In this document: one piece after another, positions 1 to 64,000 of the stretch
How positions within the stretch are numbered: position 1 is the stretch's first letter
Layout of the letters: each line of letters begins with the position of its first letter
NCBI GenBank assembly: GCA_964612685.1
Contig: CAZTCF010000002.1
Location: 212 to 64,211, forward strand
Direction: 5' to 3'
Length of the DNA stretch: 64,000 bases
From: Candidatus Woesearchaeota archaeon
GTDB lineage: Archaea > Nanobdellota > Nanobdellia > Pacearchaeales > GW2011-AR1
The notes under the pieces: model-generated
What the model saw: the letters and a program-made list of their open reading frames with translations, nothing else
Told to the model about the DNA's origin: nothing
The model's database searches: none
Made by a program: the position numbers and the translations under genes

Positions 1-3000
1 TATTCTGGGTTATTGTAAAGTTGAAAATATTACTATCATTTGTATATCCGCTCTTATTTGCAAATATTGAATAATTATTATAATAACTTCTTGTTCCAGC
101 ATTATTAACATACTCAGTAACTTCTTGTCTTGCTATCCAACCAGATGCATTTGTTTGTGCAGTGGACTGAAGAACACCTGTTGCATTATAAGCTGAAACA
201 TTTGCGTCTGAAACTGCACTTCCAGAACTATCATTTACATACGCCTGATAATACCATTTTCTTATTAATTCGTTGTCTGTTCCTCCAACAGTTTCACTAT
301 CATAAGAACAATTTATGAAAGTGTTATTCTTGCTTAAAGGAGTTGAAAATAAGTTTACATCAAATGTGGTTCCAGATATATCTATGCAGTCTCTGAAAGT
401 TGTCCAATTTACATTAACCATAAAAATACCTAGATTTCCTGATGCTCTCTGATTGATAAAAGTGTTATTGTAGTTAGAAAAAAGGTAAATTCCTTGCCCT
501 ATACTTGAAATTCCAGTATTATTTATTAAAGTATTATTGTTTGAAGAACCTGCAACATATATTCCAATTCCATTATTTACATTCATACCAGTATTATTTA
601 TCAAGATATTATTGCTGGAAGTTCCTAATACAATTCCAAAATTATCGGCAGCATAACTAGTTCCGTTATTTGATGTTAAAGTGTTATTATCTGAAGATTC
701 TTCTATGTAAATACCACTCGAGGAAGTACTTGTTGCTTTGTTTTCAGTTAAATTCATATATGAAGAATTGTAAATATAAATTGCCTGGCCACTAACCGAA
801 TTAGTTGTAGCATTGTTTCTAAGAAGAGTATTATTATTTGAAAATGCTAAAATGTAAATTCCTGATCCGGTATTTGAAGTTGCATTGTTGCCTATCAAAG
901 TATTATTAGAAGAGTAAGAATTGATAACAATGCCGCCAGAAGAACTACTTGTTGCATTATTACTTATTAAAGTATTATTAGTACTATTTCTAAGATAAAT
1001 TCCGTGGTTTAAATTAGAACTTGCATTACACCCAGAAATAAGATTATTGGATGCAGAGTCTATATAAAATCCATAACCATCATAAGTAGACTGGCCTGTA
1101 GAGTTATAAATAGAATTATTATTTCCATATATACCTTTCCCAGCGCTCGTGTTTGAGATTCCTGTAGAATTTATAATAGTTATATTTGAAGTATCAGTCC
1201 AGATTATAATTCCATGATACTCTTTTGTTCTGCCTGTTGAATTAACAACCCTTATTCCAGAACCGCCATTAATATCAATACCATGACAATTGCTAACATT
1301 GGTAGACACATTCTGTATTAATCCATAATCTGCCCCAATAGTAAAGAAAACCCCTGCTCTCCAAGGGTCTGCATTAGTCCAATTACCATCCAAGATTCTA
1401 CAATTTTTAACAGTTGTATTAAATTGATTTGTATAAACTCCCCTGGTCCCTATGGCTCCTCCTGTTGAGAAAGTTATCCAGTATCCATTACAATCAACGG
1501 TTACATTAGCAGCAGAAACTGTAAGGCATGTTCCCTGAGAGGAAATATTTTCAGTTAAAGTATATGTTTGCCCCTCGACATCTAATGTTCCAGAATTTCC
1601 AATTGTTGTACAATCTGCAGGACCTGGAATCTCTAAAGTCATGAAATCATCAACCTTATTCTGAGTTATTGTAAAATTAAACTCATTACTATCGTTAATA
1701 TATCCTATCTTACTTGCATTAACAGTATAATTATTGTAATAGCTTACTGTCCCAGAAGTATTCACATATTCGGTAATGTTTTGAACTAAAATATGTCCAG
1801 TTAAATTTGTTAAAGCAGTGAATTGAATATCTCCGGTAGTGTTGTATGCTGTAATATTTGCCCCCTCAACTGCATTTCCAGAACTATCATTTACATACGC
1901 TTTATAATACCATCTCCTTATAATCTGATTTCCTTCCCCCGTAGTATTTTCAGAATCATAAGAACAATTCAAGAAAATATTTCCAGTAGAACTAATTGTC
2001 TCAAATTCAGCATACACGTCATTAGTGCTTCCACTTACATAAATACAATCTGTTATGTTATTATAACTGCTGTCCTCAAAATGAAAACCATATCTTCCGG
2101 AAGTATTTGTATTTATAAAAATATTATTGTTTGAACTAGACTCAAAACGTATTGAATCTGAAGTAGCAATTGCAGTATGATTTATCAAAGTATTATTGCT
2201 TGAACCACTTGTTAACGCAGTGGCATATTGGGAAGATGAGATTACATTATTATTTATAAGAATATTTCTTGAAGAAGAAGAAATCCTTATTCCCTGATTA
2301 GAAGAAGCAAATGCACTATTATTTGTAAGATTAACATAATCTGAGCTAGATAAATAAATTGCCTGAGAATTACTTGTATTTACATAATTATTAAACAATG
2401 TAGAATTATCCCCATTATCTAGATAAATACCTCTTCTAGATAGATACCCTCCAGATCTATTCCCATCAATTATATTACAATTCCTTATTGTTGTATTAAA
2501 CTGATTTGTATAAATTCCATAACGTGCATCAACTCCATTTATGGAATAGTTAATCAATCCATTAGCACAATCAAAAGTATTATTCTGCCCACGGTCTATA
2601 TAAATTCCATGAGCACTACTGTTTATGTTTATATCTGTAAATGTATTGCCATGAGAATTATTTGTAACTAAAATACCTGCAATTGTAATATTATTAAAAG
2701 ATATGTACGTAAAATTACTATTAGTTGTTCCATTAACAATTAAACCATATTCACTTCCACCCGTTATGTTGTATAAAGTTATATTATCTGCATTTTCAAC
2801 ATATACATCTATTGGAAAATTAGAAAACTTACAATCTCTAATAGTAATATTTGAACTATTTATCAAAATACCTTTAGAATTTTCAACATTATCTCCGATT
2901 ATGTAGTATCCTCCACAATCTAAAGTTATATTTTGAGCTGTTATATTAAAACCATTTTCCAAGGAAGAAATATTTCCTGTTAAGGTACATGATTTATTTT

Positions 3001-3060
3001 CAATATCTAGAGAACCACATTCAGAACTTCCAGCACCAGGATTCAATATTATTCTTCTGT
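1..3060 (-). repeat. Intragenic tandem duplication of a roughly 1.5-1.65 kb beta-helix module within the giant gene, seen as two diverged copies (about 1640..3060 and about 1..1640)
   Basis: Parallel peptide landmarks sit about 1650 nt apart. NCSYDSE...RWYY(K/Q)AYVNDSSG appears near 1950 and near 300. (N/Y)xNDSN(E/I)FNFTITQN appears near 1650 and near 10. PG(P/A)...C...TLT(E/G)NISS appears near 3050 and near 1600. Confidence 0.6.
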
Positions 3061-6000
3061 CTTCTGTATTATTATCAAGAACATTGGAATTTCCATAGCT
3101 TGAATTAAATAAAACATCCAACAAGTATTCTTGATTGGGGGTTGTTGATGTAACGTTTATTGTCCAGTTCGGATAAAAAGATTCTCCCTCATTAAGAACT
3201 GCTGAAGATGTTTGTGGATTTGAGGCTCCTCTAGAACCATTGACTTTGATTTCAATAAAATCAACTTCGATAGAAGTAGTAAGAGAATCACTATTACCTT
3301 TTACAAGAATCTGAATTATTCCATCAGAACCAATTATATCATCTATTTTTAGGGAAGTAGTTTTGTTAAAGGTTAAATTATGATATTGGAAACCCTCTAA
3401 ATTAATTGAAGATACTTGCTTCCATGGATCACCCATGATGCCTCCGCTATAATTATATACAAAAACAGTAAATTGATAATCTGAACTAGAATATGATCTT
3501 CCATATATTGAGAGATTTATCTCATTTATGGAATCTTTTGACTCTAAAATTTTAAAATCAAATTTCTCATAAGGTTTATTCGATCCAAATCCAGATGGAA
3601 GGGAAGTTTTTGTAACAAATCCATCAATAAAAACTAGATTAGAATAACCTTCATTATAAAACTCATATTGATTATTAGGTTGAAATGAGACAAATGAAGA
3701 ACATGAGCCATTAGTAGCTTTATGTGTTGAAGAAGGATTAGTTATCCCACTAAAATTATAGACATATATATCCTCTCCACCACTTCCAAGGTTATAAAAA
3801 GGAGATCCTCCTTCACTAATATTAATATTTGTATCGGGAGAAGCACTTGAAAGATTATATCTCGCTGTCGCACTTACTGTTCCGCAATATGCTCCACCCA
3901 CACAAGTCACACTTGCATTTATTGTTAAATTAGTATTTCCAGTAAAGTATCCAGAATCATTTGCAGGAAGAATTATGCTAACATTTAAGATACCATAATA
4001 AGGAGTCGTTGTCAAAGTATAAACAGGTGTTGAATTATAATTTGGTGTTGAATAAGAATCTTTGAAATACCACCTATAACCTATAATCGCCCCACTAGTT
4101 GAATTCAATGTTTTTGTAACATTTGCCCAGGAAGGAGTTGAGGTGAAATTAACTGCACTATCATTCACCCAAGCCCCAGTATTATTAGTTGAGAAAATAT
4201 ATTGCCCATTTGGATGCAATGCAATATTATCAGTCACATTTATTGCAAAATTAGTTATTTGCCCTGCAAGAGTGTTATTAACTGAAACAGAATTATACTG
4301 GGGAGAAGTTAAATCAACAGGCTCTGCATATGTTATTTTTAACATACCTTGTGCTCCTGTTCCTCCAACCCCATTAGTTCCCCCTGCTTTTTCTCCTCCA
4401 CCTCCAGCTCCACCATAATTAAGTCCAGCATCTCCACTTGCGTCTGTGTTACCTGCACCTCCATCTCCTCCCCCAATTGAAGTTCCTATTCCTCCTGTAG
4501 CACTTGTACTATTTCCACCCCAACCAGTTGTTCCAGAACCTCCTCCTCCTCCTCCTCCTGATGAACTCCCAGTGTATCCATTTCCGCCCCCATAAATTGT
4601 GGTACCCACACCTCCAGAAATAGAACCTAAGCCTCCAGCCCCTGCAGCTTTATTAATTCCTCCTTTACCTCCTTCACCACCCATTGCAACAACATAATTT
4701 CCTGTAGAATTGAAGAAACTTGTATTATATCCTTGTGAACCATCACCTGTACCCCCCGTTATTGATGAAGCAATAAAAATGTTAAAAGTAGTCGAAGGAG
4801 TTACAGTTAAATTACGTTTAGCATACTGGCCACCTGCTCCGCCTCCTCCACCATAACCACTCGATATAGAACCTCCACCTGCTCCGCCTCCTCCCCAAGC
4901 TTCAATCATTATTTCAGTAACTTCGGTAGGAACCTGCCATGTGTTTGCACCAGTTGTAATATTAAATACTGCTATACATGTTCCTGAAACGCAACTTAAG
5001 TAATCTGGAGGATCAACAATATAATCAAACTCAACACTTCCTCCAATAATTCTCAAATCAAATGTATCTTGCTCTCCAATCAGACTTGTCAAGAATCTTT
5101 TGTTATAAGAATTATTAATAATTGGATTAAATTCGGCAATCAATGTGCTTTCATTCACTTCATAAATCTCAATCCTTGGTGTTCCCGAAACTATTCTTGG
5201 ATATACTGTTATATCCCTATCACTTGTCAAATTACTCTCAAAAGTAACTCTAACATAATCTCCATCAGGAATTTCCTCACTCCAAATATCATCTAATAGA
5301 ACAACCTCTTGGTAGATATCCGAAATAAAGTCTCTAGTTGAGTTAAGATGATGTGCAAAGATTATTACAATAACTTCTGCAAAAGCAGGATCTTCTGGAT
5401 TTAAAGTGAAATTATAAGTCTCTCCAGGAGTGATATCCATAACTTTAATCCATTCCCCATAACATGTTTGTTCAGTGAAATTCCAATCCTGACATTTGTA
5501 TAATTCATTACCCGTTGCAAATACAGTTACTGTAGCATTTGTATTTAAATGAGGATTTAATGCATAAACATTAGTAAAATTTTCTACTTCGGAAGGCTGA
5601 TCAATATCAATTATTCCTTCAGTGTAGTTTTCAATTAAAGTATTTTCATATTCAATTTGGAATATGGGATTTCCAACAGGATTTATTAAAATATCTTTCT
5701 CCCCTTCTTCAACAGATATTAATTCTGATTCAGTCATAGTTGAATTCATTTCAACTTCCTGACTTTCAGTATTATAGATTATAACTTCAGCTTCCTGAAA
5801 ATTTCCTTGTGCATCATTTAAAGACACATTCATCAATACAAGCGGAGGTAGAACTGTAATATTTCCTATTATTGAACCTAGATTATCTGAGCTATCATTT
5901 GCAAAAATTGTATAAGTGTAATTTCCTGCAGATAATCCAGAAGTATTAATTGTCCCGTTCCATAAATCATTGCTTGCAGGAGTTGTATAATTTACTTCAA

Positions 6001-9000
6001 ACCAAACTTCATATATCTTTAATGTTGACTCTGAATTATTAAGATGTATTTCTGTAAGAAGATTGAAATCTGCAAAACTCCAGTCCCTTTCTGATGTAAC
6101 ATCAAATTCTGTTATCTCTGGTGTTTCACTTGTTGAATTAAATTCATGGGTTAAACCTTGCTCTTCTCCTCCATTAGAGCTTGCCCAATGTAAATACCCT
6201 ATTGTGTCATAACTTAATTTAGAATGAATAACTTTTACCTTTACTGAATTTATTATACCTGCTACGCTCACTCCAGAAGTTTTTATTGTTAAGAGAGGAT
6301 TAACTGCATTTATTCCTGAAGAAGTATCATTATTATTATCATAAGAGTTAAGATAATTAACCACCCTGTTAGTTTCAATTGTACCTTTTGCAGCAGGCCT
6401 TATTATTGCAACATTTGAGATTGTTTGAGGATTTTGTCCTAATGAATAATTTAAATTATCTATCTCAATTATTGCTCCCTCAACTTCCAAATTATCTGTA
6501 ATATTTGCTGTTAAACTTAGGTTTTCTCCTTCTCTAATTGTTGACGGAATACTCACTGAATTTATTACAGGAACTTGAGATTCATTATAAGTTATGTTTA
6601 ACTGAGGTCTGATTGTAGCGTTAATATTATCACTTGAAGGGAAATGCCATTGTCCATGTCCGTTTTCACCATAAAGTATAATCCCATAATTTTCGTAAGT
6701 TCCATTAACCCAGTTCTGTACTAACTGAGTTATATCCAATGTATAATAAGTTCCTGCTGTTGTTAAATTTCTAATTGCCCATACTCTTGAATCAAAATCC
6801 CCTCCAGGGATATCCCAACTTTCTGTTCCGCTTCTGTTAGTCCAGGTTACTCCATCATAAGTATTCTGGCTATCCCCTGTACCCTCAATCCAGCTGTTAT
6901 TTATCCTATAAACACTTATGGGATTAGTTCCTGTTCCTGCAGAAGATAAATAGAAAGTAAGATTTGCATTAACAATATTTGCTGTTTCTGTTACATCGGA
7001 TAAATCAAATTCTAGCAACATTCTTTCTGTGTTACTTATTATCATAGAAGTAGATGCGCCAAAATTTCTGTTTGGAGTTGAACTATCAATATGAGCATCT
7101 TTTCCTTCTGTCCCTAATTGGATAGTTATCAAAAATGTCTGATTGGATAAATGAGGAACAATCCATTCAACATAATCATAAAATCCGTTATTATCTTTGT
7201 CTTCAACCCTCTCTGCAGGAAGGTAAACTTCTTCTTCAATCCAATATATTTTCAGTTCAGAAGGACTTCTTATATCCAAACTTTCACTTAAATTTGTAAA
7301 TGCTAAAACATTTTCATAATGAACCTCTTCAGAACCTGCAATTATTACTTTCTTTCCTTTTTCAGTTTCTTCTTCAGAAGAGTATGGTGCAGGAGTTTCA
7401 TACTCAATTTCATATAAGTCAGAATTATCTTCAATCAATACTTCTATTGAGTTTGATCTTTCTTTAATTTTTTTATTTTCAGTAAGAAGCTTCCCTTGGG
7501 AAGGACTCGACTCTTCTTTTTGAGAAGCTTCTTTTTCTGAATATGATTCCCTATCAATAATCTTGCTAACACTAATTTTCTCAGAACCCTTTGGAAGTTC
7601 AATTTTAACATTCCCTTTTTCAGGAAGTTCAATTTGCTTTTTCCATTTTACTGGCTGTCCAAGAACTGCATCATACTGAATAGTGTTTATTGTAATATTT
7701 TCCAAGATAATAGGAACTTCTTCCAGAATAATAGAATAATCAATACTCCCTAGCCTTAGTGTAGCATTTCCTTCTATCTCCACCCTTAAAGTATAAGAAG
7801 AATTTGTTAAACTCAATTTTTCAAGATTGCATGTATCTTCACAAACCCCATTAAAGATATTTTCAGTTAGAGACTCCTCCTGGGAAGGACTCGACTCTTC
7901 TTTTGAAGGAGTCTCTGTTTCTGAATATGATATATTGGATTGTGTTTCATTGCTTTCCTGTTCATAAGTAACATTTGTTTGAACTTCTCTCTCATTAGTT
8001 TCAATATCTTCTGTTTGATTTCTCTGGGGGTATGATTGATTTGTTTCAGTTAGAGACTCCTCCTGGGAAGGACTCGACTCTTCTTTTGAAGGAGTCTCTG
8101 TTTCTGAATATGAAATCGATTCGTTTTCTGTTTGAGGCGTATCATCCAAAGTCTTATCTAAACTTTCAGAAGCTTGAGGTTCCTCCTGGGAAGGACTCGA
8201 CTCTTCTTGCAAAGGAACCTCGCTCTCTATCTTCTCTTCTGAATATGATACTTCTGATGAAATTGTTTGAGAATTTGTAGTTTCAGTTAGAGACTCCTCC
8301 TGGGAAGGACTCGAATCTTCTTTTGAAGGAGTCTCTGTTTCTGAATATGAATCTTCTGAAGTAGTTGTCTGAGAATCTGTTGTTATTGTTTCGGTTTCTT
8401 CAATAATCATTCCGGTTAAAGGAGAATTATATTTTGGAGAACTTGATTTCGATTTAATCTTTGAACTATCCAATATTAACAAATCATTGAGATAAACTTT
8501 AATCTCTCCCTCTCCTTTTATCTCACCATTAATTTTAACTGAACTTAATTGTCCAGGATTTTCTAAGTTCAATTCATAATTTGTAGATTCATTAGTTATC
8601 AGTCCAATTATCTGTGAATACTCTTGTTCCTGAAATCCTTCACCCACAAAAAATCCTGTTAACCCAATACTAGAATAATCTAAAGAAAGAGCAGCAAAAA
8701 TAAACCCTCCTAAAAATAGAACTCCAAAAAATAAAGCTAAAACTCTGTTCCTTATTACCTTTGCCTTTTGTCTCTCGATCGCCTTTTCGCAGTTCTTAGA
8801 ATAATTTTCATAATAATCAACCCACTCTTTTATGTTTCTTCCATTGGTTTTTTTCGTGAGCGTCTCTACATATTTTGCCCCAGAAATCTGTTTATTTGCA
8901 TGTGCTTGATTTAATCTTTTTAAATAATCAACAAGCTCATTTTTTCTGCTTTGAGAAGCCTCTTTATTTCTTTGTAAACTACTAACTAGTGCCTTTGCTA

Positions 9001-9016
9001 ATCGAGTCCTTCCCAT
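1..9016 (-). CDS. Giant cell-surface protein (more than 3005 aa in window; C-terminus lies beyond the window start). Has N-terminal cytoplasmic region plus one TM helix, acidic tandem repeats, a Gly-rich tract and tandem parallel beta-helix (PbH1-like) modules
   Basis: Manual translation of the minus strand from ATG at 9016..9014 (preceded by in-frame TAA at 9022..9020) runs with no stop to position 2, in the frame whose top base is 1 mod 3. The protein begins MGRTRLAKALVSSLQRNKEAS..., with a hydrophobic helix VLALFFGVLFLGGFIFAALSL. Repeats of SYSETETPSKEESSPSQEESLTE follow, then a Gly-rich block (GGGGAGGGSISSGYGGGGGAGG), then many N-x-[ST]-rich beta-helix-like repeats (NITLYNITGGSEYGLIVNGTTNSNFTYISFNNITIAG...). 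All listed ORFs in 1..9000 are short and fall in other frames. It is absent from the ORF track because it is incomplete. Confidence 0.8.
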   Translation of the reverse strand, partial: MGRTRLAKALVSSLQRNKEASQSRKNELVDYLKRLNQAHANKQISGAKYVETLTKKTNGRNIKEWVDYYENYSKNCEKAIERQKAKVIRNRVLALFFGVLFLGGFIFAALSLDYSSIGLTGFFVGEGFQEQEYSQIIGLITNESTNYELNLENPGQLSSVKINGEIKGEGEIKVYLNDLLILDSSKIKSKSSSPKYNSPLTGMIIEETETITTDSQTTTSEDSYSETETPSKEDSSPSQEESLTETTNSQTISSEVSYSEEKIESEVPLQEESSPSQEEPQASESLDKTLDDTPQTENESISYSETETPSKEESSPSQEESLTETNQSYPQRNQTEDIETNEREVQTNVTYEQESNETQSNISYSETETPSKEESSPSQEESLTENIFNGVCEDTCNLEKLSLTNSSYTLRVEIEGNATLRLGSIDYSIILEEVPIILENITINTIQYDAVLGQPVKWKKQIELPEKGNVKIELPKGSEKISVSKIIDRESYSEKEASQKEESSPSQGKLLTENKKIKERSNSIEVLIEDNSDLYEIEYETPAPYSSEEETEKGKKVIIAGSEEVHYENVLAFTNLSESLDIRSPSELKIYWIEEEVYLPAERVEDKDNNGFYDYVEWIVPHLSNQTFLITIQLGTEGKDAHIDSSTPNRNFGASTSMIISNTERMLLEFDLSDVTETANIVNANLTFYLSSAGTGTNPISVYRINNSWIEGTGDSQNTYDGVTWTNRSGTESWDIPGGDFDSRVWAIRNLTTAGTYYTLDITQLVQNWVNGTYENYGIILYGENGHGQWHFPSSDNINATIRPQLNITYNESQVPVINSVSIPSTIREGENLSLTANITDNLEVEGAIIEIDNLNYSLGQNPQTISNVAIIRPAAKGTIETNRVVNYLNSYDNNNDTSSGINAVNPLLTIKTSGVSVAGIINSVKVKVIHSKLSYDTIGYLHWASSNGGEEQGLTHEFNSTSETPEITEFDVTSERDWSFADFNLLTEIHLNNSESTLKIYEVWFEVNYTTPASNDLWNGTINTSGLSAGNYTYTIFANDSSDNLGSIIGNITVLPPLVLMNVSLNDAQGNFQEAEVIIYNTESQEVEMNSTMTESELISVEEGEKDILINPVGNPIFQIEYENTLIENYTEGIIDIDQPSEVENFTNVYALNPHLNTNATVTVFATGNELYKCQDWNFTEQTCYGEWIKVMDITPGETYNFTLNPEDPAFAEVIVIIFAHHLNSTRDFISDIYQEVVLLDDIWSEEIPDGDYVRVTFESNLTSDRDITVYPRIVSGTPRIEIYEVNESTLIAEFNPIINNSYNKRFLTSLIGEQDTFDLRIIGGSVEFDYIVDPPDYLSCVSGTCIAVFNITTGANTWQVPTEVTEIMIEAWGGGGAGGGSISSGYGGGGGAGGQYAKRNLTVTPSTTFNIFIASSITGGTGDGSQGYNTSFFNSTGNYVVAMGGEGGKGGINKAAGAGGLGSISGGVGTTIYGGGNGYTGSSSGGGGGGGSGTTGWGGNSTSATGGIGTSIGGGDGGAGNTDASGDAGLNYGGAGGGGEKAGGTNGVGGTGAQGMLKITYAEPVDLTSPQYNSVSVNNTLAGQITNFAINVTDNIALHPNGQYIFSTNNTGAWVNDSAVNFTSTPSWANVTKTLNSTSGAIIGYRWYFKDSYSTPNYNSTPVYTLTTTPYYGILNVSIILPANDSGYFTGNTNLTINASVTCVGGAYCGTVSATARYNLSSASPDTNINISEGGSPFYNLGSGGEDIYVYNFSGITNPSSTHKATNGSCSSFVSFQPNNQYEFYNEGYSNLVFIDGFVTKTSLPSGFGSNKPYEKFDFKILESKDSINEINLSIYGRSYSSSDYQFTVFVYNYSGGIMGDPWKQVSSINLEGFQYHNLTFNKTTSLKIDDIIGSDGIIQILVKGNSDSLTTSIEVDFIEIKVNGSRGASNPQTSSAVLNEGESFYPNWTINVTSTTPNQEYLLDVLFNSSYGNSNVLDNNTEDRRIILNPGAGSSECGSLDIENKSCTLTGNISSLENGFNITAQNITLDCGGYYIIGDNVENSKGILINSSNITIRDCKFSNFPIDVYVENADNITLYNITGGSEYGLIVNGTTNSNFTYISFNNITIAGILVTNNSHGNTFTDININSSAHGIYIDRGQNNTFDCANGLINYSINGVDARYGIYTNQFNTTIRNCNIIDGNRSGGYLSRRGIYLDNGDNSTLFNNYVNTSNSQAIYLSSSDYVNLTNNSAFASSNQGIRISSSSRNILINNNVISSSQYATALTSGSSNNTLINHTAIATSDSIRFESSSNNNIFINTNTSGRYGFHFEDSSYNNITDCIYVSGSTNDVYAEFETISSTGNIFLNCSYDSENTTGEGNQIIRRWYYKAYVNDSSGNAVEGANITAYNTTGDIQFTALTNLTGHILVQNITEYVNTSGTVSYYNNYTVNASKIGYINDSNEFNFTITQNKVDDFMTLEIPGPADCTTIGNSGTLDVEGQTYTLTENISSQGTCLTVSAANVTVDCNGYWITFSTGGAIGTRGVYTNQFNTTVKNCRILDGNWTNADPWRAGVFFTIGADYGLIQNVSTNVSNCHGIDINGGSGIRVVNSTGRTKEYHGIIIWTDTSNITIINSTGISNTSAGKGIYGNNNSIYNSTGQSTYDGYGFYIDSASNNLISGCNASSNLNHGIYLRNSTNNTLISNNATSSSSGGIVINSYSSNNTLIGNNATSNTGSGIYILAFSNNNTLLRNNATTNSVSGQAIYIYNSSYMNLTENKATSTSSSGIYIEESSDNNTLTSNNGTSYAADNFGIVLGTSSNNILINNTGMNVNNGIGIYVAGSSNNNTLINNTGISSIGQGIYLFSNYNNTFINQRASGNLGIFMVNVNWTTFRDCIDISGTTFDVNLFSTPLSKNNTFINCSYDSETVGGTDNELIRKWYYQAYVNDSSGSAVSDANVSAYNATGVLQSTAQTNASGWIARQEVTEYVNNAGTRSYYNNYSIFANKSGYTNDSNIFNFTITQN
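7480..8350 (-). repeat. In-frame tandem coding repeats (about 66-nt conserved core, at least 5 copies, variable spacing) inside the giant gene, encoding an acidic Ser/Glu/Thr/Pro-rich unit
   Basis: The core ...agactcctcctgggaaggactcgactcttcttttgaaggagtctctgtttctgaatatga... recurs near 7491, 7861, 8041, 8181 and 8281. Each copy translates to ISYSETETPSKEESSPSQEESLTE on the minus strand. Confidence 0.8.
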
Positions 9017-9119
9017 TACTTATTATTTATGTAATATACCTTATAAATATATCTATTATTTATTAAAAATACTTATTATATATGTATAAATAATAAACAG
9101 AAATTTGTAGTTATAATAA

Positions 9120-9132
9120 CATTTATAAAACA
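9120..9132 (+). promoter_or_regulatory. Putative archaeal TATA box for a leaderless glyS transcript; the giant gene diverges from the same AT-rich region
   Basis: tttataaaa lies about 25 nt upstream of the GlyRS ATG at 9151. Additional TATA-like ttataaat boxes at 9040-9060 face the minus-strand giant gene. Confidence 0.3.
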
Positions 9133-9150
9133 AAATGTAGTTATCAAAAC

Positions 9151-10872
9151 ATGGCTTATATTGTTAAGCAAAAAATAAATGGAAAGGATTATTTTTATCT
9201 AAGAAAAAGTGTCAGAAGCGGAAATAAAGTAACGAGCAAACACGTTGCATATTTAGGGACAAACAGAGAAGAGGCTGAGAAAAAATATGCAGAAATGATT
9301 AAAAACATTGATTTGAATAAAAAAGAAATTAAAATGGAAAATGAAGAAAAAAACTCAGAAGAAATTGTTGAAGAAAGAGAAGTAAAACCAGAAGAAAAAT
9401 TAAATGAAATAAATTCAATTGCAAGCAAAAGAGGAATCTTTTTTCAAACAGCAAATATTTATGGAGGAAAAGCGGGATTTTTCACTTATGGGCATCTTGG
9501 AAAAATTTTAAAAATGAATTGGGAGAATCTTTGGAGAAAAAATATCTTGGCACTAAACGATAATTTTTATGAAATACAAGGAAATAATATTCTTCCAGAG
9601 CCAGTATTTAAGGCATCTGGACATATAGAAAACTTTAATGATCCAATGACTGAATGTAAAAAATGCCATTTTAGATTCAGAGCAGATACTTTCTTAGAAG
9701 ATAATGGAGTTGAAAATGCAGGATCTATTTCAATCGAGAAAATGAATGAGAAAATGGATGAATTAAAGCTTAAATGCCCAAAATGCGGTGGAGAATTAAT
9801 TCCAATAAAACAGTTTAACATGATGTTTCCGGTAAATATAGGATTCAATGAAGAAAAAGCATATCTTAGCCCAGAAACTGCACAGGCAGCTTATCTTGCA
9901 TTTAAAGAAGAATTCCAGGCAACAAGGAATAAACTTCCTCTGGGGTTAGCAATTATAGATAAAGCATACAGAAATGAAATATCCCCAAGACAAATGTTCT
10001 TCAGATTAAGAGAATTCTCACAAGCAGAATTACAAATATTCTTTGATCCAGATAAAATAAATGAACATGAACAATGGGAAGAAGTTAAAAAGGGTAAATT
10101 AAGAATTAAATTTGCAGATAAAGAATCTGTTGAGGAAGTTGAATGTGAAGAATTAAACAAAAAATTTGAGATTCCTAAATTCTATTTATTCCACGCTTTA
10201 AAAGTCCAAAATTTTTATTTGAAAATTCTTAAGATTCCTAAAGAAAAATTCAGGTTAAGAGAATTAAACAAAGAAGAAAGAGCATTTTATAATAAGTTAC
10301 ATTTTGATGTAGAAGTTCTTTTAGACACTCTGGGAGGATTTAAAGAAGTTGGAGGAATACACTATAGAACAGATCATGATTTACTAGGACATAGCAAGAT
10401 TTCTGGAAAAGATTTAACTGTTTCCTACGAAGATAAAAAGATTCTTCCACATATTTTAGAATTAAGTTTTGGTGTGGATAGAAATGTCTGGACTTTACTT
10501 GATATTTTCTATTCTTTAGGAAAAGAGGGAAGCATGTTTAAATTTCCTCCAAGAATCTCTCCAGTAAAAGCAGCGGTCTTTCCCTTAGTTAAAAGAGAGG
10601 ACTTTGAAAAGATTGCAGATGAAATTGTAAAAGATTTAAGAGAAGAATTTAATATTGCATATGATAAATCTGGAAGCATTGGTAGAAGGTATGCTAGAAA
10701 TGATGAGATAGGAACCCCTTTTTGTATAACAATAGACGATGATTCTTTGAAAAACAAAGATATAACAATTCGAGATAGAAATTCAAGAGTTCAAAAAAGA
10801 GTTAAAATTGAAAAACTAAGAGAGATTTTAAGAAATTTGGTAAACGAAAAGATTTCTTTTAAAGAAATATAA
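9151..10872 (+). CDS. glyS: Glycyl-tRNA synthetase, archaeal/eukaryotic alpha2 type (class II)
   Basis: 573 aa. Class II motif 2-like FRLREFSQAELQIFF, motif 3-like GRRYARNDEIGTPFCITID, and an anticodon-binding C-terminal region. The antisense ORFs 9195-10757 are spurious. Confidence 0.85.
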   Translation: MAYIVKQKINGKDYFYLRKSVRSGNKVTSKHVAYLGTNREEAEKKYAEMIKNIDLNKKEIKMENEEKNSEEIVEEREVKPEEKLNEINSIASKRGIFFQTANIYGGKAGFFTYGHLGKILKMNWENLWRKNILALNDNFYEIQGNNILPEPVFKASGHIENFNDPMTECKKCHFRFRADTFLEDNGVENAGSISIEKMNEKMDELKLKCPKCGGELIPIKQFNMMFPVNIGFNEEKAYLSPETAQAAYLAFKEEFQATRNKLPLGLAIIDKAYRNEISPRQMFFRLREFSQAELQIFFDPDKINEHEQWEEVKKGKLRIKFADKESVEEVECEELNKKFEIPKFYLFHALKVQNFYLKILKIPKEKFRLRELNKEERAFYNKLHFDVEVLLDTLGGFKEVGGIHYRTDHDLLGHSKISGKDLTVSYEDKKILPHILELSFGVDRNVWTLLDIFYSLGKEGSMFKFPPRISPVKAAVFPLVKREDFEKIADEIVKDLREEFNIAYDKSGSIGRRYARNDEIGTPFCITIDDDSLKNKDITIRDRNSRVQKRVKIEKLREILRNLVNEKISFKEI

Positions 10873-10971
10873 TTAATTTTATCGAGGATAAATATTAATA
10901 TTTAATTAATTTGCAAAACACTTATAAAGTTTTAAGGATTTACAATACCAATTAAACATGAGGTGATAAGA

Positions 10972-11049
10972 ATGGCTAAGAAAAAAGCTGCAAAAAAAGT
11001 AGCTAAAAAACCAGCTAAGAAAAAAGCTGCGAAGAAAAAGAGAAAGTAA
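10972..11049 (+). CDS. Unlisted 25-aa lysine/alanine-rich basic peptide (MAKKKAAKKVAKKPAKKKAAKKKRK), possibly a nucleic-acid-binding small protein
   Basis: Strong SD GAGGTGA sits 8 nt upstream of ATG 10972. The TAA stop at 11047 is followed directly by an oligo-T run (tctcttttttttctatttctttattttttaattttt), a typical archaeal terminator. It is shorter than the ORF-track cutoff. Confidence 0.45.
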   Translation: MAKKKAAKKVAKKPAKKKAAKKKRK

Positions 11050-11121
11050 ATCTCTTTTTTTCTATTTCTTTATTTTTTAATTTTTGATTAGTAAGATTTA
11101 TTAAATCAATTCTTCTTTTCA

Positions 11122-12117
11122 TTGTATAAAAAGATGGTAAAAATAGCAATTAATGGTTTAGGAAGAATTGGTAGAGCTGTTTTGAAAATAGCAATTGAAA
11201 AGGGAATAAATGTTGTAGCAATAAATGATTTAGCTAGCATTGAATCAATTGTATACTTGATGAAACACGATTCTGTATATGGGAACTATGAAGGAAAAAT
11301 AGAATTTGGTGAGAATTTCATAAAAATAAACAGGAAAAAGATACTTGTCTTCTCAGAAAAAGAACCTGAAAATTTACCCTGGGGAGAATTGGGAGTAGAT
11401 GTGGTTGTTGAATCAACAGGAAAATTTACAGATAGAGAGGGGGCAAACAAGCACCTTTGGGGAGGAGCAAAGAAAGTTTTAATTTCTGCTCCAGGAAAAA
11501 ATCCGGATATCACAGTGGTTTTAGGGGTTAATGAAAACCAACTAAAAAAAGAACACAAAATAATCTCTATGGCATCCTGTACAACTAATTGCCTAGCCCC
11601 AATTGTTAAGGTTCTTAATGATAATTTCAAAATTGAAAGAGGATATATGACGACAGTACATGCATATACCAATGACCAGGTTATTTTAGATGTTCCCCAT
11701 AAAAAATTAAGAAGGGGGAGAGCAGGAGCAGTAAACCTTATACCTACAACTTCTGGAGCAGCAACTTCTGTTGTTGAAGTAATTCCAGAACTAAAAGGAA
11801 AACTAGATGGATTAGCAATAAGAGCTCCAGTTCCTTGCGGGAGTATAACCGACTTTGTAGCGGTATTAAATGCTCAAGTTACAAAAGAGCAAGTTAATAC
11901 AGCCTTAAAGAATGCTTCAGAAAAAGAATTAAAAGGAATATTAGAATACTCTGAAGAAGAACTAGTCTCATCAGACATAATAAAAAATCCAAGTTCTTCA
12001 ATTGTTGATTCTATCCTAACCCAAGCCAATGGAAACCTGGTTAAAGTTCTCTCTTGGTATGATAATGAGTACGGGTATTCAAATAGAATAGTTGAACTCA
12101 TCAAACGTTTAAGATAA
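11122..12117 (+). CDS. gap: Glyceraldehyde-3-phosphate dehydrogenase, type I (bacterial/eukaryotic GapA-like)
   Basis: N-terminal Rossmann motif VKIAINGLGRIGR and the catalytic ASCTTNCLAP (Cys active site), in a 331-aa protein. The true start is probably MVKIAING at 11134. Confidence 0.9.
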   Translation: MYKKMVKIAINGLGRIGRAVLKIAIEKGINVVAINDLASIESIVYLMKHDSVYGNYEGKIEFGENFIKINRKKILVFSEKEPENLPWGELGVDVVVESTGKFTDREGANKHLWGGAKKVLISAPGKNPDITVVLGVNENQLKKEHKIISMASCTTNCLAPIVKVLNDNFKIERGYMTTVHAYTNDQVILDVPHKKLRRGRAGAVNLIPTTSGAATSVVEVIPELKGKLDGLAIRAPVPCGSITDFVAVLNAQVTKEQVNTALKNASEKELKGILEYSEEELVSSDIIKNPSSSIVDSILTQANGNLVKVLSWYDNEYGYSNRIVELIKRLR

Positions 12118-12150
12118 GACTTAATTAAAGTCCCTAAGCATAAAACAAAA

Positions 12151-13269
12151 ATGAAAACTCTAAATGATTTTGATTTCAAAGGAAAAACGGTCTTGCTTAG
12201 ATCTGATTTAAATTCTGATGTTCAGAATAAAAAACTTCTAAAATCAGAAAGAATAAAAGAAGCCTCAATAACAATAAATGAATTAAAGAAAAAGAAAGCA
12301 AAATTAGTAATTCTTGCACACCAAGGAAGACCGGGGGATGAGGATTTTATCTCATTAAAGCAACACTGCAAACAATTAAACAAATATTCTAAAGTTACGT
12401 TTGTTGAAGACATTATTGGAGAAAAAGCAGAAAAGAAAATAAAAGAATTGAAGGAAGGGGAAGCAATACTCCTAGAAAACGTTAGAAATCTTAAAGAAGA
12501 ATTTGATACAAAACCAAACGCACTTACAAATTTCTTTTCTAAAAACTTTGAAATTTATGTTAATGATGCCTTCTCTGTATGCCATAGACCTCAAGCTTCT
12601 ATACTCCTACCAAAATACATTAAAAAAAGTTGTGCTGGAAGAATATTAGAAAGAGAAGTTAATGCTTTAAAAAAATTAAAATTAAACGGAACCCTTTATA
12701 TCTTAGGGGGAGCAAAGCCGGAAGATAACGTTAAACTTCTTGGAAAAAATAAAGTTTTAAGTTGTGGGCTGTTTGGACAAGTATGTTTAATGAATAAAGG
12801 TAAAAAATTAGGAGAACAAGAGAACTATCTTAGAAGCAGAAAAATATTCATAGATATCCCAAAAGAAAAATTAACCCAAGTTGAAACCCCCTCGGACTTT
12901 GCAGTTAATATAAAAGGTAAGAGAAAAGAAATTCCTGTTGAAAACTTCCCAAATGAAAATGAAATATTTGACATAGGAGAAATAACTCAAAAGAAGTATG
13001 TTCAAGAAATAAAAAATGCAGGTGCAATATACATGAAGGGACCTGCTGGAGATTGCAGTAAAAAACAATTTACAAAAGGAACATTTACAATTCTAAATGC
13101 AGTTGCAAATAGCAAGGCATTTTCGGTTATCGGGGGAGGACATTTAAGCGATGCAATTAAAGCCTCTAAAGTAGATGTAAAAAAATTTGGACATATAAGT
13201 TTAAGCGGGGGAGCTTTATTGAATTACATTGCAGGTGAAAAACTCCCAGGACTTGAAGTTTTAAAATAA
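12151..13269 (+). CDS. pgk: Phosphoglycerate kinase
   Basis: 372 aa. Signature region LLENVRNLKEE and GGGHLSDAIKASK (hinge/ATP region). Adjacent to gap. Confidence 0.8.
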   Translation: MKTLNDFDFKGKTVLLRSDLNSDVQNKKLLKSERIKEASITINELKKKKAKLVILAHQGRPGDEDFISLKQHCKQLNKYSKVTFVEDIIGEKAEKKIKELKEGEAILLENVRNLKEEFDTKPNALTNFFSKNFEIYVNDAFSVCHRPQASILLPKYIKKSCAGRILEREVNALKKLKLNGTLYILGGAKPEDNVKLLGKNKVLSCGLFGQVCLMNKGKKLGEQENYLRSRKIFIDIPKEKLTQVETPSDFAVNIKGKRKEIPVENFPNENEIFDIGEITQKKYVQEIKNAGAIYMKGPAGDCSKKQFTKGTFTILNAVANSKAFSVIGGGHLSDAIKASKVDVKKFGHISLSGGALLNYIAGEKLPGLEVLK

Positions 13270-13291
13270 AAAAGATGATAAAAAAACAAAT

Positions 13292-13969
13292 ATGAAAATA
13301 ATCCAAGCTAGAAATTATAAAGAGCTCTCAAAAATATCTTCAGAGATTATTCTTGAAGAGATAAAAAACAAACCTAATCTAACTCTTGGATTTGCAACTG
13401 GAAAAACCCCCTTACAAACCTACAAAAATCTGGTAAACGCTTACAAAAACAAAAAAGTGGATTTTTCTAAGATAAATACATTCAATTTAGATGAGTTTTA
13501 TCCAATAAAAAGCACAAATAAAAAAAGTTATTCATATTATATGTTCAACAACCTTTTCAACAAAACTAATTTCCAAAGAAAGAACATCAATCTATTAAAC
13601 GGAGAAACAAAATACCCCGAAAAAGAATCTAAGGATTATGAAGCTAAAATAAAAAAACACCCAATAGATTTACAGATTTTAGGAATAGGTTTAAACGGAC
13701 ATATTGGGTTCAATGAACCAAACACTCCTCCAAACTCAAAAACCCATTTAACAGAATTAACCCATATCAAAGGAAAAGCCCTAACGATGGGAATTTCTAC
13801 AATCCTTAAATCAAAAAAACTCCTTTTACTAGCTTCTGGTAAAAAGAAGGCAAAAATAATAAAAGATTTAATGAATTCCAAACCAAACAAAAAACTCCCA
13901 GCAAGCTTCCTTAAAAACCACAAAGATTTAACAATAATTATTGATAATGATGCAGGTTCATTATTATAA
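13292..13969 (+). CDS. nagB: Glucosamine-6-phosphate deaminase / 6-phosphogluconolactonase family protein (NagB-like)
   Basis: 225 aa. LGFATGKTP near the N-terminus and the LGIGLNGHIGFNEP motif typical of NagB/Pgl-fold isomerases. Confidence 0.65.
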   Translation: MKIIQARNYKELSKISSEIILEEIKNKPNLTLGFATGKTPLQTYKNLVNAYKNKKVDFSKINTFNLDEFYPIKSTNKKSYSYYMFNNLFNKTNFQRKNINLLNGETKYPEKESKDYEAKIKKHPIDLQILGIGLNGHIGFNEPNTPPNSKTHLTELTHIKGKALTMGISTILKSKKLLLLASGKKKAKIIKDLMNSKPNKKLPASFLKNHKDLTIIIDNDAGSLL

Positions 13970-14139
13970 AGAGATTAACTCTTAAATTTTTAGTATTTAT
14001 CCAAAAAAATAACTTTACTCCTAATTATTAAGTACTCATATTTACAATCCTGTTACAGATAACTTAATTTAATAAGAGATTATTCATAACTTAATATTTA
14101 AAAACTATCGAGGATATATTATTTTAGAGGTAGTAAAAT

Positions 14140-15285
14140 ATGAAAAAAGGGGCAAAATTACTAATAACACCAGAAATGATTAAACCTTCTTCAAAGGAAT
14201 TAGAGGTAATTGGAACAATCAACCCTGCAGCTGCAAGGGGGAGAGATGGAAAAGTAATTCTGTACGTGAGAGTTATAGAAAGGCTAAAGGTGTTAGAAGA
14301 TAAAAAATACTTTTATTCTCCAAGGATGGTGGGAGAAAAAGATTATGAAATTAAAATAGATAAATTTCCAAGGGAAGAAGTTGCAACAAATTCCGAGTTC
14401 GATATAATATTTCATGATTCAACAAAAAGACTCACATTTATCTCCCATTTAAGAAGAGTAGTTATGGATGAATCAGGATTAAATATACTCTCAATAGACA
14501 AAAAACCTACTTTCTATGGTATATCTAGTGATTCAGAATTGGGAGTAGAAGATCCAAGAATAGTTGAGATAGAAGGAAAATATGTTATGACTTATGTAAG
14601 CCTATCAAGAAAAGAAAACATCTCAACCTCTATTGCATTCTCAGACGATTTAATTAACTGGGAGAGAAAAGGAATAATCTTTGGGGAGCAAGATAAAGAT
14701 GTAGTTTTATTCCCTGAGAAAATAAAGGGATGGTATATTGCTTTTGATAGACCAGAGGGAAATTTTCAATTTACCCCTCCGCATATATGGATAGCACAAT
14801 CTGATGATTTGCTCTGCTGGGGAAAGTTAAAATCTATAAGCATATCTAAAAAAGAAGATAAAGATTATGGAAGAATAGGCCCAGGATGCCCTCCTGTAAA
14901 AACAAATAAAGGATGGTTATTAATCTACCACTCGGTAAGAAGTGAAGATAACACTCAAAAAGAAGAAGATAAACTCTATATTTATTCTGGCTCCGCTGCA
15001 TTATTTGATTTAAAAAATCCAATAAAATTATTAGCAAAATCAGAACCCATTATATTACCCGACCAAGAATATGAACTTGAATTATACCAAAAGAAGAGAG
15101 TAGTTTTTCCCACAGGAATTGTTGTAGATAAAAATGGAAAAGATTTGTTAATTTATTCTGGAGGAAGAGATGTTGTAACAAGTGTAAGAAAGATTTCAAT
15201 GGAAAAGATAATGGATGCCTTAAAAGAAGTGAATAAAAACAACAAGAAAGAAAAATCCAAAAGTAAACCAAAAAAGAAAAAATGA
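14140..15285 (+). CDS. GH130-family glycoside phosphorylase/hydrolase (beta-mannoside phosphorylase-like, 5-bladed beta-propeller)
   Basis: 381 aa. GVEDPRIVEIEGKYVMTYV and later DRPEG / GPGCPP segments are typical of GH130/GH43-like propellers. C-terminal Lys-rich tail. Confidence 0.5.
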   Translation: MKKGAKLLITPEMIKPSSKELEVIGTINPAAARGRDGKVILYVRVIERLKVLEDKKYFYSPRMVGEKDYEIKIDKFPREEVATNSEFDIIFHDSTKRLTFISHLRRVVMDESGLNILSIDKKPTFYGISSDSELGVEDPRIVEIEGKYVMTYVSLSRKENISTSIAFSDDLINWERKGIIFGEQDKDVVLFPEKIKGWYIAFDRPEGNFQFTPPHIWIAQSDDLLCWGKLKSISISKKEDKDYGRIGPGCPPVKTNKGWLLIYHSVRSEDNTQKEEDKLYIYSGSAALFDLKNPIKLLAKSEPIILPDQEYELELYQKKRVVFPTGIVVDKNGKDLLIYSGGRDVVTSVRKISMEKIMDALKEVNKNNKKEKSKSKPKKKK

Positions 15286-16400
15286 AAGACAATACCAAAC
15301 TAGCCTATCAAAAAGCAGTATCCTGCTTAAAAGCATGCTCAACCCCAAATGGAATGTTTGCATCCGGAGCTAAAGATGGATATGATGCAATCTGGTCAAG
15401 AGATTCCATGATAAGTTCTTTAGGAGCAAGTCTGATAAAAACAAAAAAAGAAAAACAAACATTAAAGAATACTTTCAAGGAAAGCATAAAAACCTTAAAA
15501 TACGGACAAAGTAAAAATGGACAGATACCAAATTGTGTTGATAAATTTTCAAAAAGAGACCCACATGTAGATTTCAAGACAATAGATTCTTCTTTATGGT
15601 ATATAATCGGAAATTACATTTACAAAGAAAGATATAATGCTAATTTATTCTTCCTATCAAAAAAGTGTTCAATAAAAAAGACCCTGAAATGGTTAAGATG
15701 CCAAGATACTGGAGAAAATGGACTTCCCACACAACTTCCAACCTCAGACTGGCAGGATGCTTTCCCCCATAGATATGGATATACAATAAACACTCAAGCA
15801 CTTTATTACAAAGTATTGAACCTTCTTGGAAAAACAAAAGAAGCAGAAAAACTAAAAAAGATAATCAATGAAGATAAAGAAGATGGATTATGGGAAGGGG
15901 ATTTTTATCTTCCCTACAGATGGAAGAACCATGGAGTTTATAGAGAAGTAGGAGATTGGTTTGATTCTCTTGGAAATCTTCTAGCAATAATATTTGATTT
16001 AGCTGACAAAAAAAGAGCTGAAAAAATACTAAGCTATATTGAAAAAAATAAAATAAATCAACCTTATCCTGTGAGAGTTATTTACCCTCCTATAACTGAA
16101 GATAGTCCACACTGGCAAAGTTATTTTTTAGATTGTGATGCAGGTACTCCCCATCATTATAGCAATGGAGGAATCTGGGGATATGTTGGAGGATTCTATA
16201 TTCTTGCATTAATCAAAATGAATAAAATGAAAAGAGCAGAAGAAGAATTGAAAAAGTTAGCTGAAAGAAACTTAAATGGAGATTTTCCTGAATGGACAAA
16301 CCCCTTAACTAAAGAACACCATGGAAATGTTCAAGCTTGGGAAGCAGGAATGTATATTCTTGCATACGAATCACTTAAAGCGAAAAAGGTTTTGATTTAG
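15282..16400 (+). CDS. Six-hairpin (alpha/alpha)6 glycoside hydrolase-like protein (glycogen-debranching GDE_C / GH63-like)
   Basis: 372 aa. GAKDGYDAIWSRDS near the N-terminus, with Trp/Tyr-rich helical repeats. Start overlaps the upstream stop (ATGA coupling). Confidence 0.4.
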   Translation: MKDNTKLAYQKAVSCLKACSTPNGMFASGAKDGYDAIWSRDSMISSLGASLIKTKKEKQTLKNTFKESIKTLKYGQSKNGQIPNCVDKFSKRDPHVDFKTIDSSLWYIIGNYIYKERYNANLFFLSKKCSIKKTLKWLRCQDTGENGLPTQLPTSDWQDAFPHRYGYTINTQALYYKVLNLLGKTKEAEKLKKIINEDKEDGLWEGDFYLPYRWKNHGVYREVGDWFDSLGNLLAIIFDLADKKRAEKILSYIEKNKINQPYPVRVIYPPITEDSPHWQSYFLDCDAGTPHHYSNGGIWGYVGGFYILALIKMNKMKRAEEELKKLAERNLNGDFPEWTNPLTKEHHGNVQAWEAGMYILAYESLKAKKVLI

Positions 16401-17428
16401 AATTCTTTTGGAAGTAGTTTTTTCAATTCATTTGTATTAATTTTATATGCTCTTATAAAAGAATCGTTAACATGTGCATACAATATCCCTTCATCTTTTC
16501 CACTTCTTAAAAAATCTGAACTAAATGTAATTGTTCTTGCATCGGGATCCTCAAATAAACATTCGGGTGCAATCCAAGGAACTTTTCCAGTTTCAGGATT
16601 ATAAATTATCAATCCAGGCCTAAATTTTCCATGAACTTTTTCTCCATTAACAATCTTTTTGACTTCCCTCCCATTTATTATACCCACGACTAAATCTTTA
16701 TTTTTAAGAGAAATAAAATCCCTAGGAAAAAGAATCATTGGAGAAGTTTCCCCCTTACACCAAGAATATTTCATTTTTCTAGGATCTAAAACAATCTCCT
16801 TAAATTTCCACTCCCCTCCAAGTTCTTTTCCTTCAGCCGAAATAGTTACTGACAATTCATCATTATTAATCACAAGTTGAGCTTCACTTAAATTAATCCT
16901 ATATCCTTTTTTATTTATAGGGGAGATTGTAACTTCCTTAAATCCTCTGAATTCTCCAACAGGAGATAAAACGGGTTCCGTTGCAGTTAATTTTTCTATT
17001 GAAGCCCCTTGAGCATGTCCCAAATAAACTGCATATCCCACTTTTTCTTTGTACTTAAAAGCAATCGTAAAATAAACATGCTTAATTTTTCCCTCATTTA
17101 TTATATCGGGATCTTCTAACCCAATAAAATATTTATCCTTCCCGGATAATTTTCTTATTACCTCGTTAATTCCCTTTATCTCCAAATCCCCTCTCTTTTT
17201 CCATTTTAACCCCTCCTTGCTTTCAACAACTATTAATTTACTCTCATCAATAAATCCTGGCTTATCTGGAGTTCCCTGACTCTTAGTAATCTCCCTTGCT
17301 AAACCAAGATAAGGATTCTTTGTTTCCTTATCAATTGAAATCGCCATTACTCTCTGTTCAGCTTTAACTGTCCCAAAAACAGGTTCAGAATACATAGAAA
17401 CAGCATTATTTAATTTCACCAATTTCAT
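16397..17428 (-). CDS. GH130/DUF377-like beta-propeller glycosidase-related protein
   Basis: 343 aa. GLEDPDIINEGKIKHVYFTIAF and ILYAHVNDSF motifs resemble the GH130 family. Convergent with the six-hairpin GH. Confidence 0.4.
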   Translation of the reverse strand: MKLVKLNNAVSMYSEPVFGTVKAEQRVMAISIDKETKNPYLGLAREITKSQGTPDKPGFIDESKLIVVESKEGLKWKKRGDLEIKGINEVIRKLSGKDKYFIGLEDPDIINEGKIKHVYFTIAFKYKEKVGYAVYLGHAQGASIEKLTATEPVLSPVGEFRGFKEVTISPINKKGYRINLSEAQLVINNDELSVTISAEGKELGGEWKFKEIVLDPRKMKYSWCKGETSPMILFPRDFISLKNKDLVVGIINGREVKKIVNGEKVHGKFRPGLIIYNPETGKVPWIAPECLFEDPDARTITFSSDFLRSGKDEGILYAHVNDSFIRAYKINTNELKKLLPKEF

Positions 17429-17458
17429 TATTAATTAAATATAGAGAGTTATTTAAAA

Positions 17459-18652
17459 TTACTCTTTTAATTCTAGAACTTCTTGTTCATCAGATTCTTC
17501 TTCAGATTCTTCCTCGTTCATATCAAATTCTTCTTTTATTATATCAAGCATCCTCTTAGCTATAACATTGTAATCAAAATTAGCAACGGCATGTTCTCTT
17601 CCTGCCATTCCCATCTCTTCTCTTAAATTTTTATCCATCAATAACATTTGAGTATATTTCTTCAAATCATCCACATTAGCCCTATATCCAAATGTTTTTG
17701 GGACTGTGAATTTCATCTTGCTTTGTTCATTAAATCCCATATAAGGATAAACCCATTCCTCACTCAGCTTAACTTCCTCTGCAACTCCGGCTAAAAATCC
17801 TGTCTTCCCATGAATTATTGTCTCTGCAGGCCCTCCCACATTTATTGAAATAACCGGTTTACCACAAGCCATTGCCTCAACCTGTATCATCCCAAACCCT
17901 TCTATTCTTGAAGGAGCTGCATAAATATCACACGCGTTAAGCATATTAGCTACAAATTCTGGTGAAAAGGTATCATCTAAGAATATTATTTTTTCCCTTA
18001 TATCTAATTCTTCGGCAAGAATCTCCTCAAATTCCCTCCATTTTTCTGCACACTCACTTGGCCAGGATTTACACACATAAACCCAATCTTTGAATTCTTT
18101 GTTTATTTCAGCTAAAGCTTTCATCATCTCCTGAGCACCCTTTGAGGTAACATCTCCTCCCATAGTTAAAATCATTGTTTCATTATCCTTTACTCCTAAA
18201 AGTCTTCTTAATTTAAGATTCTCTTCAGGATTATTGTTTGGTTTGAAAAGTTTTGTATCAATACCTATATGCATTGGAATAATTTTAGATACATCCACCC
18301 CATCTCTTTCATAAATACTTCTTACCCAGGCACTTGTTGTGAACATTAATCTTAATTTTTCAAATTCTTCTCTGTAATTAGCAACCCATCCATCTGCATT
18401 AAACCAAGGAATCACAATATGTCCGTAATGTTGTGTGTCTTGAACAATTTCAGGAACATTTCCCCAGAAACCTATTCCAATAACAAAATCAGGTTTTAAG
18501 TATTTTAAATAAAATTCTTTCTGAATACTTTCTTTGTAATGACATTCAAAAACTTCTACTCCAAGATTTCTTAATCCACGAGCCAAATAATGCCCTTGAA
18601 GACTTACCCCGTCAGATTCAACAGGATAAGGATAAAGTAATAAACATCTCAT
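17459..18652 (-). CDS. GT4-family glycosyltransferase (group 1)
   Basis: 397 aa. EX7E-type motif region RIEGFGMIQVEAMACGKPVIS. Acidic C-terminal tail. Confidence 0.75.
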   Translation of the reverse strand: MRCLLLYPYPVESDGVSLQGHYLARGLRNLGVEVFECHYKESIQKEFYLKYLKPDFVIGIGFWGNVPEIVQDTQHYGHIVIPWFNADGWVANYREEFEKLRLMFTTSAWVRSIYERDGVDVSKIIPMHIGIDTKLFKPNNNPEENLKLRRLLGVKDNETMILTMGGDVTSKGAQEMMKALAEINKEFKDWVYVCKSWPSECAEKWREFEEILAEELDIREKIIFLDDTFSPEFVANMLNACDIYAAPSRIEGFGMIQVEAMACGKPVISINVGGPAETIIHGKTGFLAGVAEEVKLSEEWVYPYMGFNEQSKMKFTVPKTFGYRANVDDLKKYTQMLLMDKNLREEMGMAGREHAVANFDYNVIAKRMLDIIKEEFDMNEEESEEESDEQEVLELKE

Positions 18653-18660
18653 TTTAATTT

Positions 18661-19287
18661 TTATTTTCTCAAATCAAATGCTTCGATTTCTTTGCAAGAT
18701 TCTTCTTCAAATCCTCCCTTCTTGTATCCATAAACCTCTTCAATTATCATTTTCTTCATTTTAAGATAAGGTTTTTTTAATTTTATAAGTTTATCTGCAT
18801 TAGAGTTGTATATTGCATATCCCTGATACTTATTTTTAATTTTCTTGTAAGAGAAAAAATAAATTTCCTCTGCAAGCAATAATCCTCTACGCAACATCTC
18901 CTCTACAGCTTTGTGCACATCCAAGTGTCTTACATGTCCATATTCACCTTTTTTCCCATGTGTATAAAGAGCATCATATAACTTATTCTGGGTTACTTCT
19001 AAAATTCTTTTTATTATCTCTTCTGAAGAAACTTCTTTGTATACTCCTGATTCTTCTCCATCATCTAAATCAAAAATATATCCTTTAACCCCTAAAACCT
19101 CACAGGCTTTTTTGAATTTAGGGTATCTATCCTTATCCTCCTTTCTGCATAAAGAAATGACTGTAATATTAAATCCTCCTTTCTCCTTCATCTTCAACAA
19201 AGTTCCTCCCATCCAAATTGTCTCATCGTCTGGATGAGCAACAACAACAAGAACTTCTTTATTTTTATTCACAACACTCCTCACCAT
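18661..19287 (-). CDS. PIG-L/LmbE family N-acetylglucosaminyl deacetylase
   Basis: N-terminal VVVAHPDDETIWMGG motif (zinc-binding HPDDE). Confidence 0.75.
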   Translation of the reverse strand: MVRSVVNKNKEVLVVVAHPDDETIWMGGTLLKMKEKGGFNITVISLCRKEDKDRYPKFKKACEVLGVKGYIFDLDDGEESGVYKEVSSEEIIKRILEVTQNKLYDALYTHGKKGEYGHVRHLDVHKAVEEMLRRGLLLAEEIYFFSYKKIKNKYQGYAIYNSNADKLIKLKKPYLKMKKMIIEEVYGYKKGGFEEESCKEIEAFDLRK

Positions 19288-19375
19288 TTCTCCAACAGGA
19301 AAGTTTTTAATTAAATAAATCTTTCTACAAGGATAAAAAGAGGATGAATAAAGAGGTTATAGTTAATAATAAAAA

Positions 19376-20305
19376 ATGAATTTTGATGTTGTAAGTTTTG
19401 GTTCTGCTGTTGTGGATGTGTTCATTCACACAGATGTATCTGAAAAAAGAGGATTCATGAATTATCCAATAGGAGAAAAAATACTCATAAAAGATTTAAA
19501 ATTTGATGTTGGGGGAGCAGGAACAAATACTGCTGTTGCATTTTCAAGATTAGGATTAAAAACAGGATGTATATGCGAATTTGGAGATGATGAGAATGGG
19601 AGAAGAATAAAAGATTTGCTTAAAAAAGAGAAGGTTAAGTTTTTAGGAAAGACAGTGAAAGGAGAATTAACGGGATATTCTGTTGTTTTAGATAGTAAAG
19701 GGGGAGATAGAACCATTCTTACATATAAAGGAGCAAATGATGAAGTAAGTTTAAGTGATATAAGTAAGTTCAAGGCGAGATGGTTGTATTTTAGTTCTCT
19801 TTTAGGAAAGAGTTTTGAAACTCAAAAACAAATTGCAATTAAATCAAAAGAGAAAAGAGGAACTAAAATTGCCTACAACCCAAGCAGTTATCAAATAAAA
19901 AATTTAAACATCCTCCCCTTACTAAAAATAACTGATATCTTAATATTAAACAAAGAAGAGGCAGAGATGCTCTTAAAAAAATATAAACCAAATGAAAACA
20001 ATTTACTTTTAGGGCTATATAAGATTACGAAAGGGATCATTGTTATAACAGACAAAAACAAACCAATCTCCTGTTATGATGGAAATAGAAAATACTCAAT
20101 AAAACCCCACAATGAAATTAAAGTTGTTGAAAGAACAGGTGCTGGAGATGCATTTGCTTCAGGATTCGTTGGGGGACAGATAGCAGAAAAAACAATTACT
20201 CGCTCTTTAGAATTAGGAATAAAAAATTCTGAATCAGTTATACAACACTTTGGAGCTAAAAACAATTTAATCCGAATGAAATTAAAAGAAAAAGAACAGC
20301 TATAA
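19376..20305 (+). CDS. PfkB-family carbohydrate kinase (ribokinase-like; candidate phosphofructokinase/sugar kinase)
   Basis: DVGGAGTNTAVAFSRLG N-terminal motif and C-terminal TGAGDAFASGFV PfkB signature. Sits immediately upstream of FBA and TIM. Confidence 0.8.
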   Translation: MNFDVVSFGSAVVDVFIHTDVSEKRGFMNYPIGEKILIKDLKFDVGGAGTNTAVAFSRLGLKTGCICEFGDDENGRRIKDLLKKEKVKFLGKTVKGELTGYSVVLDSKGGDRTILTYKGANDEVSLSDISKFKARWLYFSSLLGKSFETQKQIAIKSKEKRGTKIAYNPSSYQIKNLNILPLLKITDILILNKEEAEMLLKKYKPNENNLLLGLYKITKGIIVITDKNKPISCYDGNRKYSIKPHNEIKVVERTGAGDAFASGFVGGQIAEKTITRSLELGIKNSESVIQHFGAKNNLIRMKLKEKEQL

Positions 20306-20353
20306 AAATAAATAAAAAAATAAACTAAAAGAAAAGATAACCTAAAAAATAAA

Positions 20354-21109
20354 ATGAAACCAATCAACCTAAAAAAACTAACAACAAAAGGAAAAGCGCT
20401 TTATCTTGCATATGACCAGGGTTTAGAACACGGACCAAGCGATTTCAATGATAAAAATGTCGATCCTAGATATATAATTGATATTGCTAAGAAAGGAAAA
20501 TACAATGGAATTGTATTCCAGAAAGGAATAGCAGAGAAATACAACAAAGAAATCAAAGCAAGTAAAATACCCCTCATAGTAAAGCTTAATGGAAAAACTA
20601 ATTTATTCAAGGGAGAACCTATATCTAGACAACTATGTACTGTTGATGAAGCGATAAAACTGGGAGCATCCGCAGTTGGATATACTATTTACATTGGAAG
20701 CGATTCTGAAGATGAATCTTTCCAGGAATTTGAAGGGATACAAAGAGAAGCTCACAAGAAAGGACTTCCAGTAATAACCTGGATATATCCAAGAGGAAAA
20801 TCCCTCAAAGGTAAAAAACCAGAAGAGTTAATGGTATATGCAACACGAACAGCCTTAGAGATTGGAGCAGATATTGTTAAAATTCAATACGCAGGAAAAT
20901 TAAAAGACCTCCAATGGGCTGTTAAGTCTGCAGGTAAAACTAAAGTTGTTGTTGCAGGTGGAACAAAGAAAGGAGAAAAAGAACTCATCAAACAAATTCA
21001 TGAAATTATGGAAGCTGGATGTATTGGACTTGCAATTGGAAGAAATGTTTGGCAACATCCTAAGCCACTTGAAATTACAAAGAAGATAAAGGATATAGTG
21101 TTTAAATAA
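20354..21109 (+). CDS. fba: Class I fructose-bisphosphate aldolase, archaeal DhnA type
   Basis: 251 aa TIM-barrel. LIVKLNGKTN, VKIQYAG and GLAIGRNVWQ regions match the archaeal FbaB/DhnA family. Confidence 0.65.
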   Translation: MKPINLKKLTTKGKALYLAYDQGLEHGPSDFNDKNVDPRYIIDIAKKGKYNGIVFQKGIAEKYNKEIKASKIPLIVKLNGKTNLFKGEPISRQLCTVDEAIKLGASAVGYTIYIGSDSEDESFQEFEGIQREAHKKGLPVITWIYPRGKSLKGKKPEELMVYATRTALEIGADIVKIQYAGKLKDLQWAVKSAGKTKVVVAGGTKKGEKELIKQIHEIMEAGCIGLAIGRNVWQHPKPLEITKKIKDIVFK

Positions 21110-21208
21110 ATAATAAAAAATTAAATTATAATAACTAACCTAGCTCATCATCATAATCAACCTACATTAAGGAGTTGTATAGATAACTAAACCTTACTCA
21201 AACAAAAA

Positions 21209-21844
21209 ATGAAAAAACCAATCATTGTAATAAATCTTAAAACATATCAACAAGGTGAAAAATCAGTTAAAATTGCAAAGGAAATTGAGAGAGTTGATAA
21301 AAATATAATTCTGGGAGTTCAAGCAAGTGATATTTATGAGATTGCAAAGAAAACAAAACTTAAAGTTTATGCACAACATGTTGATCCCTTTGAACCCGGC
21401 AGAAATACTGGATATATCCTGCCGGAAGCTGTAAAGAAAGACAAAGCAATAGGAGCTTTCCTTAATCATTCGGAACACAAGCTAACTCTAGATGTAATAA
21501 AAAAAACCATTGCACGTTGTAAAAAAATAAAACTAAAGACAATGGTTTTTGTGAAAGATATTAAACAAGCTAAAGAAATTGAAAAACTCCACCCAGACTA
21601 TCTTATATACGAACCTCCAGAACTTGTAGCAGGAAATATTTCCATTAGCTCAGCAAAGCCTGAAATAATTAAGAATCTTTCAAAGAAGTTAAAGAAAACA
21701 ACACCCTTCCTGGTTGGTGCTGGAATAAAAACCCGAGAAGACATAACCCTATCAATGAAGTTAGGAGCATCAGGCATTGCAGTCTCTTCAGCAATAACAC
21801 AGGCTAAGATACCTGGAAAGAAATTGAAGGAACTTATAGCTTAA
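21209..21844 (+). CDS. tpiA: Triosephosphate isomerase, short archaeal type
   Basis: 211 aa. PIIVINLKTY, NHSEHK and IYEPPELVAGNISISSAKPE match the archaeal TIM signature (EPPELIGTG variant). Confidence 0.8.
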   Translation: MKKPIIVINLKTYQQGEKSVKIAKEIERVDKNIILGVQASDIYEIAKKTKLKVYAQHVDPFEPGRNTGYILPEAVKKDKAIGAFLNHSEHKLTLDVIKKTIARCKKIKLKTMVFVKDIKQAKEIEKLHPDYLIYEPPELVAGNISISSAKPEIIKNLSKKLKKTTPFLVGAGIKTREDITLSMKLGASGIAVSSAITQAKIPGKKLKELIA

Positions 21845-22176
21845 TACTTAAATCTCTTTTCGTATGTTTTATGATCCATCCATTCTAGAACAATTGAGAG
21901 AACTTCAATTCCATCTCTACCTACAGAATAAATAAGTCTCCATCCTCTTGGTAAATCATATTTCCATAAATTATCTATATTATATTTTGAAACATAAATT
22001 GGAGGTATTAATCTCTTGGGTATTTGTATGCCTGAGAAAGCATTTAATTTTAAGTTATCCAAAGCTTGTTTTACATGATTATACAATTGTTGTTCTTCTA
22101 ATTTACCTTTTTTTAGTTCTTCTAGACTTTTTCTAAGACTTTCTTCTGCAAAAAATACTTTAGATTTTATTTCCAT
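21841..22176 (-). CDS. RelE/ParE-superfamily toxin-like protein with N-terminal extension
   Basis: C-terminal half LPRGWRLIYSVGRDGIEVLSIVLEWMDHKTYEKRF resembles the RelE/YoeB core (yRiiYei...H.K.Y). Overlaps the upstream partner ORF by 10 nt. Confidence 0.5.
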   Translation of the reverse strand: MEIKSKVFFAEESLRKSLEELKKGKLEEQQLYNHVKQALDNLKLNAFSGIQIPKRLIPPIYVSKYNIDNLWKYDLPRGWRLIYSVGRDGIEVLSIVLEWMDHKTYEKRFKY

Positions 22177-22436
22177 TCTAAATTCTGTTTTTTAAGATAT
22201 TTTTTTACCAGTATTGGATTCCAAATCCAACCTATTTTTCCTTCTCTGTCTACGGCTATCCTATTGGAATAAAGCAGATAATCAATAATAACTGAAAATG
22301 TTTGGTACATCATCTTTTTTGGGAGTCTTAACCAGAGTTGTTTTTTGGTAAATTCTCCGCTAGTTTGATAAATTAATCTTTCTACCATTAATACACTATC
22401 TAAACGAGGATAGTGCAATATTTTTTGAATATCCAT
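22167..22436 (-). CDS. Hypothetical 89-aa protein, upstream partner of the RelE-like gene (candidate antitoxin of unrecognised family)
   Basis: Co-oriented, overlapping the toxin-like gene, TATA-like tttataaattt upstream. No recognisable RHH/HTH motif seen. Confidence 0.35.
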   Translation of the reverse strand: MDIQKILHYPRLDSVLMVERLIYQTSGEFTKKQLWLRLPKKMMYQTFSVIIDYLLYSNRIAVDREGKIGWIWNPILVKKYLKKQNLEWK

Positions 22437-22505
22437 GGTTATATATACTTATATACCTTTATAAATTTTATTATTCTATATTTTAAGAAGAAACTTTAAA
22501 ATCAT

Positions 22506-23171
22506 TTGATTCTTGGAAAGAGTATGCCTTACAAATTATCTCCATCATCTTTATCTTTAATGAATGAATGTCCAAGATGTTTCTGGCTAGATAAGCATAA
22601 TGTCTGGAAAAGACCCTCAGGTATTTTCCCCTCTCTTCCTTCTGGAATGGATGGAATATTGAAAACTCATTTTGATAAGTTCAGAGATAAAGGAATATTA
22701 CCTCCTGAGCTGTGCGATAATGGAGAGTGCACAAATATGAAATTATTCAATGAACCTGAATTAATGAAATCCTGGAGAAATAATCTTAAAGGAATAAGAT
22801 GGGAAGATAAAAAAGGGAATATATTATTTGGAGCAGTTGATAATATACTCCAGAAAGGAGAAAAGTTAATTGTTTTAGATTATAAAACAAGAGGATACCC
22901 TGTAAAAGATGATACAGCAGAACATTACCAGAATCAGTTAGACATTTACAATTTCTTGCTTAGAAAAAACGGATATAAAACAGAAGATTATGCTTTTTTG
23001 TTGTTTTATATTCCTAAAGAAGTCGCAGATACAGGAGAAATAATTTTTGATACAACATTAAAGAAGATGAAAATATATGTGAAGAATGCAGAGGATATAT
23101 TCAACAAAGCAATTAAGCTATTAGATGAAGATTGTCCAACTAAAACTTGTGAGTGGTGTGAGGGAAGATAA
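22506..23171 (+). CDS. Cas4-like PD-(D/E)XK nuclease with Fe-S cysteine cluster (RecB-family, DUF83-like). No cas/CRISPR context
   Basis: N-terminal CPRC, C-terminal C-x4-C-x2-C (CPTKTCEWC), D...DYK motif (LIVLDYKTRG) and QNQLDIY (QxxxY) motif, in that order as in Cas4/AddB nuclease domains. Confidence 0.6.
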   Translation: MILGKSMPYKLSPSSLSLMNECPRCFWLDKHNVWKRPSGIFPSLPSGMDGILKTHFDKFRDKGILPPELCDNGECTNMKLFNEPELMKSWRNNLKGIRWEDKKGNILFGAVDNILQKGEKLIVLDYKTRGYPVKDDTAEHYQNQLDIYNFLLRKNGYKTEDYAFLLFYIPKEVADTGEIIFDTTLKKMKIYVKNAEDIFNKAIKLLDEDCPTKTCEWCEGR

Positions 23172-23847
23172 GATGATAAAGGCCATCCTCTTTGATATTG
23201 ATAACACTCTAATTGATTTCATGAAAATGAAAGAAAAGAGCTGCGAAGCAGCTGTTGAAGCAATGATTTCTAAAGGGTTAAAAATGAAGAAGCAAGAAGC
23301 TATGAAAGAGATTTATAGCATATATGATAAAAGAGGAATGGAGTATAGAGATGTTTTTGAGAAAATAATAAAGAAAGGAAATGGAAAAATAGATTACAAA
23401 ATAATGGCTTCTGGTGTTCTTGCATATAGAAAGGCCAAGGAAAATCATCTTATCACATATCCTGGAGTTACAAGTACATTAACTAAACTGAAAAAGAAGT
23501 ATAAATTAGCAATTGTAAGTGATGCTCCAAGTATGAAAGCCTGGACAAGACTAATTTCAACGGATATTGATAAATTCTTTGATGTAATTATAACAAGAGG
23601 GGATGTTAAGAAGCAAAAGAATTCTTTTGTTCCATTTAATGCTGCATTGAAAAGATTGAACATTAAACCAGAAGAAGCTATTATGGTTGGAGATAGAATT
23701 GAAAGAGATATTCACACTGCAAAGAAGCTTGGAATAAACACATGCCTCGCAAGATATGGTATAGAAAATCCTCCCGCACGAGGGGAAAGCGGAGCGGATT
23801 TTGAAATTGATGATGTTAGGGAGTTGGTGAGAGTTGTTGAAAAGTAG
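23172..23847 (+). CDS. HAD-superfamily hydrolase (phosphatase-like)
   Basis: Motif I FDIDNTLIDF right after the proposed start MIKAIL, motif II IVSDAP, motif IV VGDRIERDIHTAKKLG. The track ORF start at 23125 overlaps the upstream gene; 23172 is the likelier start. Confidence 0.75.
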
Positions 23848-23860
23848 ATAATTAATTTAG

Positions 23861-23903
23861 AACTTATCCCTCTTCCCATACCTCGTATGCAGCAACTTCT
23901 TCA
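23861..23903 (-). repeat. Copy 1 of a conserved 3-prime-end element (consensus on + strand about aattaatt...T(A/C)TCCCTCTTCCCATAC(C/T)T(C/T)GTATGCAGCA(A/G)CTT)
   Basis: Lies directly after the TGA stop of the 23901..25100 gene, in the 53-nt gap between convergent genes. Confidence 0.8.
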
Positions 23904-25100
23904 GAACCTCTCCCTCAACACAAACGCCAATATAACAAACCCCGCAACTATCGCAATACCTATTATTAAACTAGGTAAAAGCAAATTATTTTTTAGATTA
24001 GATTCCTGTTCAGAAGTAACTTCTCCAGTAATTGTAGGTTTATTTCCAGGAGGTATTTGAATTGGAGTTGATTCAGTTGTAACTTTTGTATTTGTATATT
24101 CTGTAGTTTCTGTATATTCTTCAGTTTCAGGAGGTTCTTCTTGAATTAATATTTTCTGTTTTTGAGGCTCTGGTAATGAGGTTATATAAAATAAATCTAA
24201 CCCCTCTGTAGCAGTTGTTCCAGAAGTTCTATCCCTTGCACTTCTAGAAAACTTAACCATTACATTGATTCCTGCAGATTGCCTAATATTAGTTGCTGCT
24301 TCTATCAATTCATTTCCTATTATGACTCCAATTTCTATATTTGAAGATTTTATGTATTCTATTATCTTTGAAGGAGCATTATCTTCTTCTATAAGGATAA
24401 GTACGTTTTTTCCCTGCATTATTTCTTTTTCTATAAATTCTCCACTGCTTAAAATTACTTGAGCTATTGAACCAACTTTTTCGTATTTTTTTACAATTTC
24501 TATATTATTTTCAAATTTATCTCCAGTATCTATTCTTTCTGGATTGTATTTGGATAATTGGTTTGTAATTTCCGGATCAAGATATCCATAAATAAGCAAG
24601 TTATTTACATTTCTGCTTGAGAGTATTGTATCTATTTCATTTATATTATCTTTATTTGCTAAGAATACCCAGGAGTTTGTTTCAAAAGCATAAGCAACTA
24701 CTGCCATTGCATTATATCCATAAGAATCTTCAACAACAATGAAATTTTTTATTCCATATAATTCCTCAATAAGATCCAAGTTTGCTGAAGAAACATCTAT
24801 CTCCTCGACTGAATTAAAACCATTTGAAATTGCTAATGAAGAATAATCTTGAATAATTGGATTATATCTTGAGGTGATAATTAGTAAATCATAATCTTTA
24901 TCTATATCTTGGAGTAAAGCTAATCCATTATCCGAATTAACTAAAAAATCTGAATCTAACCCCATAAAATTTGAATATAATATTGAAGAATAAACATCCC
25001 TCCAATCTGCTGAATTTGAAATAACATAATTCTCTGCACTAACAAAGTTTAAGGTAAAAAGTATAAATAAGAAAGGGATAATCATTAACTTATTTTTCAT
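23901..25100 (-). CDS. Secreted protein with N-terminal signal peptide, Thr/Glu/Pro-rich linker and C-terminal TM anchor. Ends ...LRERF
   Basis: MKNKLMIIPFLFILFTLNFVSAENYV signal. C-terminus LLLPSLIIGIAIVAGFVILAFVLRERF. Confidence 0.55.
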   Translation of the reverse strand: MKNKLMIIPFLFILFTLNFVSAENYVISNSADWRDVYSSILYSNFMGLDSDFLVNSDNGLALLQDIDKDYDLLIITSRYNPIIQDYSSLAISNGFNSVEEIDVSSANLDLIEELYGIKNFIVVEDSYGYNAMAVVAYAFETNSWVFLANKDNINEIDTILSSRNVNNLLIYGYLDPEITNQLSKYNPERIDTGDKFENNIEIVKKYEKVGSIAQVILSSGEFIEKEIMQGKNVLILIEEDNAPSKIIEYIKSSNIEIGVIIGNELIEAATNIRQSAGINVMVKFSRSARDRTSGTTATEGLDLFYITSLPEPQKQKILIQEEPPETEEYTETTEYTNTKVTTESTPIQIPPGNKPTITGEVTSEQESNLKNNLLLPSLIIGIAIVAGFVILAFVLRERF

Positions 25101-25217
25101 ATTCTTTTTAATATAAAGAATTATTTAAGGTTTATTGCAGTTAAAAAAGTCTCTTTCTAAAACCTCTCCTCTCCCCACAACAACAATCCTTAAAAATGGT
25201 TTTGGTATGATTTTTCT

Positions 25218-25415
25218 ATGAATAAAAAAACATTAAAGAGATTTGATTTAGAAAAATATGTTGCAGGAGGCACTCTTAAAGTTAGTTTAGGAAATCATAT
25301 TGATTTAGATAATATTGTTTTACCTGCTAATCAGGAAGGATATTTAATTTATATTAAGTATAATAAAGAAGAAAAGAAATACAAATTCTCAGTTTATGAA
25401 AAGAAGAAAGAATAA
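25218..25415 (+). CDS. Hypothetical small protein (65 aa)
   Basis: An ORF only, antisense-oriented between two minus-strand genes, no recognisable motif. Confidence 0.25.
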   Translation: MNKKTLKRFDLEKYVAGGTLKVSLGNHIDLDNIVLPANQEGYLIYIKYNKEEKKYKFSVYEKKKE

Positions 25416-25485
25416 TTATTATTTTTAAGTCATCTAACTCATTTTAAAATAATGGAATTGCTGTGATAGATAATTTAATTTCTTA

Positions 25486-25530
25486 GAATTTATCCCTCTT
25501 CCCATACTTTGTATGCAGCAGCTTTTCTTA
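25486..25530 (-). repeat. Copy 2 of the conserved 3-prime-end element
   Basis: gaatttatccctcttcccatactttgtatgcagcagcttttctta lies directly after the serpin TAA stop (25535) and is preceded by gataatttaattt, as in copy 1. Confidence 0.8.
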
Positions 25531-25534
25531 AAAT

Positions 25535-27133
25535 TTATCTGGGATCAACAACTTTTCCAATGAACAGAATATTTCCAGTTTCCTTTTCCTGAATTATAAA
25601 TATAAACGGATGATCTGCCCTAAACTCTATAAATCTTGGCATTGCAGCTCCAAAACCCATACTGACTATAGTTGCTGCAGCTGCTTCTGTGCCTTCTTCA
25701 TAAACATCAATGTAAGCCTTGTGCAGGACTTCATCAATGTAAAGCATTTCTGTTCCATCTATTCCTGAAAAATCTGCACCTGGCCAGACAAAAGGAAGGC
25801 TCATCCCCATACTTTTTAGATAATCTGTTAATGAATAAGTTGTTTCAAAATGATATTTTGGAAGATAAATAAAAACTATTTCAGGTTCCATTTCGCTTCT
25901 CCACTCCTTGAGTTTTTCTTCACTTAAAATTGATTCTAAGTGTGTAATGTTGCTGAGAGAGAGGTTTTCATTTAATCCAAATTCATATTTATAGTAATTG
26001 TATTCATCATCTTCAGAAGCTTCTGTTCTTGGAAGAAGTACTAGCATGGATATTTTGTCTCCCTTATAAGGCATTTCAAGTATCTGAATTCCATCAGATT
26101 CGCAGTAGTTGAATTTCAATTCATCATCCCTAAGTTGCATCGTAGGAATTTGTACTTTTTTACCTGATTCAAGAGTAAAATCTTTTTGTTTTGTATCTTT
26201 TTTATCAAACTGATGTTCCCACTTTCCTTTGAAATAAATAGCATTAGTCAGAACAGCGCGTGTTAAAGGATCAAACATGTTAGGAGAAGCTATATTCTTT
26301 ATTTTATTGTTTGTATTCTTTGAGACCCAATTATTTATTTCAGAACTTGCTTGCCCGGGATTTTTTACAAAATCAAGAGTATTAACGTTTCCTAGATAAT
26401 ACCTGCTTATTGTATCTTTGTACTCCTGTAAAAAAGGATAATCTTCCTGTAACCAGATTGCATTTGCTGTACTTAATTGGTATTTTCCTCCTCCTTTATT
26501 TATTGTGTTTAACATATTTGCATAAGAAGATCTTCTTAAAGAATCCTCTTCAGGGAAATAGAATACATTTTGGATTTCATTAGCTGTTTCTCCTCTGGCC
26601 CCTTCATATACCATTGCCATTGCGTTCGATATACTCCATGGAGAAAAAAAGATATTTCCTTCAGAATCATCTTTTATTTTAGAATATAAATCAATAGAAA
26701 ACTGATTGTTCGCTCTTACTGCCTCTTCTACTCCTTCTGCTGTTGCTCCTCTATCATCTGCAGCTTTAACAAAAATATCACTCATTCCAAGATTAAAAAA
26801 ACTATACAACAAAATTCCTATTAATATTATTAAACTTAAAACAATCAATTTCTTTTTATTCCAGTTTATCTTGTTTTCGAGGATCCCAAAAAATGCAATT
26901 AAGCTACAAGAAATAAGATAAAACCAAAGAATATCTAATATTAATCCAAGAAGCATTCCAATTATTCCAAACATGCCAAAGAAAAATATAGGAAATATCA
27001 TTATATATAATATAATAAGGGGTATTTTTGTCAACCCCGTACTTTCAGATTTGAAAAACAAAAAAACCGCAAAAGCCAAAAGAAGAATTGTCAAAGCTAT
27101 TTTTTTCCAGTTACATTTAAAGAATTCACCCAT
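25535..27133 (-). CDS. Serpin (inhibitory-type serine protease inhibitor) fused to an N-terminal polytopic membrane domain (about 3-4 TM helices)
   Basis: Serpin core motifs NAIYFKGKWEHQFDKKDT, a hinge/RCL EEGTEAAAATIVSMGFGAAMPRF and a C-terminal FRADHPFIFIIQEKETGNILFIGKVVDP. The N-terminal 120 aa is strongly hydrophobic (IALTILLLAFAVFLFF, IPLIILYIMIFPIFFFGMFGIIGMLLGLIL, LIVLSLIILIGILLYSFF). Confidence 0.8.
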   Translation of the reverse strand: MGEFFKCNWKKIALTILLLAFAVFLFFKSESTGLTKIPLIILYIMIFPIFFFGMFGIIGMLLGLILDILWFYLISCSLIAFFGILENKINWNKKKLIVLSLIILIGILLYSFFNLGMSDIFVKAADDRGATAEGVEEAVRANNQFSIDLYSKIKDDSEGNIFFSPWSISNAMAMVYEGARGETANEIQNVFYFPEEDSLRRSSYANMLNTINKGGGKYQLSTANAIWLQEDYPFLQEYKDTISRYYLGNVNTLDFVKNPGQASSEINNWVSKNTNNKIKNIASPNMFDPLTRAVLTNAIYFKGKWEHQFDKKDTKQKDFTLESGKKVQIPTMQLRDDELKFNYCESDGIQILEMPYKGDKISMLVLLPRTEASEDDEYNYYKYEFGLNENLSLSNITHLESILSEEKLKEWRSEMEPEIVFIYLPKYHFETTYSLTDYLKSMGMSLPFVWPGADFSGIDGTEMLYIDEVLHKAYIDVYEEGTEAAAATIVSMGFGAAMPRFIEFRADHPFIFIIQEKETGNILFIGKVVDPR

Positions 27134-27214
27134 AGTTATTATAATATTTTTATCTTTAAAAAATGTTTTATTACAGATATCTTGGATAAATATACTTTAC
27201 AATTAATTATTTCC

Positions 27215-27260
27215 CTAAAACCTCTCCCTCTTCCCATACTTCGTATGCAGCAACTTTTCT
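27215..27260 (-). repeat. Copy 3 of the conserved 3-prime-end element, here inside the coding 3-prime end of hydA (encodes ...LLHTKYGKRERF*)
   Basis: cctctccctcttcccatacttcgtatgcagcaacttttctgc with aattaatt upstream. About 90% identical to copies 1 and 2 over about 35 nt. Confidence 0.8.
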
Positions 27261-28921
27261 GCTTTCTTGCTAAGTGGCTGTCCTAGATACTTCTTGTAAA
27301 TATCTTTCACAATTGGATTTTCATGAGAACGTCTGTATTCACGCATACTGTCTTGCTTGTAAAGTGCTTGAGCTCTAAGTGTTAGCACTTTATCATCAGA
27401 GTATATTGGTTGTCCTCCTCCACCCACACATCCTCCAGGACAAGCCATCATTTCAATGAAATCATATTTGTCTTTATTTCTTAGAAGCTTTCTTATATTT
27501 GCTCCTCCAGACGCTGTAGCATAACGTATTTTTCTTCCATTAAGCATTATTGTCCCCTCTCTTATACTGCTATCTTTTGTTCTTAGATTTTGAAATTCAA
27601 CTTTTTCGAGACGTTTTTTTGTTGAGAGTTCATATGCTGTTCTTAATGCAGCTTCCATAACCCCTCCAGCTGCCCCAAAAATATCTCCTGCCCCACTTGC
27701 TAATCCCAGTGTTGGATCAAAATTGGAATCTTCTAGATTTGCAAAATCAATATTTTTTTGTTTTATTAATCTTCCAAGCTCTCTTGTTGTTAAAACATAA
27801 TCAACTCCTGTTTCTAATTCTGGTCTTGTTGACTCAAACTTCTTTGCTGTACATGGCATTATGCTCACCACGATTATATCCTTAGGATTAATCTTTGCAA
27901 GTTCTGCATAATAACTTTTTATTAACATCCCAGACATTTCATGAGGAGATTTACATGTTGACATATTAGGTATTAATTCTGGATAAAAGAATTCCATCAT
28001 TAATATCCAAGATGGACAGCAAGTTGTAATTAAAGGAAGCACTGCTTTTTTCCCCTGTTTCAATCTTTTAAGAAGTTCAGCTGATTCTTCCATTATTGTC
28101 ATATCTGCTCCTAAGTCAACATCAAAAACTTTATTGAAACCACATTTCTTTAAAGCAGAAACCATTTTTCCTGTAACTAAAGTTCCTGCAGGCATATCAA
28201 ATAATTCTCCTAGGCTTGCCCTTACTGCAGGAGCTGTCTGAGCTACAACATGCTTTTTAGGATTGTTTAATGCTTTGATAACTTCAGGAAGATGTGTACG
28301 TTCACTTATAGCCCCAACAGGACAATTAATTAAACACTGTCCACATTCAATACATGCAACATCTTCTAATTTCTTTTCATCGTATGGGGTTACATGTTCA
28401 TTATGAGCTCTACTTGAAAAGTCAATAGCATATATTTCTTGAATTTTACCACACACCTGAACACATTTACCACAATTAATACATTTATTGTTGTCTCTTA
28501 TTATTGCAGCACCTAAATCTGGATGATAATCTTTAATTGATTTGAATCTTTCATATTCAATTCCAATCTGGTCATACACTTCCTTTGCTTCAAAATCCCC
28601 TCCTAATTCTTTATATTCGATATCTGGACTCATTAATTCAAGATTGATTTTTCTTGATTTGATTATTTTTTCAGAATTAGTTACAATTACTGCATTCTCA
28701 ATAGGCTTTGTTGAACAAGACGTAACTAATTTTCCATTCATCTCAACTAAACACACCCTACATCTTGCTTCAGGAAAAAGATTTTTGTGGAAGCAGAGGG
28801 TTGGAATTTTGATATCGTTTTCTTTACAAATTGTTAAAATTGTTTTATTTGGGTCCACATCAAGTTGTTTGTTGTCTAGGGTTATTTTCATTTTAATGTT
28901 TGTAAAACTCTCCTTGCCCAT
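27215..28921 (-). CDS. hydA: [FeFe]-hydrogenase catalytic subunit HydA, multi-cluster form (N-terminal 2Fe-2S + His-ligated 4Fe-4S + 2x4Fe-4S + H-cluster domain)
   Basis: H-cluster motifs L1 ITTCCPSW, L2 IMPCTAKKFE and L3 IEMMACPGGCVGGGGQP. N-terminal plant-ferredoxin-like C-x11-C-x2-C...C, NuoG-like H-x3-C-x2-C-x5-C (HPDLG...CINCGKCVQVC), and CIECGQCLINCP ferredoxin motif. Confidence 0.85.
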   Translation of the reverse strand: MGKESFTNIKMKITLDNKQLDVDPNKTILTICKENDIKIPTLCFHKNLFPEARCRVCLVEMNGKLVTSCSTKPIENAVIVTNSEKIIKSRKINLELMSPDIEYKELGGDFEAKEVYDQIGIEYERFKSIKDYHPDLGAAIIRDNNKCINCGKCVQVCGKIQEIYAIDFSSRAHNEHVTPYDEKKLEDVACIECGQCLINCPVGAISERTHLPEVIKALNNPKKHVVAQTAPAVRASLGELFDMPAGTLVTGKMVSALKKCGFNKVFDVDLGADMTIMEESAELLKRLKQGKKAVLPLITTCCPSWILMMEFFYPELIPNMSTCKSPHEMSGMLIKSYYAELAKINPKDIIVVSIMPCTAKKFESTRPELETGVDYVLTTRELGRLIKQKNIDFANLEDSNFDPTLGLASGAGDIFGAAGGVMEAALRTAYELSTKKRLEKVEFQNLRTKDSSIREGTIMLNGRKIRYATASGGANIRKLLRNKDKYDFIEMMACPGGCVGGGGQPIYSDDKVLTLRAQALYKQDSMREYRRSHENPIVKDIYKKYLGQPLSKKAEKLLHTKYGKRERF

Positions 28922-29106
28922 TTTCTATCAGACTCTTTTTCTTTTTCAGATAATTTTGAATAAGGTTGTTTTATTTGTTTTTTCCATCTTTCTATATTTT
29001 CTTTTGTAAGATTCTTAAGCATATAATTAGTCCAGTGGGCCCATTGCTTATGTTCTAGATTAGCTAACTTTTCTATTAACGTTTTATCTTCTTGATTTAT
29101 TTTCAT
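28888..29106 (-). CDS. Small Trp/Lys/Glu-rich protein (72 aa from MKINQEDKTL...) encoded between hydB and hydA, translationally coupled
   Basis: ATG at 29106..29104 overlaps the hydB TGA stop (29105..29103) as ATGA. Its 3-prime end overlaps the hydA start by 34 nt. The track's longer 28888..29190 ORF extends into the hydB coding region. Confidence 0.4.
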   Translation of the reverse strand: MKINQEDKTLIEKLANLEHKQWAHWTNYMLKNLTKENIERWKKQIKQPYSKLSEKEKESDRKWARRVLQTLK

Positions 29107-30239
29107 TTTTTGATATACTCCATGTAATCCCCTTTGAAGTGTTCTAATGAAGTGAGTATATGAGCTGTTGAAGATTGTCCTAACCCGCACAAGCTAGTTT
29201 CTTTTATATGATATGAAAGCTCTTTCAACATCTCTAAATCTTTTTCATTTGCTTTTCTATCTCTAATCTTTTTTAGAATATTCAATACTCTGATTGTCCC
29301 CTCTCTACATGGAGTGCATTTTCCACATGATTCGTAAGTGTAAAATTTAGCTATACTTAAACAAATATCCACAATATTCCTATTTTTTCCTATAAAGATA
29401 ATTGTAAATGCTCCGTGCTGACAATCTTCTTTACATATCGTTTCAGTTGTTACCAACGAATTCTTATCTATAGGCATTATCCCACCAAAACATCCAAAGG
29501 AGAGAGCTTTTATTTCCTGAGTTGGTTTAACCGTATCAAGAATTGTTGACATCTTAACTCCTAACTCCCATTCATATATACCTGGATTTTCAACATCCCC
29601 TGAAATTGAAAAAAGCCTCAGATTTGGATTCCAATCTTTGTAAAGTAAAGCTTGTGCAACACAAGTAAGTGTTTCAACATTATTCAAAACAGTTGGACTC
29701 TCCCATAATCCCTCTTCAGTAGGGTAAGGGGGTTTGTACATTGATTGTCCTCTATATCCCATAATTGATTGCATTATTGCAGTCTCCTCCCCACAAATAT
29801 ATGCTCCTGCCCCTCTTACTATTTCAATCTCAACCTTATTTTGCATTTTAGATTTTTTAATTACTTCTTGAATTGTGTTTTCTAAATCTTCTCTTAAAAA
29901 TTCATACTCATTTCTTAAGTAAATAAATGCTCTTTTTACGCCTAGGACATAAGAAGCAATTAAGATGCCCTCAATTAAAGTTTCTGGATTATTTTTTAAA
30001 ATAAATCTATCCTTGAATGTTCCAGGTTCTCCCTCATCAGCATTACATATAAGATAAATTTCTTTAGATTTATTCTTTTTTTTACTATTAAGAGCAAGCT
30101 TCCACTTTTTTGCGAGTGGAAAGCTTGCACCACCTCTTCCTACCAAAGATTTTTTTTCAAGAATTTGTAGTACTTTTTCTGGCCCTAATTCTTTTGCAAG
30201 TTTCAATGCTTCAAGGTTTGTTTCTCTTAATATTTGCAT
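29103..30239 (-). CDS. hydB: NuoF-like NAD(P)H-binding flavoprotein subunit of the hydrogenase (HydB, minimal 378-aa form)
   Basis: GRGGASFPLAKKW (FMN/NADH region, like the NuoF GRGGAGFPTG.KW) and the 4Fe-4S motif ESCGKCTPCREGT. Confidence 0.8.
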   Translation of the reverse strand: MQILRETNLEALKLAKELGPEKVLQILEKKSLVGRGGASFPLAKKWKLALNSKKKNKSKEIYLICNADEGEPGTFKDRFILKNNPETLIEGILIASYVLGVKRAFIYLRNEYEFLREDLENTIQEVIKKSKMQNKVEIEIVRGAGAYICGEETAIMQSIMGYRGQSMYKPPYPTEEGLWESPTVLNNVETLTCVAQALLYKDWNPNLRLFSISGDVENPGIYEWELGVKMSTILDTVKPTQEIKALSFGCFGGIMPIDKNSLVTTETICKEDCQHGAFTIIFIGKNRNIVDICLSIAKFYTYESCGKCTPCREGTIRVLNILKKIRDRKANEKDLEMLKELSYHIKETSLCGLGQSSTAHILTSLEHFKGDYMEYIKK

Positions 30240-30275
30240 TTTTTGTATTATTTTATTTGTTAATTTTTAATTTGA

Positions 30276-30722
30276 CTATTTCTTCTTCAATTCATTTAAT
30301 AGCTTCTTTACTCTTTCGATAGTTAATTTGGTAAGGGGTTTTCCATTAAGAAGCATTGCAGGAGGTTCATCACAACATCCTATGCATGAAGTTTTATACA
30401 CTGAGAATTTCTTGTCTTTTGTTGTTTCACCAATTTTAATTTTGAGTTCTTTCTCAATGAACCTCTCTATATCCCTGCTTTCATTTAACACGCAAGTAGG
30501 TGAACCGCACAACTCAATTATGTATTTTCCTTGAGGTTCTGTTCTGAACATAGTGTAGAATTTAACAACCCCATATATTCTAGATATAGGAATTTGATAT
30601 TTGGTGCTAATTTGTTTCATTGCATCCACAGAAATATATCCTTTTTTATCCTGCTCCTCATGAAGAATGTTAAGCAAGATATCCTCTTTTTTCTCCCCTT
30701 TTTTTTCTTGTTTTTTCATCAT
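30276..30722 (-). CDS. hydC: NuoE-like thioredoxin-fold 2Fe-2S subunit (HydC)
   Basis: 148 aa, CGSPTCVLNESRD ... SCIGCCDEPP cysteine pattern of NuoE/HoxE. First gene of the hydC-hydB-x-hydA string. Confidence 0.75.
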   Translation of the reverse strand: MMKKQEKKGEKKEDILLNILHEEQDKKGYISVDAMKQISTKYQIPISRIYGVVKFYTMFRTEPQGKYIIELCGSPTCVLNESRDIERFIEKELKIKIGETTKDKKFSVYKTSCIGCCDEPPAMLLNGKPLTKLTIERVKKLLNELKKK

Positions 30723-30807
30723 CTTCTTTATTATAGTATGATTAGGTTGTTTTTAAAATTTTAGAAGCCATCATAAACTATTTAAAACGCTTTTAACTTT
30801 TTAAAGT

Positions 30808-31140
30808 ATGAAAGTGGTGAAAAGACCCTGGGGAATATTTAAACAATTTGCGCTTAATGAAAAATGTACTGTCAAAATTCTTGAAGTTAAACCAATGCAG
30901 GAATTAAGTTTACAGAAGCATAAAAACAGAGAAGAAAAATGGTATTTCATTACCCCAGGAATTGTTCAGATTGGGAAAAACATAAAGAAAATAAAAGAAG
31001 GAGAGATGGTAAAGATAAAAAAGAACACCCCACATAGACTTTTGGCAGGAGTAAATAAAGTTAAGGTTCTTGAGATATCATTTGGAAAATTCGATGAACA
31101 TGATGAAGTAAGGTTGGAGGATAAATATAATCGTAAATAG
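30808..31140 (+). CDS. Cupin-domain protein (mannose-6-phosphate isomerase type II C-terminal-like)
   Basis: 110 aa. LSLQKHKNREEKWYFITPGIVQIGK cupin motif 1-like and a PHRL region. Confidence 0.55.
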   Translation: MKVVKRPWGIFKQFALNEKCTVKILEVKPMQELSLQKHKNREEKWYFITPGIVQIGKNIKKIKEGEMVKIKKNTPHRLLAGVNKVKVLEISFGKFDEHDEVRLEDKYNRK

Positions 31141-31145
31141 ATAAA

Positions 31146-31961
31146 ATGACAAAAGTTATAGCAATTGATTTGGGGGGAACAAACCTTAGAGTTTCTCTAG
31201 TTAAAAACAACAAGATAATAAAATATGTAAAAAACAAAACCCCAAAAACCTCCAAAGAACTTATTGATTTAATGTTCAAAAACATTGAATTCCTAATGGA
31301 AAAGGATGTTGAGGGTATAGGAGTTGCAAGTGCTGGACCATTAGAAAAGGGGATAATAAAAAACCCTCCTAATCTTCCTTTAAGAAATTATAATCTTAAG
31401 GGAGCTCTTGAAAAAAGATTCAAAAAGAAAGTTGAAATATGTAATGATGCTCACTCAGTTGCTATTGCCGAATTAAAATTAGGTGTAAAGAAAAAGAACT
31501 TCATTGTCTTAACTCTTGGAACAGGGGTTGGAGGAGGAATAATTATCAATGGGCAATTATATGAAGGACAAGGATACGGGGGAGAGATGGGACATATTAT
31601 TCTTGACAATGGAAAAACATTTGAGAAATTAGTTGGATGGAAATACACAAAAGAATTATCCAGAAAAGCTTTTGGAAAAGAATTACTGATTAATGATTTA
31701 ATAAAGATGGATAATAAAAAAGCAAAAGAGATATTACACACAATAACAACTCATCTTGCACAAGGAATTGGAAGTTTAATCAATGTATTTGATCCAGAAG
31801 TTGTTGTTTTAGCAGGAGGGGTAAGAGAAACAGGTTCTGCCTATCTTAACCTTATTAAAAAAGAAGCTAAAAAATATTCAATCCTTCCAAGAAACACCCC
31901 TATTCAATGGAGTAAACTTGAACACCCTGGAACCTTGGGAGCAAGTTTGTTGATAAAATAA
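31146..31961 (+). CDS. ROK-family sugar kinase (glucokinase-like)
   Basis: IAIDLGGTNLRVSLV N-terminal ATPase motif, with GVGGGIIINGQLYEGQGYGGEMGHI (ROK Gly-rich/His region). Confidence 0.75.
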   Translation: MTKVIAIDLGGTNLRVSLVKNNKIIKYVKNKTPKTSKELIDLMFKNIEFLMEKDVEGIGVASAGPLEKGIIKNPPNLPLRNYNLKGALEKRFKKKVEICNDAHSVAIAELKLGVKKKNFIVLTLGTGVGGGIIINGQLYEGQGYGGEMGHIILDNGKTFEKLVGWKYTKELSRKAFGKELLINDLIKMDNKKAKEILHTITTHLAQGIGSLINVFDPEVVVLAGGVRETGSAYLNLIKKEAKKYSILPRNTPIQWSKLEHPGTLGASLLIK

Positions 31962-31962
31962 A

Positions 31963-32832
31963 ATGCCAAAACATCATATAAAAGCAAAAAGAATAATCTC
32001 TCCAGTAAGAATTGACTTTGCCGGAGGAACTACTGATATCTCTCCATTCAAAGATAAATACGGGGGGTGCGTATTAAATGCAACAATAAACAGATATGTG
32101 GAAGGAGAACTTATTGTTAACGACAAAAAAACTCATCTCGAATACACTGGAAATATCCCTACTTCCTCAGGATTAGGAACTTCTGGAGTTATGAACCTGG
32201 TCTGGTTAAGTTTAATCTCACAGAAAATTAACAAATTAGATGATAATGCAAGAAAAAAATTATCTGAAACTGTTTACAAAATGGAACAAGCAATGGGATT
32301 GGTAGGCGGGAAACAAGATCAGTATGCAAGTGCTTTTGGAGGAATAAACCTAATGAGATTCAATAAAGACAATGTTGAGGTAGAAAAATTAAAACTAAGA
32401 AAAGAATTCATTAAAAAATTAGAAAGTAAACTGGTTTTAGTTTATACGGGAAAACCACATTTTTCAGGAAACACTAATGGGGCAATGATGGATAATCTAA
32501 GAAAAGGAAAAAACAACTCTAATCTACTTAGAATAAAAAAAATTGCACTTGAAATGAAAGATGCTCTACTTAAAGAAGACCTGGAAAAATTTGCAGAATT
32601 AATGAATCAAGAAACTGGTGAAAGAAAGAAGCTTCACAAAAGCATTGTTCCAGAAAGCACACAAAAAATAATTTCCCAGGCAATGGAAAACGGAGCAATT
32701 GCAGCAAAAGTCTGCGGTTCAGGAGGAGGAGGAAGCATACTTTTTTTCGGAGACAAACAAAAGCTAAAACAAAAATTTAAGGATAAAGTAATTGATTTCA
32801 AATTTGACTTTCAGGGTTTAAGAATTTTGTAG
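31963..32832 (+). CDS. GHMP-family sugar/sugar-phosphate kinase
   Basis: GHMP motif IPTSSGLGTSGV and C-terminal KVCGSGGGGSILFF. Confidence 0.65.
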   Translation: MPKHHIKAKRIISPVRIDFAGGTTDISPFKDKYGGCVLNATINRYVEGELIVNDKKTHLEYTGNIPTSSGLGTSGVMNLVWLSLISQKINKLDDNARKKLSETVYKMEQAMGLVGGKQDQYASAFGGINLMRFNKDNVEVEKLKLRKEFIKKLESKLVLVYTGKPHFSGNTNGAMMDNLRKGKNNSNLLRIKKIALEMKDALLKEDLEKFAELMNQETGERKKLHKSIVPESTQKIISQAMENGAIAAKVCGSGGGGSILFFGDKQKLKQKFKDKVIDFKFDFQGLRIL

Positions 32833-32995
32833 AGTTTAATTAGCATATAACTAGATAAAACCTTGTTCAAATTATAATTTTTAATTATCTTAAGATCATT
32901 AATTATTGAATAAGTTACAGTTATAGAGTAAAATCATAAAATTGTTCAAATTACAATATATTGATAGATTATTAAGGATAACTAAATTATCATAA

Positions 32996-35221
32996 TCAAA
33001 CAATCGCCTTTCCTTTCTTTATCTCTTCAAGCATTAATCTTGAAATTAAGTATTCAATAGTTGACTCTGCACCCTGATTAAGATTTATTGAGCTCTTAGA
33101 TAGCCCATCATGACATCCGCCCGTAACATCATTATAAATCATTTGTTTTAAATGATTCTTTCCTAAAAACCAATTAAATGCAAGCACAGCGTTATTGTAA
33201 TAATCCTCCTTACCCGTAATCGCATATGCTGTTAAGTATGTTTGAACCATTGAAGATGCGTCTATAGGCTGTTGGTCAAAGAAACTCCTTACCCCATGTC
33301 TATTATACCACCCGTTCTGTCCAATAGGAGACAACTCATCCTTAACAAAAACCAAATTTGTTAAAAACTTCAAACTTTTCTCAGCAATCTCAAGATATTC
33401 TGGATTCTTTGTTAAATTATAAGCCAAAAAAAGAACCTCTGGAAGTTTTGAATTTGAATAAGTTAAATACCCTTCAAACCAATTCCACTCTTCTGTTGCC
33501 TCATTTTTGTAAGACTCTACCAAAGCATCTACTAGTTTAACTATCTTAGCTAATATCTGCTCATTCTTATATTTTTGATAATAATGATACATTCCAATCA
33601 AAGAAAATGCTTTAGCTCTTGGAGAACTATCCTCTTCAATATGAACATGAGATTTATCAAACATCTCTCTTGCCCTATTAATATGCTCTTCATTCCCCCC
33701 ATAATTTATTAAATGCCCTAATGCCCACAAAGTTCTTCCTATAGCATCCTCACTTGTAGATATAAGATTTTTACTCTCATACTCCATATCATTAAATCTA
33801 CCCTCTCCATCATGAACCTTTTCCAAGAAATCCAAATAAATCTTTGAAAGCTCTTTTGAAATCTCTGAGTTATATAATCTATCATGAATTGTAGCAACGA
33901 TTAATGCCCTGGCATTATCATCAACAGTATATCCTGATGAACTATCCGGAACAGCAAGCTTTGAAAATTGTATACATCCAACATGATCTGTAAGTGTCTT
34001 TAAATGATTCAATTTTATCTTAGGATATTTCTCTGTTGTTTCCTCTCTTAATTTAACAACTTTATTGAAAAGATGCAAATAACTAGAAGCAACATTTGGC
34101 CATATCATTGACCTTGCAAAAGCATAAGCATTTTGTTCTATTCTTTTTCTTAAATCAGGATTAGATAAAAGTTTATCTATACACTCTGCATAGGATTTTG
34201 GATTTTGTAATCCTGCCACAAGCCCCCTCTCTCCACTCAAAACTTCCTCTGCATATAAATTTGGAGTTGAAACAACTGCCTTCCCACACCCCATAGCATA
34301 AGACAATGTCCCAGAAACAATCTGATTTCTCTCTAAATTAGTCATAATATAGATGTCAGATGCAAGAAGATATTCTATTATCTCTTCTATATCAAGATAT
34401 TTATTGTAAAACTTAACGTTATCCTGCAACTTAAGTTTCTTAACCAAGTCCATTAAATAATTTCTATATTCTTCTCCCTCCCTCTTTCTTATAACAGGAT
34501 GCGTCTCACCTATAACCACATATAATATATTTGGATATTTCTTTACAAGATAAGGAAGAGCCTTAATCATATACTCAATACCTTTACCTCTGCTCAACAA
34601 TCCAAAAGTTGAAAGAACAATCTTATTGTCTAATCTCAATTTCTTCTTAAATGGCTCTGCATCCTTCAAGGGAGTATCTGGGATACCATGTCTTATCACA
34701 TGTATCTTGCTCTTAGGAACCCCATAATCATTATGGAGGATATCTATTGCACTCTCAGCCATTACTATCGTGGCAGCACACTTATCACATATAAACTTCA
34801 CCACATTCTTTCTCAAATTATTTGGCTGAGGAAGAACGCTATGAAAAGTTACTACAACCGGTTTAGTTACCGCCTCTAAAAAAGGAATAATATAACTCCC
34901 ATACTCTCCCCCAAATATCCCAAACTCGTGCTGTATACAAACTAATTTTATCTTATCCGAACGATTTATTTTCTTAGCCATATTTATGTAATCCTCAAGA
35001 TAATCTTTGTTCATCTGAAGAATAACTCTGCTATCATAATTGTAAATACTAGACTCCTCGTTCAATGCAATAACTCTTGATTTGACTTTAGGATTAAATT
35101 TCTTGTTTAAAGAAGTGATTAAATCTTGTGTAAAAGTTGCAATCCCACATTCCTTCGGGGGAAAATTACTAAGAAAACATATTTTTGAATCTTTAAATCC
35201 TTCCAGCTCTTTTTCATCCAT
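32996..35221 (-). CDS. Fusion protein: N-terminal GT4 glycosyltransferase plus C-terminal six-hairpin (alpha/alpha)6 glycosidase-like domain
   Basis: 741 aa. N-terminal half has a GT-B/GT4-like layout (GIPDTP, FGLLSRGKGIEYMIKAL, E..E-like region). C-terminal half is rich in aromatic helical repeats (VDDNARALIVATIHD...WNWFEGYLTYSN...) like GDE_C/GH63-type barrels. Confidence 0.5.
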   Translation of the reverse strand: MDEKELEGFKDSKICFLSNFPPKECGIATFTQDLITSLNKKFNPKVKSRVIALNEESSIYNYDSRVILQMNKDYLEDYINMAKKINRSDKIKLVCIQHEFGIFGGEYGSYIIPFLEAVTKPVVVTFHSVLPQPNNLRKNVVKFICDKCAATIVMAESAIDILHNDYGVPKSKIHVIRHGIPDTPLKDAEPFKKKLRLDNKIVLSTFGLLSRGKGIEYMIKALPYLVKKYPNILYVVIGETHPVIRKREGEEYRNYLMDLVKKLKLQDNVKFYNKYLDIEEIIEYLLASDIYIMTNLERNQIVSGTLSYAMGCGKAVVSTPNLYAEEVLSGERGLVAGLQNPKSYAECIDKLLSNPDLRKRIEQNAYAFARSMIWPNVASSYLHLFNKVVKLREETTEKYPKIKLNHLKTLTDHVGCIQFSKLAVPDSSSGYTVDDNARALIVATIHDRLYNSEISKELSKIYLDFLEKVHDGEGRFNDMEYESKNLISTSEDAIGRTLWALGHLINYGGNEEHINRAREMFDKSHVHIEEDSSPRAKAFSLIGMYHYYQKYKNEQILAKIVKLVDALVESYKNEATEEWNWFEGYLTYSNSKLPEVLFLAYNLTKNPEYLEIAEKSLKFLTNLVFVKDELSPIGQNGWYNRHGVRSFFDQQPIDASSMVQTYLTAYAITGKEDYYNNAVLAFNWFLGKNHLKQMIYNDVTGGCHDGLSKSSINLNQGAESTIEYLISRLMLEEIKKGKAIV

Positions 35222-35360
35222 CTCAACTACCTTAGGTAATAGTTAAATTAAAAAATTAAAGTTTATAAAAGCAACGCTTTTTCTTGGACCAACACACTTG
35301 TGCGCAAAATAAACCAAAGCTACAAATAAACTAAAGAAAACTTAATCCCCGACGATAAAA

Positions 35361-35738
35361 TCATATTTTTTTATAAAAACTTACAATCTTAAGTGTTAAG
35401 ATTGCGCTCAAGCTCCCGATTAAATCAACCCCCACATCTTTCACGCTCGCAAATCTCCCAACAACAAAGAGTTGATGAATCTCATCCGAGATTGCATAAG
35501 CCAATGAAATGAAAACAACAAATAAAACAGCATTTCTATCTAATCTCCCCCCTTTAAAAGAAAGCGAAAGGAAAAAAGTGAACATAAAAAAAACTCCAAA
35601 ATGATATATCGTTGATAGAATAGAACCCCCCACCCCCCCTTCTGGATTTGGAACACTAGAAAATAAGAATATAATCGCCCCCACAAGTACAGTCATAAAC
35701 AAATAAAATATTTTTATACCTTGATTTTTTTTCCTCAT
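35361..35738 (-). CDS. VanZ-like small membrane protein
   Basis: Four hydrophobic segments and a YAISDEIHQLFVVGRFASVKDVGVDLIG motif resembling the VanZ family. Confidence 0.45.
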   Translation of the reverse strand: MRKKNQGIKIFYLFMTVLVGAIIFLFSSVPNPEGGVGGSILSTIYHFGVFFMFTFFLSLSFKGGRLDRNAVLFVVFISLAYAISDEIHQLFVVGRFASVKDVGVDLIGSLSAILTLKIVSFYKKI

Positions 35739-35799
35739 TTAACTTCTTGAATAAACGGGTTTTTAAAATTAGAGATTCTCAACAAGACAAATTAAAAAA

Positions 35800-35873
35800 T
35801 GGCTTTGGGGAGATTCTAACTCCCGACCTCGGCCTCATGAGAGCCGCGCTCTAAACAACTGAGCTACAAAGCC
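35800..35873 (-). tRNA. tRNA-Met (anticodon CAT; elongator-type G1-C72; could be Ile2/CAU)
   Basis: Minus-strand 74-nt cloverleaf GGCTTTG-TA-GCTC-AGTTGTTTA-GAGC-G-CGGCT-CTCATGA-GGCCG-AGGTC-GGGAG-TTAGAAT-CTCCC-CAAAGCC-A. No encoded CCA. All stems pair. Confidence 0.85.
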
Positions 35874-35955
35874 ATAACAATCGATGTTGTTTTACCTTCA
35901 GATTTTAAACAACTAAACCATTTAAAAGTTTAACTTTTAGAAAAATATAACTTAA

Positions 35956-36159
35956 TTAAGCACTCATCTCGAGCTTAGCTTTCTCTTCCTGTCTTTTTAG
36001 CCTTGAAATTAACCCTGCAAGTCTATTTCTTATTCTCTTACTTGGCATCTCTCTTCCAAGTATTGCCTTATTCTTTTCAAAGTCTTTACTAAAACCCAAA
36101 TCCTCTTTTACAAGAGCATTTGCTGTCTTTCTTACTACCTTGGACTTTATTTTTCCCAT
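35956..36159 (-). CDS. rps17e: Ribosomal protein eS17 (S17e)
   Basis: 67 aa, MGKIKSKVVRKTA...SKRIRNRLAGLISRL matches the S17e N-terminal consensus. TATA-like tttaaaaa about 25 nt upstream, so leaderless. Confidence 0.75.
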   Translation of the reverse strand: MGKIKSKVVRKTANALVKEDLGFSKDFEKNKAILGREMPSKRIRNRLAGLISRLKRQEEKAKLEMSA

Positions 36160-36266
36160 CCTAATCCTTGTAAAAATTTGTTTTTAAAGGTTTTGATTAC
36201 CCTCTCCTCCTTCTTACTCCCTCCCCTCCCAAAACCCTTAAATATCCCTCCTGCCCAAATTATCCA

Positions 36267-36674
36267 ATGAAAAACACCCCTAAATACTCCCTAATACTTG
36301 TAATCTTCCTACTGTCAATACTGGCTTCAGGTATACTAACTTTTGTATCTGTTGAGGAAGCGTGCGGAGGAGTTCAAACAACCTGTTACGCAGTTCAAAC
36401 TTCCCAATATGAGACAACTTTAGGAATAAAAAATGCACATATAGGATTATTTGCATTCTCAATTATGGCAATATTAATATTCTTACACATAAAAAAACCC
36501 TCAAAAAACAAGAAACAACTTATTACAATTGGAATAATAGGGGCAACAATCTTTGCACTTTATTTCCTTTATCTTCAGTTTTTCGTTCTAGATGCATTAT
36601 GTAAATATTGTATGGTTATAGATATAGGAATGATTATAAATTTAGGAATGATGATATTCTGGAAAGATAAATAA
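36267..36674 (+). CDS. VKOR-family (vitamin K epoxide reductase-like) membrane thiol oxidoreductase
   Basis: Loop cysteines CGGVQTTCYAVQTSQY (C-x6-C...S.Y) and a membrane-embedded CKYC (CxxC) motif. Four TM segments. Confidence 0.6.
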   Translation: MKNTPKYSLILVIFLLSILASGILTFVSVEEACGGVQTTCYAVQTSQYETTLGIKNAHIGLFAFSIMAILIFLHIKKPSKNKKQLITIGIIGATIFALYFLYLQFFVLDALCKYCMVIDIGMIINLGMMIFWKDK

Positions 36675-36691
36675 ACCTTCCCTAGATTTTA

Positions 36692-37372
36692 TTACTCCTC
36701 TTTTAATCTACCCTCTAAAGAACCCTCTTTTCCTTTTTTAACATTAAGGAACTTAGTTGAAAATCCAAGTATAACAAATCTACTATCCTTCTCGATAACC
36801 GTCATCTCAATCGGATAAGGAAAATGAAAATCATCCCCTAGTTCAAATTTAATTGCGCCCTTTAAACTAGAAGAATAAAATGCAGTATCTCCTCTCTTTT
36901 CCTTTTCAATTTCCAAAGAATAAGGTAAACCCATAAGAAAGAAATGCAAACTATCCTTATCCTCAAACCCAGTTTCTCTAAAATCTCTCAGGATTTCAGG
37001 AAAAGTCTTATATTTCTCATCAAGTCTTTTATTAACTAGCTTCTCTTTAGCCTCTCTAAGCTTCCCCCTATCGACATAATAATCTAAAAGAGTATATCCA
37101 GACCCCTTAGAATAATCAAAAAATTCTTTTTTAAATATAAAATTCTTAGTTTCATTATAAATAGAATCATTAACCTGATCAAATTTCATAGAATAAATTC
37201 CCAACAAAAAAGAAAAATCTATTTCCTTCTCACCCAGATTAATAAAACTCATTGTAGAAGGAAATCCTCCTCCTTTAGTACGTACCTCATAATTCAGTTT
37301 ATCCTGAGAAAAAGAAGGCGACACACTTGAAAAAAGAAGCGCTCCTGCAAGGAAAATATCCTTAAATTTCAT
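36692..37372 (-). CDS. Secreted hypothetical protein (signal peptide)
   Basis: MKFKDIFLAGALLFSSVSPSFSQ signal-like N-terminus. No recognisable domain. Confidence 0.4.
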   Translation of the reverse strand: MKFKDIFLAGALLFSSVSPSFSQDKLNYEVRTKGGGFPSTMSFINLGEKEIDFSFLLGIYSMKFDQVNDSIYNETKNFIFKKEFFDYSKGSGYTLLDYYVDRGKLREAKEKLVNKRLDEKYKTFPEILRDFRETGFEDKDSLHFFLMGLPYSLEIEKEKRGDTAFYSSSLKGAIKFELGDDFHFPYPIEMTVIEKDSRFVILGFSTKFLNVKKGKEGSLEGRLKEE

Positions 37373-37461
37373 AAAAAAGGAATTTAAAATAGGTATAAAA
37401 GCATTTATATTAAATGATATAACAGGATAAAACTTAAAACTTCGAATAATTTAAGATACTA

Positions 37462-38076
37462 ATGAAAACAAAACAAATACAACAGGGAGCAGAAGCAAAA
37501 ATATTCCTTGATGAAAAAAATAAATTGATAATAAAAGATAGAATATCAAAATCTTACAGAATCTCTGAATTAGATAAAAAAATAATAAAACAAAGAACAA
37601 AAGCAGAAACAAAATTATTAACAAAGGCAAACCAAATAATAAGCGCCCCCTTACCTGAAAATTCTAAAGAATTTAACAAGATAATAATGCCATTTATTGA
37701 TGGAGAAAAGCTTTCGGCTTCTCTCAATGATTTTCCTTTGGAAAAACAAATAAAAATAATGAATAAAGCAGGGGAATCAGTTGCCCTGCTTCACAAATCA
37801 GACATAATTCATGGAGATTTAACCACCTCCAATATTATTTTAAAAGATGAAAAGGTATTCTTCATAGACTTTGGTTTAGGATATATCTCAAAGAAGGTTG
37901 AGGATAAAGCAGTGGATTTACATCTCCTAAAACAAGCTCTTGAAGCCAAGCATTTCCAAAATTGCAAGAAATTATTTGAAGAATTTCAAAAAAACTATTC
38001 TAAAGACTACAAAGAATCTAAGCAAATCTTTGATAGGATGGTATCAATTGAAAGACGTGGAAGATACAGACACTAG
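37462..38076 (+). CDS. bud32: KEOPS complex kinase Bud32/PRPK (Kae1-associated kinase)
   Basis: 204 aa RIO-like minimal kinase. GAEAKIF, catalytic IIHGDLTTSNIIL and IDFGLG (DFG) motifs. Confidence 0.75.
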   Translation: MKTKQIQQGAEAKIFLDEKNKLIIKDRISKSYRISELDKKIIKQRTKAETKLLTKANQIISAPLPENSKEFNKIIMPFIDGEKLSASLNDFPLEKQIKIMNKAGESVALLHKSDIIHGDLTTSNIILKDEKVFFIDFGLGYISKKVEDKAVDLHLLKQALEAKHFQNCKKLFEEFQKNYSKDYKESKQIFDRMVSIERRGRYRH

Positions 38077-38129
38077 AATATCTTAAACTAGTACACATAA
38101 ACTTATAATATATTCTGATTAAAAGAGGT

Positions 38130-38987
38130 GTGATGAAAAAAAATCTAATTTCCATTCTTCTTGCAGGAACAATGTTAACAACCCCTTCATACAATAAAAA
38201 AACAAATAACCTGCCAATAAACAATATTAAAATTAAACAAGACACTCAAAACGTATCTTTAAAGAAAAAAGAATCTATAAATTCAGAAGAATTGAAATAT
38301 ATGAAAATAATATTCGATGAAGTTGGTAAAAGAGATGAAGAATACCTTAATGAAAACCTCTCCAACACAAATATAACGGAGGATGAAGAATCCTTAAAAA
38401 AATATCTAATAAATAGGTTAAAAGAAAAACAGCACACCCCCAGAACAAATAATTCTCCGGCAAGTGAAGAGTATTCCCAAATAAATGAACTTTCAATAAC
38501 TCAAAACAAAATTGTTTATTTGATGCTAAACTCACTTAAAGATTCCTCTTTCTGTAATGAAATTGGAAAGATTATAGAAGAAGATATAAAAAACAAATAC
38601 TCTGAAATTGGAGGGATAGTAACCTTCAAAGAAAAAAATAAAATAAATTTAAAATGTATTGAAAGCGAACTCTCCAAATTTAAAGAAGAGGAAAACGATG
38701 GGCAATACCTTCTCCCTTCTGATGAACACTTTTCAAAAAAAATAGCCTATTTTCATTTACACTCGAGCAAACATAATGAAAAAGAATTTGCTGGACCAAG
38801 CACAACAGATTTGTTTATACTGGAAGCCCATTCTACATTTTCAATTTTAACAAGTGAATTTATAATAACATCTCTAGAAAAAGGAATGTTTAATGTAGAC
38901 TATACCGGAGTTGACAAAAGAAAAGACAAGAAGGCAAAAGTAATAGATCTTGGAAATTATTTTTATGATACCTTGAGTATAAAATAA
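38130..38987 (+). CDS. Secreted hypothetical protein
   Basis: N-terminal hydrophobic signal (ISILLAGTMLTT). No recognisable domain. Confidence 0.35.
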   Translation: MMKKNLISILLAGTMLTTPSYNKKTNNLPINNIKIKQDTQNVSLKKKESINSEELKYMKIIFDEVGKRDEEYLNENLSNTNITEDEESLKKYLINRLKEKQHTPRTNNSPASEEYSQINELSITQNKIVYLMLNSLKDSSFCNEIGKIIEEDIKNKYSEIGGIVTFKEKNKINLKCIESELSKFKEEENDGQYLLPSDEHFSKKIAYFHLHSSKHNEKEFAGPSTTDLFILEAHSTFSILTSEFIITSLEKGMFNVDYTGVDKRKDKKAKVIDLGNYFYDTLSIK

Positions 38988-39029
38988 ATATTTAAGAATA
39001 TTTAAATAATCAAAATAAATAATTTATCT

Positions 39030-39977
39030 ATGATTAAAATTTTTTCTATGTCAAGGGGGAAATTAACCGAAATAAATCCAAAAGAAATAAAGAATGATAA
39101 AAGAACCCAATACTGGATAGACTTAGCATATTCAAATATAGAAGAAATAAAAATAATAAAAGAGATATTTGAAATACACCCTGCTACAGAAGAAGATATT
39201 CTTTCGAACCAAACAAGAACAAAATATGAGGAATTTGAAGAAAATACTGCAGTTATTATACATAGCATAAAGGGACTTGAAGCAACAAACATAAAGACAT
39301 ACAACCTTTCCTTTATACTTGGAGAGAATTATCTTATAACCTCTCACCTAGAAATAAACGAGAACATAGATTCTCTTATAAATTCCCAAAAAAAACTTGA
39401 AAACCTAATGAAAAGGGGAGCAGACTATATTTTTCATTATCTTTTAGACAAAGAGATAGACAAATGTATTCAAATAAAAAGTATATTATTTGAGCAGTTC
39501 AAACAATTAGAAAGAGATTTCATAAACAATCCAGAAAAAGAAGTACTTGAAGACCTATTTGAAAAAGAACTTACCATCTTGGAAATGAGACAGGTAATGG
39601 AATCCCTTACAGACTTATGTCTTAGTCTTACAAAACCAACAGATAACTATCTGGATAACGAACTTCTCCCATATTTCAGAGATATTTATGATCATTCCTT
39701 TAGAACGACTGAATCTCTCAAAAGTATGCTTGGAAGAATAAATGGTATGAGAAATGCATACCAAACAATAACCTCAAACAGACTTAACGAAACAATGAAA
39801 ATTCTTACTATGATAATGGCAATAATGATGCCAATTACAATAATAACTGGATTTTATGGGATGAATGTAAAACTCCCTTTTGAAGACAACCCTAATGCTT
39901 GGATTGTTATCCTTGTATCAATGTTATTTGTGTCTGCAATAATGTATTTTGTTTTCAGAAGAATAAAAATAAATTAA
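39030..39977 (+). CDS. corA: CorA-family magnesium transporter
   Basis: C-terminal two TM helices with the signature GFYGMNVKLPF (GMN motif). Confidence 0.85.
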   Translation: MIKIFSMSRGKLTEINPKEIKNDKRTQYWIDLAYSNIEEIKIIKEIFEIHPATEEDILSNQTRTKYEEFEENTAVIIHSIKGLEATNIKTYNLSFILGENYLITSHLEINENIDSLINSQKKLENLMKRGADYIFHYLLDKEIDKCIQIKSILFEQFKQLERDFINNPEKEVLEDLFEKELTILEMRQVMESLTDLCLSLTKPTDNYLDNELLPYFRDIYDHSFRTTESLKSMLGRINGMRNAYQTITSNRLNETMKILTMIMAIMMPITIITGFYGMNVKLPFEDNPNAWIVILVSMLFVSAIMYFVFRRIKIN

Positions 39978-39980
39978 AAT

Positions 39981-40080
39981 AGCCCCACCAGGATTCGAAC
40001 CTGGGTCCCGGCCTCTCTTCATCTTATCTATTTTCAAGATACCAAAGGGCCGTATACTTGACCACTGTACTATGGGGCTA
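39981..40080 (-). tRNA. tRNA-Gln (anticodon TTG) containing a 27-nt intron at the canonical 37/38 position
   Basis: Minus strand AGCCCCA-TA-GTAC-AGTGGTCAA-GTAT-A-CGGCC-CTTTGG[TATCTTGAAAATAGATAAGATGAAGAG]A-GGCCG-GGAC-CCAGG-TTCGAAT-CCTGG-TGGGGCT-A. The exons give a 73-nt cloverleaf with archaeal A1-U72. Confidence 0.7.
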
Positions 40081-40138
40081 AAGCATTATAGAAAAACAAA
40101 CTTCAAGTAATTTAAAAGGTTTTTGAATGAATATCAAG

Positions 40139-40933
40139 TTATCCAAAAACCCTTTCATAAAATATTTCTCTGTTAATATCCTGCCTCTTAGGAGAAACCC
40201 ATCTTATAACATTCCTAAACCTTACTGGCTTATATTTCTCACCTATTAACGACGCAGCCAACTTTTTATACTCCTCACTAGCTTCAGAACGTGGTTTATA
40301 TTCCACAGATGGCTTAAAATTAGAAAGTGCCCTCAAAAAATCAACATCATGAGGGATAACTGCCATAACCGGGATCTCAAGGGTTGCTTCAACATGTGCT
40401 AAAGGTATTTCAAAGTTCTTATGATGAACCTTATTCAATATTAAACCTGAAATGGGGGTTCCTCTCTGCTTAGCTAGCTTAAGAGCCTTAAGAGTTGTGC
40501 TCAATGTTGGATGATCCGGAGTAGTAACGACTAAAATCTCATCAGAAGCAATCATTGCACTAAGAGTCTCGTTGTCCAAAGAAGGGGAAGAATCAATAAG
40601 AATATAATCATAACTCCTCTTTAGATACCTAAGTTTCTCCTTCATAGAAAATAAATTAGCTTTATAATCTTGGAATATAGAAGCTGGCATTATATCAAAA
40701 TTAGCTAGTTTGTATATAGCCTCAGAAGGATTTGCCTTTTTCTCAAGAACATCTTGTAAAGATATTTCGGGCTCAACAACTTCTAGATGGAGTCCAAGAT
40801 TAGGAGAGGAAATATTTCCATCCACCAATAAAACCTTTTTTCCAAAACTTGCAATTGCAGAACCAAGAGAAACAACCGCAGTTGTCTTCCCAACACCCCC
40901 TTTTAAGGAAACAATCCCTATTGATACACCCAT
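40139..40933 (-). CDS. MinD/ParA-family P-loop ATPase
   Basis: Deviant Walker A GIVSLKGGVGKTT at the N-terminus, with a Walker B-like LIDSSP. Confidence 0.75.
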   Translation of the reverse strand: MGVSIGIVSLKGGVGKTTAVVSLGSAIASFGKKVLLVDGNISSPNLGLHLEVVEPEISLQDVLEKKANPSEAIYKLANFDIMPASIFQDYKANLFSMKEKLRYLKRSYDYILIDSSPSLDNETLSAMIASDEILVVTTPDHPTLSTTLKALKLAKQRGTPISGLILNKVHHKNFEIPLAHVEATLEIPVMAVIPHDVDFLRALSNFKPSVEYKPRSEASEEYKKLAASLIGEKYKPVRFRNVIRWVSPKRQDINREIFYERVFG

Positions 40934-41025
40934 ATCCTATAAAATAAATATTGGTTTAAATAACTTTCACTAATCCTCCAAAAGAGAACAACAAGCTTTA
41001 AAAAACCTTTTTACGAAATACTAAG

Positions 41026-41373
41026 ATGCCAAAAAAGTCAGAAAAAAAGCAAGAAGAAGGAAAAGAAGAAAAGAAGTTAAGTCTAGAAGAGTATGAAAAG
41101 AAGGTTATAGAGCTTGCAAACAAAGGTCTAACTTCCGAAAAAATAGGGGAAGAGTTAAGAAAAAAAGGAATACATCCTAAGGAATATGAAAAAAAGATAT
41201 CAAAAATACTCAAAGATAAATATGTCAGCCCAGATTTGAAAAACACAGAAAAAAAGCTTGAAAATATAGAAGAGCATTTAAAGAATAATAAACAAGATAA
41301 AAAAGCAAAAAGAGAGAGAAGTAGAATATTCTCGCAAGTTAGAAAGATCAAGAAGTACCTGAAAAAATTATAA
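41026..41373 (+). CDS. rps15: Ribosomal protein uS15 (S15P/S13e)
   Basis: GLTSEKIGEELRKKGIHP ... LKNNKQDKKAKRERSRIFSQVRKIKKYLK parallels the S13e/S15P consensus (GLTPSQIG..LRD.HG...NRKDKD..F.L.L.ESRIHRL.RYY). The antisense 40998..41657 ORF is spurious. Confidence 0.65.
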   Translation: MPKKSEKKQEEGKEEKKLSLEEYEKKVIELANKGLTSEKIGEELRKKGIHPKEYEKKISKILKDKYVSPDLKNTEKKLENIEEHLKNNKQDKKAKRERSRIFSQVRKIKKYLKKL

Positions 41374-41391
41374 AACCTTCTTAAATTAAAA

Positions 41392-42738
41392 ATGAGAAAA
41401 GAGGACGAAATTTTAGAAAAAGAAATAAAATTATTTGCTGAAGAATTTATCAAAAAATTGGACAATAAAGAGGCATATATTATAAGCCATTTCGATACAG
41501 ATGGGATAACTTCTGCAAGCATAATGGTAGCAACCCTAAAAAAGTTAGATAAAAAATTCTCTCTAAGAATAGTAAAAAGCCTTGATGAGAAATTTATAAA
41601 CAATCTTCCTAAGGACAAAATGATTGTTTTCTTGGATTTAGCATCAGGAAGTCTCAATCATATAAAAAATGCAAAACTCAAAGATGTTTTCATAATAGAC
41701 CATCATGAAATAACCCAAGAAATACCAGAAAATGTAAAAATAATAAATACTCAATTGTTAAACAAACAAAAAATAAGTGCCTCGGGGTTAACTTATCTTT
41801 TCTCTAAACAAATAAATCCAGAAACAAAAGAACTTTCAAAGCTTGCAATACTTGGGATGATTGGAGATTGTCTTGAAAAAGAAATTGATTCTCTAAACAA
41901 TGGGATTCTTGAAGAAAGCGGAATCCAAAGAAAAAGAGGACTTCTTATTTATCCCTCAACAAGACCTGTAAATAGAGTTTTAGAATATTCTTCTCACCCA
42001 TATATTCCGGAAGTAACCGGGAATATGAAAGGGGTTCTAGAGTTGCTAAGAGAAACAGGACTAACCCCTGAGAAAGGAAAATACAAGAGTTTAATAGAAT
42101 TAGACGAAGGAGAGATGAAAAGCTTAACAACAGCAATTTTATTAAGAAATCCAAAAATAAAGACCAAGGAGCTAGTTGGAGATATATTTCTCATAAAAAT
42201 GTTCAACAAAATAGAAGATGCAAGAGATTTAAGTGCAGTAATAAATGCCTGTTCACGTTCTGGAAAGCCTGAATTGGCCATACAATATTGTCTTGAAATA
42301 TCCTCCTCAAAAAAAGATGTTGAATTAACGCACATTAAATATAAGCAAAACATAGTAACTGGATTAAATTTTGCATATGAAACAGAAAAAATAGAAGGAA
42401 AAGGATTTGTAATAATAAATGCTCAAGAAAACATAAAAGATACAATGATAGGAACCATAGCAAGCATAATATCTAACTCTTCTATTTATGAAGAGGGAAC
42501 AATAATAATAACAATGGCATATTATGATGATAAAATAAAAGTTTCTGCAAGAACTGTAGGAAAAAAAGGAAGGAACTTAAGAGAACTTCTTGAAAGAATA
42601 GTCAACCAAACAGATGGGGAAGTTGGAGGACATGAACATGCTGCAGGATGTTTGATTCACAAAACAAAAGAAAAAGAATTTCTTGATTTGCTTAAAAAAA
42701 ACCTAGAGATAGAAGTAATAAAAATAAGAGATAACTAA
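41392..42738 (+). CDS. DHH/DHHA1 phosphoesterase, archaeal RecJ-like (GAN/Cdc45 homolog)
   Basis: HFDTDGITSASIM (DHH motif I/II), IIDHH (motif III) and C-terminal DHHA1 GGHEHAAG. Confidence 0.7.
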   Translation: MRKEDEILEKEIKLFAEEFIKKLDNKEAYIISHFDTDGITSASIMVATLKKLDKKFSLRIVKSLDEKFINNLPKDKMIVFLDLASGSLNHIKNAKLKDVFIIDHHEITQEIPENVKIINTQLLNKQKISASGLTYLFSKQINPETKELSKLAILGMIGDCLEKEIDSLNNGILEESGIQRKRGLLIYPSTRPVNRVLEYSSHPYIPEVTGNMKGVLELLRETGLTPEKGKYKSLIELDEGEMKSLTTAILLRNPKIKTKELVGDIFLIKMFNKIEDARDLSAVINACSRSGKPELAIQYCLEISSSKKDVELTHIKYKQNIVTGLNFAYETEKIEGKGFVIINAQENIKDTMIGTIASIISNSSIYEEGTIIITMAYYDDKIKVSARTVGKKGRNLRELLERIVNQTDGEVGGHEHAAGCLIHKTKEKEFLDLLKKNLEIEVIKIRDN

Positions 42739-42815
42739 TTCTCGGTAATTATAATAAAAACCAAATCTCAGTAAATCATAACCTTTAAAACCGCATTATT
42801 TCTTGTTAAAATAAG

Positions 42816-43517
42816 ATGGAAGAAGGAGATATGGTTCTTTGCACAGTAGATAGAATATCTGGGACAGTTGTATTTGTAAAAATAGAGGGGGAAGAAAGAG
42901 AAGGTAGCATTATACTAAGCGAAATTGCCCCTGGAAGAATAAGGAACCTAAGAGAATATGTTATCCCTAAGAAAAAGATAGTTTGTAAAGTCCTCAAAAG
43001 CTCAGGAGGAACAATCAGCCTATCTCTTAGAAGAGTTACTCCAAAAGAAAGAAAAGAAGTAATGGATGAATATAATCAGGAAAGAAGTTATATGAGCATT
43101 TTAAGAAGTGTTCTAGGAGAAAAAGCCAATAAAGTCATATCTGAAATAACTCAAGAAGACAGATTATACAAATTCTTTGAAGAATCAAGAACCGATTCAA
43201 AAAAACTTGAAAACCTAATAGGAAAAGAAGACACAAAAAAAGTATTGGATATCATCCTTGAGCAAAAGAAAAAAAAGATAATAATCAAGAGAACAATATA
43301 CTTAAAAACTCAGGAACCTAATGGAATATATACGTTAAAGGACATTTTACACTCTCCAAAAGACATAGAGATAAAATATATCTCTGCGGGAAAATATTCC
43401 CTTAAAATAGAAACAGAAGATGGAAAAAAAGGAGAACAGAAGCTAAAAGTGTTCTTAGACGAAATAGAAAAAAAAGCCAAAGAAGCAGGAGTGCAATTTG
43501 AGGTAAAGGAAAAGTAA
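42816..43517 (+). CDS. eif2a: Translation initiation factor aIF-2 alpha subunit
   Basis: S1 domain with ...FVKIEGEEREGSIILSEIAPGRIRNLREYV...ISLSLRRVT, followed by a helical domain. The true start is probably MVLCTV at 42831. Confidence 0.7.
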   Translation: MEEGDMVLCTVDRISGTVVFVKIEGEEREGSIILSEIAPGRIRNLREYVIPKKKIVCKVLKSSGGTISLSLRRVTPKERKEVMDEYNQERSYMSILRSVLGEKANKVISEITQEDRLYKFFEESRTDSKKLENLIGKEDTKKVLDIILEQKKKKIIIKRTIYLKTQEPNGIYTLKDILHSPKDIEIKYISAGKYSLKIETEDGKKGEQKLKVFLDEIEKKAKEAGVQFEVKEK

Positions 43518-43518
43518 A

Positions 43519-43908
43519 ATGACAGAAAAATTCAAGGTTAAAATTATAGGAATTATGTTTAATCCTAGTGCAAGAAAAATTCTAGTAGGAAGAAATAATG
43601 GAGATAAGCATATGAGTTTTCTTGAAGGGGAGCTAAAATATAACGAAGAGCTTGATGTTGGATTAAAAAGAGTTGCTAAGGAAAAAACAGGATATAAAGT
43701 GCATAATCTGGGGGCAGTTTATGCAGAAAATAAACTAAAGGCAAAAGATGAATTAAGATTATATTTCCTATGTGAAGCGACTGAAGGAAAAGAAAAACCG
43801 GGAAAGAATGTAAAAGAATTGAAATGGATTTCTCCAAAAGAAATAGAAAAACACATAAAACAAAAACTCCCAACCAGATTAAGGGGATATGTCTTTAATT
43901 TAGGATGA
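43519..43908 (+). CDS. NUDIX hydrolase
   Basis: Nudix box-like EGELKYNEELDVGLKRVAKEKTGY (GX5EX7REUXEEXGU pattern). Confidence 0.6.
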   Translation: MTEKFKVKIIGIMFNPSARKILVGRNNGDKHMSFLEGELKYNEELDVGLKRVAKEKTGYKVHNLGAVYAENKLKAKDELRLYFLCEATEGKEKPGKNVKELKWISPKEIEKHIKQKLPTRLRGYVFNLG

Positions 43909-44113
43909 AACTTAAGTTTTACATTAGTTCTGAAGAGAAAAAAATTTATACATTAAAAGATAATTTTGAAAAAAAGAATACTCTTGATGCCCATTATAAA
44001 TTTATAAAAATACGAGACGCCCCAACAAACAATAATAATATCTCTCCAAGAAGATAGAAATATACATTTAGACACAACAATTTTTATAAACAATTTTTAC
44101 AAACCTATAATGT

Positions 44114-44410
44114 ATGGGAAAAATAGAGGTGTATAAAAGAGATTATGAAAAATCAAATGAAGAAGATTATTATAATTTGATTGGAAAAATAAAAAAGAAT
44201 TCATTCATAGGTATGCCCTCAGAAAGAGAATTTCTGACATTTGACGGAGATTTCCTATTAAAAATATCAATGGAGATGTCAAAAAATTACTCGTCAGATA
44301 ATAGACAAGCAAGAATAATGGTTGAAAAAGTAGGTCCAAATACTGAAAAAAATTCAGAAATAGAAAACCTCCTTATAGAAAAAGGATTCAAAAAAGAATC
44401 AAAAAATTAA
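44114..44410 (+). CDS. Hypothetical protein
   Basis: 98-aa ORF, no recognisable motif. Confidence 0.3.
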   Translation: MGKIEVYKRDYEKSNEEDYYNLIGKIKKNSFIGMPSEREFLTFDGDFLLKISMEMSKNYSSDNRQARIMVEKVGPNTEKNSEIENLLIEKGFKKESKN

Positions 44411-44413
44411 TTA

Positions 44414-45019
44414 TCAAAACAATTTAGCTTGATTTTCTTTAACTTCTTTCTTAACAATCTCCATGTCTTTTTCCCACAAGGGGATTAAATCTCGCTTATA
44501 TATTATGGCAGCGGGATGAAAAAGAGGTATGAGTTTTATTTTAATTCCCCCAATATCAACAAATCTAATATTCCCATGTAATGAAGTGATCCCTGGCTGC
44601 TTATCCATATTATCAACATCCCCTCCAGATAAAAAGAATTTAGTTGCATAATTTCCAAGAGAACATATAACCTTAGGTTTTATCTGTTTTATTTGTTCCA
44701 TCAACCAGGGAGTATGTGCTCTTATTTCCTCTGGAAGAGGATCTCTATTTTCAGGAGGACGGCATTTGAGAATATTTGCAATGTAAATATCCTCCAAACT
44801 TAAACCAACTTTAAACAAAAGTTCGTCAAGATTCTTTCCTGCTCTACCAACAAAAGGCAATCCTTGCTCATCTTCATTTTTACCTGGAGCTTCTCCCACA
44901 AATAAAATATCTGCATTAAGATTCCCTTTTCCAACAACAATATTCTTGCAATTCTTACATATCTCTGTCTCTTTTACAAGAGCTATATACTCTGGTTCCA
45001 TACTATAAAAAACAAACAA
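44414..45019 (-). CDS. udg: Uracil-DNA glycosylase, family 4
   Basis: VGEAPGKNEDEQGLPFVGRAGKNLDELL motif A region, N-terminal Cys pair (CKNCKN) for the Fe-S cluster, and later HPAAIIY. Confidence 0.8.
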   Translation of the reverse strand: MFVFYSMEPEYIALVKETEICKNCKNIVVGKGNLNADILFVGEAPGKNEDEQGLPFVGRAGKNLDELLFKVGLSLEDIYIANILKCRPPENRDPLPEEIRAHTPWLMEQIKQIKPKVICSLGNYATKFFLSGGDVDNMDKQPGITSLHGNIRFVDIGGIKIKLIPLFHPAAIIYKRDLIPLWEKDMEIVKKEVKENQAKLF

Positions 45020-45054
45020 AACTTTTTAAACTATATTGTGAAAATATAATTACG

Positions 45055-45507
45055 ATGACAGATGAAAAAGTTTTAGTTTTAATAAAGCCAGATGCAATGG
45101 CAAGAAAATTGTTCGGAATAATTATTTACGATTTAGCACATTTAGATTTAAAGATGATAGGATTAAAGCTTGTAAATGTACAAAAACACCTTGCAGAAAA
45201 GCATTATGAAGTACACAGAGAAAAACCATTCTATCCTGATTTATTAAAGTATATAATGGGAGAATTCCATAATATCCACTCAATTATTGCAATAGCATAC
45301 CAAGGAGAAGATGCAATAAAAAAACTAAGAGAATATGCTGGAAAAACAAACCCAGACGATGCAGATCCCTCAACCCTAAGAGGAAAGTATGGAAAAGTAA
45401 ACTCCAAAACAAATAATTTTGATAATGTTATGCATATTTCAGATTCTCCTGAAAACGGAGAAAAAGAAATTTCAATATGGTTTTCTAAGGAAGAAATAAT
45501 TGAATAA
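45055..45507 (+). CDS. ndk: Nucleoside diphosphate kinase
   Basis: 150 aa. LIKPDAMARKLFG and NVMHISDSPENGEKEISIWF (catalytic His region N.(I/H)HxSDS...E...WF). Confidence 0.8.
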   Translation: MTDEKVLVLIKPDAMARKLFGIIIYDLAHLDLKMIGLKLVNVQKHLAEKHYEVHREKPFYPDLLKYIMGEFHNIHSIIAIAYQGEDAIKKLREYAGKTNPDDADPSTLRGKYGKVNSKTNNFDNVMHISDSPENGEKEISIWFSKEEIIE

Positions 45508-45508
45508 A

Positions 45509-45694
45509 TTACTCTTCAACCTTCTTTTCTAAATCATTTCCTTTATCTTTTTCCAAATCTTTAAAACAATACTTTTTCCCAAGATAAAAAATTGCACTAA
45601 CAGATAAAGCAGCCGTAGCTATAACTGCTAATCCTGCATAAACTGAATTATCTACAGAAGATAAATTTGAATAAATTTCATTAAAGTCTATCAT
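45509..45694 (-). CDS. Small single-TM protein (61 aa)
   Basis: Hydrophobic stretch VYAGLAVIATAALSVSAIFYLG. Confidence 0.3.
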   Translation of the reverse strand: MIDFNEIYSNLSSVDNSVYAGLAVIATAALSVSAIFYLGKKYCFKDLEKDKGNDLEKKVEE

Positions 45695-45757
45695 TTTTTA
45701 TCTTCAATGTAATTTCAGTAATTTTTAAATATATGCCTCTAATTTAATTAATTAGAA

Positions 45758-46045
45758 TTATTTTTTAAATGAGATAAATTTACCTTGATATCTTTCTTCA
45801 AACAAATGCATTTCTTCTCTTTTAATAATAGGATTCCAACCCTTTATCACACCCGTATCTCCTTTTTTTATTAAAGGATTTTCAGAAATAAATAAACCTT
45901 CTAATGAAGAGATAATCCTATTTGATAATGTATCAACATAAACAACTACATCGTAATTATCTTCATCTTTAGGAAAATTAGTTCTTTCATCCTCATAAAA
46001 TTTACCATAAATATAAATATTTTTTTCCAAACTTATTTTTACCAT
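45758..46045 (-). CDS. Hypothetical protein downstream of radA
   Basis: 95-aa ORF, co-oriented and tightly spaced after radA and the Cys-containing ORF. Confidence 0.35.
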   Translation of the reverse strand: MVKISLEKNIYIYGKFYEDERTNFPKDEDNYDVVVYVDTLSNRIISSLEGLFISENPLIKKGDTGVIKGWNPIIKREEMHLFEERYQGKFISFKK

Positions 46046-46050
46046 TTTAT

Positions 46051-46308
46051 TTACAATTCTCTCTTTCCACTTAAATTAAGTAATGCGTCTGTATTATTTA
46101 ACACTTGAATTAATGCGCAATCTTTTCTATCCGTGTCTCTCTTAGCACTACTAAGAATATTTATTGCTCTACAAGAATAACCATCCACAGAACCTCTTAT
46201 AATCAAACTATATTCTGCAGAAGTATTCTTTAAATAATCGTTATAAATCTTACATTCTTTTTCTAATGGACAAAATAAATCTTTAGGCATTTTACTCCTC
46301 CTTATCAC
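46051..46308 (-). CDS. Hypothetical four-cysteine protein overlapping the radA 3-prime end
   Basis: 85 aa, Cys at 13, 19, 46 and 64. Start overlaps the radA stop by 17 nt. Confidence 0.35.
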   Translation of the reverse strand: MIRRSKMPKDLFCPLEKECKIYNDYLKNTSAEYSLIIRGSVDGYSCRAINILSSAKRDTDRKDCALIQVLNNTDALLNLSGKREL

Positions 46309-47320
46309 TTACACCACCAGCAGTTACATAATAAATAGTTTCATTGTCAGGCAAATTTGGACTATCTATTAATTTCGCAACTCTCGAACCTTGTTTTCCT
46401 CTTCTTAAATATAATCTGTAAGTTGAAGCATGCCCAACTATATTCCCTCCAATAGCAGTTGTTGGATCCCCAAACATCTGCGCAGGATTTGCCATAACCT
46501 GATTAGTTACATAAACTGCAAGATTGTACGTTTCAGCCAACTTCATTAAATCATGCATATACCTATTCAATTTCTGCTGTCTATCCGCTAACTGCCCTCT
46601 TCCTGCAAATTCTGCTCTAAAATGGGCTGTAAGTGAATCAACAATAAGAAGTTTTATTGGCTCTCCCCCTTTAACCATTTCTGTAACTTTCTCTAAAAGC
46701 AACATCTGATGATCAGAATTAAATGCTCTTGCAACAAAAATATTTTTAAGGGCTTTTTCAGGATTTGCTCCCAAAGCTTCTACAATCTGCTTTATTCTTG
46801 CTGGCCTGAAAGTCCCTTCTGTATCAATAAAAACTGCTTTACCATTTGCACCACCCTGCTCAACTGGCAACTGAACTCTAACAGCTAAAGTCAACCCCAG
46901 CTGAGTCTTACCAGAACCATAAGCCCCAAAAGCTTCTGTAATGGATCTGCTTTCAATTCCTCTTCCTCCCAAAAGTTCATCAAAATTTTTGCTTCCTGTT
47001 GTTATATATGAAACATTAGACCTTCTCTGAGCATATTCAACCCCATCCTGGAACCCTAAATCGAGCATCTCACGTGCAGCCTGTATAGCTTTCCTAGCAA
47101 CAGCAGGACTTACACCAGAGATATCTGAAATTGTTGCAGGACTTGATACTGCTAAGGACATTAAATCAAAAATCCCTGCCCCCTCTAATTTTGCAGCAAC
47201 AGCCGGCCCTATTCCAGGCAAGTCCATTAATCCTAACTCTTTATCTCCCTTCTTTTTAGATTTCTTTTCTTCTTTCTCCTCTTTTTCCTCTTCTTCCATC
47301 TCGTCTTTCTTTAATGCCAT
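46292..47320 (-). CDS. radA: DNA repair and recombination protein RadA
   Basis: N-terminal HhH GIGPAVAAKLEGAGI, Walker A EAFGAYGSGKTQL, Walker B LLIVDSL. N-terminal Lys/Glu-rich extension. Confidence 0.9.
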   Translation of the reverse strand: MALKKDEMEEEEKEEKEEKKSKKKGDKELGLMDLPGIGPAVAAKLEGAGIFDLMSLAVSSPATISDISGVSPAVARKAIQAAREMLDLGFQDGVEYAQRRSNVSYITTGSKNFDELLGGRGIESRSITEAFGAYGSGKTQLGLTLAVRVQLPVEQGGANGKAVFIDTEGTFRPARIKQIVEALGANPEKALKNIFVARAFNSDHQMLLLEKVTEMVKGGEPIKLLIVDSLTAHFRAEFAGRGQLADRQQKLNRYMHDLMKLAETYNLAVYVTNQVMANPAQMFGDPTTAIGGNIVGHASTYRLYLRRGKQGSRVAKLIDSPNLPDNETIYYVTAGGVSDKEE

Positions 47321-47385
47321 ATTAACTCAAAACTCACCCTCTTTATAAAGATTATTTGAGTAACAAATATATATTAGAAAACTGC

Positions 47386-48318
47386 TCAATTCTTCTCTAG
47401 CTTAGCAATAAGTTCATCTAAATCAACTTCCTTTACAGAATCAACTATAAACTCTTCATTATTAAAAAAATTATTTTTTCTAACGTTACCTGAAAAAATC
47501 ATCTCTTTACCCAAGATACCCTCAATTTGTAAAGATAATCTCTCTGGATTGTCCAAATCTCTTAAACCTAACGAAGAAAGATTCTCGTTAAATAAAACGC
47601 TTCTAATTGATTCGGTTCCATCATCTATAACCAAGTTTATAAGTGCTCTTTTGTCTGTAGGTGCCCCCCTTGCCTTTTCATCTTCGGTTAGTTTTCTTCC
47701 AGTCTCTTTGCTAACCTCAAAAAACCTTGGTTGAAATGCCTGAACAATAAATGCTCTCACAGATAATTGATCTCCTATTTTAAAACTAGATATGCTCTTT
47801 TCTCTTGAAACTCTCTCTGTTCTAACATCCTCAAATTCTTCTGAGCCCTTCTTGAATTCAGAAAAACTTCCAAGATGCATCTCATTCTCCCTCATAGAAC
47901 CATTAACTATATCCGCCGAATCTCCTTCCTTTATCTCTCCTTTTTCTATTAAAGAAATATGATTCGTATCCCATAACACCACTTTGATATTAGAGGTCTC
48001 ATCCGCAAGAACAAGATTCAAAACTTTCCCCTCTTCTCCCTTCTGGGTTTTAAAAGTTCTTACCGGAGAAAGAGATATAATTTTACCAGAGATATTTATC
48101 TTCCTCATCCCGGGCAAAAGCTCTTCAATCTTTAGTTTTTCATTCTCGAAATTTATACCCAATTCTGCTGCCACTATTTGAGCGGCTCCTTCCTTACTTA
48201 TTAATCCAGAAAGTTTAGCTCTCTTAGCCTCAATCTTTCTATCTACCTCCTCCAATTTAAGCCCAGAATGCTTTGATATCTTCTCAATTATCCTCTCATA
48301 ATTACCCATCGCCATCAA
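47386..48318 (-). CDS. rpa: Replication protein A-like ssDNA-binding protein (OB-fold)
   Basis: INISGKIISLSPVRTFKTQKGEEGKVLNLVLADETSNIKVVLWD OB-fold pattern typical of archaeal RPA/SSB. Confidence 0.6.
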   Translation of the reverse strand: MMAMGNYERIIEKISKHSGLKLEEVDRKIEAKRAKLSGLISKEGAAQIVAAELGINFENEKLKIEELLPGMRKINISGKIISLSPVRTFKTQKGEEGKVLNLVLADETSNIKVVLWDTNHISLIEKGEIKEGDSADIVNGSMRENEMHLGSFSEFKKGSEEFEDVRTERVSREKSISSFKIGDQLSVRAFIVQAFQPRFFEVSKETGRKLTEDEKARGAPTDKRALINLVIDDGTESIRSVLFNENLSSLGLRDLDNPERLSLQIEGILGKEMIFSGNVRKNNFFNNEEFIVDSVKEVDLDELIAKLEKN

Positions 48319-48413
48319 ACAAAAAAATTATCATATTTTATAAGTATTGTGATACTTAATTTTATAACAACACTTCTCAAAATATTTATAAACCTGTTTT
48401 TTTACACTAACCT

Positions 48414-48686
48414 ATGGTAGGAATAAACGGAGTAAAATACAAAATTATGCCTGAATCTCCAAGTGTAGATTTAAAAGAAATAGAGAATGCTGCAAGAAAG
48501 ATAGTTGAAGAATTTGGGGGAAATAACAAAGAATATGCTATTGAAGACATTGCATTTGGATTAAAGGCGCTAATAGTATTCTTCTTTTATCCTGATAATA
48601 AAAATATAGACATTATGGAAGAAAAACTTTCAAAAATACCTTATGTTGCATCAGCTCAATTAATAGACATGCGTAAAATTGCATAA
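48414..48686 (+). CDS. ef1b: Elongation factor 1-beta (aEF-1beta)
   Basis: MPESPSVDL...IEDIAFGLKAL...LIDMRKIA matches the aEF-1beta consensus. Confidence 0.8.
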   Translation: MVGINGVKYKIMPESPSVDLKEIENAARKIVEEFGGNNKEYAIEDIAFGLKALIVFFFYPDNKNIDIMEEKLSKIPYVASAQLIDMRKIA

Positions 48687-48717
48687 AACTTATTAACAGG
48701 CTTTTTCTTAAAATATT

Positions 48718-49344
48718 ATGGACATGTCTAAAGAAAAAATTGAAGAACTCAAGAAGCAAATAATCCTTCAGATACAATCAAATTATCCAGAAGATCAGAA
48801 AGAGTATGCAATAAAGAGAATAACCTCGATGAGCGATGATGAGTTTATAGAATTTCTTGAAAAAAATAAACGAACATCTTCAGAAAAAGAAATAGAATCT
48901 GAAAGCCCTTTTAGATTAATCGTATCTGGAAAAATCCCTTCATACAAAATACAAGAAAATAAACTTTGCATTGCAGTACTTGAAATAAACCCCATATCAA
49001 AAGGACACATAATAATAATCCCAAAAAAACCCCTACTCGAATCAGAAAAAATACCAAAAAGTATTTTATCTTTAGCAAACAACATCTCAAAAAGAATACA
49101 ATCAAATCTCAAACCAAAAGAAGTGTTAATTTCTTCAAACAATTCACTTGGAGAAATAATTATGAATATACTTCCAATATATTCCAATGAAAAAATTTCC
49201 TCCCCCAGAAAACAAGCCTCTAAAGAAGAATTAGAAAATTTAAAGAATATTCTTGAAAAGAAAATTGCTCCAAAAAGAGAAAAGAAACCTAAGATAAATA
49301 AAATTGAAGAATCCAAAATGTGGTTTCCAAAAAGAATACCCTAA
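48718..49344 (+). CDS. HIT-like domain protein apparently lacking the histidine triad
   Basis: NKLCIAVLEINPISKGHIIIIPK matches the HIT N-terminal motif. The expected HxHxHxx segment reads NSLGEIIMNILPIY (no His). Lys-rich C-terminal tail. Confidence 0.45.
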   Translation: MDMSKEKIEELKKQIILQIQSNYPEDQKEYAIKRITSMSDDEFIEFLEKNKRTSSEKEIESESPFRLIVSGKIPSYKIQENKLCIAVLEINPISKGHIIIIPKKPLLESEKIPKSILSLANNISKRIQSNLKPKEVLISSNNSLGEIIMNILPIYSNEKISSPRKQASKEELENLKNILEKKIAPKREKKPKINKIEESKMWFPKRIP

Positions 49345-50180
49345 AATAAATAAAAATTATGAAAGACAATAATATAAATTAGTGCAAGATAACTAATAAG
49401 GAAAACTGGGCTGAAAGGAATTCCTTGTCTTATTAATATATACTTTTTTTTCTTTCTTAAGAAGATTATCTCTTCCTTACTAACTCCGCTCCACCTAGCT
49501 TCTATAAATCTTTTTCCAATTCTCAAATTATTGTATAACCAATCTCCCTCAGTTAAATCCCTTGTATTTATTTTTTTAACCATGCATGCCTCATCAATAG
49601 ACTTTGCAGAAAAATAAACATATGGAGAAATAAATGCCAAAACCCCAAGATACAAAAAAATATTTTCAATAAATGCAAATATAATCAAAACTACTGCAAG
49701 CAAAGTTGAAATATAAAATACACTTTTTCTTTTCTTAAACTGACTTGAAAATTCCCTTATGAATCTCTTTCTATTTTTAATTCCTAAATAGATTCCTATG
49801 ACTACCCCATAAAAAGCCCCTGCAACAAGGAAAAACAAAAGAAAAACAAGTGCAGAATTAATATTTACAAGAAACGTCTCCGAAAAAGGTATAACTGCTC
49901 CCAAAGAAATCATTAACTTTGCATCTCCTCCAGCAAACACTTTCCCATAATATAACATATTGCCAACTAAAAAGAATATTCCAAATCCTACAACCCCTTG
50001 CAAAAAGAAAGAAAACCCTTCCTGTCCAAATAAAGAATAAAAAAATCTGAATCCCAATGCAAAGATTGCAAGAGAAAAATTAAGCCAATTTGCAATTTCT
50101 CTTTTCCTTAAATCTTGTACAACAGCAAATATTATCCATATCAAACCCAAGATAATTAAAAACAAATTTCCAACCCCCAT
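49341..50180 (-). CDS. Prepilin peptidase (A24 family; archaeal PibD/FlaK-like)
   Basis: Polytopic membrane protein with the first catalytic Asp context AVVQDLRKREIANWLN and the second GGDAKL. Confidence 0.65.
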   Translation of the reverse strand: MGVGNLFLIILGLIWIIFAVVQDLRKREIANWLNFSLAIFALGFRFFYSLFGQEGFSFFLQGVVGFGIFFLVGNMLYYGKVFAGGDAKLMISLGAVIPFSETFLVNINSALVFLLFFLVAGAFYGVVIGIYLGIKNRKRFIREFSSQFKKRKSVFYISTLLAVVLIIFAFIENIFLYLGVLAFISPYVYFSAKSIDEACMVKKINTRDLTEGDWLYNNLRIGKRFIEARWSGVSKEEIIFLRKKKKYILIRQGIPFSPVFLISYLALIYIIVFHNFYLF

Positions 50181-50344
50181 TAACAGAATTAGTAAATTTA
50201 ATTTATAAACTTAGCCAATTTTGACAACCCGATATTTTCCACCTTTTTTATAAGGATGTTTTTTCTTTTCTTTTCTCTTTTCCTTACTTTTATTTCTTTT
50301 CTCAGAACAAGCATAATTTGACATATTACCTATTTTAAAAAAAT

Positions 50345-50677
50345 TTAATTAGCACACAAGCCTGGACAGGGTTCTACCCCATATTGTCTTGAGATATAAT
50401 TCTGCTTGGTAGCCAAATCATTACAAGTAGCCTCAAACTTAGGATTGGTTCCATCCTTAACTTCTCTAGGGACAGCACAGAAATCATATTGTGCGCCTGT
50501 AGAACAAGCAACCCCACAAGAATTCTTCACTGTATCTAAATTGGTAGAACTTACCCATGGAAGAAGTTTGCTCCACCCCATAGTAAATCCTAAAATTAAC
50601 ACAACAAGTATAACTAATCCTAAAATAAGCAAAATCACCGTACTAATACTCATCCCTTGAGCCTTTTTGTTTATCAT
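50345..50677 (-). CDS. Type IV pilin-like protein (class III signal peptide), Cys-rich C-terminal domain
   Basis: MINKKAQG|MSISTVILLILGLVILVVLILG N-terminus. Eight Cys in the mature part. Confidence 0.5.
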   Translation of the reverse strand: MINKKAQGMSISTVILLILGLVILVVLILGFTMGWSKLLPWVSSTNLDTVKNSCGVACSTGAQYDFCAVPREVKDGTNPKFEATCNDLATKQNYISRQYGVEPCPGLCAN

Positions 50678-50733
50678 CTTCTCTTTTTGTTATTTAGTAA
50701 TTAAATAAATTAACACCTATTTAAAAATCTTTC

Positions 50734-51006
50734 TTATGAAGGATTATACTCCACAGAAAACACAATCACTTCCTTAAACCAATTAAAACCCCACTCTGGA
50801 GAGAATTTTGTAGCTTTCTCATTTAAATAAATATGATCAAGATTATGTGACTCAATCTGAATATTTGCTTTTTCTATTATTTCCACTCCTATAAAAGATG
50901 TATTAAGTTGATGAGAAGAATAAATAAAACTAAAAATAGCCAAAGTACAAACTGCAAAGACTCCTATCACCAAAATAGTCAAAGGCAAATCTCCTCTTTT
51001 ATCCAT
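50734..51006 (-). CDS. Type IV pilin-like protein
   Basis: MDKRG|DLPLTILVIGVFAVCTLAIFSF. Confidence 0.45.
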   Translation of the reverse strand: MDKRGDLPLTILVIGVFAVCTLAIFSFIYSSHQLNTSFIGVEIIEKANIQIESHNLDHIYLNEKATKFSPEWGFNWFKEVIVFSVEYNPS

Positions 51007-51268
51007 TTTCTCCAGCCTGAGATATCCATCCCTGAATTCTGTTTTTATTCATTGAACTTATAGTATATGCAAACTGTGTCTTTGAAGTTACCCAATCCAC
51101 TGATTCTCCGGAATCGTCAGATAAATTTACTTTAAGATATTTTGTTGCAGAAAGTATAGATGAAGCGTAAATAAAAATTATTAAAACTACTATCAAAACA
51201 ATAGTAGCTATAACCCATGTCAAAAATTCCCCTACCTGAGCTTTTTTATTATTTTTATTGTTTAGCAT
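50999..51268 (-). CDS. Type IV pilin-like protein
   Basis: MLNNKNNKKAQVG|EFLTWVIATIVLIVVLIIF. Confidence 0.45.
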   Translation of the reverse strand: MLNNKNNKKAQVGEFLTWVIATIVLIVVLIIFIYASSILSATKYLKVNLSDDSGESVDWVTSKTQFAYTISSMNKNRIQGWISQAGENG

Positions 51269-51791
51269 TTTTTTCAGACTTGCCTATTACAGACAAAATT
51301 TTAATTAAGTGTTGATTTTTATCTTCATCCAAAGCATAAAATCTTTTTTCAGTACATTTTGCAAGTTTCCTATACTCTTTACTATTTTCTTTTTTTATAT
51401 AACAATCCATCTCCCAATTATTATTCCCACCATAAAAACTAAAAACTGGATACTCTAAATCCGTAACTTCATAAAACTCCACCTTATAGAAATATTGTAT
51501 TTCATCTCCATATCCTTCCTCAACATTAAAATTAAAATTACAATCTTCGCTGAAAGTATTCCCTATCTCTTGATTAAATCCTTCTTCTACAAACAAATTT
51601 GGATTTAACGTACCTTGCCTTGATAGGCAATCGGCAATTCTCCCTGCAAATATCTCTGATTCTATCTCTCTAACATCATAAGGGGGACCATAAAAAACAT
51701 AAACCATAGCAAAAACCCCTCCTCCAATAAGTGTTAAAACAACAAACCAGTATATTGAAAGAATTTTATCTGTGCCGCGTTTATCTCTCAT
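51255..51791 (-). CDS. Type IV pilin-like protein
   Basis: MRDKRG|TDKILSIYWFVVLTLIGGGVFAMV. Confidence 0.45.
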   Translation of the reverse strand: MRDKRGTDKILSIYWFVVLTLIGGGVFAMVYVFYGPPYDVREIESEIFAGRIADCLSRQGTLNPNLFVEEGFNQEIGNTFSEDCNFNFNVEEGYGDEIQYFYKVEFYEVTDLEYPVFSFYGGNNNWEMDCYIKKENSKEYRKLAKCTEKRFYALDEDKNQHLIKILSVIGKSEKNAKQ

Positions 51792-52198
51792 GTTCCTCTC
51801 CTATCTTCTTTAATTCTAAATACATACATCCCCGTGTACTCTCCCATATTATCTTTTTCAGCATTTGCTGAGACAACAACATCATTAAAAAAAGCATAAG
51901 TGTAACCCTTCCCTTCACCAAACTTAACTGTAACAAAATTTCCAGTTATTATTACAGCATTTCCAAAATCAACCCCGCTTTTCTCTGTAAGCTTTTTTCC
52001 TTTTTCCATATCTAATTTTACCTCCATCCCAGAAATTGAAGAATCAACAAACATAGCAATCTCTTTTGAATAAACTTGCTCCAAAACAAGTGTTCCACTT
52101 CCTTGCTTCAACAGAAAAAGAATAAGAATTGATAAAAAAAGAACATTCAAAATTATAAAAACAATGTTCTCAACAAGAATCGTCCCCTTTTTTTTCAT
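51788..52198 (-). CDS. Type IV pilin-like protein (G|TILVE: Glu at +5)
   Basis: MKKKG|TILVENIVFIILNVLFLSILILF. Confidence 0.5.
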   Translation of the reverse strand: MKKKGTILVENIVFIILNVLFLSILILFLLKQGSGTLVLEQVYSKEIAMFVDSSISGMEVKLDMEKGKKLTEKSGVDFGNAVIITGNFVTVKFGEGKGYTYAFFNDVVVSANAEKDNMGEYTGMYVFRIKEDRRGT

Positions 52199-52232
52199 AT
52201 ATAGTTTATGGAAATATGATTAATAAAATTAT

Positions 52233-53186
52233 CTAAGTGGAAGTTAAAATATCTGCACAATTAAGCAATTCAAATTCCTCTGAGCTTGCTTCTGTTATTG
52301 TTGGAGCCATAAATTTATTGCCTACCCCATCTCCCTCAACAACTATTGCTCCTATTTTAGGAGAAATTAAATCGGATAAGACTAATTCTCCAGCAATACC
52401 TGCTCCCGCACCAGCAACCTCTCCCACAAGAACAGTAGAAACAAGTGCTGGAGCTATTCCTCCTGTTGCAACTGAAACAGCCCCGATTCCTGCAATTAAT
52501 GCTCCTCCCAACGCCCAAGTAAGGGTGTTTGACTCACTTGTAATTCCCATAACTACAAAATACTGTTTTCCGAATTCTATTGAACCAAAATTAACATCCT
52601 CTCCCACTCTTCTTGATAAATCTCTTTTCAATCTATCCACATCATTAGTTCTTAAAAGATATGATGCATAAGTTCCCTCTCCCTCGGGTAAAGAAGTCTT
52701 AGAAAGATACTCATAAAGTTTATCCTGACTTATCTCTTCCCCAACCCCCTCAATATCTTTTACACTATCATCTAAAACAAACTGGGTACATATAGAACAA
52801 TAATTACGCGGGACTCCCGTAGGATTGACATAGCTTATTCTCCCCTCCCCAAACATCCACCAACAATCTGCCATTTCTTTAGCCAGGGCAGCATAAATTT
52901 CTTCTTCAGATTTTACTTTAACTATCTCTGGACTAGTCATCCTCTCACAACTACCATCCTTGCTTAAACAAATATAAGTCCTTGAACATTTTAATGGGGT
53001 TGCAGCATCTGGAAGAACCGTCCCCTTCAATACAACAGAATTATGGCATATCTCTTTATCTGTTTCTTCTGCAGGATTTAATCTAAAAATAAAAAATAAT
53101 ATAACGGCAAAGCTAATCAAAAGTATAATCAACAAAACTATCTGTTGTGTAGTTATCTCCCCTTTATTATCAATATTTTTTTTCAT
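52233..53186 (-). CDS. Pilin-like protein with C-terminal Gly/Ala-rich hydrophobic region
   Basis: MKKNIDNKG|EITTQQIVLLIILLISFAVILFF. C-terminal ALGGALIAGIGAVSVATGGIAPALVSTVLVGEVAGAGAGIAGELV. Confidence 0.4.
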   Translation of the reverse strand: MKKNIDNKGEITTQQIVLLIILLISFAVILFFIFRLNPAEETDKEICHNSVVLKGTVLPDAATPLKCSRTYICLSKDGSCERMTSPEIVKVKSEEEIYAALAKEMADCWWMFGEGRISYVNPTGVPRNYCSICTQFVLDDSVKDIEGVGEEISQDKLYEYLSKTSLPEGEGTYASYLLRTNDVDRLKRDLSRRVGEDVNFGSIEFGKQYFVVMGITSESNTLTWALGGALIAGIGAVSVATGGIAPALVSTVLVGEVAGAGAGIAGELVLSDLISPKIGAIVVEGDGVGNKFMAPTITEASSEEFELLNCADILTST

Positions 53187-53290
53187 TTAAAGTCAAAGCA
53201 CTCCTGTTCTTTTAAGCATAAAAAATAATCCTGTTAAAGCCACCCCAAAAAAGATTATCCAAATTAAATACTTTATCATCTCATCAATAT

Positions 53291-53782
53291 TCATCTTGAC
53301 TCCTCCAAAAAGATTTTCCCGTTTTGATTTTTAATTCCAACAAATAAAAGATTGTCCGCACCATTTATTTTAAAATCAAATTCATCTATAGCAAGATTTT
53401 CAACGATTAAACATTCCCCTGTTTTATCACACTTAGCTGCCTGAGACCTCAAAAGCTCTATCTGCGATTTCGCGCAAATACAAACGCATTTTTCGTTTAA
53501 ACAAGAATTAGGTTTTTCCTCTCCTACAAAACTATACACATGCCATCCTACAGGCTGAGGAACATCCTGTCTTTCACTCCCTCCCTCAATTAAAGAAGAG
53601 ATTATTACTTCTAATCTAGATAGAGAATCTCTAGCTTGTTCTAATTTCTTTTCAGAAGTGCTAGAATTATAAACTGCTATTAAAAGATAAATTAAAAAAA
53701 CTATACAAATAACCGCAATAATTATCTTCAAGGTTTCCTCAGCTAAAAGAAACCCCTTTTTATTTTTATTAAAAATATTCAT
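53291..53782 (-). CDS. Type IV pilin/pseudopilin-like protein with bacterial-style G|FxxxE signal
   Basis: Proposed start MNIFNKNKKG|FLLAEETLKIIIAVICIVFL, i.e. the internal Met of the track ORF 53291..53845. ATG 53782 sits 2 nt after the stop of the upstream sORF. Confidence 0.5.
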   Translation of the reverse strand: MNIFNKNKKGFLLAEETLKIIIAVICIVFLIYLLIAVYNSSTSEKKLEQARDSLSRLEVIISSLIEGGSERQDVPQPVGWHVYSFVGEEKPNSCLNEKCVCICAKSQIELLRSQAAKCDKTGECLIVENLAIDEFDFKINGADNLLFVGIKNQNGKIFLEESR

Positions 53783-53783
53783 C

Positions 53784-53945
53784 TTAATATAATCCCATAA
53801 AAAATTTAACTGTCTCTCCTCCCCCAAAATTCCTAAAAAAGTCAATTACATTATTCTTAAAAAAATAATAAACTGCAAAAACAACCACCCCCACGACCAC
53901 CAACCCTATAATTATTTTTATTATATTTTCTATTGTAAGTTCCAT
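53784..53945 (-). CDS. Unlisted small membrane sORF (53 aa) in the pilin string
   Basis: MELTIENIIKIIIGLVVVGVVVFAVYYFFKNNVIDFFRNFGGGETVKFFMGLY. GGAGGT SD 5 nt upstream. Confidence 0.4.
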   Translation of the reverse strand: MELTIENIIKIIIGLVVVGVVVFAVYYFFKNNVIDFFRNFGGGETVKFFMGLY

Positions 53946-53947
53946 TA

Positions 53948-54103
53948 CTACCTCCTAAAAAGGTTAGAAATTTTATCTATTAAGGATGTCCCTTCTTGTT
54001 TAAGAAAAAATATAGATATTACAATAATTACTAAAAGTGCGAGAGCGATTAAAAGCCAGGGAAGATATTCCATAGCCACCCCTTTCTTATTCCTCTTTGC
54101 CAT
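53948..54103 (-). CDS. Unlisted pilin-like sORF (51 aa) with class III signal
   Basis: MAKRNKKG|VAMEYLPWLLIALALLVIIVISIFFLKQEGTSLIDKISNLFRR. Stop TAG 53950-53948 precedes the next ATG by 2 nt. Confidence 0.45.
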   Translation of the reverse strand: MAKRNKKGVAMEYLPWLLIALALLVIIVISIFFLKQEGTSLIDKISNLFRR

Positions 54104-54152
54104 TTATAATACAAAAAAAGAGAGTTAATAAAATTTACTTAAATCCTTCATT

Positions 54153-56351
54153 CTAAGAAAGAACCCCTCCAAGAACAACTGTAGAAAGTACAAATAATGC
54201 TATTGAACAAAGCAAGGCAGTGAAAAAGTAAAACAACATTCCAGTTTTTAGATTTTCTCCAATCTTTCTTGTTCTCTCAAGCTTATCCTCTCCTGAATCT
54301 ATTGTGACTAGAGTTCCTGTAAGTATAAAGATAACTTCTATTAGATATATCCCTATCGCAATCTGAAGGAAATAGGGAGGGATCATCTCATTCATCTTAA
54401 ATACCCCCTCTGGACCAAGTAAATTGGCCAAATTACCATAACTAGAAAGATCCGCCCCCTCTTCAGAGAAAGCATTAGATAAATTGTTAAGAATAGATGC
54501 AATCATCATTGCCAGCCCAATAACTATACCAGATAATAATGGTGCAAGGAAAGTCATATTACTCTTCATTTCCGAAACAATCTCCGCAAGAATATCTTTC
54601 AAACGTTCTGTTATCTTTTGAATATTTTTAACGTACTCTGAAATACTCATTAAACTGACAGCAGCAATCTTAAGCCCTTTCTTAGAAGACTCTACAAGAA
54701 CTTTCATACTTGTAGCGATTAAATCTGAAGGGTAAAAAAGAATAACCCCCCGACGAGAATCAAAAATAGCCTTTTCAACACTCATACCCATTTGCTGGAT
54801 GTTATAATTTACTCTCTTAAAAAATTCTCCAGTCACAAGTCCTTTAGAAGATTCAGCAACTTTACCAAAAACAAGCTCAGGAGGTGTCCCATCTCCTAAC
54901 CGATTACCAATCTGAAACAAAGAGTTGTTGAATTCTGATTCAAGTTGTTTAGTTCTATTTCTTTCTTCAATAATATTACTTGTACGGTCTTTGAAAGCAA
55001 TAGAAAAAAACAATGCAACCCCAAGGGGGATACACAAACTCATAATCAAGGCTACAAAGCCAAATGGGCCCACAATACCCTTCTCTGTTTCCTTAAACTC
55101 AAAAAGGCTTGTATCAAAAATTCCGCCCTCCCCTTCAAATGGGAGTAAATCGCCAATCATAGGATTGCTTGATATCCCCAAAGCATCGGGTAAAGGGGTG
55201 TATTGGAAAATTAAAGGAAGCAAACCAATAATAAACAAAGGAAGACAAATTAAAAATGCTGCAAAATATGGTTGCTTAGATTTATATTGGGGATAAAGCG
55301 GGTTTTTTTCCAAATAAGATGTTTCTCCATACCCTCCTGGCCTTAACAACATAATTTTATCCATCATAAAAAAAGCTAAAAAAGGGATTATCAGAGTATA
55401 AAGTACGAAAATATGTGTCCATTTTATCATTCCTCCCATCATTGCAGAAGCAAGAGGGATAAGAGCTATCCCTAAAACAGGCAACATTATTGCAAGCATA
55501 TAAACATTAGTCATAGGAGCTTTAACATCATGAGTAAACTTAAGCATCTTTTCATAAACCCCATCAAGAACAACTTGTATTGCTTTCTCAAGGGTGGCAA
55601 TTCTTCTAACTTTATTCGGTTCATACAAACTACTCTCAATCAAATGAAAAGATTCTATAAACTCAACAGAATAATCTCTCCATCCCTCAAGATAATTATC
55701 TAGACTTTCTTTTATCGTCGGAAACTTACCTATTGCAACATTATAAAATATCTTTTTAAAATCCAACGCTAAAGGATATTGCAAATGTTCCGAAGCAAAG
55801 GCTATTGCCTTTTCTAAATTAGGAGTATGCCTCATATAAACAACAACATAGAGTATAGCAGGAACCATCTGAGAAGAAGCCTTTAATCTCCATTTGCTAG
55901 CATATCTCGAAGGATAATTATTGAAATAATAAAACAAAAATATAGAAAGAGTTGTTATAAGAAAAAAGAATAAAGTTGGGAAAGCGCTAAATCCATACTT
56001 GTTAAAAACAGAGTAAATTACAGAAGAAATTATCCCAAAAAAGAAAACCGAAATAAAAACAACAACGCTAAAAGTAATTGCTTGCCAGGGTTCTATATTC
56101 ATATGGGAAATTTCTATATCTTTTTGCATCTTTTCTGAATCTTTCTTTGAAGGGGTTAACCTCACAACATTTCCCACTCTCCTACACCAAGTTTCATAGC
56201 CAGTCAATTCTCTTTCAGTTTCACCAATAAATTTAGAATAAGATTTACTATCTTTAACCACCCCAAGATCTGAAGTTTTTATCTCTCCCTCAATTTTACT
56301 TCCATATTTATTAAGAATTTCATCTACAGTGGGTTTTCTATAAGGTTGCAT
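54153..56351 (-). CDS. Polytopic membrane platform protein of the pilus system (GspF/TadC/FlaJ-like)
   Basis: 732 aa with more than 8 hydrophobic helices in two blocks. Sits immediately downstream of the secretion ATPase and upstream of the pilin genes. Family call is from topology and synteny only. Confidence 0.5.
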   Translation of the reverse strand: MQPYRKPTVDEILNKYGSKIEGEIKTSDLGVVKDSKSYSKFIGETERELTGYETWCRRVGNVVRLTPSKKDSEKMQKDIEISHMNIEPWQAITFSVVVFISVFFFGIISSVIYSVFNKYGFSAFPTLFFFLITTLSIFLFYYFNNYPSRYASKWRLKASSQMVPAILYVVVYMRHTPNLEKAIAFASEHLQYPLALDFKKIFYNVAIGKFPTIKESLDNYLEGWRDYSVEFIESFHLIESSLYEPNKVRRIATLEKAIQVVLDGVYEKMLKFTHDVKAPMTNVYMLAIMLPVLGIALIPLASAMMGGMIKWTHIFVLYTLIIPFLAFFMMDKIMLLRPGGYGETSYLEKNPLYPQYKSKQPYFAAFLICLPLFIIGLLPLIFQYTPLPDALGISSNPMIGDLLPFEGEGGIFDTSLFEFKETEKGIVGPFGFVALIMSLCIPLGVALFFSIAFKDRTSNIIEERNRTKQLESEFNNSLFQIGNRLGDGTPPELVFGKVAESSKGLVTGEFFKRVNYNIQQMGMSVEKAIFDSRRGVILFYPSDLIATSMKVLVESSKKGLKIAAVSLMSISEYVKNIQKITERLKDILAEIVSEMKSNMTFLAPLLSGIVIGLAMMIASILNNLSNAFSEEGADLSSYGNLANLLGPEGVFKMNEMIPPYFLQIAIGIYLIEVIFILTGTLVTIDSGEDKLERTRKIGENLKTGMLFYFFTALLCSIALFVLSTVVLGGVLS

Positions 56352-56479
56352 TTTTTCCTCTTTTTTAAAATCTTAAAAATATTACAAATTTACATTTGCT
56401 ATTTTATAATTATTCCAATAAAATAAAAAGAATTAATAAATGTTTAGAATAAACCCTAAAAACTAAATTAACTTACAAC

Positions 56480-58768
56480 TTAGATGGATTTTTTCTTAAC
56501 CTCATTATTTAACCAGCTTTGCCATACAGGAAAAACCCTCTCTCCCAATGGCAACCCCACCTCTTGAATTACCTCTTCAGATATTCTATGGAAAACATGA
56601 TTTGATAGTGTATTAAACTTTGACTCCAAAAGGGCAGGATTTCCTGATTTTTTTGATACATCCACAAGTTCTTTTTTTATTTTTGATCTTAAAAGAATAT
56701 TATCATAAACAGCATCCCAATTTCCAGCCCACCCCTTAACATTAGAAGCAACATCTTTTATTATTTCGCTATCTCCATTTATTAAATCTTCAGTAGGTTC
56801 TACTTCATCTTTACTGATATTATATTTCATTAAATCAACAAAACCCTTCTCAACCATTGGGTCTTTAGTCCAATGTTTTCTAACCTCAGAAAGTTGAATT
56901 AATCTTTTCCAGGCGTGTAATCCATCTGGAGATTTTATTGGATTACATACTACAATAGAATCTGTTGCTTTAAAACTGGTAACAGGCACACCCAAGTCAT
57001 TAACAACCCTATCAAAAACTCCATAAGGAGAAGCTCCATGAATAGTACCTGCAACAACATTCGCTAATGCGCCTACCCTCATAGCCTCATAAAGTGCTTT
57101 AGCCTCGACACTCCTTACCTCCCCAATAATAAGACAACTATCTCCCAACCTCAAACTAGTCCTTATTCCGTCGTCAGCTGAAACCTCGCTAGTTGTTTTT
57201 AAAAGTGCTGAACGAACTTTCATTCTTAAAATATCATAATTTAATTTTCTTAAAGATTCAACAGGCAATTCTAAAGAATCCTCAATAACAATTATCCTAT
57301 GCTTAGGAACAATTTCTAACATCAGACTTCCTAAAAGAGAAGTCTTACCTGAACTTCTTGTTCCAGCAACCAAAAGCGTTCTTGCTCCATCTATCAAAAA
57401 ACTAAGTAATCCTGCAGCAAAAGGATTAAGCATTTTATTATCTACAAAAAGAGGAAGAGTCCAGGGGCTTTCTCTATGTCGTCTTATTGAATATGCCAAC
57501 CCGTCACAAGAAAGAGGGGGCTGTACAATTGAAATTCTAGCTCTTAAATTTCCTATTTCCAATTGTGTATCTAAAATGGGATTAGCTTCATCAAGAGGCC
57601 TTCCAGATATCATTCTAAACTTTGCAGCCCAAGAGTCAGCATCTTCCTGGCTTGGAAGAATATTTGTAATACATTCATCATAATCTTGGTGTCTAACAAA
57701 AATTGGAGTTTGTGGGATTGGAGCATTTAAAGAAATATCCTGAAGATTCTTATCCTGAAGTAGAACTTCAACAATCCCAAAACCAATTGTATGTCTAACC
57801 AATATTGCTGCAAGCTTGTTAAGAGAAGAGTAATCTAATCTAATCCCTTTACTCTCAGACAGATCACGAATCAAATCTCTTGAAATGTTCATGAAAACTT
57901 GCCTTATCCTCTCAGTATCGGTAAACTCTTCCGCTTTTGGTTGATGTTCAATTAAAACCCCTCTTGCAAGATTTAGAAGTGAACTCTGGTCTTCACTTAA
58001 GGTGTTTTCTGGAGGAACAATATGATATATCAATTTAGATTCATCCTTCTTTTTCAAAATTGTAACAAAAGATTCGTCATGCTCTCCATTAGATATCATG
58101 TATTGTGAGATTATCTCTGCGTCATCGGGAAGATCTGAAACTAGACGAGTAAATGTAAAATTAGAGATAATATCTGCCCTAAAAAATTTGTTATAAATTT
58201 CTCTATCTCCTCTTCTATATTCTGGGGCATATTGTTGGAAATGTTGAATGAAACTTGTTTTGGAGAAAATAACCCAAATCTTATCAAGAAGAGAAAGATA
58301 ATTTTTTTGATCCGATTTAATTATCCCCTCCATCTTATCCAGAAGTATTTTTCCCTCTAAGATAATCTTCCTAAGTTGGAAATACGCTGCAAGGGGATCC
58401 TTCTTCAGCAAATACAAAAAAGAAAAAACTTCGTTATATCTTTTTGGAAAAAAATCCGGATTTGTTGTTACCAATCTTTCCTGACTTAAAACTTTTTCTT
58501 GTTTAAGAAGAGACATATAAAGTTGTGCTATCTCCAGAAGATAACCGGTTTCTCTTAAATCATAATTATAATTTTTTTGTTGAACAAAGACAATTCTTGA
58601 AACATTTGGATTTTCAATAAGAGAGTCTATTGTTCTCTCCATCACTTCAGGATAATCCACCAAATTTGGAACATATGGTGCCCCCATATAATTAACATAC
58701 AAAACATCTTCTCCTCCTTCTCTTTTTACTTCATAAGAATAAAGTGCTTCCTCTTTCTCAAATTGCAT
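56480..58768 (-). CDS. Type II/IV secretion-system ATPase (GspE/VirB11/FlaI family) with large N-terminal domain
   Basis: Walker A LLVAGTRSSGKTSLLGSL, Walker B/Asp box RIIVIEDSLELP, and His box-like IHGASPYGVFDR. Confidence 0.75.
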   Translation of the reverse strand: MQFEKEEALYSYEVKREGGEDVLYVNYMGAPYVPNLVDYPEVMERTIDSLIENPNVSRIVFVQQKNYNYDLRETGYLLEIAQLYMSLLKQEKVLSQERLVTTNPDFFPKRYNEVFSFLYLLKKDPLAAYFQLRKIILEGKILLDKMEGIIKSDQKNYLSLLDKIWVIFSKTSFIQHFQQYAPEYRRGDREIYNKFFRADIISNFTFTRLVSDLPDDAEIISQYMISNGEHDESFVTILKKKDESKLIYHIVPPENTLSEDQSSLLNLARGVLIEHQPKAEEFTDTERIRQVFMNISRDLIRDLSESKGIRLDYSSLNKLAAILVRHTIGFGIVEVLLQDKNLQDISLNAPIPQTPIFVRHQDYDECITNILPSQEDADSWAAKFRMISGRPLDEANPILDTQLEIGNLRARISIVQPPLSCDGLAYSIRRHRESPWTLPLFVDNKMLNPFAAGLLSFLIDGARTLLVAGTRSSGKTSLLGSLMLEIVPKHRIIVIEDSLELPVESLRKLNYDILRMKVRSALLKTTSEVSADDGIRTSLRLGDSCLIIGEVRSVEAKALYEAMRVGALANVVAGTIHGASPYGVFDRVVNDLGVPVTSFKATDSIVVCNPIKSPDGLHAWKRLIQLSEVRKHWTKDPMVEKGFVDLMKYNISKDEVEPTEDLINGDSEIIKDVASNVKGWAGNWDAVYDNILLRSKIKKELVDVSKKSGNPALLESKFNTLSNHVFHRISEEVIQEVGLPLGERVFPVWQSWLNNEVKKKSI

Positions 58769-58800
58769 AAAAGAAAAAATTGTTTATACTTTAAAATATT

Positions 58801-59190
58801 TTGTATAATCCAAACAAATTTAAACTAGCTTTGCATTTACCAAATATGGCTGAAGAGGAATATGAAAATCAATATTTTACAGAAACCAGCACAAAAGTAA
58901 GAGATTTGGAAGAAAAACAAAGAATAATCAAAGACAGAATTCTTTTAATTGGACAAAACTTAATAGAAATGAAAGGAGATATACAAAATACATTTTTGAC
59001 CATAAAAAAGGATCTTGAAATAATGAAAAGAGATATTGAAAGATTAAAATCTTTTTTTGAAACTGCTTCTGGAGAATTTTCAAAGTTTGCTAAAAAAGAA
59101 GAGTTAGAAATTCTTTCCAAACAAGCAAAGATGTTTCAGCCTTTAGAATTTGTAACAAGAAAGGATTTAGAAAAATTAAAAAACAACTAA
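58801..59190 (+). CDS. Coiled-coil hypothetical protein
   Basis: 129 aa, heptad-rich (DLEEKQRIIKDRILLIGQNLIEMKGDIQ...). Confidence 0.35.
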   Translation: MYNPNKFKLALHLPNMAEEEYENQYFTETSTKVRDLEEKQRIIKDRILLIGQNLIEMKGDIQNTFLTIKKDLEIMKRDIERLKSFFETASGEFSKFAKKEELEILSKQAKMFQPLEFVTRKDLEKLKNN

Positions 59191-59205
59191 AAACAACAAG
59201 ATAAA

Positions 59206-59946
59206 ATGGGAATACTAGAAGATATAAACAACATGAAAAATCAGGGAATTGAAGACAAAGATATTACTAAAAGGCTACAAGACAAAGGAGCTTCCCCGAA
59301 GGCAATTGAAGATGCGTTTAACCAATTAAGAATAAAACAGGCTGTATCTGCTGAATCCTCTTCTGGAGAAGAAGGAATGGAACCCTCAATAATGAAAGAT
59401 GTATCTAAAGAACCAATTGCCCCCACCCCTCAATTATACATTCCAAAAACACAAGAGATAGAACATGAAACCGAAGAATTTTACTCCCCCTCTCCATCCC
59501 CCCAAGTTCCCCAATTCAATGAAAATACTCAAGCCTCACAATATCAGGGATATCAAGAAGCTTATCCTCCTCAAGAGGGATATGAGGTTCAAGAAGGATA
59601 TTATGATCAGGGAGTAGGAGGAGCATATGATACAGATACAGTTATTGAAATTGCAGAACAAGTTTTCTCTGAGAAAATAAAAAGAGAACAAAAACAAATA
59701 GAGTCTCTTAATGAATTTGCAACCCTTGTTGAAGCAAGGATAACGAACGACCATGAAAGAATAAAAAGGATAGAAGAAATAATAGATAAACTCCAAGCAG
59801 CAATATTAGAAAAAATTGGTTCCTATGGAAGAAACATAGAAACAATAAAAGGAGAAATGGAAATGATGCAAGAATCCTTTGAAAAAATGGTACCTATCCT
59901 ACATGAAAAATCCGAACAAAAAAAGAGTTCAAGACAAAGAAAATAA
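59206..59946 (+). CDS. Hypothetical protein: N-terminal small domain, Pro/Gln/Tyr/Glu-rich low-complexity linker, C-terminal coiled coil
   Basis: 246 aa. Middle segment PTPQLYIPKTQEIEHETEEFYSPSPSPQVPQFNENTQASQYQGYQEAYPPQEGYEVQEGYYDQG. Confidence 0.35.
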   Translation: MGILEDINNMKNQGIEDKDITKRLQDKGASPKAIEDAFNQLRIKQAVSAESSSGEEGMEPSIMKDVSKEPIAPTPQLYIPKTQEIEHETEEFYSPSPSPQVPQFNENTQASQYQGYQEAYPPQEGYEVQEGYYDQGVGGAYDTDTVIEIAEQVFSEKIKREQKQIESLNEFATLVEARITNDHERIKRIEEIIDKLQAAILEKIGSYGRNIETIKGEMEMMQESFEKMVPILHEKSEQKKSSRQRK

Positions 59947-59987
59947 AGGATAAAATTCCTTCTATCCAATACCTAATACAATAAAAA

Positions 59988-60584
59988 TTAATTTCCAGAT
60001 AAATTTCTTAACAAGGCATTCTCAAAAGGAGGTCTATTATTCTTCTTTGTAGAAGTCATGGCCACTATTGCGATAATTATAACCGCAAAGATGATTATTG
60101 CGCTGTATCTATCCCAGAAATAAGAAAATCCTGGTCCTCCAATCCCCCATCCAAATACACTCAAGGAATTAACTATAACAGTTCCGATTATCACAAATAC
60201 AATAACTGCTAAAGCAATCATAAACCAATTTCCTTCCTTATTTGTAGGCATAAACAATCCTCCTAAAATAAGTATCACTAGTATTATTGAAAGAGCAACC
60301 CCAAATCTAGGAAATATTTCAGAAAAAAATGCGGAAACAATATTAAACTGCAAGGCCATAAAAGAAACAGCCAAAGCAATCATCACATTAATTCCTTTAT
60401 TAGGACTATCTTTCGTTGCAAAGATATTCATCTTCATAAGCAAACCAAAAACTAAAGCGAATATCAAAAGGAAAGGTAAAGCATACTGAAAAATTCCTGC
60501 AGCTTCCCATTGAGCAAATAACTCTCCGAGAGCACCTCCTCCATAAGAACTGTATGAAGCTAAAAATATCACCCCGTTCATCAT
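59988..60584 (-). CDS. Four-TM membrane protein, paralog A
   Basis: YALPFLLIFALVFGLLMKMNIFATKD aligns with FVYPFLLIFFIIFAILEKSKIFGEDK in the neighbouring ORF. Confidence 0.45.
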   Translation of the reverse strand: MMNGVIFLASYSSYGGGALGELFAQWEAAGIFQYALPFLLIFALVFGLLMKMNIFATKDSPNKGINVMIALAVSFMALQFNIVSAFFSEIFPRFGVALSIILVILILGGLFMPTNKEGNWFMIALAVIVFVIIGTVIVNSLSVFGWGIGGPGFSYFWDRYSAIIIFAVIIIAIVAMTSTKKNNRPPFENALLRNLSGN

Positions 60585-60623
60585 TTTATAAATTGTTTAA
60601 CATTATTTAAATATGTTTCGTAA

Positions 60624-61127
60624 TTATTTTTTACCCGATTTCAATGCAACAGCCAAAGCAATAGCAACCACCACAATGAATACAAAATTTGTCCAAAAGG
60701 TACTACTCCAAGAGATGTTGAAAAGATTATCCAAAAAGTTACCGACATCAATTCCTGCAGCCCAAAGAACTGCAATAGTAACAGCAACAACTATGAAAAT
60801 ACCTATAGTCCATCTTAATCCCTTAGGCATATTAGCGAATTTCAAACCCTCCTCGCCAGCTACAAATCCCCAAAGAACAAGTATTACAAACATAACAACA
60901 ACCCCGATTGTTAAAAAAAGAATAAGATTTGTGGCCATCTCCTTTGGAAAAACTGCAGTCACAAAAATAAAACCAATGACAAATGCAATCAATGCATTAA
61001 TTTGTTTTTTATCTTCCCCAAAAATCTTAGATTTCTCAAGTATTGCAAAGATTATAAAAAATATTAAAAGAAAAGGATATACAAACTTAGTTAAAACTGG
61101 ACTTTCTAAGAATGTTATTTCTGCCAT
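60624..61127 (-). CDS. Four-TM membrane protein, paralog B
   Basis: Same architecture and shared N-terminal motif as 59988..60584. The antisense 60613..61209 ORF is spurious. Confidence 0.45.
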   Translation of the reverse strand: MAEITFLESPVLTKFVYPFLLIFFIIFAILEKSKIFGEDKKQINALIAFVIGFIFVTAVFPKEMATNLILFLTIGVVVMFVILVLWGFVAGEEGLKFANMPKGLRWTIGIFIVVAVTIAVLWAAGIDVGNFLDNLFNISWSSTFWTNFVFIVVVAIALAVALKSGKK

Positions 61128-61147
61128 TACCTCTTTTACTCCTTTAT

Positions 61148-61417
61148 TTAGTCAGCAACTTCCTCAAACCCAGTGTCCTGGCTTGGTAAAGCTGATTTAC
61201 TTATTATGAAAACATCACTAATGGACTTAACAAACTGGTGAGGGATTATTACTCCTCTCGCACCACCCATCAAAGACAGGACATTCCCACCAACCCTTAT
61301 TCTCCAACCATCAATTTTATTTTCAAACAGGTTAGCTTCCTCAACTTCTCCGAAGAACTCTCCTGAATCAGTAAATACTCTTTTGCCCAAAACCTCTGAG
61401 ATTTTTTTGATTTTCAT
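61148..61417 (-). CDS. PRC-barrel domain protein
   Basis: 89 aa. LGKRVFTDSGEFFGEVEEANLFENKIDGWRI pattern typical of PRC barrels. Confidence 0.5.
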   Translation of the reverse strand: MKIKKISEVLGKRVFTDSGEFFGEVEEANLFENKIDGWRIRVGGNVLSLMGGARGVIIPHQFVKSISDVFIISKSALPSQDTGFEEVAD

Positions 61418-61536
61418 AATAGCAATTACAATACTTTATTTAAATACTTTTCCATAATAGATAGAATATTTTAAAGAAGAGGGTATTAAACTGGGGGATA
61501 CATAAGATTTATAAAAAAAAATATCCTTTAGAAAAG

Positions 61537-62190
61537 ATGGTAAATGGAAAAGAAATTGCTCATATAATTATTGTAACTATAATAACTGCTTTCGCCATCG
61601 CACTCACTAAAACTCTTGCTCTTGATTTAACATTCTTTCTATACGCTCTTTTAGGAGTTTTTATATTGCTATTAGTGAATATGTTTGTAAAAAAAGCTAC
61701 AGCATATCTTCTTGAAGCAGAAATTGAAATAAAAATCTGGGAAATAAAAAGATTTGGATTTAAAACCGGAGATTATTTCAAAAAGGCATTTCCACTTGGT
61801 GCAATAATCCCCTTGATATCAAAAATATTTTTCATAGGATTAAATGGATTTGTATGGATGGCTTCTTTAGTATTTGATGTAAAGGCGAAATCTTATCGTG
61901 CTGCAAAAAGGCATGGAATGTATTCTTTCTCTGAGATGACCGAGGAACATATTGGAAGAATAGCAGCTTCAGGAATATTCGTACACTTGATGCTTGCATT
62001 TATATTTTACTTTGTGGGAGGAGATTTCGGAACCCTGTTTGCCAAGCTCAATATCTGGTTTGCATTCTTTAATATGATTCCAATATCCGACTTAGATGGA
62101 AATAAAATATTCTTTGGTAATCTGGTATTATGGAGTTTCCTAGCAATTGTAACCCTAATTGGATTGGGATATACTTTCTTTTTGATTTGA
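61537..62190 (+). CDS. Polytopic membrane protein with M50/S2P-like NxxPxxxLDG motif (possible intramembrane metalloprotease-like)
   Basis: FFNMIPISDLDG in a late hydrophobic segment, and EEHIGR upstream (also E-E-x-x-x-R as in CPBP motif 1). No canonical HExxH. Confidence 0.3.
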   Translation: MVNGKEIAHIIIVTIITAFAIALTKTLALDLTFFLYALLGVFILLLVNMFVKKATAYLLEAEIEIKIWEIKRFGFKTGDYFKKAFPLGAIIPLISKIFFIGLNGFVWMASLVFDVKAKSYRAAKRHGMYSFSEMTEEHIGRIAASGIFVHLMLAFIFYFVGGDFGTLFAKLNIWFAFFNMIPISDLDGNKIFFGNLVLWSFLAIVTLIGLGYTFFLI

Positions 62191-63042
62191 TTGTCCGTTA
62201 AGATATCCTTTTTGCCTTTTTTTTAAAACAATCTTTTTGATCCCTTCAAAGAGAATTATTAAAATTATCAATCCTCCTAAAATACAAATCATATATAAGA
62301 TTATTTTATTCAAAGAATCTCCATTCAAAGATGATTTAATAAATCCTGAATTGTCTTTTACAACAAACCCTTCCGTTGCCAAATTCGCATAGTCAATATC
62401 AACATTTTTATTTATTACTCGAAATTGTTTTCCTGAATATACTTCTTTATAACCCTCCTTAGAAGCACTAACATTTAAAGAATAAGTCCCAATTTTTTCG
62501 GCTTTGAATGAATAAGGTAAATTAATTTCATCTTTAGTGCCATCGGGATAAATCAAAAAGGTTTTCAAAATAGGATTCTCTACTTCAGAATAATAATCTA
62601 AAATAATTTCTTCTCCCTTAACAAAAACCTTTTTATCTAAAATCACATCAAAATCAAATGAAGAAGTAGTAACGATTGTAAATGGTTTGGATACCACCTT
62701 CTTTACTGGCTCAAAAACAACAACTGAGGCTATGCATTCCTGTGGCCAAATATCCTCCGTTACTTTAAGGTAATTATATCTTCCCTTGACATTTACTCCC
62801 AAATTAACAAATGCGGATTTTGGATTTAACATTGCATGTGGGGCGGTTGGACAATCAACAACCTCCATATAATCAATTGTCTGCCCAAAATCAGAATCTA
62901 TTGTATAATTGAACTGAATTGTATCTCCTGTAAAGAATTCTGGTTCTATATAAATATCAATATCTATTATAGCATATACTTGTGAAAGACAAGCTAAAAA
63001 AATCAAAACAAAAAACAAAACAAAAAATTTATTTGATTTCAT
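62155..63042 (-). CDS. Secreted protein with signal peptide and C-terminal TM anchor
   Basis: MKSNKFFVLFFVLIFLACLSQVYA signal. C-terminal LNKIILYMICILGGLIILIILFEG. Confidence 0.45.
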   Translation of the reverse strand: MKSNKFFVLFFVLIFLACLSQVYAIIDIDIYIEPEFFTGDTIQFNYTIDSDFGQTIDYMEVVDCPTAPHAMLNPKSAFVNLGVNVKGRYNYLKVTEDIWPQECIASVVVFEPVKKVVSKPFTIVTTSSFDFDVILDKKVFVKGEEIILDYYSEVENPILKTFLIYPDGTKDEINLPYSFKAEKIGTYSLNVSASKEGYKEVYSGKQFRVINKNVDIDYANLATEGFVVKDNSGFIKSSLNGDSLNKIILYMICILGGLIILIILFEGIKKIVLKKRQKGYLNGQSNQKESISQSN

Positions 63043-63043
63043 T

Positions 63044-64000
63044 TTAAGTAATATATCCTACCCTATAAGGAGGATTAATATTCAACGTAGGGTCTCCAAT
63101 TAATGTTACCATATATCTCCATCTTTCTTGAATATCTCCAAACACTTTGTTCTTGTATGCGGTTCCCATTGCCTGCCCAAGACTCATACTTGAAGTATAA
63201 GCATCCCCATGATAAACTCCATTTATAAAATCAGAATAAACTGGACCAGTCATAGTCATACTAACCCCAACAGATCCTGCATACCCTATTGCCCCATTCC
63301 TTATGACCCATGCCCAAAAAGAATAATCAGTATATACTGACGCGGTTAAACAAGCATCAGCAACAACTAAAGAGTTTTTTAAGTTGGGAATCTGCCAATA
63401 ATTAATTCCAGCCCAACCCTTGTCCCCGTGATCTGCATAAAAGATTAGATTATAATCATACTTGCTCCACAACGCCGGATCAAAACTAAATGAATCGTAA
63501 ATGTATTTCTCATCTATAGTATATCCCGCATCTTGAAATGAATCCGACATTCTTTTTACACTTTCCATTCCATCCCAAACATCACCCATCTCATAACTGC
63601 TCCCCATAAAAAGAGCATTATCCTCTGGTAATAAAGAGTTATAAAATAAACTCCTTGAAATATAGCTTGAAACATCTGAGATAGTTAAACCCATAATCCT
63701 CCCCACATAAAAATAACTCCCATAATCTGCATATAAATTTTGATCAAGAGCTATGTATATGTCTTCTTTTTGACTTCCTATGCTTATTGGATCGTCAATT
63801 GTCGTATAAGTATACATCCTATGTTCTATGGCATTAGGAGCTGCAACAATAGTAAGATATCTTGGGTTAAGACTTAAATCCTTAGGATATTCATGAACAT
63901 AACTTGCTAAAATAGAATCCCCTCCCACCAAATTTGAAGGCCTTTCTCTTCCGTCCAAAGAAGACCCGTAAGACAAAGCACGACTAGAAGTGAGAATTAA
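63044..64000 (-). CDS. Cysteine peptidase-like protein (C25 gingipain / clostripain-fold His...Cys dyad), partial; N-terminus beyond the window end
   Basis: IFYADHGDKGWAG (His) ... LVVADACLTAS (Cys) spacing as in C25/C11 peptidases. The reading frame stays open past 63976 to the window edge (the track start there is a TTG). Confidence 0.45.
   Translation of the reverse strand, partial: LILTSSRALSYGSSLDGRERPSNLVGGDSILASYVHEYPKDLSLNPRYLTIVAAPNAIEHRMYTYTTIDDPISIGSQKEDIYIALDQNLYADYGSYFYVGRIMGLTISDVSSYISRSLFYNSLLPEDNALFMGSSYEMGDVWDGMESVKRMSDSFQDAGYTIDEKYIYDSFSFDPALWSKYDYNLIFYADHGDKGWAGINYWQIPNLKNSLVVADACLTASVYTDYSFWAWVIRNGAIGYAGSVGVSMTMTGPVYSDFINGVYHGDAYTSSMSLGQAMGTAYKNKVFGDIQERWRYMVTLIGDPTLNINPPYRVGYIT

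What the first reader, a model, noticed from the sequence alone, without database searches (positions are those of the whole stretch)
1..9016. Giant (more than 3000 aa, still open at the window edge) membrane-anchored surface protein with modular repeats, missing from the ORF track
One uninterrupted minus-strand frame spans the first 9 kb. The architecture is a short cytoplasmic N-terminus, one TM helix, an acidic S/E/T/P-rich tandem repeat stalk, a Gly-rich segment, and then at least two tandem roughly 500-aa modules of N-x-S/T-rich parallel beta-helix repeats, each ending in a small Ig/carboxypeptidase-regulatory-like segment. Giant beta-helix surface proteins are typical adhesin-like tools of episymbiotic DPANN/CPR cells. 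The dense N-x-S/T sequons suggest heavy N-glycosylation, which is notable next to the glycan-processing island
Basis: seen in the sequence. Interest (0 to 1): 0.6.

Follow-up and report, generated by a model that had tools for sequence, protein, structure and literature searches.

The report
Giant surface protein with DNA-binding tail
The 9-kb open frame is the first 70% of a real 4280-residue, heavily glycosylation-marked surface protein of a tiny symbiotic (DPANN) archaeon. Its whole family ends in a conserved DNA-binding tail that has a matching pair of conserved DNA boxes on the gene's own promoter, which suggests a cell-surface protein wired directly to gene control.

Summary
Window 9016..2 (minus strand) is one stop-free frame of 3005 codons. 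The public source contig shows the full gene is 4280 aa. N-x-S/T sequons are twice the composition expectation (z=12.7).

- The protein belongs to a large family restricted to Pacearchaeota and Woesearchaeota, with about 2000 cluster representatives.
- The family has a conserved frame: an N-terminal helical hairpin plus TM, a mosaic hypervariable ectodomain, a conserved membrane-proximal domain, a short hydrophobic segment with a polybasic cluster, and a Lys-rich tail with two sigma-70-region-4/LuxR-type HTH domains.
- The gene heads a conserved four-gene surface-protein cluster.
- Its leaderless promoter carries two copies of an 18-bp pseudo-palindromic box flanking the TATA box, at fixed positions in about 24 species and almost nowhere else.

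My best reading is an adhesin-like receptor whose cytoplasmic HTH tail acts on its own promoter. That step is inferred, not shown. I found no specific link to the neighbouring sugar-metabolism genes. Length polymorphism lies in the distal modules, not in the stalk.

The parts
2..9016 (-). In-window part (residues 1-3005) of a 4280-aa gene. The remaining 1275 codons lie beyond window position 1 (L001 19017-22843).
9070..9086 (-). Promoter box 1 (TACATATATAATAAGTA; family consensus ATACATAAATAATAAGTA), at -70..-54 from the ATG, upstream of BRE/TATA.
   Evidence: It sits at the same position in about 24 species. These are the only two matches in the 64-kb window.
9040..9047 (-). TATA-like element TTTATAAG, at -31..-24 from the ATG. 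This implies a leaderless or nearly leaderless transcript.
   Evidence: TATA-like motifs start at -27..-32 in 12 of the 21 TATA-like motif occurrences found upstream of the window's genes.
9017..9033 (-). Promoter box 2 (TACATAAATAATAAGTA), abutting the ATG, between the TATA box and the inferred transcription start. This is a repressor-type operator position.
8744..9016 (-). Residues 1-91: conserved Lys-rich cytoplasmic N-terminal domain, predicted as an antiparallel alpha-helical hairpin whose second helix runs into TM1.
   Evidence: alignment A2; AF2 pLDDT 84; composition
8681..8743 (-). Residues 92-112: TM helix 1 (signal anchor).
   Evidence: hydropathy; longest uncharged run has a family median of 21 residues
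8432..8680 (-). Residues 113-195: conserved first ectodomain segment (the ..TGF.. motif and a small beta-rich unit).
   Evidence: alignment A2 and the N-terminal sequences of homologues
7478..8431 (-). Residues 196-513: acidic S/T/E/P-rich stalk with five dispersed copies of a 24-aa motif (..YSETETPSKEESSPSQEESLTE..). It is interrupted by a segment of about 100 aa (residues about 386-487) that is not S/T/E/P-rich and whose fold was not tested.
   Evidence: repeat family D1
6590..7102 (-). Residues 639-809: DNRLRE / disaggregatase-related repeat domain.
   Evidence: NCBIfam NF033679 83 bits (cut-off 34); Pfam PF06848 47.6 bits (cut-off 33.9)
4328..4957 (-). Residues 1354-1563: glycine-rich domain (Pfam Gly_rich_2).
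   Evidence: PF21722 37.8 bits (cut-off 24.3); 20-34% Gly
1652..3079 (-). Residues about 1980-2455: parallel beta-helix module 1, including its C-terminal segment of about 90 aa (residues 2367-2455, window 1652-1918). By repeat homology this segment corresponds to the CarboxypepD_reg-like (Ig-like) end of module 2; its own fold was not tested.
   Evidence: NosD/Beta_helix hits; repeat anchors
2..1651 (-). Residues 2456-3005: parallel beta-helix module 2 (552-aa unit, ends at residue 3007 just outside the window). Its CarboxypepD_reg-like end is residues 2919-3005 (window 2-262).
   Evidence: Beta_helix 92-110 bits; DNA repeats 1656 nt apart; weak similarity to AlgG

Best explanation
The frame is the 5' 70% of a genuine 4280-aa gene of a Pacearchaeota/Woesearchaeota-type DPANN archaeon.

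Inferred topology: the product is inserted with both ends in the cytoplasm.
- An N-terminal helical-hairpin domain runs into TM1.
- An ectodomain of about 3960 aa follows. It is Lys-poor and Asn/Ser/Thr-rich and carries about 200 N-glycosylation sequons. In order it contains an acidic stalk, a DNRLRE domain, a Gly-rich domain, three beta-helix-plus-Ig modules, further beta domains and a conserved membrane-proximal domain.
- A short hydrophobic segment with a polybasic stop-transfer cluster comes next.
- The protein ends in a Lys-rich tail of 186 aa with two tandem sigma-70-region-4/LuxR-type HTH domains.

Family pattern: the ectodomain is the variable, host- or substrate-facing part, an adhesin or glycan-binding 'cargo' that is swapped module by module between lineages. 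The two cytoplasmic ends, the membrane-proximal domain, the three downstream surface-protein genes and the promoter are conserved.

Proposed mechanism: the tandem HTH tail recognises the two 17-18-bp pseudo-palindromic boxes (half-sites TACWTA, 5-bp spacer). These bracket the TATA box of the gene's own leaderless promoter, so expression of the locus is tied to the state of the surface protein. The tail could act while membrane-tethered, or after proteolytic release.

Shown: the gene, the domains, the family frame, the operon, the boxes and their specificity.
Inferred: the topology of the tail, DNA binding by the tail, that the boxes are its target, and any signal dependence.
For: Gene reality.

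Domains.

Family frame:
- 77 proteins of 899-4645 aa carry both the N-terminal and the C-terminal frame. The only N-frame proteins without the C-frame are truncated or partial.
- A profile of the C-terminal frame finds 2062 cluster representatives at E<=1e-10, with the match almost always at the extreme C-terminus.
- 140 genome loci were confirmed. The 80 listed are almost all named Pacearchaeota, Woesearchaeota or Nanoarchaeota, and each appears to come from a different assembly.

HTH identity:
- Sigma70_r4_2 matches 19 of 19 tails (best 7e-12). This protein's tail alone scores 32.2 bits against a cut-off of 25.7.
- The AF2 model has pLDDT 83-93 over the HTHs.
- Local Foldseek matches of 42-46 residues at 0.6-0.8 A rmsd hit DNA-bound RcsB, SigR region 4 and the archaeal repressor EnfR (36% identity).

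Cytoplasmic location of the tail:
- A median of 8 K/R in the 15 residues after the hydrophobic segment.
- Sequons are 0.54 per 100 aa in tails against 5.06 in ectodomains. Lys is 17% against 3%, the same as the N-terminal domain (16%).
- Free-standing soluble paralogues exist that are made only of this HTH module.

Operator:
- The box occurs twice, at -17/-18 and -69/-70 from the ATG, in about 24 species.
- It has only 2 hits in the 64-kb window.
- There are 54 PWM hits in 765 kb of related loci, nearly all of them these pairs.
- 38 of 118 usable exact occurrences in a capped metagenome-wide scan directly precede a family N-terminal ORF.
- The TATA position fits the genome's leaderless norm.
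- Both recognition helices (RDERTIWTAY and RDQRNIWTIY) and the boxes are nearly invariant across the same loci.

Operon: all three downstream genes are in the same order in 46 of 59 loci with enough flank. The first is 50% identical to residues 3823-4085 of the giant protein.
Against: - No experiment or expression data exist.
- The second hydrophobic segment is unusually short. The W-to-polybasic stretch has a median of 14 residues and the longest uncharged run a median of 10, against 21 for TM1. AF2 gives it pLDDT below 50 with no helix. Membrane passage is therefore not established.
- The link between the boxes and the tail rests on co-conservation only. Too little variation exists for a covariation test.
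- A separate factor could bind the boxes, for example a soluble paralogue of the tail.
- The divergent tRNA-synthetase promoter next door also has a 'box-TATA-box' layout with a different box. That layout therefore does not by itself point to this protein.
- The whole-model Foldseek E-values are not significant; only local HTH superpositions are good.
- The adhesin or glycan-binding role of the ectodomain is inferred from domain types alone.
Confidence: 0.55

Rival explanations
1. Plain giant adhesin or surface fibre. The conserved promoter boxes are bound by a different, soluble transcription factor. The HTH tail has another job, such as anchoring to a cytoplasmic partner or to the nucleoid, or sorting and assembly of the operon's surface complex.
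For: The ectodomain has typical adhesin-like content (beta-helix, Ig-like, DNRLRE). Soluble four-HTH paralogues exist that could be the real box-binding factors. There is no covariation evidence tying the tail to the boxes.
Against: The tail's two recognition helices are among the most conserved parts of a protein whose remainder is hypervariable. The boxes are essentially confined to this gene's promoter. No soluble paralogue was found in the 64-kb window or in the other fetched DNA, including the 33-kb and 32-kb loci L001 and L002. The rest of the genome was not available.
Confidence: 0.25
2. It is the S-layer protein, or an S-layer anchoring component, of these archaea, and the downstream genes are the other lattice or anchor parts. 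The heavy glycosylation and apparent single copy reflect a structural envelope role.
For: About one locus per genome in the 80 listed assemblies. A conserved cluster with three further secreted or membrane-anchored proteins of constant size. Dense sequons. From general knowledge, archaeal S-layer anchors such as SlaB have been predicted to contain beta-helix-like domains.
Against: Lattice-forming proteins keep their architecture. Here length varies from 0.9 to 5.9 kaa and the domain content is mosaic, even between genomes with 91-95% identical flanks. No S-layer family model matched.
Confidence: 0.1
3. There is no second membrane pass. The C-terminal hydrophobic/polybasic stretch and the HTH tail are extracellular or membrane-surface associated, for example binding extracellular DNA or acidic host envelopes.
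For: The hydrophobic run is only 8-13 residues and AF2 does not model it as a helix. The secreted paralogue ends right after the ..W-x-I-K strand. The strand W-T-I-R-I therefore belongs to the folded ectodomain, which leaves only about 8 hydrophobic residues.
Against: Tail composition and sequon density match the cytoplasmic N-terminal domain, not the ectodomain. A cluster of about 8 K/R is a strong stop-transfer or positive-inside signal (general knowledge). The same module occurs in soluble proteins without signal peptides.
Confidence: 0.07
4. Assembly artefact, chimeric ORF or decaying pseudogene.
For: Giant repetitive genes are prone to misassembly in metagenome bins.
Against: The same 4280-aa sequence is recorded from NCBI and IMG sources, with one residue different. 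A second genome has a collinear, 88-100% identical first 1620 residues and the same ends. dN/dS is 0.19. There is no stop in 4280 codons of 31% GC DNA.
Confidence: 0.01

Closest known systems
Giant adhesin-like surface proteins of DPANN archaea and methanogens. Examples are the proteins of up to 3000 aa with a lytic-transglycosylase domain (fam00969) of Woesearchaeota/Pacearchaeota (PMC8204110), the adhesin-like proteins of Methanobrevibacter/Methanosphaera (PMC11532034), and, from my own knowledge, the SPEARE proteins of Nanohaloarchaeota.
   Same: Very large, modular, secreted or membrane-anchored proteins with beta-helix and Ig-like domains, lineage-specific and presumed to mediate cell-cell contact. 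One fam00969-like gene (2474 aa, faint SLT hit) lies 6.6 kb downstream on the same contig.
   Different: None of these is described with a conserved cytoplasmic N-terminal hairpin, a C-terminal hydrophobic/polybasic segment, a tandem HTH tail, a fixed three-gene downstream cluster or a dedicated promoter box pair.
Membrane-bound one-component transcription regulators (ToxR, CadC, TcpP of bacteria). From general knowledge.
   Same: A single polypeptide joins an extracytoplasmic sensing region to a cytoplasmic DNA-binding domain across the membrane. This is the 'works like' analogy.
   Different: Those have an N-terminal OmpR-type winged HTH, one TM and a small periplasmic domain. Here the HTHs are sigma-4/LuxR-type, tandem and C-terminal. 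The ectodomain is about 4000 aa, both ends are cytoplasmic and the organism is an archaeon. This protein is not a member.
Signalling by regulated proteolysis of membrane-tethered factors (ECF sigma/anti-sigma with site-2 protease; eukaryotic Notch, SREBP, ATF6). From general knowledge.
   Same: A giant or extracytoplasmic receptor part with a cytoplasmic transcription module next to the membrane. The N-in domain + TM + outside topology resembles anti-sigma factors, and the tail resembles sigma region 4.
   Different: No cleavage site, protease partner or release has been shown. The N-terminal domain matches no anti-sigma family. The tail lacks sigma region 2. A weak Peptidase_M50-like ORF in the window is not evidence of coupling.
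Archaeal LuxR/sigma-4-type HTH regulators of the Tfx/EnfR kind (EnfR, PDB 8HNO/8HNP, PMC10570040).
   Same: The closest solved relative of HTH2: 36% identity over 42 residues, 0.6-0.7 A rmsd. It is an archaeal DNA-binding repressor.
   Different: EnfR is a small soluble dimer with a different C-terminal fold. The sequence E-value is only 0.004-0.3, so the match is at the level of the HTH superfamily.
CASH-type right-handed parallel beta-helix proteins (NosD, AlgG C5-epimerase, pectate-lyase-like).
   Same: The in-window modules match Pfam Beta_helix and NosD and TIGR03804 above their cut-offs, and match AlgG weakly.
   Different: No catalytic residues were tested. The NosD subfamily model scores 21 bits against a cut-off of 300. 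This is a fold-level relationship only.

Membership tests
Parallel beta-helix repeat proteins (Pfam PF13229 Beta_helix / PF05048 NosD; TIGR03804) | Match to the repeat models above the curated cut-offs | tested here: met
   Window part: PF13229 92.4 bits (cut-off 25.9), PF05048 60.7 (23.6), TIGR03804 53.7 (19.45)
NosD copper-chaperone subfamily (TIGR04247) | Full-length subfamily model score of at least 300 bits | tested here: not met
   21.1 bits
DNRLRE / disaggregatase-related repeat domain | Match above the cut-off of NF033679 / PF06848 | tested here: met
   83.2 bits (cut-off 34) and 47.6 bits (cut-off 33.9), residues 639-809
Gly_rich_2 (PF21722) | Match above the gathering score | tested here: met
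   37.8 bits against 24.3, residues 1354-1563
CarboxypepD_reg-like Ig fold at the module ends (PF13620) | Match above the gathering score of 32.3 | tested here: inconclusive
   23 bits (window part) and 27.5 bits (full length), both below the cut-off. The sister protein P0002 scores 38.2 bits, above it.
Sigma-70 region 4 / LuxR-type HTH (PF08281) | Sequence match above the cut-off, and a three-helix HTH fold that superposes on known members | tested here: met
   The tail alone scores 32.2 bits against 25.7, and 19 of 19 family tails match. Local rmsd is 0.6-0.8 A to RcsB, SigR region 4 and EnfR. This feature lies outside the window (residues 4150-4280).
Sigma-70 family sigma factor | Presence of region 2 (core binding and -10 recognition) together with region 4; TIGR02937 at or above 42.9 bits | tested here: not met
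   TIGR02937 scores 15.2 bits. There is no region 2 hit, and two region-4-like units sit in tandem.
Anti-sigma factor (N-terminal cytoplasmic anti-sigma domain + TM) | Recognisable anti-sigma domain (for example zf-HC2 or RskA) N-terminal to the TM | tested here: not met
   No Pfam or NCBIfam hit in residues 1-91. The AF2 model is a simple helical hairpin with only generic coiled-coil matches. The shared topology remains only an analogy.
C-terminal sorting signals (PGF-CTERM/archaeosortase, LPXTG/sortase type) | Signature motif + TM helix + basic cluster at the extreme C-terminus | tested here: not met
   A conserved motif (YST..GSW), a short hydrophobic run and a polybasic cluster exist, but 186 further residues follow. 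No PGF-CTERM-type model matched.
N-glycosylated archaeal surface protein | Sequon enrichment in the extracellular part; an AglB oligosaccharyltransferase in the genome; glycans actually attached | tested here: inconclusive
   Enrichment is met (z=12.7; 5.1 against 0.39 per 100 aa). No AglB was seen in the ORFs scanned in the window, and the rest of the genome is not available here. Attachment of glycans cannot be tested with these tools.
S-layer protein | Lattice formation, high abundance, conserved architecture within a lineage | not testable with these tools
   Only indirect evidence: the architecture is not conserved and no S-layer family model matched.

The most novel reading that the evidence does not exclude
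A Notch-like or ToxR-like pathway in DPANN archaea. A giant, hypervariable, glycosylated adhesion receptor reports contact with the host or substrate directly to its own leaderless promoter. It does so through a membrane-proximal tandem sigma-4-type HTH tail that binds two dedicated operator boxes bracketing the TATA box. The tail may be held in check by the conserved N-terminal hairpin, or released by intramembrane or juxtamembrane cleavage. This would also explain the puzzling 'sigma-70-like genes without anti-sigma factors' reported in Woesearchaeota (PMC8204110).
Probability: 0.3. Interest if true: 0.85.

Novelty: new variant of a known kind. Interest (0 to 1): 0.72.

Why it matters
DPANN archaea make up a large share of archaeal diversity and mostly depend on other cells. 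How they recognise and respond to hosts is unknown, and almost none are cultured.

This locus defines a family with thousands of members that appears to occur about once per genome in Pacearchaeota and Woesearchaeota. In one polypeptide it joins the most variable surface structure of the cell to one of the most conserved DNA-binding modules of the lineage. It also has a matching, highly specific promoter element.

That yields simple, decisive tests: binding of the tail to the box, the topology of the tail, and whether the tail is cleaved. The tests can be run with recombinant protein and synthetic DNA, without cultivation. If the link holds, it would be, as far as the literature I could search shows, the first membrane-tethered transcription factor system described in archaea. 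It would also offer a handle on host-contact signalling in ultra-small symbionts.

Even if the regulatory link fails, the conserved frame, the operon and the box pair are useful markers for finding and comparing these hypervariable host-interaction genes.

Tried and rejected
1. Exact-DNA scans for the window's first 53 bases in genome contigs and metagenome contigs found nothing. The source was recovered instead through the protein search.

2. Tandem Repeats Finder found no array in the gene. The stalk repeats are dispersed.

3. Whole-protein BLAST self-comparison and comparison with P0002 gave only long gapped alignments. I replaced it with motif anchors and 100-aa tiles.

4. Fold search of the N-terminal domain gave only generic coiled-coil hairpins such as AcrA, MexA, HlyD and FadA. 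It gave no functional lead, so an anti-sigma-like identity is unsupported.

5. Fold search of the whole tail model gave no significant global hit; only local HTH superpositions were good.

6. A covariation test between box variants and recognition helices was not possible, because both are nearly invariant.

7. I tested whether the second upstream repeat (ATAACTACA) is a general promoter element. It is not: 31 matches against 22 expected at one mismatch, and the exact pair occurs only in this intergenic region.

8. A dN/dS control on the neighbouring synthetase gene failed on a script error. A nucleotide-identity comparison of the flanks was used instead.

9. Pfam and NCBIfam scans of the three downstream proteins gave nothing above noise. 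A homologue search with the 565-aa protein returned only 'hypothetical protein' entries of constant length.

10. Literature searches for this architecture found no description. The library searched is limited to open-access papers and preprints.
Full report
**1. Observation.**
Translating window 9016..2 on the minus strand gives 3005 codons without a stop. The other five frames of the same 9 kb stay open for at most 46-112 codons. With the base composition of the coding strand, the log-probability of no stop in 3005 codons is about -260. The ATG at 9016 follows a 134-bp AT-rich spacer that separates the gene from a divergent class-II aminoacyl-tRNA synthetase gene at 9151. The frame is missing from the ORF list only because that tool drops ORFs that run off the source.

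**2. Source and full length.**
Exact-DNA scans of two collections found nothing. A protein search, however, returned a 100%-identical 4280-aa protein on NCBI contig JAKQKP010000002.1 (GCA_029560575.1, 240 kb). A second copy from IMG differs from it by one residue. The window is the reverse complement of that contig and differs at 1 base in 19,016. The window therefore holds residues 1-3005, and 1275 more codons lie beyond position 1.

A related genome (GCA_964412025.1, titled Candidatus Woesearchaeota archaeon) has a 4645-aa version. Over the collinear first 1615 codons dN/dS is 0.19, so the gene is under purifying selection.

The contig is archaeal. It carries RadA, TFIIB, LSM, S8e, eIF2-alpha and a 100-nt intron-containing tRNA. 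Proteins in the same 90% cluster as its RadA are named Pacearchaeota or Diapherotrites.

**3. Architecture inside the window.**

| Residues | Feature | Evidence |
|---|---|---|
| 1-91 | Lys-rich domain | |
| 92-112 | The only strong hydrophobic segment | |
| 196-513 | Acidic S/T/E/P-rich region | |
| 639-809 | DNRLRE / disaggregatase-related domain | |
| 1354-1563 | Pfam Gly_rich_2 | |
| about 1980-2455 and 2456-3007 | Two beta-helix modules, 1656 nt (552 aa) apart at DNA level | |

- The acidic region has five dispersed copies of a 24-aa motif. The 73-nt DNA repeats are 66-99% identical to the reference copy and spaced 114-384 nt apart. TRF finds no tandem array.
- Each beta-helix module ends in a segment of about 90 aa with a sub-threshold CarboxypepD_reg match. 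The sister protein's match is above threshold.
- The nearest solved relative of the helices is the AlgG C5-epimerase, and the match is weak.
- Residues 810-1353 and 1564-1979 match no family.

**4. Glycosylation signal.**
The ectodomain has 204 N-x-S/T sequons. Shuffles that preserve composition give 100 +/- 8 (z=12.7), and shuffling within 50-aa blocks gives the same result. N-x-T is favoured 2.6-fold. The other 45 ORFs of the window average 0.39 sequons per 100 aa, against 5.1 here. This supports selection for N-glycosylation sites. No AglB was seen among the ORFs I scanned in the window.

The neighbouring 'island' is GAPDH, PGK, a NagB/6PGL-like protein, GH130, a GH100/GDE-like protein, GT4, PIG-L, PfkB, DeoC and TIM. 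This is central and cytoplasmic sugar metabolism, with no specific link to this protein.

**5.
The remaining 1275 residues add the following:
- a third beta-helix module;
- a weak Big_13-like region;
- a region of about 425 aa that is absent from the sister strain;
- a conserved membrane-proximal domain;
- the sequence ..YSTRDTGSWTIRIFLVLVTFG-KRRRKKKEKR..;
- a 186-aa tail with two HTH units (LGALEALVKYMKENLNMNYAEIARKLGRDERTIWTAYKKA and LTILEAVVLYLKEKGKKYSEIGKLLNRDQRNIWTIYSKA).

About two thirds of the 51 homologues share both this C-terminal frame and the N-terminal frame (MGRTR..YVE..HKK.DGRN..EW..YY). Their middle parts are unrelated to one another (LamG, Big_13, beta-helix and others). Alignments A1 (C-terminal frame) and A2 (N-terminal frame) show 55% and 44% mean column identity.

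Among all proteins collected, 77 carry both frames, at 899-4645 aa. The four with only the N-terminal frame are truncated, and most with only the C-terminal frame are fragments. A profile of A1 finds 2462 representatives of 50%-identity clusters (2062 at E<=1e-10). The match is almost always at the extreme C-terminus, in proteins of up to 5919 aa. In species-representative genomes it confirms 140 loci. The 80 listed appear to come from 80 different assemblies, almost all named Pacearchaeota, Woesearchaeota or Nanoarchaeota.

**6. What the tail is.**
Sigma70_r4_2 matches all 19 tails tested. This tail alone scores 32.2 bits against a cut-off of 25.7. The AF2 model has pLDDT 83-93 over both HTHs. 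Local superpositions of 42-46 residues at 0.6-0.8 A rmsd fall on DNA-bound RcsB, SigR region 4 and the archaeal repressor EnfR (8HNO/8HNP, 36% identity; PMC10570040). The protein is not a sigma factor: it has no region 2, and TIGR02937 scores 15 bits against a cut-off of 42.9. Soluble paralogues of 320-370 aa consist of two copies of the same helical + HTH1 + HTH2 unit and have no hydrophobic segment.

**7. Topology.**
The N-terminal domain is confidently predicted (pLDDT 84) as a helical hairpin whose second helix continues into TM1. Fold search gives only generic hairpins.

The C-terminal hydrophobic segment is short. From the conserved Trp to the polybasic cluster the median is 14 residues. 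The longest uncharged run has a median of 10, against 21 for TM1. It is followed by a median of 8 K/R in 15 residues, and AF2 does not model it. The secreted downstream paralogue ends right after the equivalent ..W-I-I-K strand, so only about 8 hydrophobic residues lie beyond the folded ectodomain.

Evidence that the tail is nevertheless cytoplasmic comes from 47 full-length members:

| Region | Sequons per 100 aa | Lys (%) |
|---|---|---|
| N-terminal domain | 0.0 | 16.5 |
| Ectodomain | 5.06 | 3.3 |
| Tail | 0.54 | 17.3 |

The existence of soluble paralogues points the same way. I take the tail to be cytoplasmic, at roughly 85% confidence. How so short a segment spans the membrane is unexplained.

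**8. Promoter boxes.**
I aligned the DNA upstream of family genes whose starts fall inside fetched loci. An 18-bp box with consensus ATACATAAATAATAAGTA appears at -17/-18 and again at -69/-70 from the ATG in about 24 species. It is a pseudo-palindrome, TACATA-N5-TAAGTA. A TTTATAAG element lies between the two copies. In the window, box 2 is 9017-9033, the TATA element is 9040-9047 and box 1 is 9070-9086.

Specificity:
- These are the only two matches in 64 kb; 0.49 are expected at up to 2 mismatches.
- A PWM scan of 765 kb from 80 other loci gives 54 hits, nearly all of them these pairs on the gene's strand. None lies before the downstream genes.
- In a row-capped exact scan of the metagenome collection, 38 of 118 usable occurrences directly precede a family N-terminal ORF.

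TATA-like motifs start at -27..-32 in 12 of the 21 TATA-like occurrences found upstream of the window's genes. Leaderless transcripts therefore seem to be the norm, and box 2 sits between the TATA box and the start. In archaea that is the classic repressor position (general knowledge). Box 1 lies upstream of BRE/TATA, about five helical turns away from box 2. Both the boxes and the two recognition helices are nearly invariant across the same loci. This is co-conservation, and there is too little variation to test covariation.

**9. Operon.**
Three genes follow the giant gene directly.
- A 307-aa secreted protein, 50% identical to residues 3823-4085 of the giant protein (E=4e-75).
- A 176-aa protein with a signal sequence and a C-terminal anchor.
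- A 565-aa protein with a signal sequence, beta-rich regions, a Gly run and a C-terminal anchor.

All three occur in this order in 46 of 59 loci that have at least 4 kb of downstream sequence. None has a known family. The 565-aa family is constant in length and is annotated only as hypothetical. The divergent synthetase gene is also a conserved neighbour, in 17 of 24 loci. All of these genes lie outside the window or at its edge.

**10. Variation.**
Between the two related genomes the flanks are 91-95% identical at DNA level, and the first 4.9 kb of the gene is collinear. The middle of the gene is 67-80% identical and rearranged. At protein level the sister strain differs as follows:
- it has an insertion of about 230-250 aa after residue 1620;
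- it has four beta-helix modules instead of three;
- it lacks residues about 3400-3825;
- its last 455 residues are 75-89% identical.

The stalk does not differ in length.

**11. Interpretation.**
Shown: a real giant gene; an adhesin-like, sequon-rich mosaic ectodomain; a lineage-wide conserved frame with a sigma-4/LuxR-type tandem HTH tail; a conserved four-gene cluster; and a dedicated pair of promoter boxes.

Inferred: the tail is cytoplasmic and binds those boxes, so that the surface protein regulates, or reports to, its own promoter, either while tethered or after cleavage. My confidence in the whole chain is 0.55. The gene and architecture part stands at about 0.95, and the tail-operator link at about 0.45.

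The main rival is that another factor binds the boxes, possibly a soluble paralogue, and that the tail has another role. An S-layer role, an extracellular tail and an artefact are less likely, for the reasons given under each.

**12. Literature.**
Castelle et al. 2021 (PMC8204110) reported sigma-70-like genes in Woesearchaeota with no anti-sigma factors and an unclear mechanism. The same paper reported giant lytic-transglycosylase proteins specific to Woesearchaeota and Pacearchaeota. The second kind matches the other giant gene on this contig. Whether the first corresponds to this HTH module was not tested. My searches found no description of the architecture reported here. The library is limited, so 'undescribed' is provisional.

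Noticed in passing
window 9106-9114 and 9136-9144 (minus strand), TATA-like TTTATAAA at 9122-9129: The divergent aminoacyl-tRNA synthetase gene (ATG at 9151) has its own 'box-TATA-box' layout, with two exact ATAACTACA repeats bracketing its TATA. In many other species the same position carries two copies of TAGGCACTAC, in some loci inverted. The synthetase is a conserved divergent neighbour of the giant gene in 17 of 24 loci.
   Followed up: partly
L001 22895-26088 (outside the window, just beyond window position 1): Three conserved downstream genes of 307, 176 and 565 aa, all with signal sequences and no known family. The first is a secreted copy of the giant protein's membrane-proximal domain. 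Together with the giant gene they form a cluster conserved in 46 of 59 loci.
   Followed up: partly
L001 29452-32843 (outside the window): A second giant gene (2474 aa, with a faint lytic-transglycosylase SLT hit) lies 6.6 kb downstream on the opposite strand. It probably corresponds to the fam00969 giant proteins described for Woesearchaeota/Pacearchaeota in PMC8204110.
   Followed up: no
proteins P0159, P0166, P0184, P0191, P0195 and others: Soluble proteins of 320-370 aa built from two copies of the same helical + HTH1 + HTH2 unit as the giant protein's tail, with no hydrophobic segment. They may be free transcription factors of the same type. Their genomic context could not be looked up.
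   Followed up: partly
window 39980-40079 (minus strand): A 100-nt tRNA found by Rfam (53.8 bits) but missed by ARAGORN, presumably because it contains an intron. This is consistent with an archaeal genome.
   Followed up: no
window 25535-27133 (minus strand): A 532-aa serpin (Pfam Serpin, E=1.6e-115) with an N-terminal extension of about 140 aa. Such a protein is uncommon in archaea.
   Followed up: no
window 27215-30239 (minus strand): An [FeFe]-hydrogenase large subunit fused to the small-subunit domain (568 aa, 20 Cys), next to a NuoF-like flavoprotein. This suggests a fermentative, H2-evolving metabolism in this DPANN archaeon.
   Followed up: no
window 61537-62190 (+), 49341-50180 (-), 54153-58768 (-), 63044-63976 (-): A weak Peptidase_M50 (site-2 protease) match (23.3 bits, below the 27.2 cut-off); a prepilin peptidase (A24); a T2SSE-type ATPase next to a DUF2207-like membrane protein; and a C25 (gingipain-like) peptidase. 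These are surface-assembly and protease genes that could matter for processing of surface proteins. No link was tested.
   Followed up: no
window 1137: There is a single-base difference between the window and the NCBI record in 19,016 compared bases. It changes residue 2627 from Ile (both public copies) to Lys.
   Followed up: yes
window 32996-35221 (minus strand): A 741-aa protein that joins a GT4 glycosyltransferase to a C-terminal region with weak GH88 / C5-epimerase-like matches. This is an unusual fusion.
   Followed up: no

Follow-up and report, generated by a model that had tools for sequence, protein, structure and literature searches.

A conserved DPANN gene cluster with an undescribed GH130-like family, possibly linking mannoside and amino-sugar turnover to lower glycolysis

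In a DPANN archaeon of Woese/Pacearchaeota type with a tiny genome, genes for glycan and amino-sugar enzymes lie among genes of lower glycolysis, which raises the question of whether they form one pathway and which sugar would enter it. The window, the whole stretch of 64,000 nucleotides from Candidatus Woesearchaeota archaeon (GCA_964612685.1 CAZTCF010000002.1:212-64211), had been read in the first-pass annotation as containing, at 11122-21844, an island linking N-glycan and amino-sugar salvage to lower glycolysis. An ORF check recovered all eleven genes named there at their given positions, ten of which pass profile searches, and the identities given to the GT4, PIG-L, NagB-like, PfkB-family, aldolase, TIM, GAPDH and PGK genes hold. 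The call of a six-hairpin glycosidase also stood, with two profiles above cut-off and an AlphaFold2 (AF2) model forming an (alpha/alpha)6 barrel, while of the two genes called GH130-like one was borne out by PF04041 and the other, at 16397-17428, has no Pfam match and joins GH130 by predicted fold only. The features, including four genes further downstream, are as follows.

11122-12117, plus strand: type I (bacterial-type) glyceraldehyde-3-phosphate dehydrogenase, GAPDH (PF00044, PF02800; TIGR01534, 420 bits, cut-off 367); in metagenome copies the gene is called from 11134
12151-13269, plus strand: phosphoglycerate kinase, PGK (PF00162, 294 bits, full length)
13292-13969, plus strand: NagB-family glucosamine-6-phosphate deaminase, short form (PF01182, 81 bits)
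14140-15285, plus strand: GH130 beta-1,2-mannoside phosphorylase-like protein, GH130_4-like with lid loop (PF04041, 136 bits, cut-off 26)
15282-16400, plus strand: six-hairpin (alpha/alpha)6 glycosidase, distantly GH100/clan GH-G-like (PF12899, a GH100 profile, 52 bits; PF06202, 44 bits)
16397-17428, minus strand: GH130/GT108-like five-bladed propeller, 343 aa (predicted fold, AF2 and Foldseek)
17459-18652, minus strand: GT4 retaining glycosyltransferase (PF00534, 96 bits)
18661-19287, minus strand: PIG-L/LmbE-family zinc de-N-acetylase (PF02585, 52 bits)
19376-20305, plus strand: PfkB-family sugar(-phosphate) kinase (PF00294, 128 bits)
20354-21109, plus strand: archaeal class IA fructose-1,6-bisphosphate aldolase, FBA (PF01791, 151 bits)
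21209-21844, plus strand: archaeal triose-phosphate isomerase, TIM (PF00121; NF003302, 223 bits, cut-off 132)
30808-31140, plus strand: single-domain cupin, type II mannose-6-phosphate isomerase-like, PMI (PF01050, 62 bits)
31146-31961, plus strand: ROK-family hexose kinase of the glucose, mannose or N-acetylhexosamine kinase type (PF00480, 150 bits)
31963-32832, plus strand: GHMP kinase, HddA/fucokinase-like, anomeric sugar kinase type (PF00288, PF08544; NF049969, 139 bits, under its cut-off)
32996-35221, minus strand: 741-aa fusion of GT4 and a C-terminal six-hairpin-like domain (PF00534, PF13439; weak matches to GH88 and C5-epimerase profiles)

The nature of the incoming sugar is indicated by the GH130 protein at 14140-15285. 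Its best PDB matches are Lin0857 (5b0p), Teth514_1788 (9fj8) and Teth514_1789 (7fip), with E values of 2e-38 to 3e-35, and with this protein as query Lin0857 reaches 135 bits but UhgbMP only 73, other beta-1,4 enzymes likewise falling about 60 bits lower. Its signature residues D138, R204, H264, R44, E137, K186 and D344 compose the set listed as 'phosphorylase, beta-1,2' (PMC7660257 Table 2), in which the E/K pair is diagnostic of beta-1,2 enzymes and is replaced by Y/R in the beta-1,4 and Man-GlcNAc enzymes (PMC7660257, PMC12814180). The alignment to Lin0857 spans the lid region, which in that enzyme restricts substrates to DP2-3 (PMC12814180). The likely substrate, judged from these residues, is a beta-1,2-mannoside and not the N-glycan core; the earlier reading of Man-beta-1,4-GlcNAc as substrate fails because of the E137/K186 pair and because, among solved structures, the protein is closest to phosphorylases of beta-1,2-mannobiose and oligomannan. 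Catalytic Asp, phosphate-binding Arg/His, E/K pair and cytoplasmic location are common to Lin0857 (Listeria innocua, GH130_4), Uhgb_MS, Teth514_1788/1789 (Thermoanaerobacter, GH130_6) and the window enzyme, which also has the Lin0857-type lid region. Unlike them, the latter has a predicted activity and stands in an archaeal (DPANN) context, where its gene is coupled to those of a GH130-like paralog outside the classified families, a GH100-like enzyme, GT4/PIG-L, NagB and glycolysis. With the Bacteroides N-glycan core pathway (BT1033/UhgbMP, GH130_2) it shares the CAZy family and a cytoplasmic phosphorylase logic that saves ATP, but the Man-beta-1,4-GlcNAc phosphorylase there carries Y/R, and GH18, GH92 and SusCD-type genes are absent from the window.

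The neighbouring propeller protein found no match in Pfam (PF04041 included), NCBIfam or PDB sequences. Its AF2 model is five-bladed (pLDDT 94.8), the top 30 Foldseek matches are all GH130 propellers (TM 0.63-0.71), and the fold matches include GT108 MTP structures as well as 3qc2 and 3r67. The GLEDPD motif corresponds to the G-x-EDPR motif of GH130, and K164/E182 are spaced identically to K186/R204 in the GH130 protein. Across 80 DPANN and CPR sequences R45, E105, D106, E165, E182 and D322 are invariant and K164 is present in 79, the family keeping the donor Asp and E/K pair, with N252 at the His position and E182 at that of the phosphate-binding Arg, a Glu-for-Arg mapping drawn from a weak profile alignment (hhalign probability 7%) and local motif spacing, not from structural superposition. 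As modelled, the protein is a member of an undescribed GH130/GT108-like family, which counts only 113 representatives, mostly from DPANN and CPR, among 1.84 billion proteins. Since an invariant Glu occupies the phosphate-binding position of phosphorylases, it is probably a non-phosphorolytic, hydrolase-like beta-mannoside enzyme. The predicted protein resembles BT3780 and BACOVA_03624, described as GH130_3 beta-1,2-mannosidases (Cuskin et al. 2015, as cited in PMC7660257), in its propeller fold, donor Asp, E/K pair, lack of phosphate-binding Arg/His and carboxylate in the phosphate-binding region; it differs from them in having no detectable sequence-profile relationship to them and no signal peptide, and in forming a separate small family. 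An undescribed GH130-like family adjoins conserved mannoside and glucosamine genes in this archaeon. In the six-hairpin enzyme next to it, both profile matches cover the C-terminal third only; the model (pLDDT 84) finds GH100 invertases as top Foldseek matches (TM about 0.7), followed by GH15-like, GH133, GH63 and GH78 enzymes, and its 1152 homologs are mostly from DPANN.

The amino-sugar genes fit a linear route less simply. PIG-L, GT4 and the propeller gene form one tight minus-strand operon, in which GT4 is separated by 8 bp from PIG-L and by 30 bp from the propeller gene, and the proposed succession of deacetylation and deamination overlooks this arrangement, which by analogy recalls MshA/MshB and BshA/BshB, pairs of a GlcNAc transferase and a deacetylase that are biosynthetic. 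The GT4 retains its EX7E motif (EGFGMIQVE), and its closest solved structures are MshA, GlgM, SPS, PimB' and BshA. In PIG-L the metal motif HPDD...H (H18-P-D-D21 with H118/H121) fits HXDD+H, with a spacer that satisfies the required minimum of 97 aa. As in MshA-MshB, BshA-BshB and PIG-A-PIG-L, a GT4 adjoins an LmbE-family enzyme with an intact motif; unlike in those pairs, the window proteins score far under the equivalog cut-offs, and the third operon gene encodes, in place of a ligase or known-type mannosyltransferase, a GH130-like propeller. With a GT4 beside PIG-L in one operon, part at least of the glycoside pool would be self-made. The operon's link to NagB is a likeness to catabolic systems, and the LmbE-type deacetylase TkDac is catabolic in the Thermococcus chitin pathway (PMC4101496). 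NagB itself scores slightly under the TIGR00502 cut-off (216 against 237 bits) and has a deletion of about 16 aa in its lid, but B. subtilis NagB (2bkv) is a match with an E value of 1e-47, and the NLDE and GHIGFNEP motifs are retained. Its gene starts 22 bp past PGK on the same strand and adjoins GH130 in nine relatives. PRK02122, a family of natural NagB-LmbE fusions, has a match in each of NagB and PIG-L of the window and so supports a functional tie between deacetylase and deaminase.

On the glycolytic side, the PfkB protein has the NXXE and GAGD motifs, falls below every NCBIfam equivalog cut-off and scores best with ribokinase models. Its gene lies directly upstream of the aldolase gene in all seven relatives that have it, and this gene context suggests a fructose-6-phosphate 1-kinase. 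The aldolase is closer to T. tenax FBPA (1ojx; E 2e-73, 250 bits) than to the MJ0400 ADH synthase (2e-36). Thermoproteus tenax has a pfp-fba operon and Aeropyrum pernix a PfkB-family ATP-PFK; in the former, as in the window, the class IA aldolase gene directly follows a gene for a sugar-phosphate kinase, and the latter is an archaeal precedent for the putative role of PfkB. Unlike in T. tenax, the kinase is of PfkB type and not a PPi-PFK, its specificity being read from context, and TIM comes next. Since FBA, TIM, GAPDH and PGK are reversible, it is PfkB and NagB alone that point to the direction of flux.

To the families, folds and active-site signatures observed here is added a conserved gene neighbourhood. 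Thirty-two DPANN loci with the 343-aa propeller gene as anchor were sampled, 13 of them flanked by 9 kb or more to either side; at distances up to 10 kb from the anchor we found GH130 in 21, the six-hairpin gene in 19, GT4 in 18, PIG-L in 17, NagB in 9 and a gene of glycolysis in 15 (11, 11, 10, 10, 5 and 6 among the 13 with full flanks), counts that are not independent because the loci are phylogenetically related. The clustering exceeds chance. Synteny persists down to 41% anchor identity, with PIG-L-GT4-propeller sharing a strand and convergent with GH130-six-hairpin(-NagB), and in about half of complete loci PfkB-FBA-TIM and PGK-GAPDH flank the cluster. Glycolysis adjacency recurs at anchor identities of 48-57% where the flanks are otherwise rearranged, and the physical link of glycan and amino-sugar enzymes with those of glycolysis, noted at the outset, is recurrent across relatives. 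Among the downstream genes, the cupin PMI is found less than 10 kb from the propeller gene in 14 relatives and directly upstream of it in L008, L033 and CPR operons; ROK orthologs co-cluster in seven relatives (inside the core in L021) and the GHMP kinase in six. Full-length orthologs of the 741-aa fusion occur less than 10 kb away in ten relatives (45-61% identity), directly downstream of the propeller gene in L008 and L033. Four loci have an MFS transporter gene inserted in the cluster (L009, L012, L013, L027), and L013 also one for a TrmB sugar regulator. The operon of CPR bacteria encodes a PMI-cupin, GH130, the propeller and a double GH130; besides the PMI, one domain is a canonical phosphorylase and three are GH130-like but of non-phosphorylase type.

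The explanation we prefer, at roughly even chances, is a conserved DPANN supercluster for cytoplasmic mannoside and amino-sugar turnover that feeds fructose-6-phosphate, the window holding its core; no cluster enzyme has a transmembrane segment or signal-like N-terminus, in keeping with a cytoplasmic location. The GH130_4-like phosphorylase would convert short beta-1,2-mannosides and phosphate to alpha-mannose-1-P and mannose or an aglycone, the propeller enzyme would most likely hydrolyse beta-mannosides not accepted by the phosphorylase, and the GH100-like enzyme may cut an alpha-glycosidic link. LmbE/PIG-L would remove the N-acetyl group from a GlcNAc residue and, after phosphorylation, NagB would yield Fru-6-P and ammonia from GlcN-6-P, while mannose would be converted to Man-6-P by the ROK kinase and on to Fru-6-P by the cupin PMI, both encoded at 30.8-32 kb. 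Fru-6-P would then pass to the adjacent PfkB, acting as PFK, and on to class IA aldolase, TIM, GAPDH and PGK. As an entry point Fru-6-P, already named in the first-pass annotation, is logical, being the product of NagB and of the PMI and ROK enzymes that co-cluster in relatives. We infer all substrates, the flux direction, the PFK activity and a step from Man-1-P to Man-6-P, the last because the window lacks a phosphomannomutase. Counting against this explanation are two embedded GT4s, the classically biosynthetic PIG-L-GT4 pairing, the absence from the window of a transporter, a secreted glycosidase, NagA and a phosphomannomutase, the sub-cut-off scores of PfkB and NagB with the partly missing NagB lid, the reversibility of FBA, TIM, GAPDH and PGK, the weak alignment behind the Glu-for-Arg mapping, and glycolysis genes adjacent in only about half of relatives.

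A less likely possibility is that the cell builds and later remobilises a cytoplasmic glycoside or oligomer, analogous to Leishmania mannogen or glycogen. GT4 and PIG-L would make an alpha-GlcN(Ac) unit and GH130-type enzymes would add beta-1,2-mannosyl units from Man-1-P or GDP-Man; phosphorylase, six-hairpin hydrolase, NagB and PMI would return the sugars to glycolysis. Each linkage would have a maker and a breaker (retaining GT4 and alpha-glycosidase-type six-hairpin enzyme; GH130-like protein and GH130 phosphorylase), and the lack of a transporter in the window and the rarity of beta-1,2-mannosides in the environment speak for such a cycle. As in Leishmania, where GT108 MTP1-7 comprise GT-only and phosphorylase forms, there are several GH130-fold paralogs per system, a mix also seen with PMI in CPR, with the phosphate-binding Arg in some only, beta-1,2-mannoside chemistry and a tie to central carbon metabolism, and GT108 MTPs are among the propeller's fold matches. 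At the Arg position, however, where strict GT108 transferases carry His, the propeller protein has Glu, which fits a hydrolase better, the organisms are prokaryotic, the polymer is hypothetical, and GDP-Man synthesis genes are not nearby, the window containing no GDP-mannose pyrophosphorylase. The MFS and TrmB genes of relatives suggest uptake. Beta-1,2-specific GH130s can also transfer from GDP-Man, but this activity is probably non-physiological according to the authors, and the lid restricts the phosphorylase to DP2-3 (PMC12814180).

Synthesis of a surface glycan, which we consider unlikely, would have reverse NagB, PMI, kinases, GT4s and PIG-L supply and assemble envelope sugars, with the glycolysis/gluconeogenesis genes adjoining as the source of Fru-6-P. 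The gene directly upstream encodes a giant membrane-anchored protein that would be a recipient, its N-X-S/T sequons numbering 150 where 71.5 +/- 6.9 are expected; every characterised GT4/PIG-L pair is biosynthetic, the fusion GT4 is the second of two and weakly matches Agl16, the GHMP anomeric kinase suits sugar activation, and FBA to PGK run both ways. Yet the most conserved core is degradative (GH130 phosphorylases, hydrolase-like GH130 relative, six-hairpin glycosidase), the aldolase gene neighbours a kinase and not an FBPase, CPR bacteria keep the GH130/propeller/PMI core without these GT4s, and the window has no oligosaccharyltransferase, flippase or nucleotidyltransferase. Salvage of the N-glycan core as literally proposed, from Man-beta-1,4-GlcNAc phosphorolysis through PIG-L and NagB to glycolysis, is improbable: Man-GlcNAc phosphorylases do belong to GH130, and the sequon-rich protein, the NagB-LmbE fusions and the Thermococcus precedent (PMC4101496) agree with it, but both GH130-like proteins have E/K instead of Y/R, the solved structures nearest to the window GH130 are without exception beta-1,2 enzymes, which outscore UhgbMP and its kind, and neither an endo-beta-N-acetylglucosaminidase nor an alpha-mannosidase family was detected in the window. 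That unrelated glycan and glycolysis genes merely lie together in a compact genome is the reading we credit least, as very improbable; the 10-kb neighbourhood does lack glycolysis genes in about half of relatives, and in CPR they never adjoin the propeller gene, but adjacency by chance is roughly estimated at 5-10% of loci against 6 of 13 observed, the observed adjacency recurs despite rearranged flanks, and PGK and NagB are as close as 22 bp.

A NuoE/NuoF-associated [FeFe] hydrogenase is encoded 5 kb downstream of the cluster and adjoins it also in L011, which is consistent with fermentative NADH disposal.

The eleven ORFs between 11122 and 21844, which the first-pass annotation had read as a passage from N-glycan and amino-sugar salvage into lower glycolysis, are organised in three transcription blocks. 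A plus-strand block (GAPDH, PGK, NagB-like, GH130 and six-hairpin genes, with gaps of 33, 22 and 170 bp and then a 4-bp overlap) is faced by a converging minus-strand block (PIG-L, GT4 and a gene for a 343-aa protein; gaps of 8 and 30 bp), and a further plus-strand block (PfkB, aldolase and TIM) diverges from PIG-L. The family calls were upheld by profile searches for ten of the eleven ORFs, including the canonical GH130 and the six-hairpin enzyme.

Genes of the island, with bit scores against the model cut-offs
11122-12117, plus strand: GAPDH of the bacterial/eukaryal type I (TIGR01534, 420 bits, cut-off 367)
next in the same block, plus strand: PGK (PF00162, 294 bits, cut-off 27)
13292-13969, plus strand: NagB-like protein (TIGR00502, 216.4 bits, cut-off 236.9)
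14140-15285, plus strand: canonical GH130 (PF04041, 135.6 bits, gathering cut-off 26)
15282-16400, plus strand: six-hairpin protein (PF12899, GH100, 52.3 bits, cut-off 23.6, residues 227-361 only)
16397-17428, minus strand: 343-aa protein, GH130 fold by AF2/Foldseek, without Pfam match
17459-18652, minus strand: GT4 (PF00534, 96 bits, cut-off 26; EX7E motif EGFGMIQVE)
18661-19287, minus strand: PIG-L/LmbE protein (PF02585, 52 bits, cut-off 28)
19376-20305, plus strand: PfkB-family kinase (PF00294, 128 bits; motifs LNKEE (NXXE) and TGAGD (GAGD))
20354-21109, plus strand: DeoC-family aldolase (PDB: 1ojx 250 bits, MJ0400 129 bits, LsrF 66 bits)
last in the same block, plus strand: TIM of the short archaeal type (NF003302, 223 bits, cut-off 132)

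GH130 phosphorylases are told from hydrolases by the proton-donor Asp together with the phosphate-binding Arg and His, while the residue pair at the +1 subsite sets the linkage, Y/R corresponding to beta-1,4 including Man-GlcNAc, E/K to beta-1,2 and E/R to beta-1,3 (PMC7660257 Table 2, PMC12814180). The protein at 14140-15285 has kept the donor Asp, the phosphate Arg and His and an E/K +1 pair (D138, R204, H264, E137, K186, R44 and D344), and instead of the Y/R pair of the GH130_2 Man-beta-1,4-GlcNAc phosphorylase (UhgbMP Y103/R150) it carries E137 and K186; this beta-1,2 phosphorylase signature is conserved in 17 of 17 DPANN orthologs. Among solved structures it is closest to Lin0857, Teth514_1788/1789 and Uhgb_MS, with Lin0857 scoring 135 bits versus 73 bits for UhgbMP, and the lid of Lin0857, which restricts substrates to di- and trisaccharides, can be aligned in it. 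Judged by these residues, the enzyme is of the beta-1,2-specific phosphorylase pattern and is not a Man-beta-1,4-GlcNAc enzyme. The proposed N-glycan route is not sustained, as both the linkage determinants and the nearest relatives point to beta-1,2-mannosides, and as an endo-N-acetylglucosaminidase, NagA and a secreted glycosidase are all absent from the window.

The gene at 16397-17428 had been called a second GH130-like gene, which found no backing from PF04041 or any profile search. Searched by sequence against Pfam, NCBIfam and the PDB, the 343-aa protein gave nothing useful, and its only match, to an HD-domain protein (E 0.036), was dismissed as chance. Together with seven more divergent members of its family it failed to match PF04041 or any other Pfam/NCBIfam model, and a family profile run against 1.84 billion representative proteins found no bridge to canonical GH130, the weaker, longer matches likewise being without Pfam domains. 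The AF2 model, built from 51 homologs (pLDDT 94.8), is a five-bladed beta-propeller whose top 30 solved structures in Foldseek were all GH130 (E about 1e-12, TM 0.63-0.71), so that the call was right at the level of fold; Leishmania GT108 mannosyltransferase/phosphorylases appear lower in the list.

An hhalign comparison of the family with GH130 has a probability of only 7%; it was used for the sole reason that the order and spacing of the motifs are consistent with the fold. The invariant GLEDPD of the family corresponds to the GH130 donor motif GVEDPR (G-x-E-D-P), the pattern K[DE]V..xP....G.Y is common to both, and the Lys of the GH130 pair is retained as K164. E182 aligns to the phosphate Arg (UhgbMP R168), exactly +18 from K164 and hence with the spacing of the phosphorylases, and N252/G253 align to the phosphate-binding His (UhgbMP H231); by this weak alignment together with spacing and pattern, the Arg and His of the phosphorylases appear not to be present. 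Across 80 sequences from both domains these active-site residues show little or no variation. A carboxylate in place of the phosphate site is a hallmark of the GH130 beta-1,2-mannosidases, and strict GT108 transferases, which use GDP-mannose, have a His at the Arg switch position, where the 343-aa protein has a Glu. Since its carboxylate would lie at the phosphate site as in the beta-1,2-mannosidases, and not the His of GT108, we predict from the weak profile alignment and the local pattern and spacing that the 343-aa protein is a cytoplasmic, non-phosphorolytic, hydrolase-like beta-mannoside enzyme.

The family numbers 113 representatives at E<=1e-3 among the 1.84 billion proteins, from DPANN archaea, many CPR bacteria and one haloarchaeon, and would constitute an unclassified GH130/GT108-fold family of DPANN and CPR, newly described here. 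For CAZyme research it may represent a new branch of this fold, with a carboxylate replacing the phosphate site; it is compact, highly conserved, GH130-like and without a Pfam model, and is common to two ultra-small-cell radiations in different domains. The haloarchaeal homolog (37% identity; Salinarchaeum laminariae R26 chromosome, 9995-11032 of locus L060) has no GH130 or other informative neighbours at its locus, and as a gene of a cultured organism it offers a possible genetic entry point to the family.

The six-hairpin protein matches the GH100 and GDE_C profiles over its C-terminal third only; as modelled by AF2 (pLDDT 84), it forms a complete (alpha/alpha)6 barrel, for which Foldseek lists GH100 invertases first (TM about 0.7, 17-18% identity), followed by GH15-like, GH133, GH63 and GH78 enzymes. 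GH100 invertases are marked by a catalytic Asp/Glu pair and by specificity for sucrose; in the six-hairpin protein the invariant FPEW Glu (E337) aligns to the FPEY region of InvA/InvB, at an identity too low to indicate a substrate. An AGE-type mannobiose epimerase, the classic partner of GH130_1, was ruled out for this gene, its profile and fold matches being GH100, GH63 and GH133.

LmbE/PIG-L proteins are recognised by an HXDD plus H metal/base motif with a spacer of 97-148 aa (PMC4101496), and the zinc motif of the protein at 18661-19287 is intact (H18-P-D20-D21 and H118/H121, spacer within the legal range); phmmer found no match to it in the PDB. PRK02122, a fusion family of NagB and LmbE domains, matches both the NagB-like and the PIG-L proteins of the window and thus ties the deacetylase to the deaminase independently. 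The nearest solved relatives of the GT4 are MshA, GlgM, sucrose-phosphate synthase, PimB' and BshA. What the linear pathway of the first-pass annotation misses is that PIG-L is co-operonic with this GT4, which resembles the biosynthetic enzymes MshA and BshA.

The NagB-like protein remains just below the TIGR00502 equivalog cut-off. It can be aligned over its entire length with NagB of B. subtilis (E 1e-47), and the motifs NLDE and GHIGFNEP are retained, but in the lid region of the active site it is shorter than the B. subtilis enzyme by about 16 residues, a deletion that may have altered substrate handling or regulation. The PfkB-family kinase reaches no NCBIfam equivalog cut-off (best ribokinase, 110 bits versus 300), lacks the equivalents of ribokinase K43 and E143 and lies directly upstream of the aldolase in 7/7 loci, and it is gene context, its one line of support, that makes it a candidate PfkB-type PFK. 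A nucleoside kinase was disfavoured, though not decisively, by the matches to MJ0406 and to Thermoplasmatales nucleoside kinases being the weakest. By sequence, the DeoC-family protein belongs with the archaeal class IA FBP aldolases and is closest to the Thermoproteus tenax enzyme (1ojx), with 193 bits versus the NF040816 equivalog cut-off of 430; ADH synthase, LsrF and deoxyribose-phosphate aldolase were ruled out by the PDB scores. The archaeal type II model gives only 26 bits on the GAPDH at 11122-12117, and the presence of a type I and not an archaeal type II enzyme suggests that some of the glycolytic block was transferred between domains.

The window has a GC content of 31% and encodes RadA and aIF2-alpha, and its locus is also present in ENA and JGI metagenome assemblies. 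It derives from a DPANN archaeon of the Woese/Pacearchaeota (Nanobdellota) type, the name that the sources give to close homologs of the window proteins; the organism occurs in anaerobic digesters, and within the genome collection the bin 'Diapherotrites archaeon ADurb.Bin253' is its nearest relative. Synteny was assessed in 80 fetched genome loci, each with a homolog of the 343-aa gene, by locating homologs of the window genes in them. In DPANN, the arrangement of PIG-L, GT4 and propeller (the 343-aa gene) converging on GH130 and six-hairpin persists down to 41% identity of the 343-aa homolog. Among the 13 DPANN loci with at least 9 kb on each side, GH130 and six-hairpin were each found in 11, GT4 and PIG-L each in 10, NagB in 5, and at least one of PfkB, FBA, TIM, GAPDH and PGK in 6. 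In relatives, insertions into the cluster comprise MFS transporters (L009, L012, L013 and L027), a TrmB sugar regulator (L013), a ROK kinase (L021) and a GT4-six-hairpin fusion (L008 and L033). Four window genes 9 kb from the core all co-cluster with it in many relatives, so that the functional unit is larger than 11122-21844:

30808-31140: cupin PMI
31146-31961: ROK kinase
31963-32832: GHMP kinase
32996-35221: 741-aa GT4 fusion

In CPR bacteria (Paceibacteria-type), the operon runs PMI-cupin, GH130, 343-aa propeller and a 640-aa tandem double GH130 (L078 8650-12884; also L053, L062, L070, L071, L074 and L045). The phosphate-binding HR and YH residues are found only in the C-terminal half of the double GH130, the other GH130 copies of these operons having Ser or Thr at the Arg position.

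None of the cluster proteins has TM segments or a signal-like N-terminus, which places the chemistry in the cytoplasm. In the best-supported reading, short beta-1,2-mannosides would be split through phosphorolysis by GH130 and probably through hydrolysis by the 343-aa family, an alpha-linked unit would be freed by the six-hairpin enzyme, the GlcNAc unit would be de-N-acetylated by PIG-L, and NagB would deaminate GlcN-6-P, with the ROK kinase phosphorylating mannose and the cupin PMI isomerising the product. All units would then meet at Fru-6-P and continue through PfkB, the class IA aldolase, TIM, GAPDH and PGK, and reducing equivalents might be disposed of via the NuoE/NuoF-associated [FeFe] hydrogenase at 27215-30722. 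Among window ORFs of at least 110 aa we found no enolase, phosphoglycerate mutase or pyruvate kinase, and no NagA, GlmS, phosphomannomutase or GDP-mannose pyrophosphorylase. The earlier proposal, that an organism of reduced genome feeds glycan and amino-sugar units via Fru-6-P into lower glycolysis, is supported in its general form, and both the synteny and the PMI and ROK genes lend it further strength.

A serious rival reading is that the cell itself makes the glycoside, or a reserve, and remobilises it at a later time, much as Leishmania does with mannogen. It stays alive because the cluster plausibly holds both a maker and a breaker for the alpha-GlcN(Ac) link as well as for the beta-mannosyl link, and the CPR operons, in which a single phosphorylase domain stands beside three GH130-like domains that are not phosphorylases, would fit it too. 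A purely biosynthetic role in envelope glycosylation is less likely, since the degradative enzymes form the most conserved core. Taken furthest, the idea of a reserve would be a mannogen-like cycle of DPANN and CPR, in which one canonical beta-1,2 phosphorylase and several non-phosphorolytic GH130-fold paralogs, including the 343-aa family and always accompanied by a cupin mannose-6-P isomerase, would store beta-1,2-mannoside in the cytoplasm as long as sugar is available and later drain this reserve into glycolysis, the DPANN having added a GlcN-glycoside branch (GT4, PIG-L, six-hairpin and NagB) and PfkB to supply the PFK step. We hold this cycle to be rather improbable; it is less likely than the best-supported reading, but much more interesting.

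Most DPANN archaea and CPR bacteria have not been cultured, and their nutrition is largely guesswork. The conserved cluster represents a concrete, testable route of carbon entry and holds a candidate for the missing PFK, Woesearchaeota genomes being routinely described without phosphofructokinase and complete glycolysis (PMC8421398). While the individual enzyme families and sugar-utilisation clusters are already known, the conserved coupling of mannoside/amino-sugar enzymes to glycolysis genes in DPANN is new, as is a candidate PFK of the PfkB type in a group that is usually reported without this enzyme (PMC8421398); our literature search on GH130 in DPANN or CPR and on PfkB-type PFK in DPANN found nothing specific.

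Several further features of the window were noted. At 27215-30722 (minus strand), the large subunit of an [FeFe]-hydrogenase is encoded together with NuoF-like and NuoE-like (2Fe-2S thioredoxin-like) subunits, a combination of genes that characterises bifurcating hydrogenases of the HydABC type, and a HydA ortholog also adjoins the sugar cluster in one relative (L011). A giant protein of more than 3006 aa (2-9019, minus strand), which has an N-terminal TM anchor and runs off the window start, contains 150 N-X-S/T sequons versus 71.5 +/- 6.9 in composition-preserving shuffles (z = 11), or about 5 per 100 aa where the cytoplasmic enzymes of the cluster have 0.28, and is probably a heavily N-glycosylated surface protein. 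A 532-aa serpin (25535-27133, minus strand; PF00079, 387 bits) is probably membrane-anchored or secreted, given several hydrophobic segments in its N-terminal 110 residues.

Right after TIM, at 21841-23171, a weakly matching ORF of the ParE/YoeB-like toxin kind, an 89-aa partner ORF and a PD-(D/E)XK nuclease follow, as they also do in the metagenome copies, and mark the downstream edge of the island. A contig of essentially the same species (L018) has 99-100% nucleotide identity to nearly all of 6415-15200, and its positions 1-2300, against 15200-17433 of the window, show mosaic identity (86-95%) within the six-hairpin gene and only 57-69% over the full length of the 343-aa gene, at which the contig stops. 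The pattern resembles a breakpoint of recombination or an allelic replacement at the junction of the two converging blocks, or else strain heterogeneity on which the assembly broke. Elsewhere, a 100-nt Rfam tRNA match at 39980-40079 (minus strand, 54 bits), unreported by ARAGORN, probably represents an archaeal tRNA with an intron; a type IV pilus or archaellum-like set at 49341-58768 (minus strand) comprises an A24 prepilin peptidase, a 762-aa T2SSE-type ATPase, a 732-aa membrane protein and several small ORFs without Pfam match; and a C25-family peptidase is encoded at 63044-63976.

Follow-up and report, generated by a model that had tools for sequence, protein, structure and literature searches.

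What does a Cas4-like nuclease do in an archaeal chromosome in which it stands alone? DPANN archaea, whose genomes are reduced, retain few DNA-processing enzymes, solo Cas4-like nucleases among them, and what these nucleases do has been asked since 2017. In this study, we analysed a 64,000-nucleotide stretch of Candidatus Woesearchaeota DNA (the window), in which a preliminary description had placed such a nuclease at 22506–23171, with a putative 4Fe-4S cluster and, together with an adjacent toxin pair, as part of a small defence or accessory islet.

An open reading frame is indeed present at 22506–23171 on the plus strand, but its 5′ boundary had to be moved. Because all close homologs are 215 aa long and begin with MPYKLSP or M..KLSP, translation is taken to start at the ATG at 22524 rather than at the TTG at 22506, which would add six N-terminal residues found in no homolog. 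The coding sequence thus spans 22524..23171 (+), ends with TAA at 23169–23171, and specifies a single-domain protein of 215 aa without cas partners in the 64-kb window.

Pfam profile search matched the protein to PDDEXK_1 (PF12705) over residues 107–219, with 41.5 bits against a gathering score of 22 (E=2e-10), and the same domain is precomputed on 120 out of 120 homologs among the matches listed, which are 73–95% identical. Homologs form 3,477 clusters at 90% identity and about 1,100 at 50% identity. The AF2 model (pLDDT 96.5, pTM 0.91) gave Foldseek probabilities of 1.0 to Cas4, AdnA, RecE, MGME1 and lambda exo, with TM-scores of 0.51 or less, i.e., a modest likeness to solved structures. 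The top PDB match fell in the Cas4 part of a type I-G Cas4/Cas1 fusion (7mi5), accompanied by matches to AdnA (9np6), RecE (3h4r), MGME1 (5zyt), ACE1 (9iac), lambda exo (6m9k) and AddAB (4ceh); in BFVD, matches were to phage PD-(D/E)XK, Cas4-like, RecE and RecB-family exonucleases, the viral exonucleases reaching TM-scores of up to 0.65. A PDB sequence search with the single protein returned no meaningful match, whereas a family profile returned weak ones to AdnA (E=3e-4), ACE1 (E=1e-3) and Cas4, the best being AdnA and ACE1, and aligned the catalytic motifs and the CxxC to AdnA, ACE1 and the Cas4 proteins SSO0001 and Pcal_0546. The PDDEXK_1 E-value, the number of homolog clusters and the Foldseek matches place the identity of the nuclease far beyond chance, and sequence and model together confidently predict a PD-(D/E)XK superfamily member of the RecB/Cas4-like clade.

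The putative active site is conserved accordingly in its parts. The first catalytic acidic residue, D106 (in GAVD; 22839..22841, +), corresponds in the alignment to the D of 'GRADAI' of Cas4 SSO0001 (4ic1); the (D/E)xK motif, D119-Y-K121 (22878..22886, +), aligns to 'ViEiK' of the same protein; and Q138-LDI-Y142 (22935..22949, +), the conserved QxxxY motif typical of RecB/Cas4-type nucleases, is likewise aligned to SSO0001. These five residues (D106, D119, K121, Q138 and Y142) are conserved at 96% or more in 225 homologs, and the near-invariant motifs also align with those of AdnA and ACE1. A standalone Cas4-like PD-(D/E)XK nuclease, as first proposed, is therefore upheld, since the catalytic residues align to the SSO0001 motifs and the profile searches assigned no unrelated Cys-rich family. 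Of the motif order first given, CPRC, QxxxY and C-x4-C-x2-C can be read from the sequence, but there is no literal D-x-DYK, D106 lying 13 residues before D119. On the N-terminal side of the region covered by PDDEXK_1, a helix contributes four further near-invariant residues, D43, K47, D51 and R54 (GMDxxxKxxFDxxR; 22650..22685, +), which may take part in metal or DNA-end binding.

The cysteines set this family apart. C16-P-R-C19 (22569..22580, +), an N-terminal CxxC that would form half of a 2+2 Cys4 metal 'staple', is invariant family-wide, and the C-terminal CxxC, C209-x2-C212 (23148..23159, +), is conserved family-wide at 95% or more and matches in the alignment the CxxC of both SSO0001 and ACE1. 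Each of C16, C19, C209 and C212 is conserved at 95% or more in the 225 homologs, and 96 of the 104 distant representatives have the cysteines of this CxxC...CxxC set only. The canonical third C-terminal cysteine (+5) is absent because the nuclease ends three residues after C212, and a cysteine within 10 residues after C212 occurs in just 4/104 distant representatives. C204 (23133–23135), which completes C204-x4-C209-x2-C212 (23133–23159, +), is confined, together with the C64-x4-C69 loop (22713..22730, +), to the close Woese/Pace subgroup, and its spacing is non-canonical in comparison with the CxxCx5C of Cas4. The C-x4-C-x2-C motif had been taken as the 4Fe-4S signature of Cas4/AddB nucleases; given its restricted occurrence, this no longer holds, although C64, C69 and C204 may form a second metal site. 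Cas4 is defined by one N-terminal and three C-terminal cysteines (C...CxxCx5C) holding an Fe-S 'iron staple' (PMC12094033, PMC5704561). Judged from the alignments, the metal-ligand set of the present family is 2+2, unlike the 1+3 'iron staple' of Cas4/AddB. The four conserved cysteines probably join the N- and C-terminal helices, and the Cys4 would represent a re-wired 'staple' whose fourth ligand now lies on the N-terminal helix instead of at the C-terminus. By analogy, the site probably holds a structural metal centre, either Fe-S, as in Cas4/AddB/Exo5, or zinc, which would fit as well as Fe-S because the ligand set is CxxC...CxxC. Every Cas4-family member has been stated to possess a four-Cys Fe-S module, and no 2+2 arrangement was described (PMC5704561).

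Like the CRISPR Cas4 proteins (SSO0001, 4ic1; Pcal_0546, 4r5q; 7mi5), the nuclease is about 200 aa in size, is predicted to have a RecB-like fold, and aligns in D...(D/E)xK, QxxxY, the cysteine of the N-terminal 'CPR' and the C-terminal CxxC. Unlike them, it has a second N-terminal cysteine in place of the third C-terminal one of CxxCx5C, carries the additional conserved helix motif GMDxxxKxxFDxxR, lacks a Cas1/Cas2 context, and superposes with a TM-score of about 0.49. The nuclease domains of AdnA/AdnB and AddB and the Argonaute-associated Cas4-family enzyme ACE1 (9iab/9iac) share its catalytic motifs and the concept of a metal 'staple' between the N- and C-termini, and the C-terminal CxxC aligns with the 'CRYC' of ACE1; however, these proteins have one N-terminal and three C-terminal cysteines with 4Fe-4S (PMC12094033) and occur in fusion or partnership with helicases or pAgo, whereas the present nuclease is 2+2 and solitary. 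Exo5, MGME1, RecE and lambda Exo belong to this structural clade as well, with Foldseek E-values of 1e-5 to 1e-3, and are also single-domain, but identity is 9–16% and TM-scores are 0.35–0.46, and MGME1, RecE and lambda Exo lack a Cys4 site. Since these enzymes process DNA ends in replication, repair and recombination, they provide the analogy behind the mechanism proposed below.

We next turn to the genomic setting. Relatives, located by a profile scan of genome contigs with an alignment of 17 close sequences, are present in at least 585 species genomes, almost all of them Woese-/Pace-/Nanoarchaeota MAGs. In the window, the nuclease lies among glycolytic genes, namely those for a PfkB kinase, a DeoC/LacD-family aldolase and TIM, and the chromosomal order PfkB-aldolase-TIM ... 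nuclease is common to the window and two related loci, L008 and L041. In the syntenic L008, the nuclease is 93.5% identical, the flanking housekeeping genes 75–91% and the toxin pair 50–55%; the nuclease is thus conserved as much as, or more than, the adjacent central-metabolism genes. Members of a divergent branch of the family also occupy a stable housekeeping synteny (cyclophilin, SIMPL, Elp3-like, beta-CASP RNase, DJ-1), two other neighbours of which, m1 and m2, matched no family in Pfam. Judged from these loci, the nuclease behaves as a core, vertically inherited gene and not as an accessory or defence gene, and both the synteny and the conservation fit vertical descent. The conservation of the neighbourhood, which the preliminary description had named as a check, extends to the nuclease and its syntenic genes, while the toxin pair turns over fast, and the idea that the nuclease belongs to a defence or accessory islet has to be abandoned.

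Taking these results together, we propose, with a probability of roughly 0.6, that in this member of the Woesearchaeota (DPANN) the vertically inherited gene has a housekeeping role, its product being a DNA nuclease that depends on metal and belongs to the RecB/Cas4-like PD-(D/E)XK branch. Such an enzyme would thread single-stranded DNA ends and trim them with Mg2+/Mn2+, as do Cas4, Exo5, MGME1 and RecE, and, in genomes without RecBCD/AddAB, would process DNA ends during repair or recombination; its substrate, polarity and bound metal are suggested by analogy with these enzymes. Repair genes consistently linked to the nuclease were not found among the 87 loci of the Woese/Pace lineage, an Lhr helicase being present in 5/87 and a Hjc-like Endonuc_Holl in 4/87.

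The most serious alternative comes from these same loci. A DNA methyltransferase (MTase) lies within 8 kb of the nuclease in 45 of the 87 and is missing from the other 42. MTase density per flank is 0.18 in the first kb versus about 0.02 at 4–8 kb, an enrichment (OR 11.4, p=1.3e-9) seen on both sides and mostly on the same strand. The adjacent MTases are of the gamma-type N6, beta-type N4/N6 and C5 classes, and type I and type III systems and MmeI-like fusions occur as well; these restriction-modification (R-M) modules appear self-complete (HsdR, type III Res, MmeI-like fusions), and a singleton ORF beside each or most of the type II MTases fits a cognate restriction endonuclease (REase). The flanks also carry many singleton ORFs, serine recombinases and DDE transposases. 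In the divergent branch, MTases are found in only 7/79 loci and in 1/103 first-kb flanks, with no enrichment near the nuclease. The flanks of the Woese/Pace nuclease are therefore a preferred landing site for R-M and toxin-antitoxin (TA) cassettes and for IS/recombinase elements, and the R-M adjacency is a strong but lineage-specific hotspot effect rather than a family-wide one. As an integration target, tRNA genes were considered and discarded, a tRNA lying within 200 nt of the nuclease in just 1/60 loci.

Such an enrichment beside a gene is a classic 'guilt by association' signature of defence, and it raises the question whether the nuclease acts downstream of R-M in Woese/Pace archaea, degrading or processing DNA ends made by restriction, either as a RecBCD-like 'clean-up' or by generating guides or fragments like ACE1 with pAgo, possibly with nucleotide salvage. 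The roughly 11-fold excess in the first kb stands despite the under-representation of R-M in DPANN overall (PMC12988326). Solo-Cas4 has been found to adjoin R-M in several DPANN genomes, from which a similar role was inferred (Hudaiberdiev et al., 2017; PMC5704561), and ACE1 is an earlier case in which a nuclease from the Cas4 family works together with a second immune effector (PMC12094033). The gene downstream of the nuclease (23173..23847, +), which starts 1 nt past the nuclease stop and is probably co-transcribed with it, encodes a HAD-type hydrolase (TIGR02253 family, 179.9 bits versus a cutoff of 169.75) with weak, below-cutoff matches to nucleotidase models, and could be added to this side. 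Nevertheless, the association with R-M is gone in the divergent branch; the neighbouring MTases, drawn from three classes that are unrelated to one another and from several types of R-M, turn over rapidly between close relatives, while the nuclease stays 65–95% identical; no R-M gene lies next to the nuclease in the window itself; and high conservation and vertical inheritance are atypical for defence genes. The HAD gene, considered as the family-wide partner in a nuclease-plus-nucleotidase salvage pair, was rejected: it is adjacent in just 7/84 related loci, so its adjacency reflects local synteny. On balance, we regard a defence-coupled role as unlikely, although it deserves to be kept in view.

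A bolder version joins the two roles. Here the 2+2-staple nuclease would be the missing RecBCD/AddAB-type end-processing enzyme of Woese-/Pacearchaeota, its locus a dedicated integration hotspot for defence genes, and the conserved nuclease would cooperate with whichever R-M lands beside it, destroying restricted DNA or salvaging its nucleotides. We consider this speculative and rather improbable; if true, it would amount to a new modular 'shared-nuclease' immune arrangement in DPANN archaea.

A viral, proviral or other mobile origin, with the gene sitting in the window by chance, is suggested by a full-length match to the unannotated viral family phrog_31195 (nuclease residues 4–213 versus profile positions 5–219 of 232, E=9e-41) and by 19 IMG/VR contigs with relatives, most of them 33–41% identical, on contigs of 40–50 kb that also encode terminase, DnaB and MTases. 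Among the scanned neighbours of these viral relatives, no annealase partner was identified, and the recurrent ones v1, v5 and v6 matched no family in Pfam. Unlike phrog_31195, however, the window gene is chromosomal, lying within the synteny common to L008 and L041 and with no viral hallmark genes nearby in the window; the viral members are distant, just one viral contig bearing a close (72%) copy, and deposited phage genomes (INPHARED) contain no relative. This origin is therefore very improbable.

Equally hard to sustain is the view that the protein is a bona fide Cas4 working for a CRISPR-Cas adaptation module located in another part of the genome. Weak matches to the Cas4 equivalog TIGR00372 (E=9e-5) and to the PADLOC Cas4 models (E=6e-7 to 1e-4), and the Cas4 domain as best Foldseek match, could be taken in its favour. 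Yet the TIGR00372 score of 22.4 bits is far under the cutoff of 65, PF01930 gave no match at E<=1, and the family-wide cysteine pattern is 2+2 rather than 1+3. The expected context is missing too, as the preliminary description had stated: a PADLOC scan of the 61 window ORFs found no Cas1 or Cas2 and only the weak Cas4 matches on the nuclease itself, and neither TRF nor a search made specifically for direct repeats turned up a CRISPR-like array in the 64 kb, all short-spaced repeats lying inside a giant ORF at 2–9019. Likewise, neither Cas1/Cas2 nor an array was noticed in annotated related loci or in the recurrent neighbour families identified, and CRISPR-Cas is, according to the literature, mostly missing from DPANN. 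Profiles, cysteine pattern and context thus indicate that the nuclease is not a Cas4 sensu stricto, and service to a distant adaptation module is scarcely credible.

Finally, that the nuclease is the restriction partner of the adjacent MTases, and an orphan REase in the window, can be dismissed despite a PD-(D/E)XK nuclease often standing directly beside, and co-oriented with, a DNA MTase: the same conserved protein is found beside all three MTase classes and beside type I, type III and MmeI-like fused enzymes carrying their own nuclease, so that one specificity cannot match them all, a separate singleton ORF beside most type II MTases is the candidate REase, the fold places the protein in the RecB/Cas4/lambda-Exo clade of exonuclease type, and, as no MTase stands beside it here or in roughly half of the loci (42/87), pairing with one MTase is not obligate and an unprotected REase would be lethal.

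The housekeeping end-processing nuclease favoured here is of a type already described. DPANN solo-Cas4 proteins are common, mainly vertical and under ordinary purifying selection (Hudaiberdiev et al., 2017; PMC5704561). Like those proteins, also termed 'Cas4-like proteins of pfam12705', ours is a stand-alone Cas4-family PD-(D/E)XK nuclease of small-genome DPANN archaea, without cas context found and with its closest relatives in Woese-/Pace-/Nanoarchaeota; likened by description, both are mostly vertical, adjoin R-M in several genomes and have pfam12705 as best profile. What differs is that the R-M adjacency is here quantified and shown to be lineage-specific. No new type of system is revealed and the finding is modestly new, but for one very large family the core-gene behaviour, the 2+2 ligand set and the lineage-specific R-M hotspot have been pinned down. 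The small (215 aa), confidently modelled nuclease offers a target on which repair can be contrasted with R-M-coupled defence, and Fe-S with zinc.

The putative toxin pair lies upstream. A 111-aa ORF (21841..22176, −) overlaps by 10 nt an 89-aa ORF (22167..22436, −), neither of them part of the nuclease unit. The description of the two as RelE-like was borne out only weakly: the 111-aa protein, a weakly YoeB/ParE-like toxin candidate, matched ParE_toxin with 17.5 bits (cutoff 23) and YoeB_toxin with 16.8 (cutoff 27), both below the Pfam cutoffs at E of about 0.006, and TIGR02116 with 13.5 versus 51.8 bits, and its profile matched the PDB YoeB 8yxv at E=0.002, whereas the 89-aa partner, a presumed antitoxin, found no family in profile searches. 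Identity of the toxin candidate to its counterpart in the closest syntenic relative is 50%, L041 has no copy of it, and in relatives the cassette occurs at other positions and orientations. The two-gene overlap and the mobility of the cassette fit a TA module, and the YoeB/ParE-like pair appears to be a fast-turnover cargo insertion, not a functional partner of the nuclease. The islet idea nonetheless held a grain of truth, in that the Woese/Pace flanks do gather R-M, TA and mobile-element cargo.

The nuclease gene occupies positions 22524–23171 of the plus strand, in a window of 31.9% G+C, and encodes a protein of 215 aa. The preliminary description was right about an ORF at 22506–23171 and about its stop at 23171 but not about its start, as the TTG at 22506 is merely the first in-frame start past a stop codon; we placed the CDS at 22524–23171 because all close homologs, which are 215–216 aa in length, begin at the residue corresponding to the ATG at 22524. 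The motifs described earlier (CPRC, D-x-DYK, QxxxY and C-x4-C-x2-C) were found in the translated sequence, with the acidic D 13 residues ahead of DYK instead of a literal D-x-DYK, as the N-terminal C16-P-R-C19, the first catalytic acidic motif GAVD106, the (D/E)xK motif LD119-Y-K121, Q138-LDI-Y142 and the C-terminal C204-x4-C209-x2-C212. Among the matches listed, the closest relatives come from MAGs of Candidatus Woesearchaeota, Pacearchaeota and Nanoarchaeota, and near-identical deposited proteins are annotated 'PD-(D/E)XK nuclease family protein'.

The nuclease is a single-domain protein with a RecB/Cas4-type fold, whose catalytic residues are intact and conserved. Profile searches matched it to Pfam PDDEXK_1 (41.5 bits, gathering score 22, E = 2e-10) and to no unrelated cysteine-rich family, while the Cas4 equivalog TIGR00372 scored 22.4 bits, below its cutoff of 65, PF01930 (Cas_Cas4) gave no match at E ≤ 1, the PADLOC Cas4 models matched weakly (6e-7 to 1e-4) and the AddA/AddB models gave trace matches only. 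AlphaFold2, run on an 83-sequence alignment, returned a very confident model (pLDDT 96.5, pTM 0.91), which Foldseek assigned to the RecB/Cas4/lambda-Exo clade of the PDB, with matches to 7mi5 (Cas4 of a type I-G Cas4/Cas1 fusion; E = 8e-6, TM 0.49), the AdnA nuclease domain, RecE, MGME1, a DinG-associated nuclease, ACE1, lambda exonuclease and AddAB; closeness to solved structures is low (TM ≤ 0.51). In BFVD, the model matched phage PD-(D/E)XK, Cas4-like, RecE and RecB-family exonucleases. The earlier Cas4-like PD-(D/E)XK call is borne out by the family profile, in which GAxDD, LDYK, QxxxY and the C-terminal CxxC align to the corresponding motifs of AdnA (E = 3e-4), ACE1 (1e-3), Cas4 SSO0001 (3e-3) and Pcal_0546.

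The arrangement of the cysteines sets this family apart. C16, C19, C209 and C212 are essentially invariant in 225 full-length homologs, and in 96 of the 104 distant representatives they make up the full cysteine set. The Fe-S 'iron staple' of Cas4/AddB/ACE1 is defined as one N-terminal and three C-terminal cysteines (PMC12094033; PMC5704561), whereas the nuclease family has a 2+2 arrangement (CxxC...CxxC), sharing with those proteins the N-terminal 'CPR' cysteine and the C-terminal CxxC but lacking the third C-terminal ligand, which is replaced by a second cysteine three residues after the first. The window protein terminates 3 residues beyond C212, and just 4/104 distant representatives have an additional cysteine within 10 residues past that position. 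The C-x4-C-x2-C motif is present in the window protein but is not a feature of the family, since it requires C204 (23133–23135), which, together with C64 and C69 (22713–22730), H25, H49 and H134, is restricted to the close Woese-/Pacearchaeota subgroup and missing in the distant branch; these residues may form a putative second metal site. The conserved Cys4 site is predicted to bridge the N- and C-terminal helices, and by analogy we infer a putative metal centre, Fe-S or Zn. The organism clearly makes Fe-S proteins, because genes for an [FeFe]-hydrogenase and a NuoF-like protein lie 4–7 kb from the nuclease.

The absence of cas genes and of a CRISPR array from the window, as first described, was upheld: neither TRF nor a direct-repeat search with spacing up to 120 nt revealed a CRISPR-like array, every such direct repeat falling within the giant ORF at 2–9019, and PADLOC detected no Cas1 or Cas2 among the 61 window ORFs. 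No cas genes were noticed in the annotated related loci or among the identified recurrent neighbour families.

Relatives of the nuclease are numerous, comprising 3,477 clusters at 90% identity (with identities of 73–95% among the 120 listed) and 1,121 clusters at 50% (E < 1e-3), and occur in at least 585 species-representative genomes. The best-matching 80 loci listed are 64–94% identical and nearly all labelled Woese-, Pace- or Nanoarchaeota. In the closest relative, L008, the gene order of the window (glycosyltransferase, PIG-L, PfkB kinase, aldolase, TIM, toxin–antitoxin (TA) pair, nuclease) is kept, and the nuclease is 93.5% identical, compared with 75–91% for the housekeeping neighbours and just 50–55% for the TA pair; in L041, whose nuclease is 70% identical, other ORFs stand where the TA pair would be. 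The defence/accessory islet originally proposed does not hold, as the nuclease behaves as a core gene rather than an accessory one. This pattern matches the picture drawn for solo-Cas4 by Hudaiberdiev et al., of mostly vertical inheritance under ordinary purifying selection (PMC5704561). Three short contigs with 71–79% identical copies (L020, L046 and L012) were binned as Neomarinimicrobiota, Bacillota and Methanosarcinales MAGs; mis-binning of DPANN contigs is the most likely explanation, rather than horizontal transfer.

When all ORFs within 8 kb of a nuclease homolog were clustered over 87 loci, the most widespread neighbour family reached no more than 24 loci. The three commonest were DNA methyltransferases (MTases), N6 gamma-type/type I-like in 24 loci, DPPY N4/N6 in 17 and C5 in 7, followed by a serine recombinase in 9 loci and a DDE transposase in 6. 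At least one MTase was present in 45/87 loci, with a density of 0.18 per flank over the first kilobase versus about 0.02 at 4–8 kb (odds ratio 11.4, p = 1.3e-9), on both sides of the nuclease and mostly in its orientation. The restriction–modification (R-M) modules, among them type I HsdM/S/R and type III Res, MmeI-like fusions, and an MTase paired with a PLD-SNF2 helicase, look complete without the nuclease; each type II MTase is usually adjoined by a singleton ORF of its own, which we read as its REase. Housekeeping genes (gyrB/gyrA, CDC48, aIF5B, CstA, MgtE) likewise flank nuclease homologs, and tRNA genes showed no consistent adjacency to the nuclease loci. In a Pacearchaeota MAG (L015, 1144–7769), a 1,066-aa PLD-nuclease/SNF2-helicase protein and then a 1,135-aa N6 methyltransferase lie immediately upstream of the nuclease homolog, forming a defence module that resembles DISARM or type ISP.

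As a control, metagenomes were scanned for the divergent branch, which yielded 80 loci, 38–49% identical to the first sequence of the query alignment. No MTase enrichment was found there (1 MTase in 103 first-kilobase flanks, 7/79 loci overall), the search having used HMMs from close-subgroup MTases, which very divergent ones could escape. The R-M association thus belongs to the locus in a single lineage rather than to the protein family, and we read the R-M-rich flanks as a cargo-integration hotspot or a defence island grown around a conserved gene. The divergent loci show stable housekeeping synteny (cyclophilin, SIMPL, two small ORFs, nuclease, Elp3-like, beta-CASP RNase) or radical-SAM/cupin/DJ-1 blocks. 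In one divergent subclade (L109, L112, L113, L115, L116, L121, L122, L124 and L127), two conserved same-strand ORFs of about 116 and 122 aa, neither with a Pfam match, always precede the nuclease, about 1 kb upstream of it and after the cyclophilin and SIMPL genes. In 17 loci the 122-aa ORF directly adjoins the nuclease, for which it may be a partner specific to that lineage.

By analogy with Cas4, Exo5, MGME1, RecE and ACE1, the nuclease would cleave at single-stranded DNA ends in a Mg2+/Mn2+-dependent manner, be stabilised by a structural metal centre and process ends for repair or recombination in genomes without RecBCD/AddAB. A defence-coupled role in the Woese-/Pacearchaeota lineage, in which it processes DNA cut by the neighbouring R-M systems, is possible but less likely, because the gene is strongly conserved with vertical-type inheritance, as a core gene would be, and because the R-M association is confined to the locus of one lineage. 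DPANN solo Cas4-like nucleases, their vertical inheritance and occasional R-M adjacency, the last noted qualitatively (PMC5704561), are already in the literature; the adjacency is notable since R-M is under-represented across DPANN overall (PMC12988326). This analysis newly describes the 2+2 cysteine arrangement at the level of the family, quantifies the R-M hotspot and shows it to be lineage-specific, and demonstrates that the nuclease is conserved more strongly than the metabolic genes beside it.

The pair beside the nuclease, described earlier as RelE-like, consists of minus-strand ORFs at 22436–22167 (89 aa) and 22176–21841 (111 aa) with a 10-nt overlap. The distal 111-aa ORF is weakly toxin-like, with ParE and YoeB matches below the Pfam cutoff and a profile match to YoeB in the PDB (E = 0.002); no family was found for the 89-aa partner. 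The cassette recurs in L008, L024 and L052, up- or downstream of the nuclease and in either orientation, and L006 has a homolog of the 89-aa ORF. The pair, plausibly a TA module of type II that is mobile, is cargo rather than a partner of the nuclease. A TIGR02253-family HAD hydrolase begins 1 nt past the nuclease stop and is probably co-transcribed with it; since the two adjoin in just 7/84 loci, their adjacency is local synteny.

The window copy is chromosomal. phrog_31195, a PHROG of unknown function, matches the nuclease over its full length (E = 9e-41), and 19 IMG/VR contigs encode relatives, most of them 33–41% identical and on contigs of about 40–50 kb, with terminase, DnaB-like helicase and MTases identified among the contig genes. 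No relatives were found among deposited phage genomes. Four viral contigs (L096, L097, L101 and L102) share a module, v5-v1-v6-nuclease, with MTases a few kb away; v5 is phrog_10048 (unknown), v1 weakly matches phrog_298 'exonuclease', v6 is unknown, and none of the three has a Pfam match.

Several other features of the window were observed. Giant surface proteins are common in DPANN archaea, and the minus-strand ORF at 2–9019 encodes one (at least 3,006 aa, continuing past the left window edge), with Beta_helix, NosD, disaggregatase-repeat and glycine-rich domains; direct repeats within the ORF are about 72–75 nt apart. Besides a normal tRNA-Met at 35799–35874, a 100-nt tRNA at 39980–40079 (minus strand) probably contains an archaeal intron, since Rfam detects it (53.8 bits) and ARAGORN does not. 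The serpin at 25535–27133 (minus strand; Pfam 386.7 bits) is extended at its N-terminus by about 140 aa that, judged from the translation, look hydrophobic and membrane-spanning, and would be a putative membrane-anchored protease inhibitor in an archaeon. At 27215–30239 (minus strand), an [FeFe]-hydrogenase with large-/small-subunit and ferredoxin-type domains adjoins the NuoF-like flavoprotein, and the two may constitute a DPANN example of a bifurcating-type FeFe hydrogenase module.
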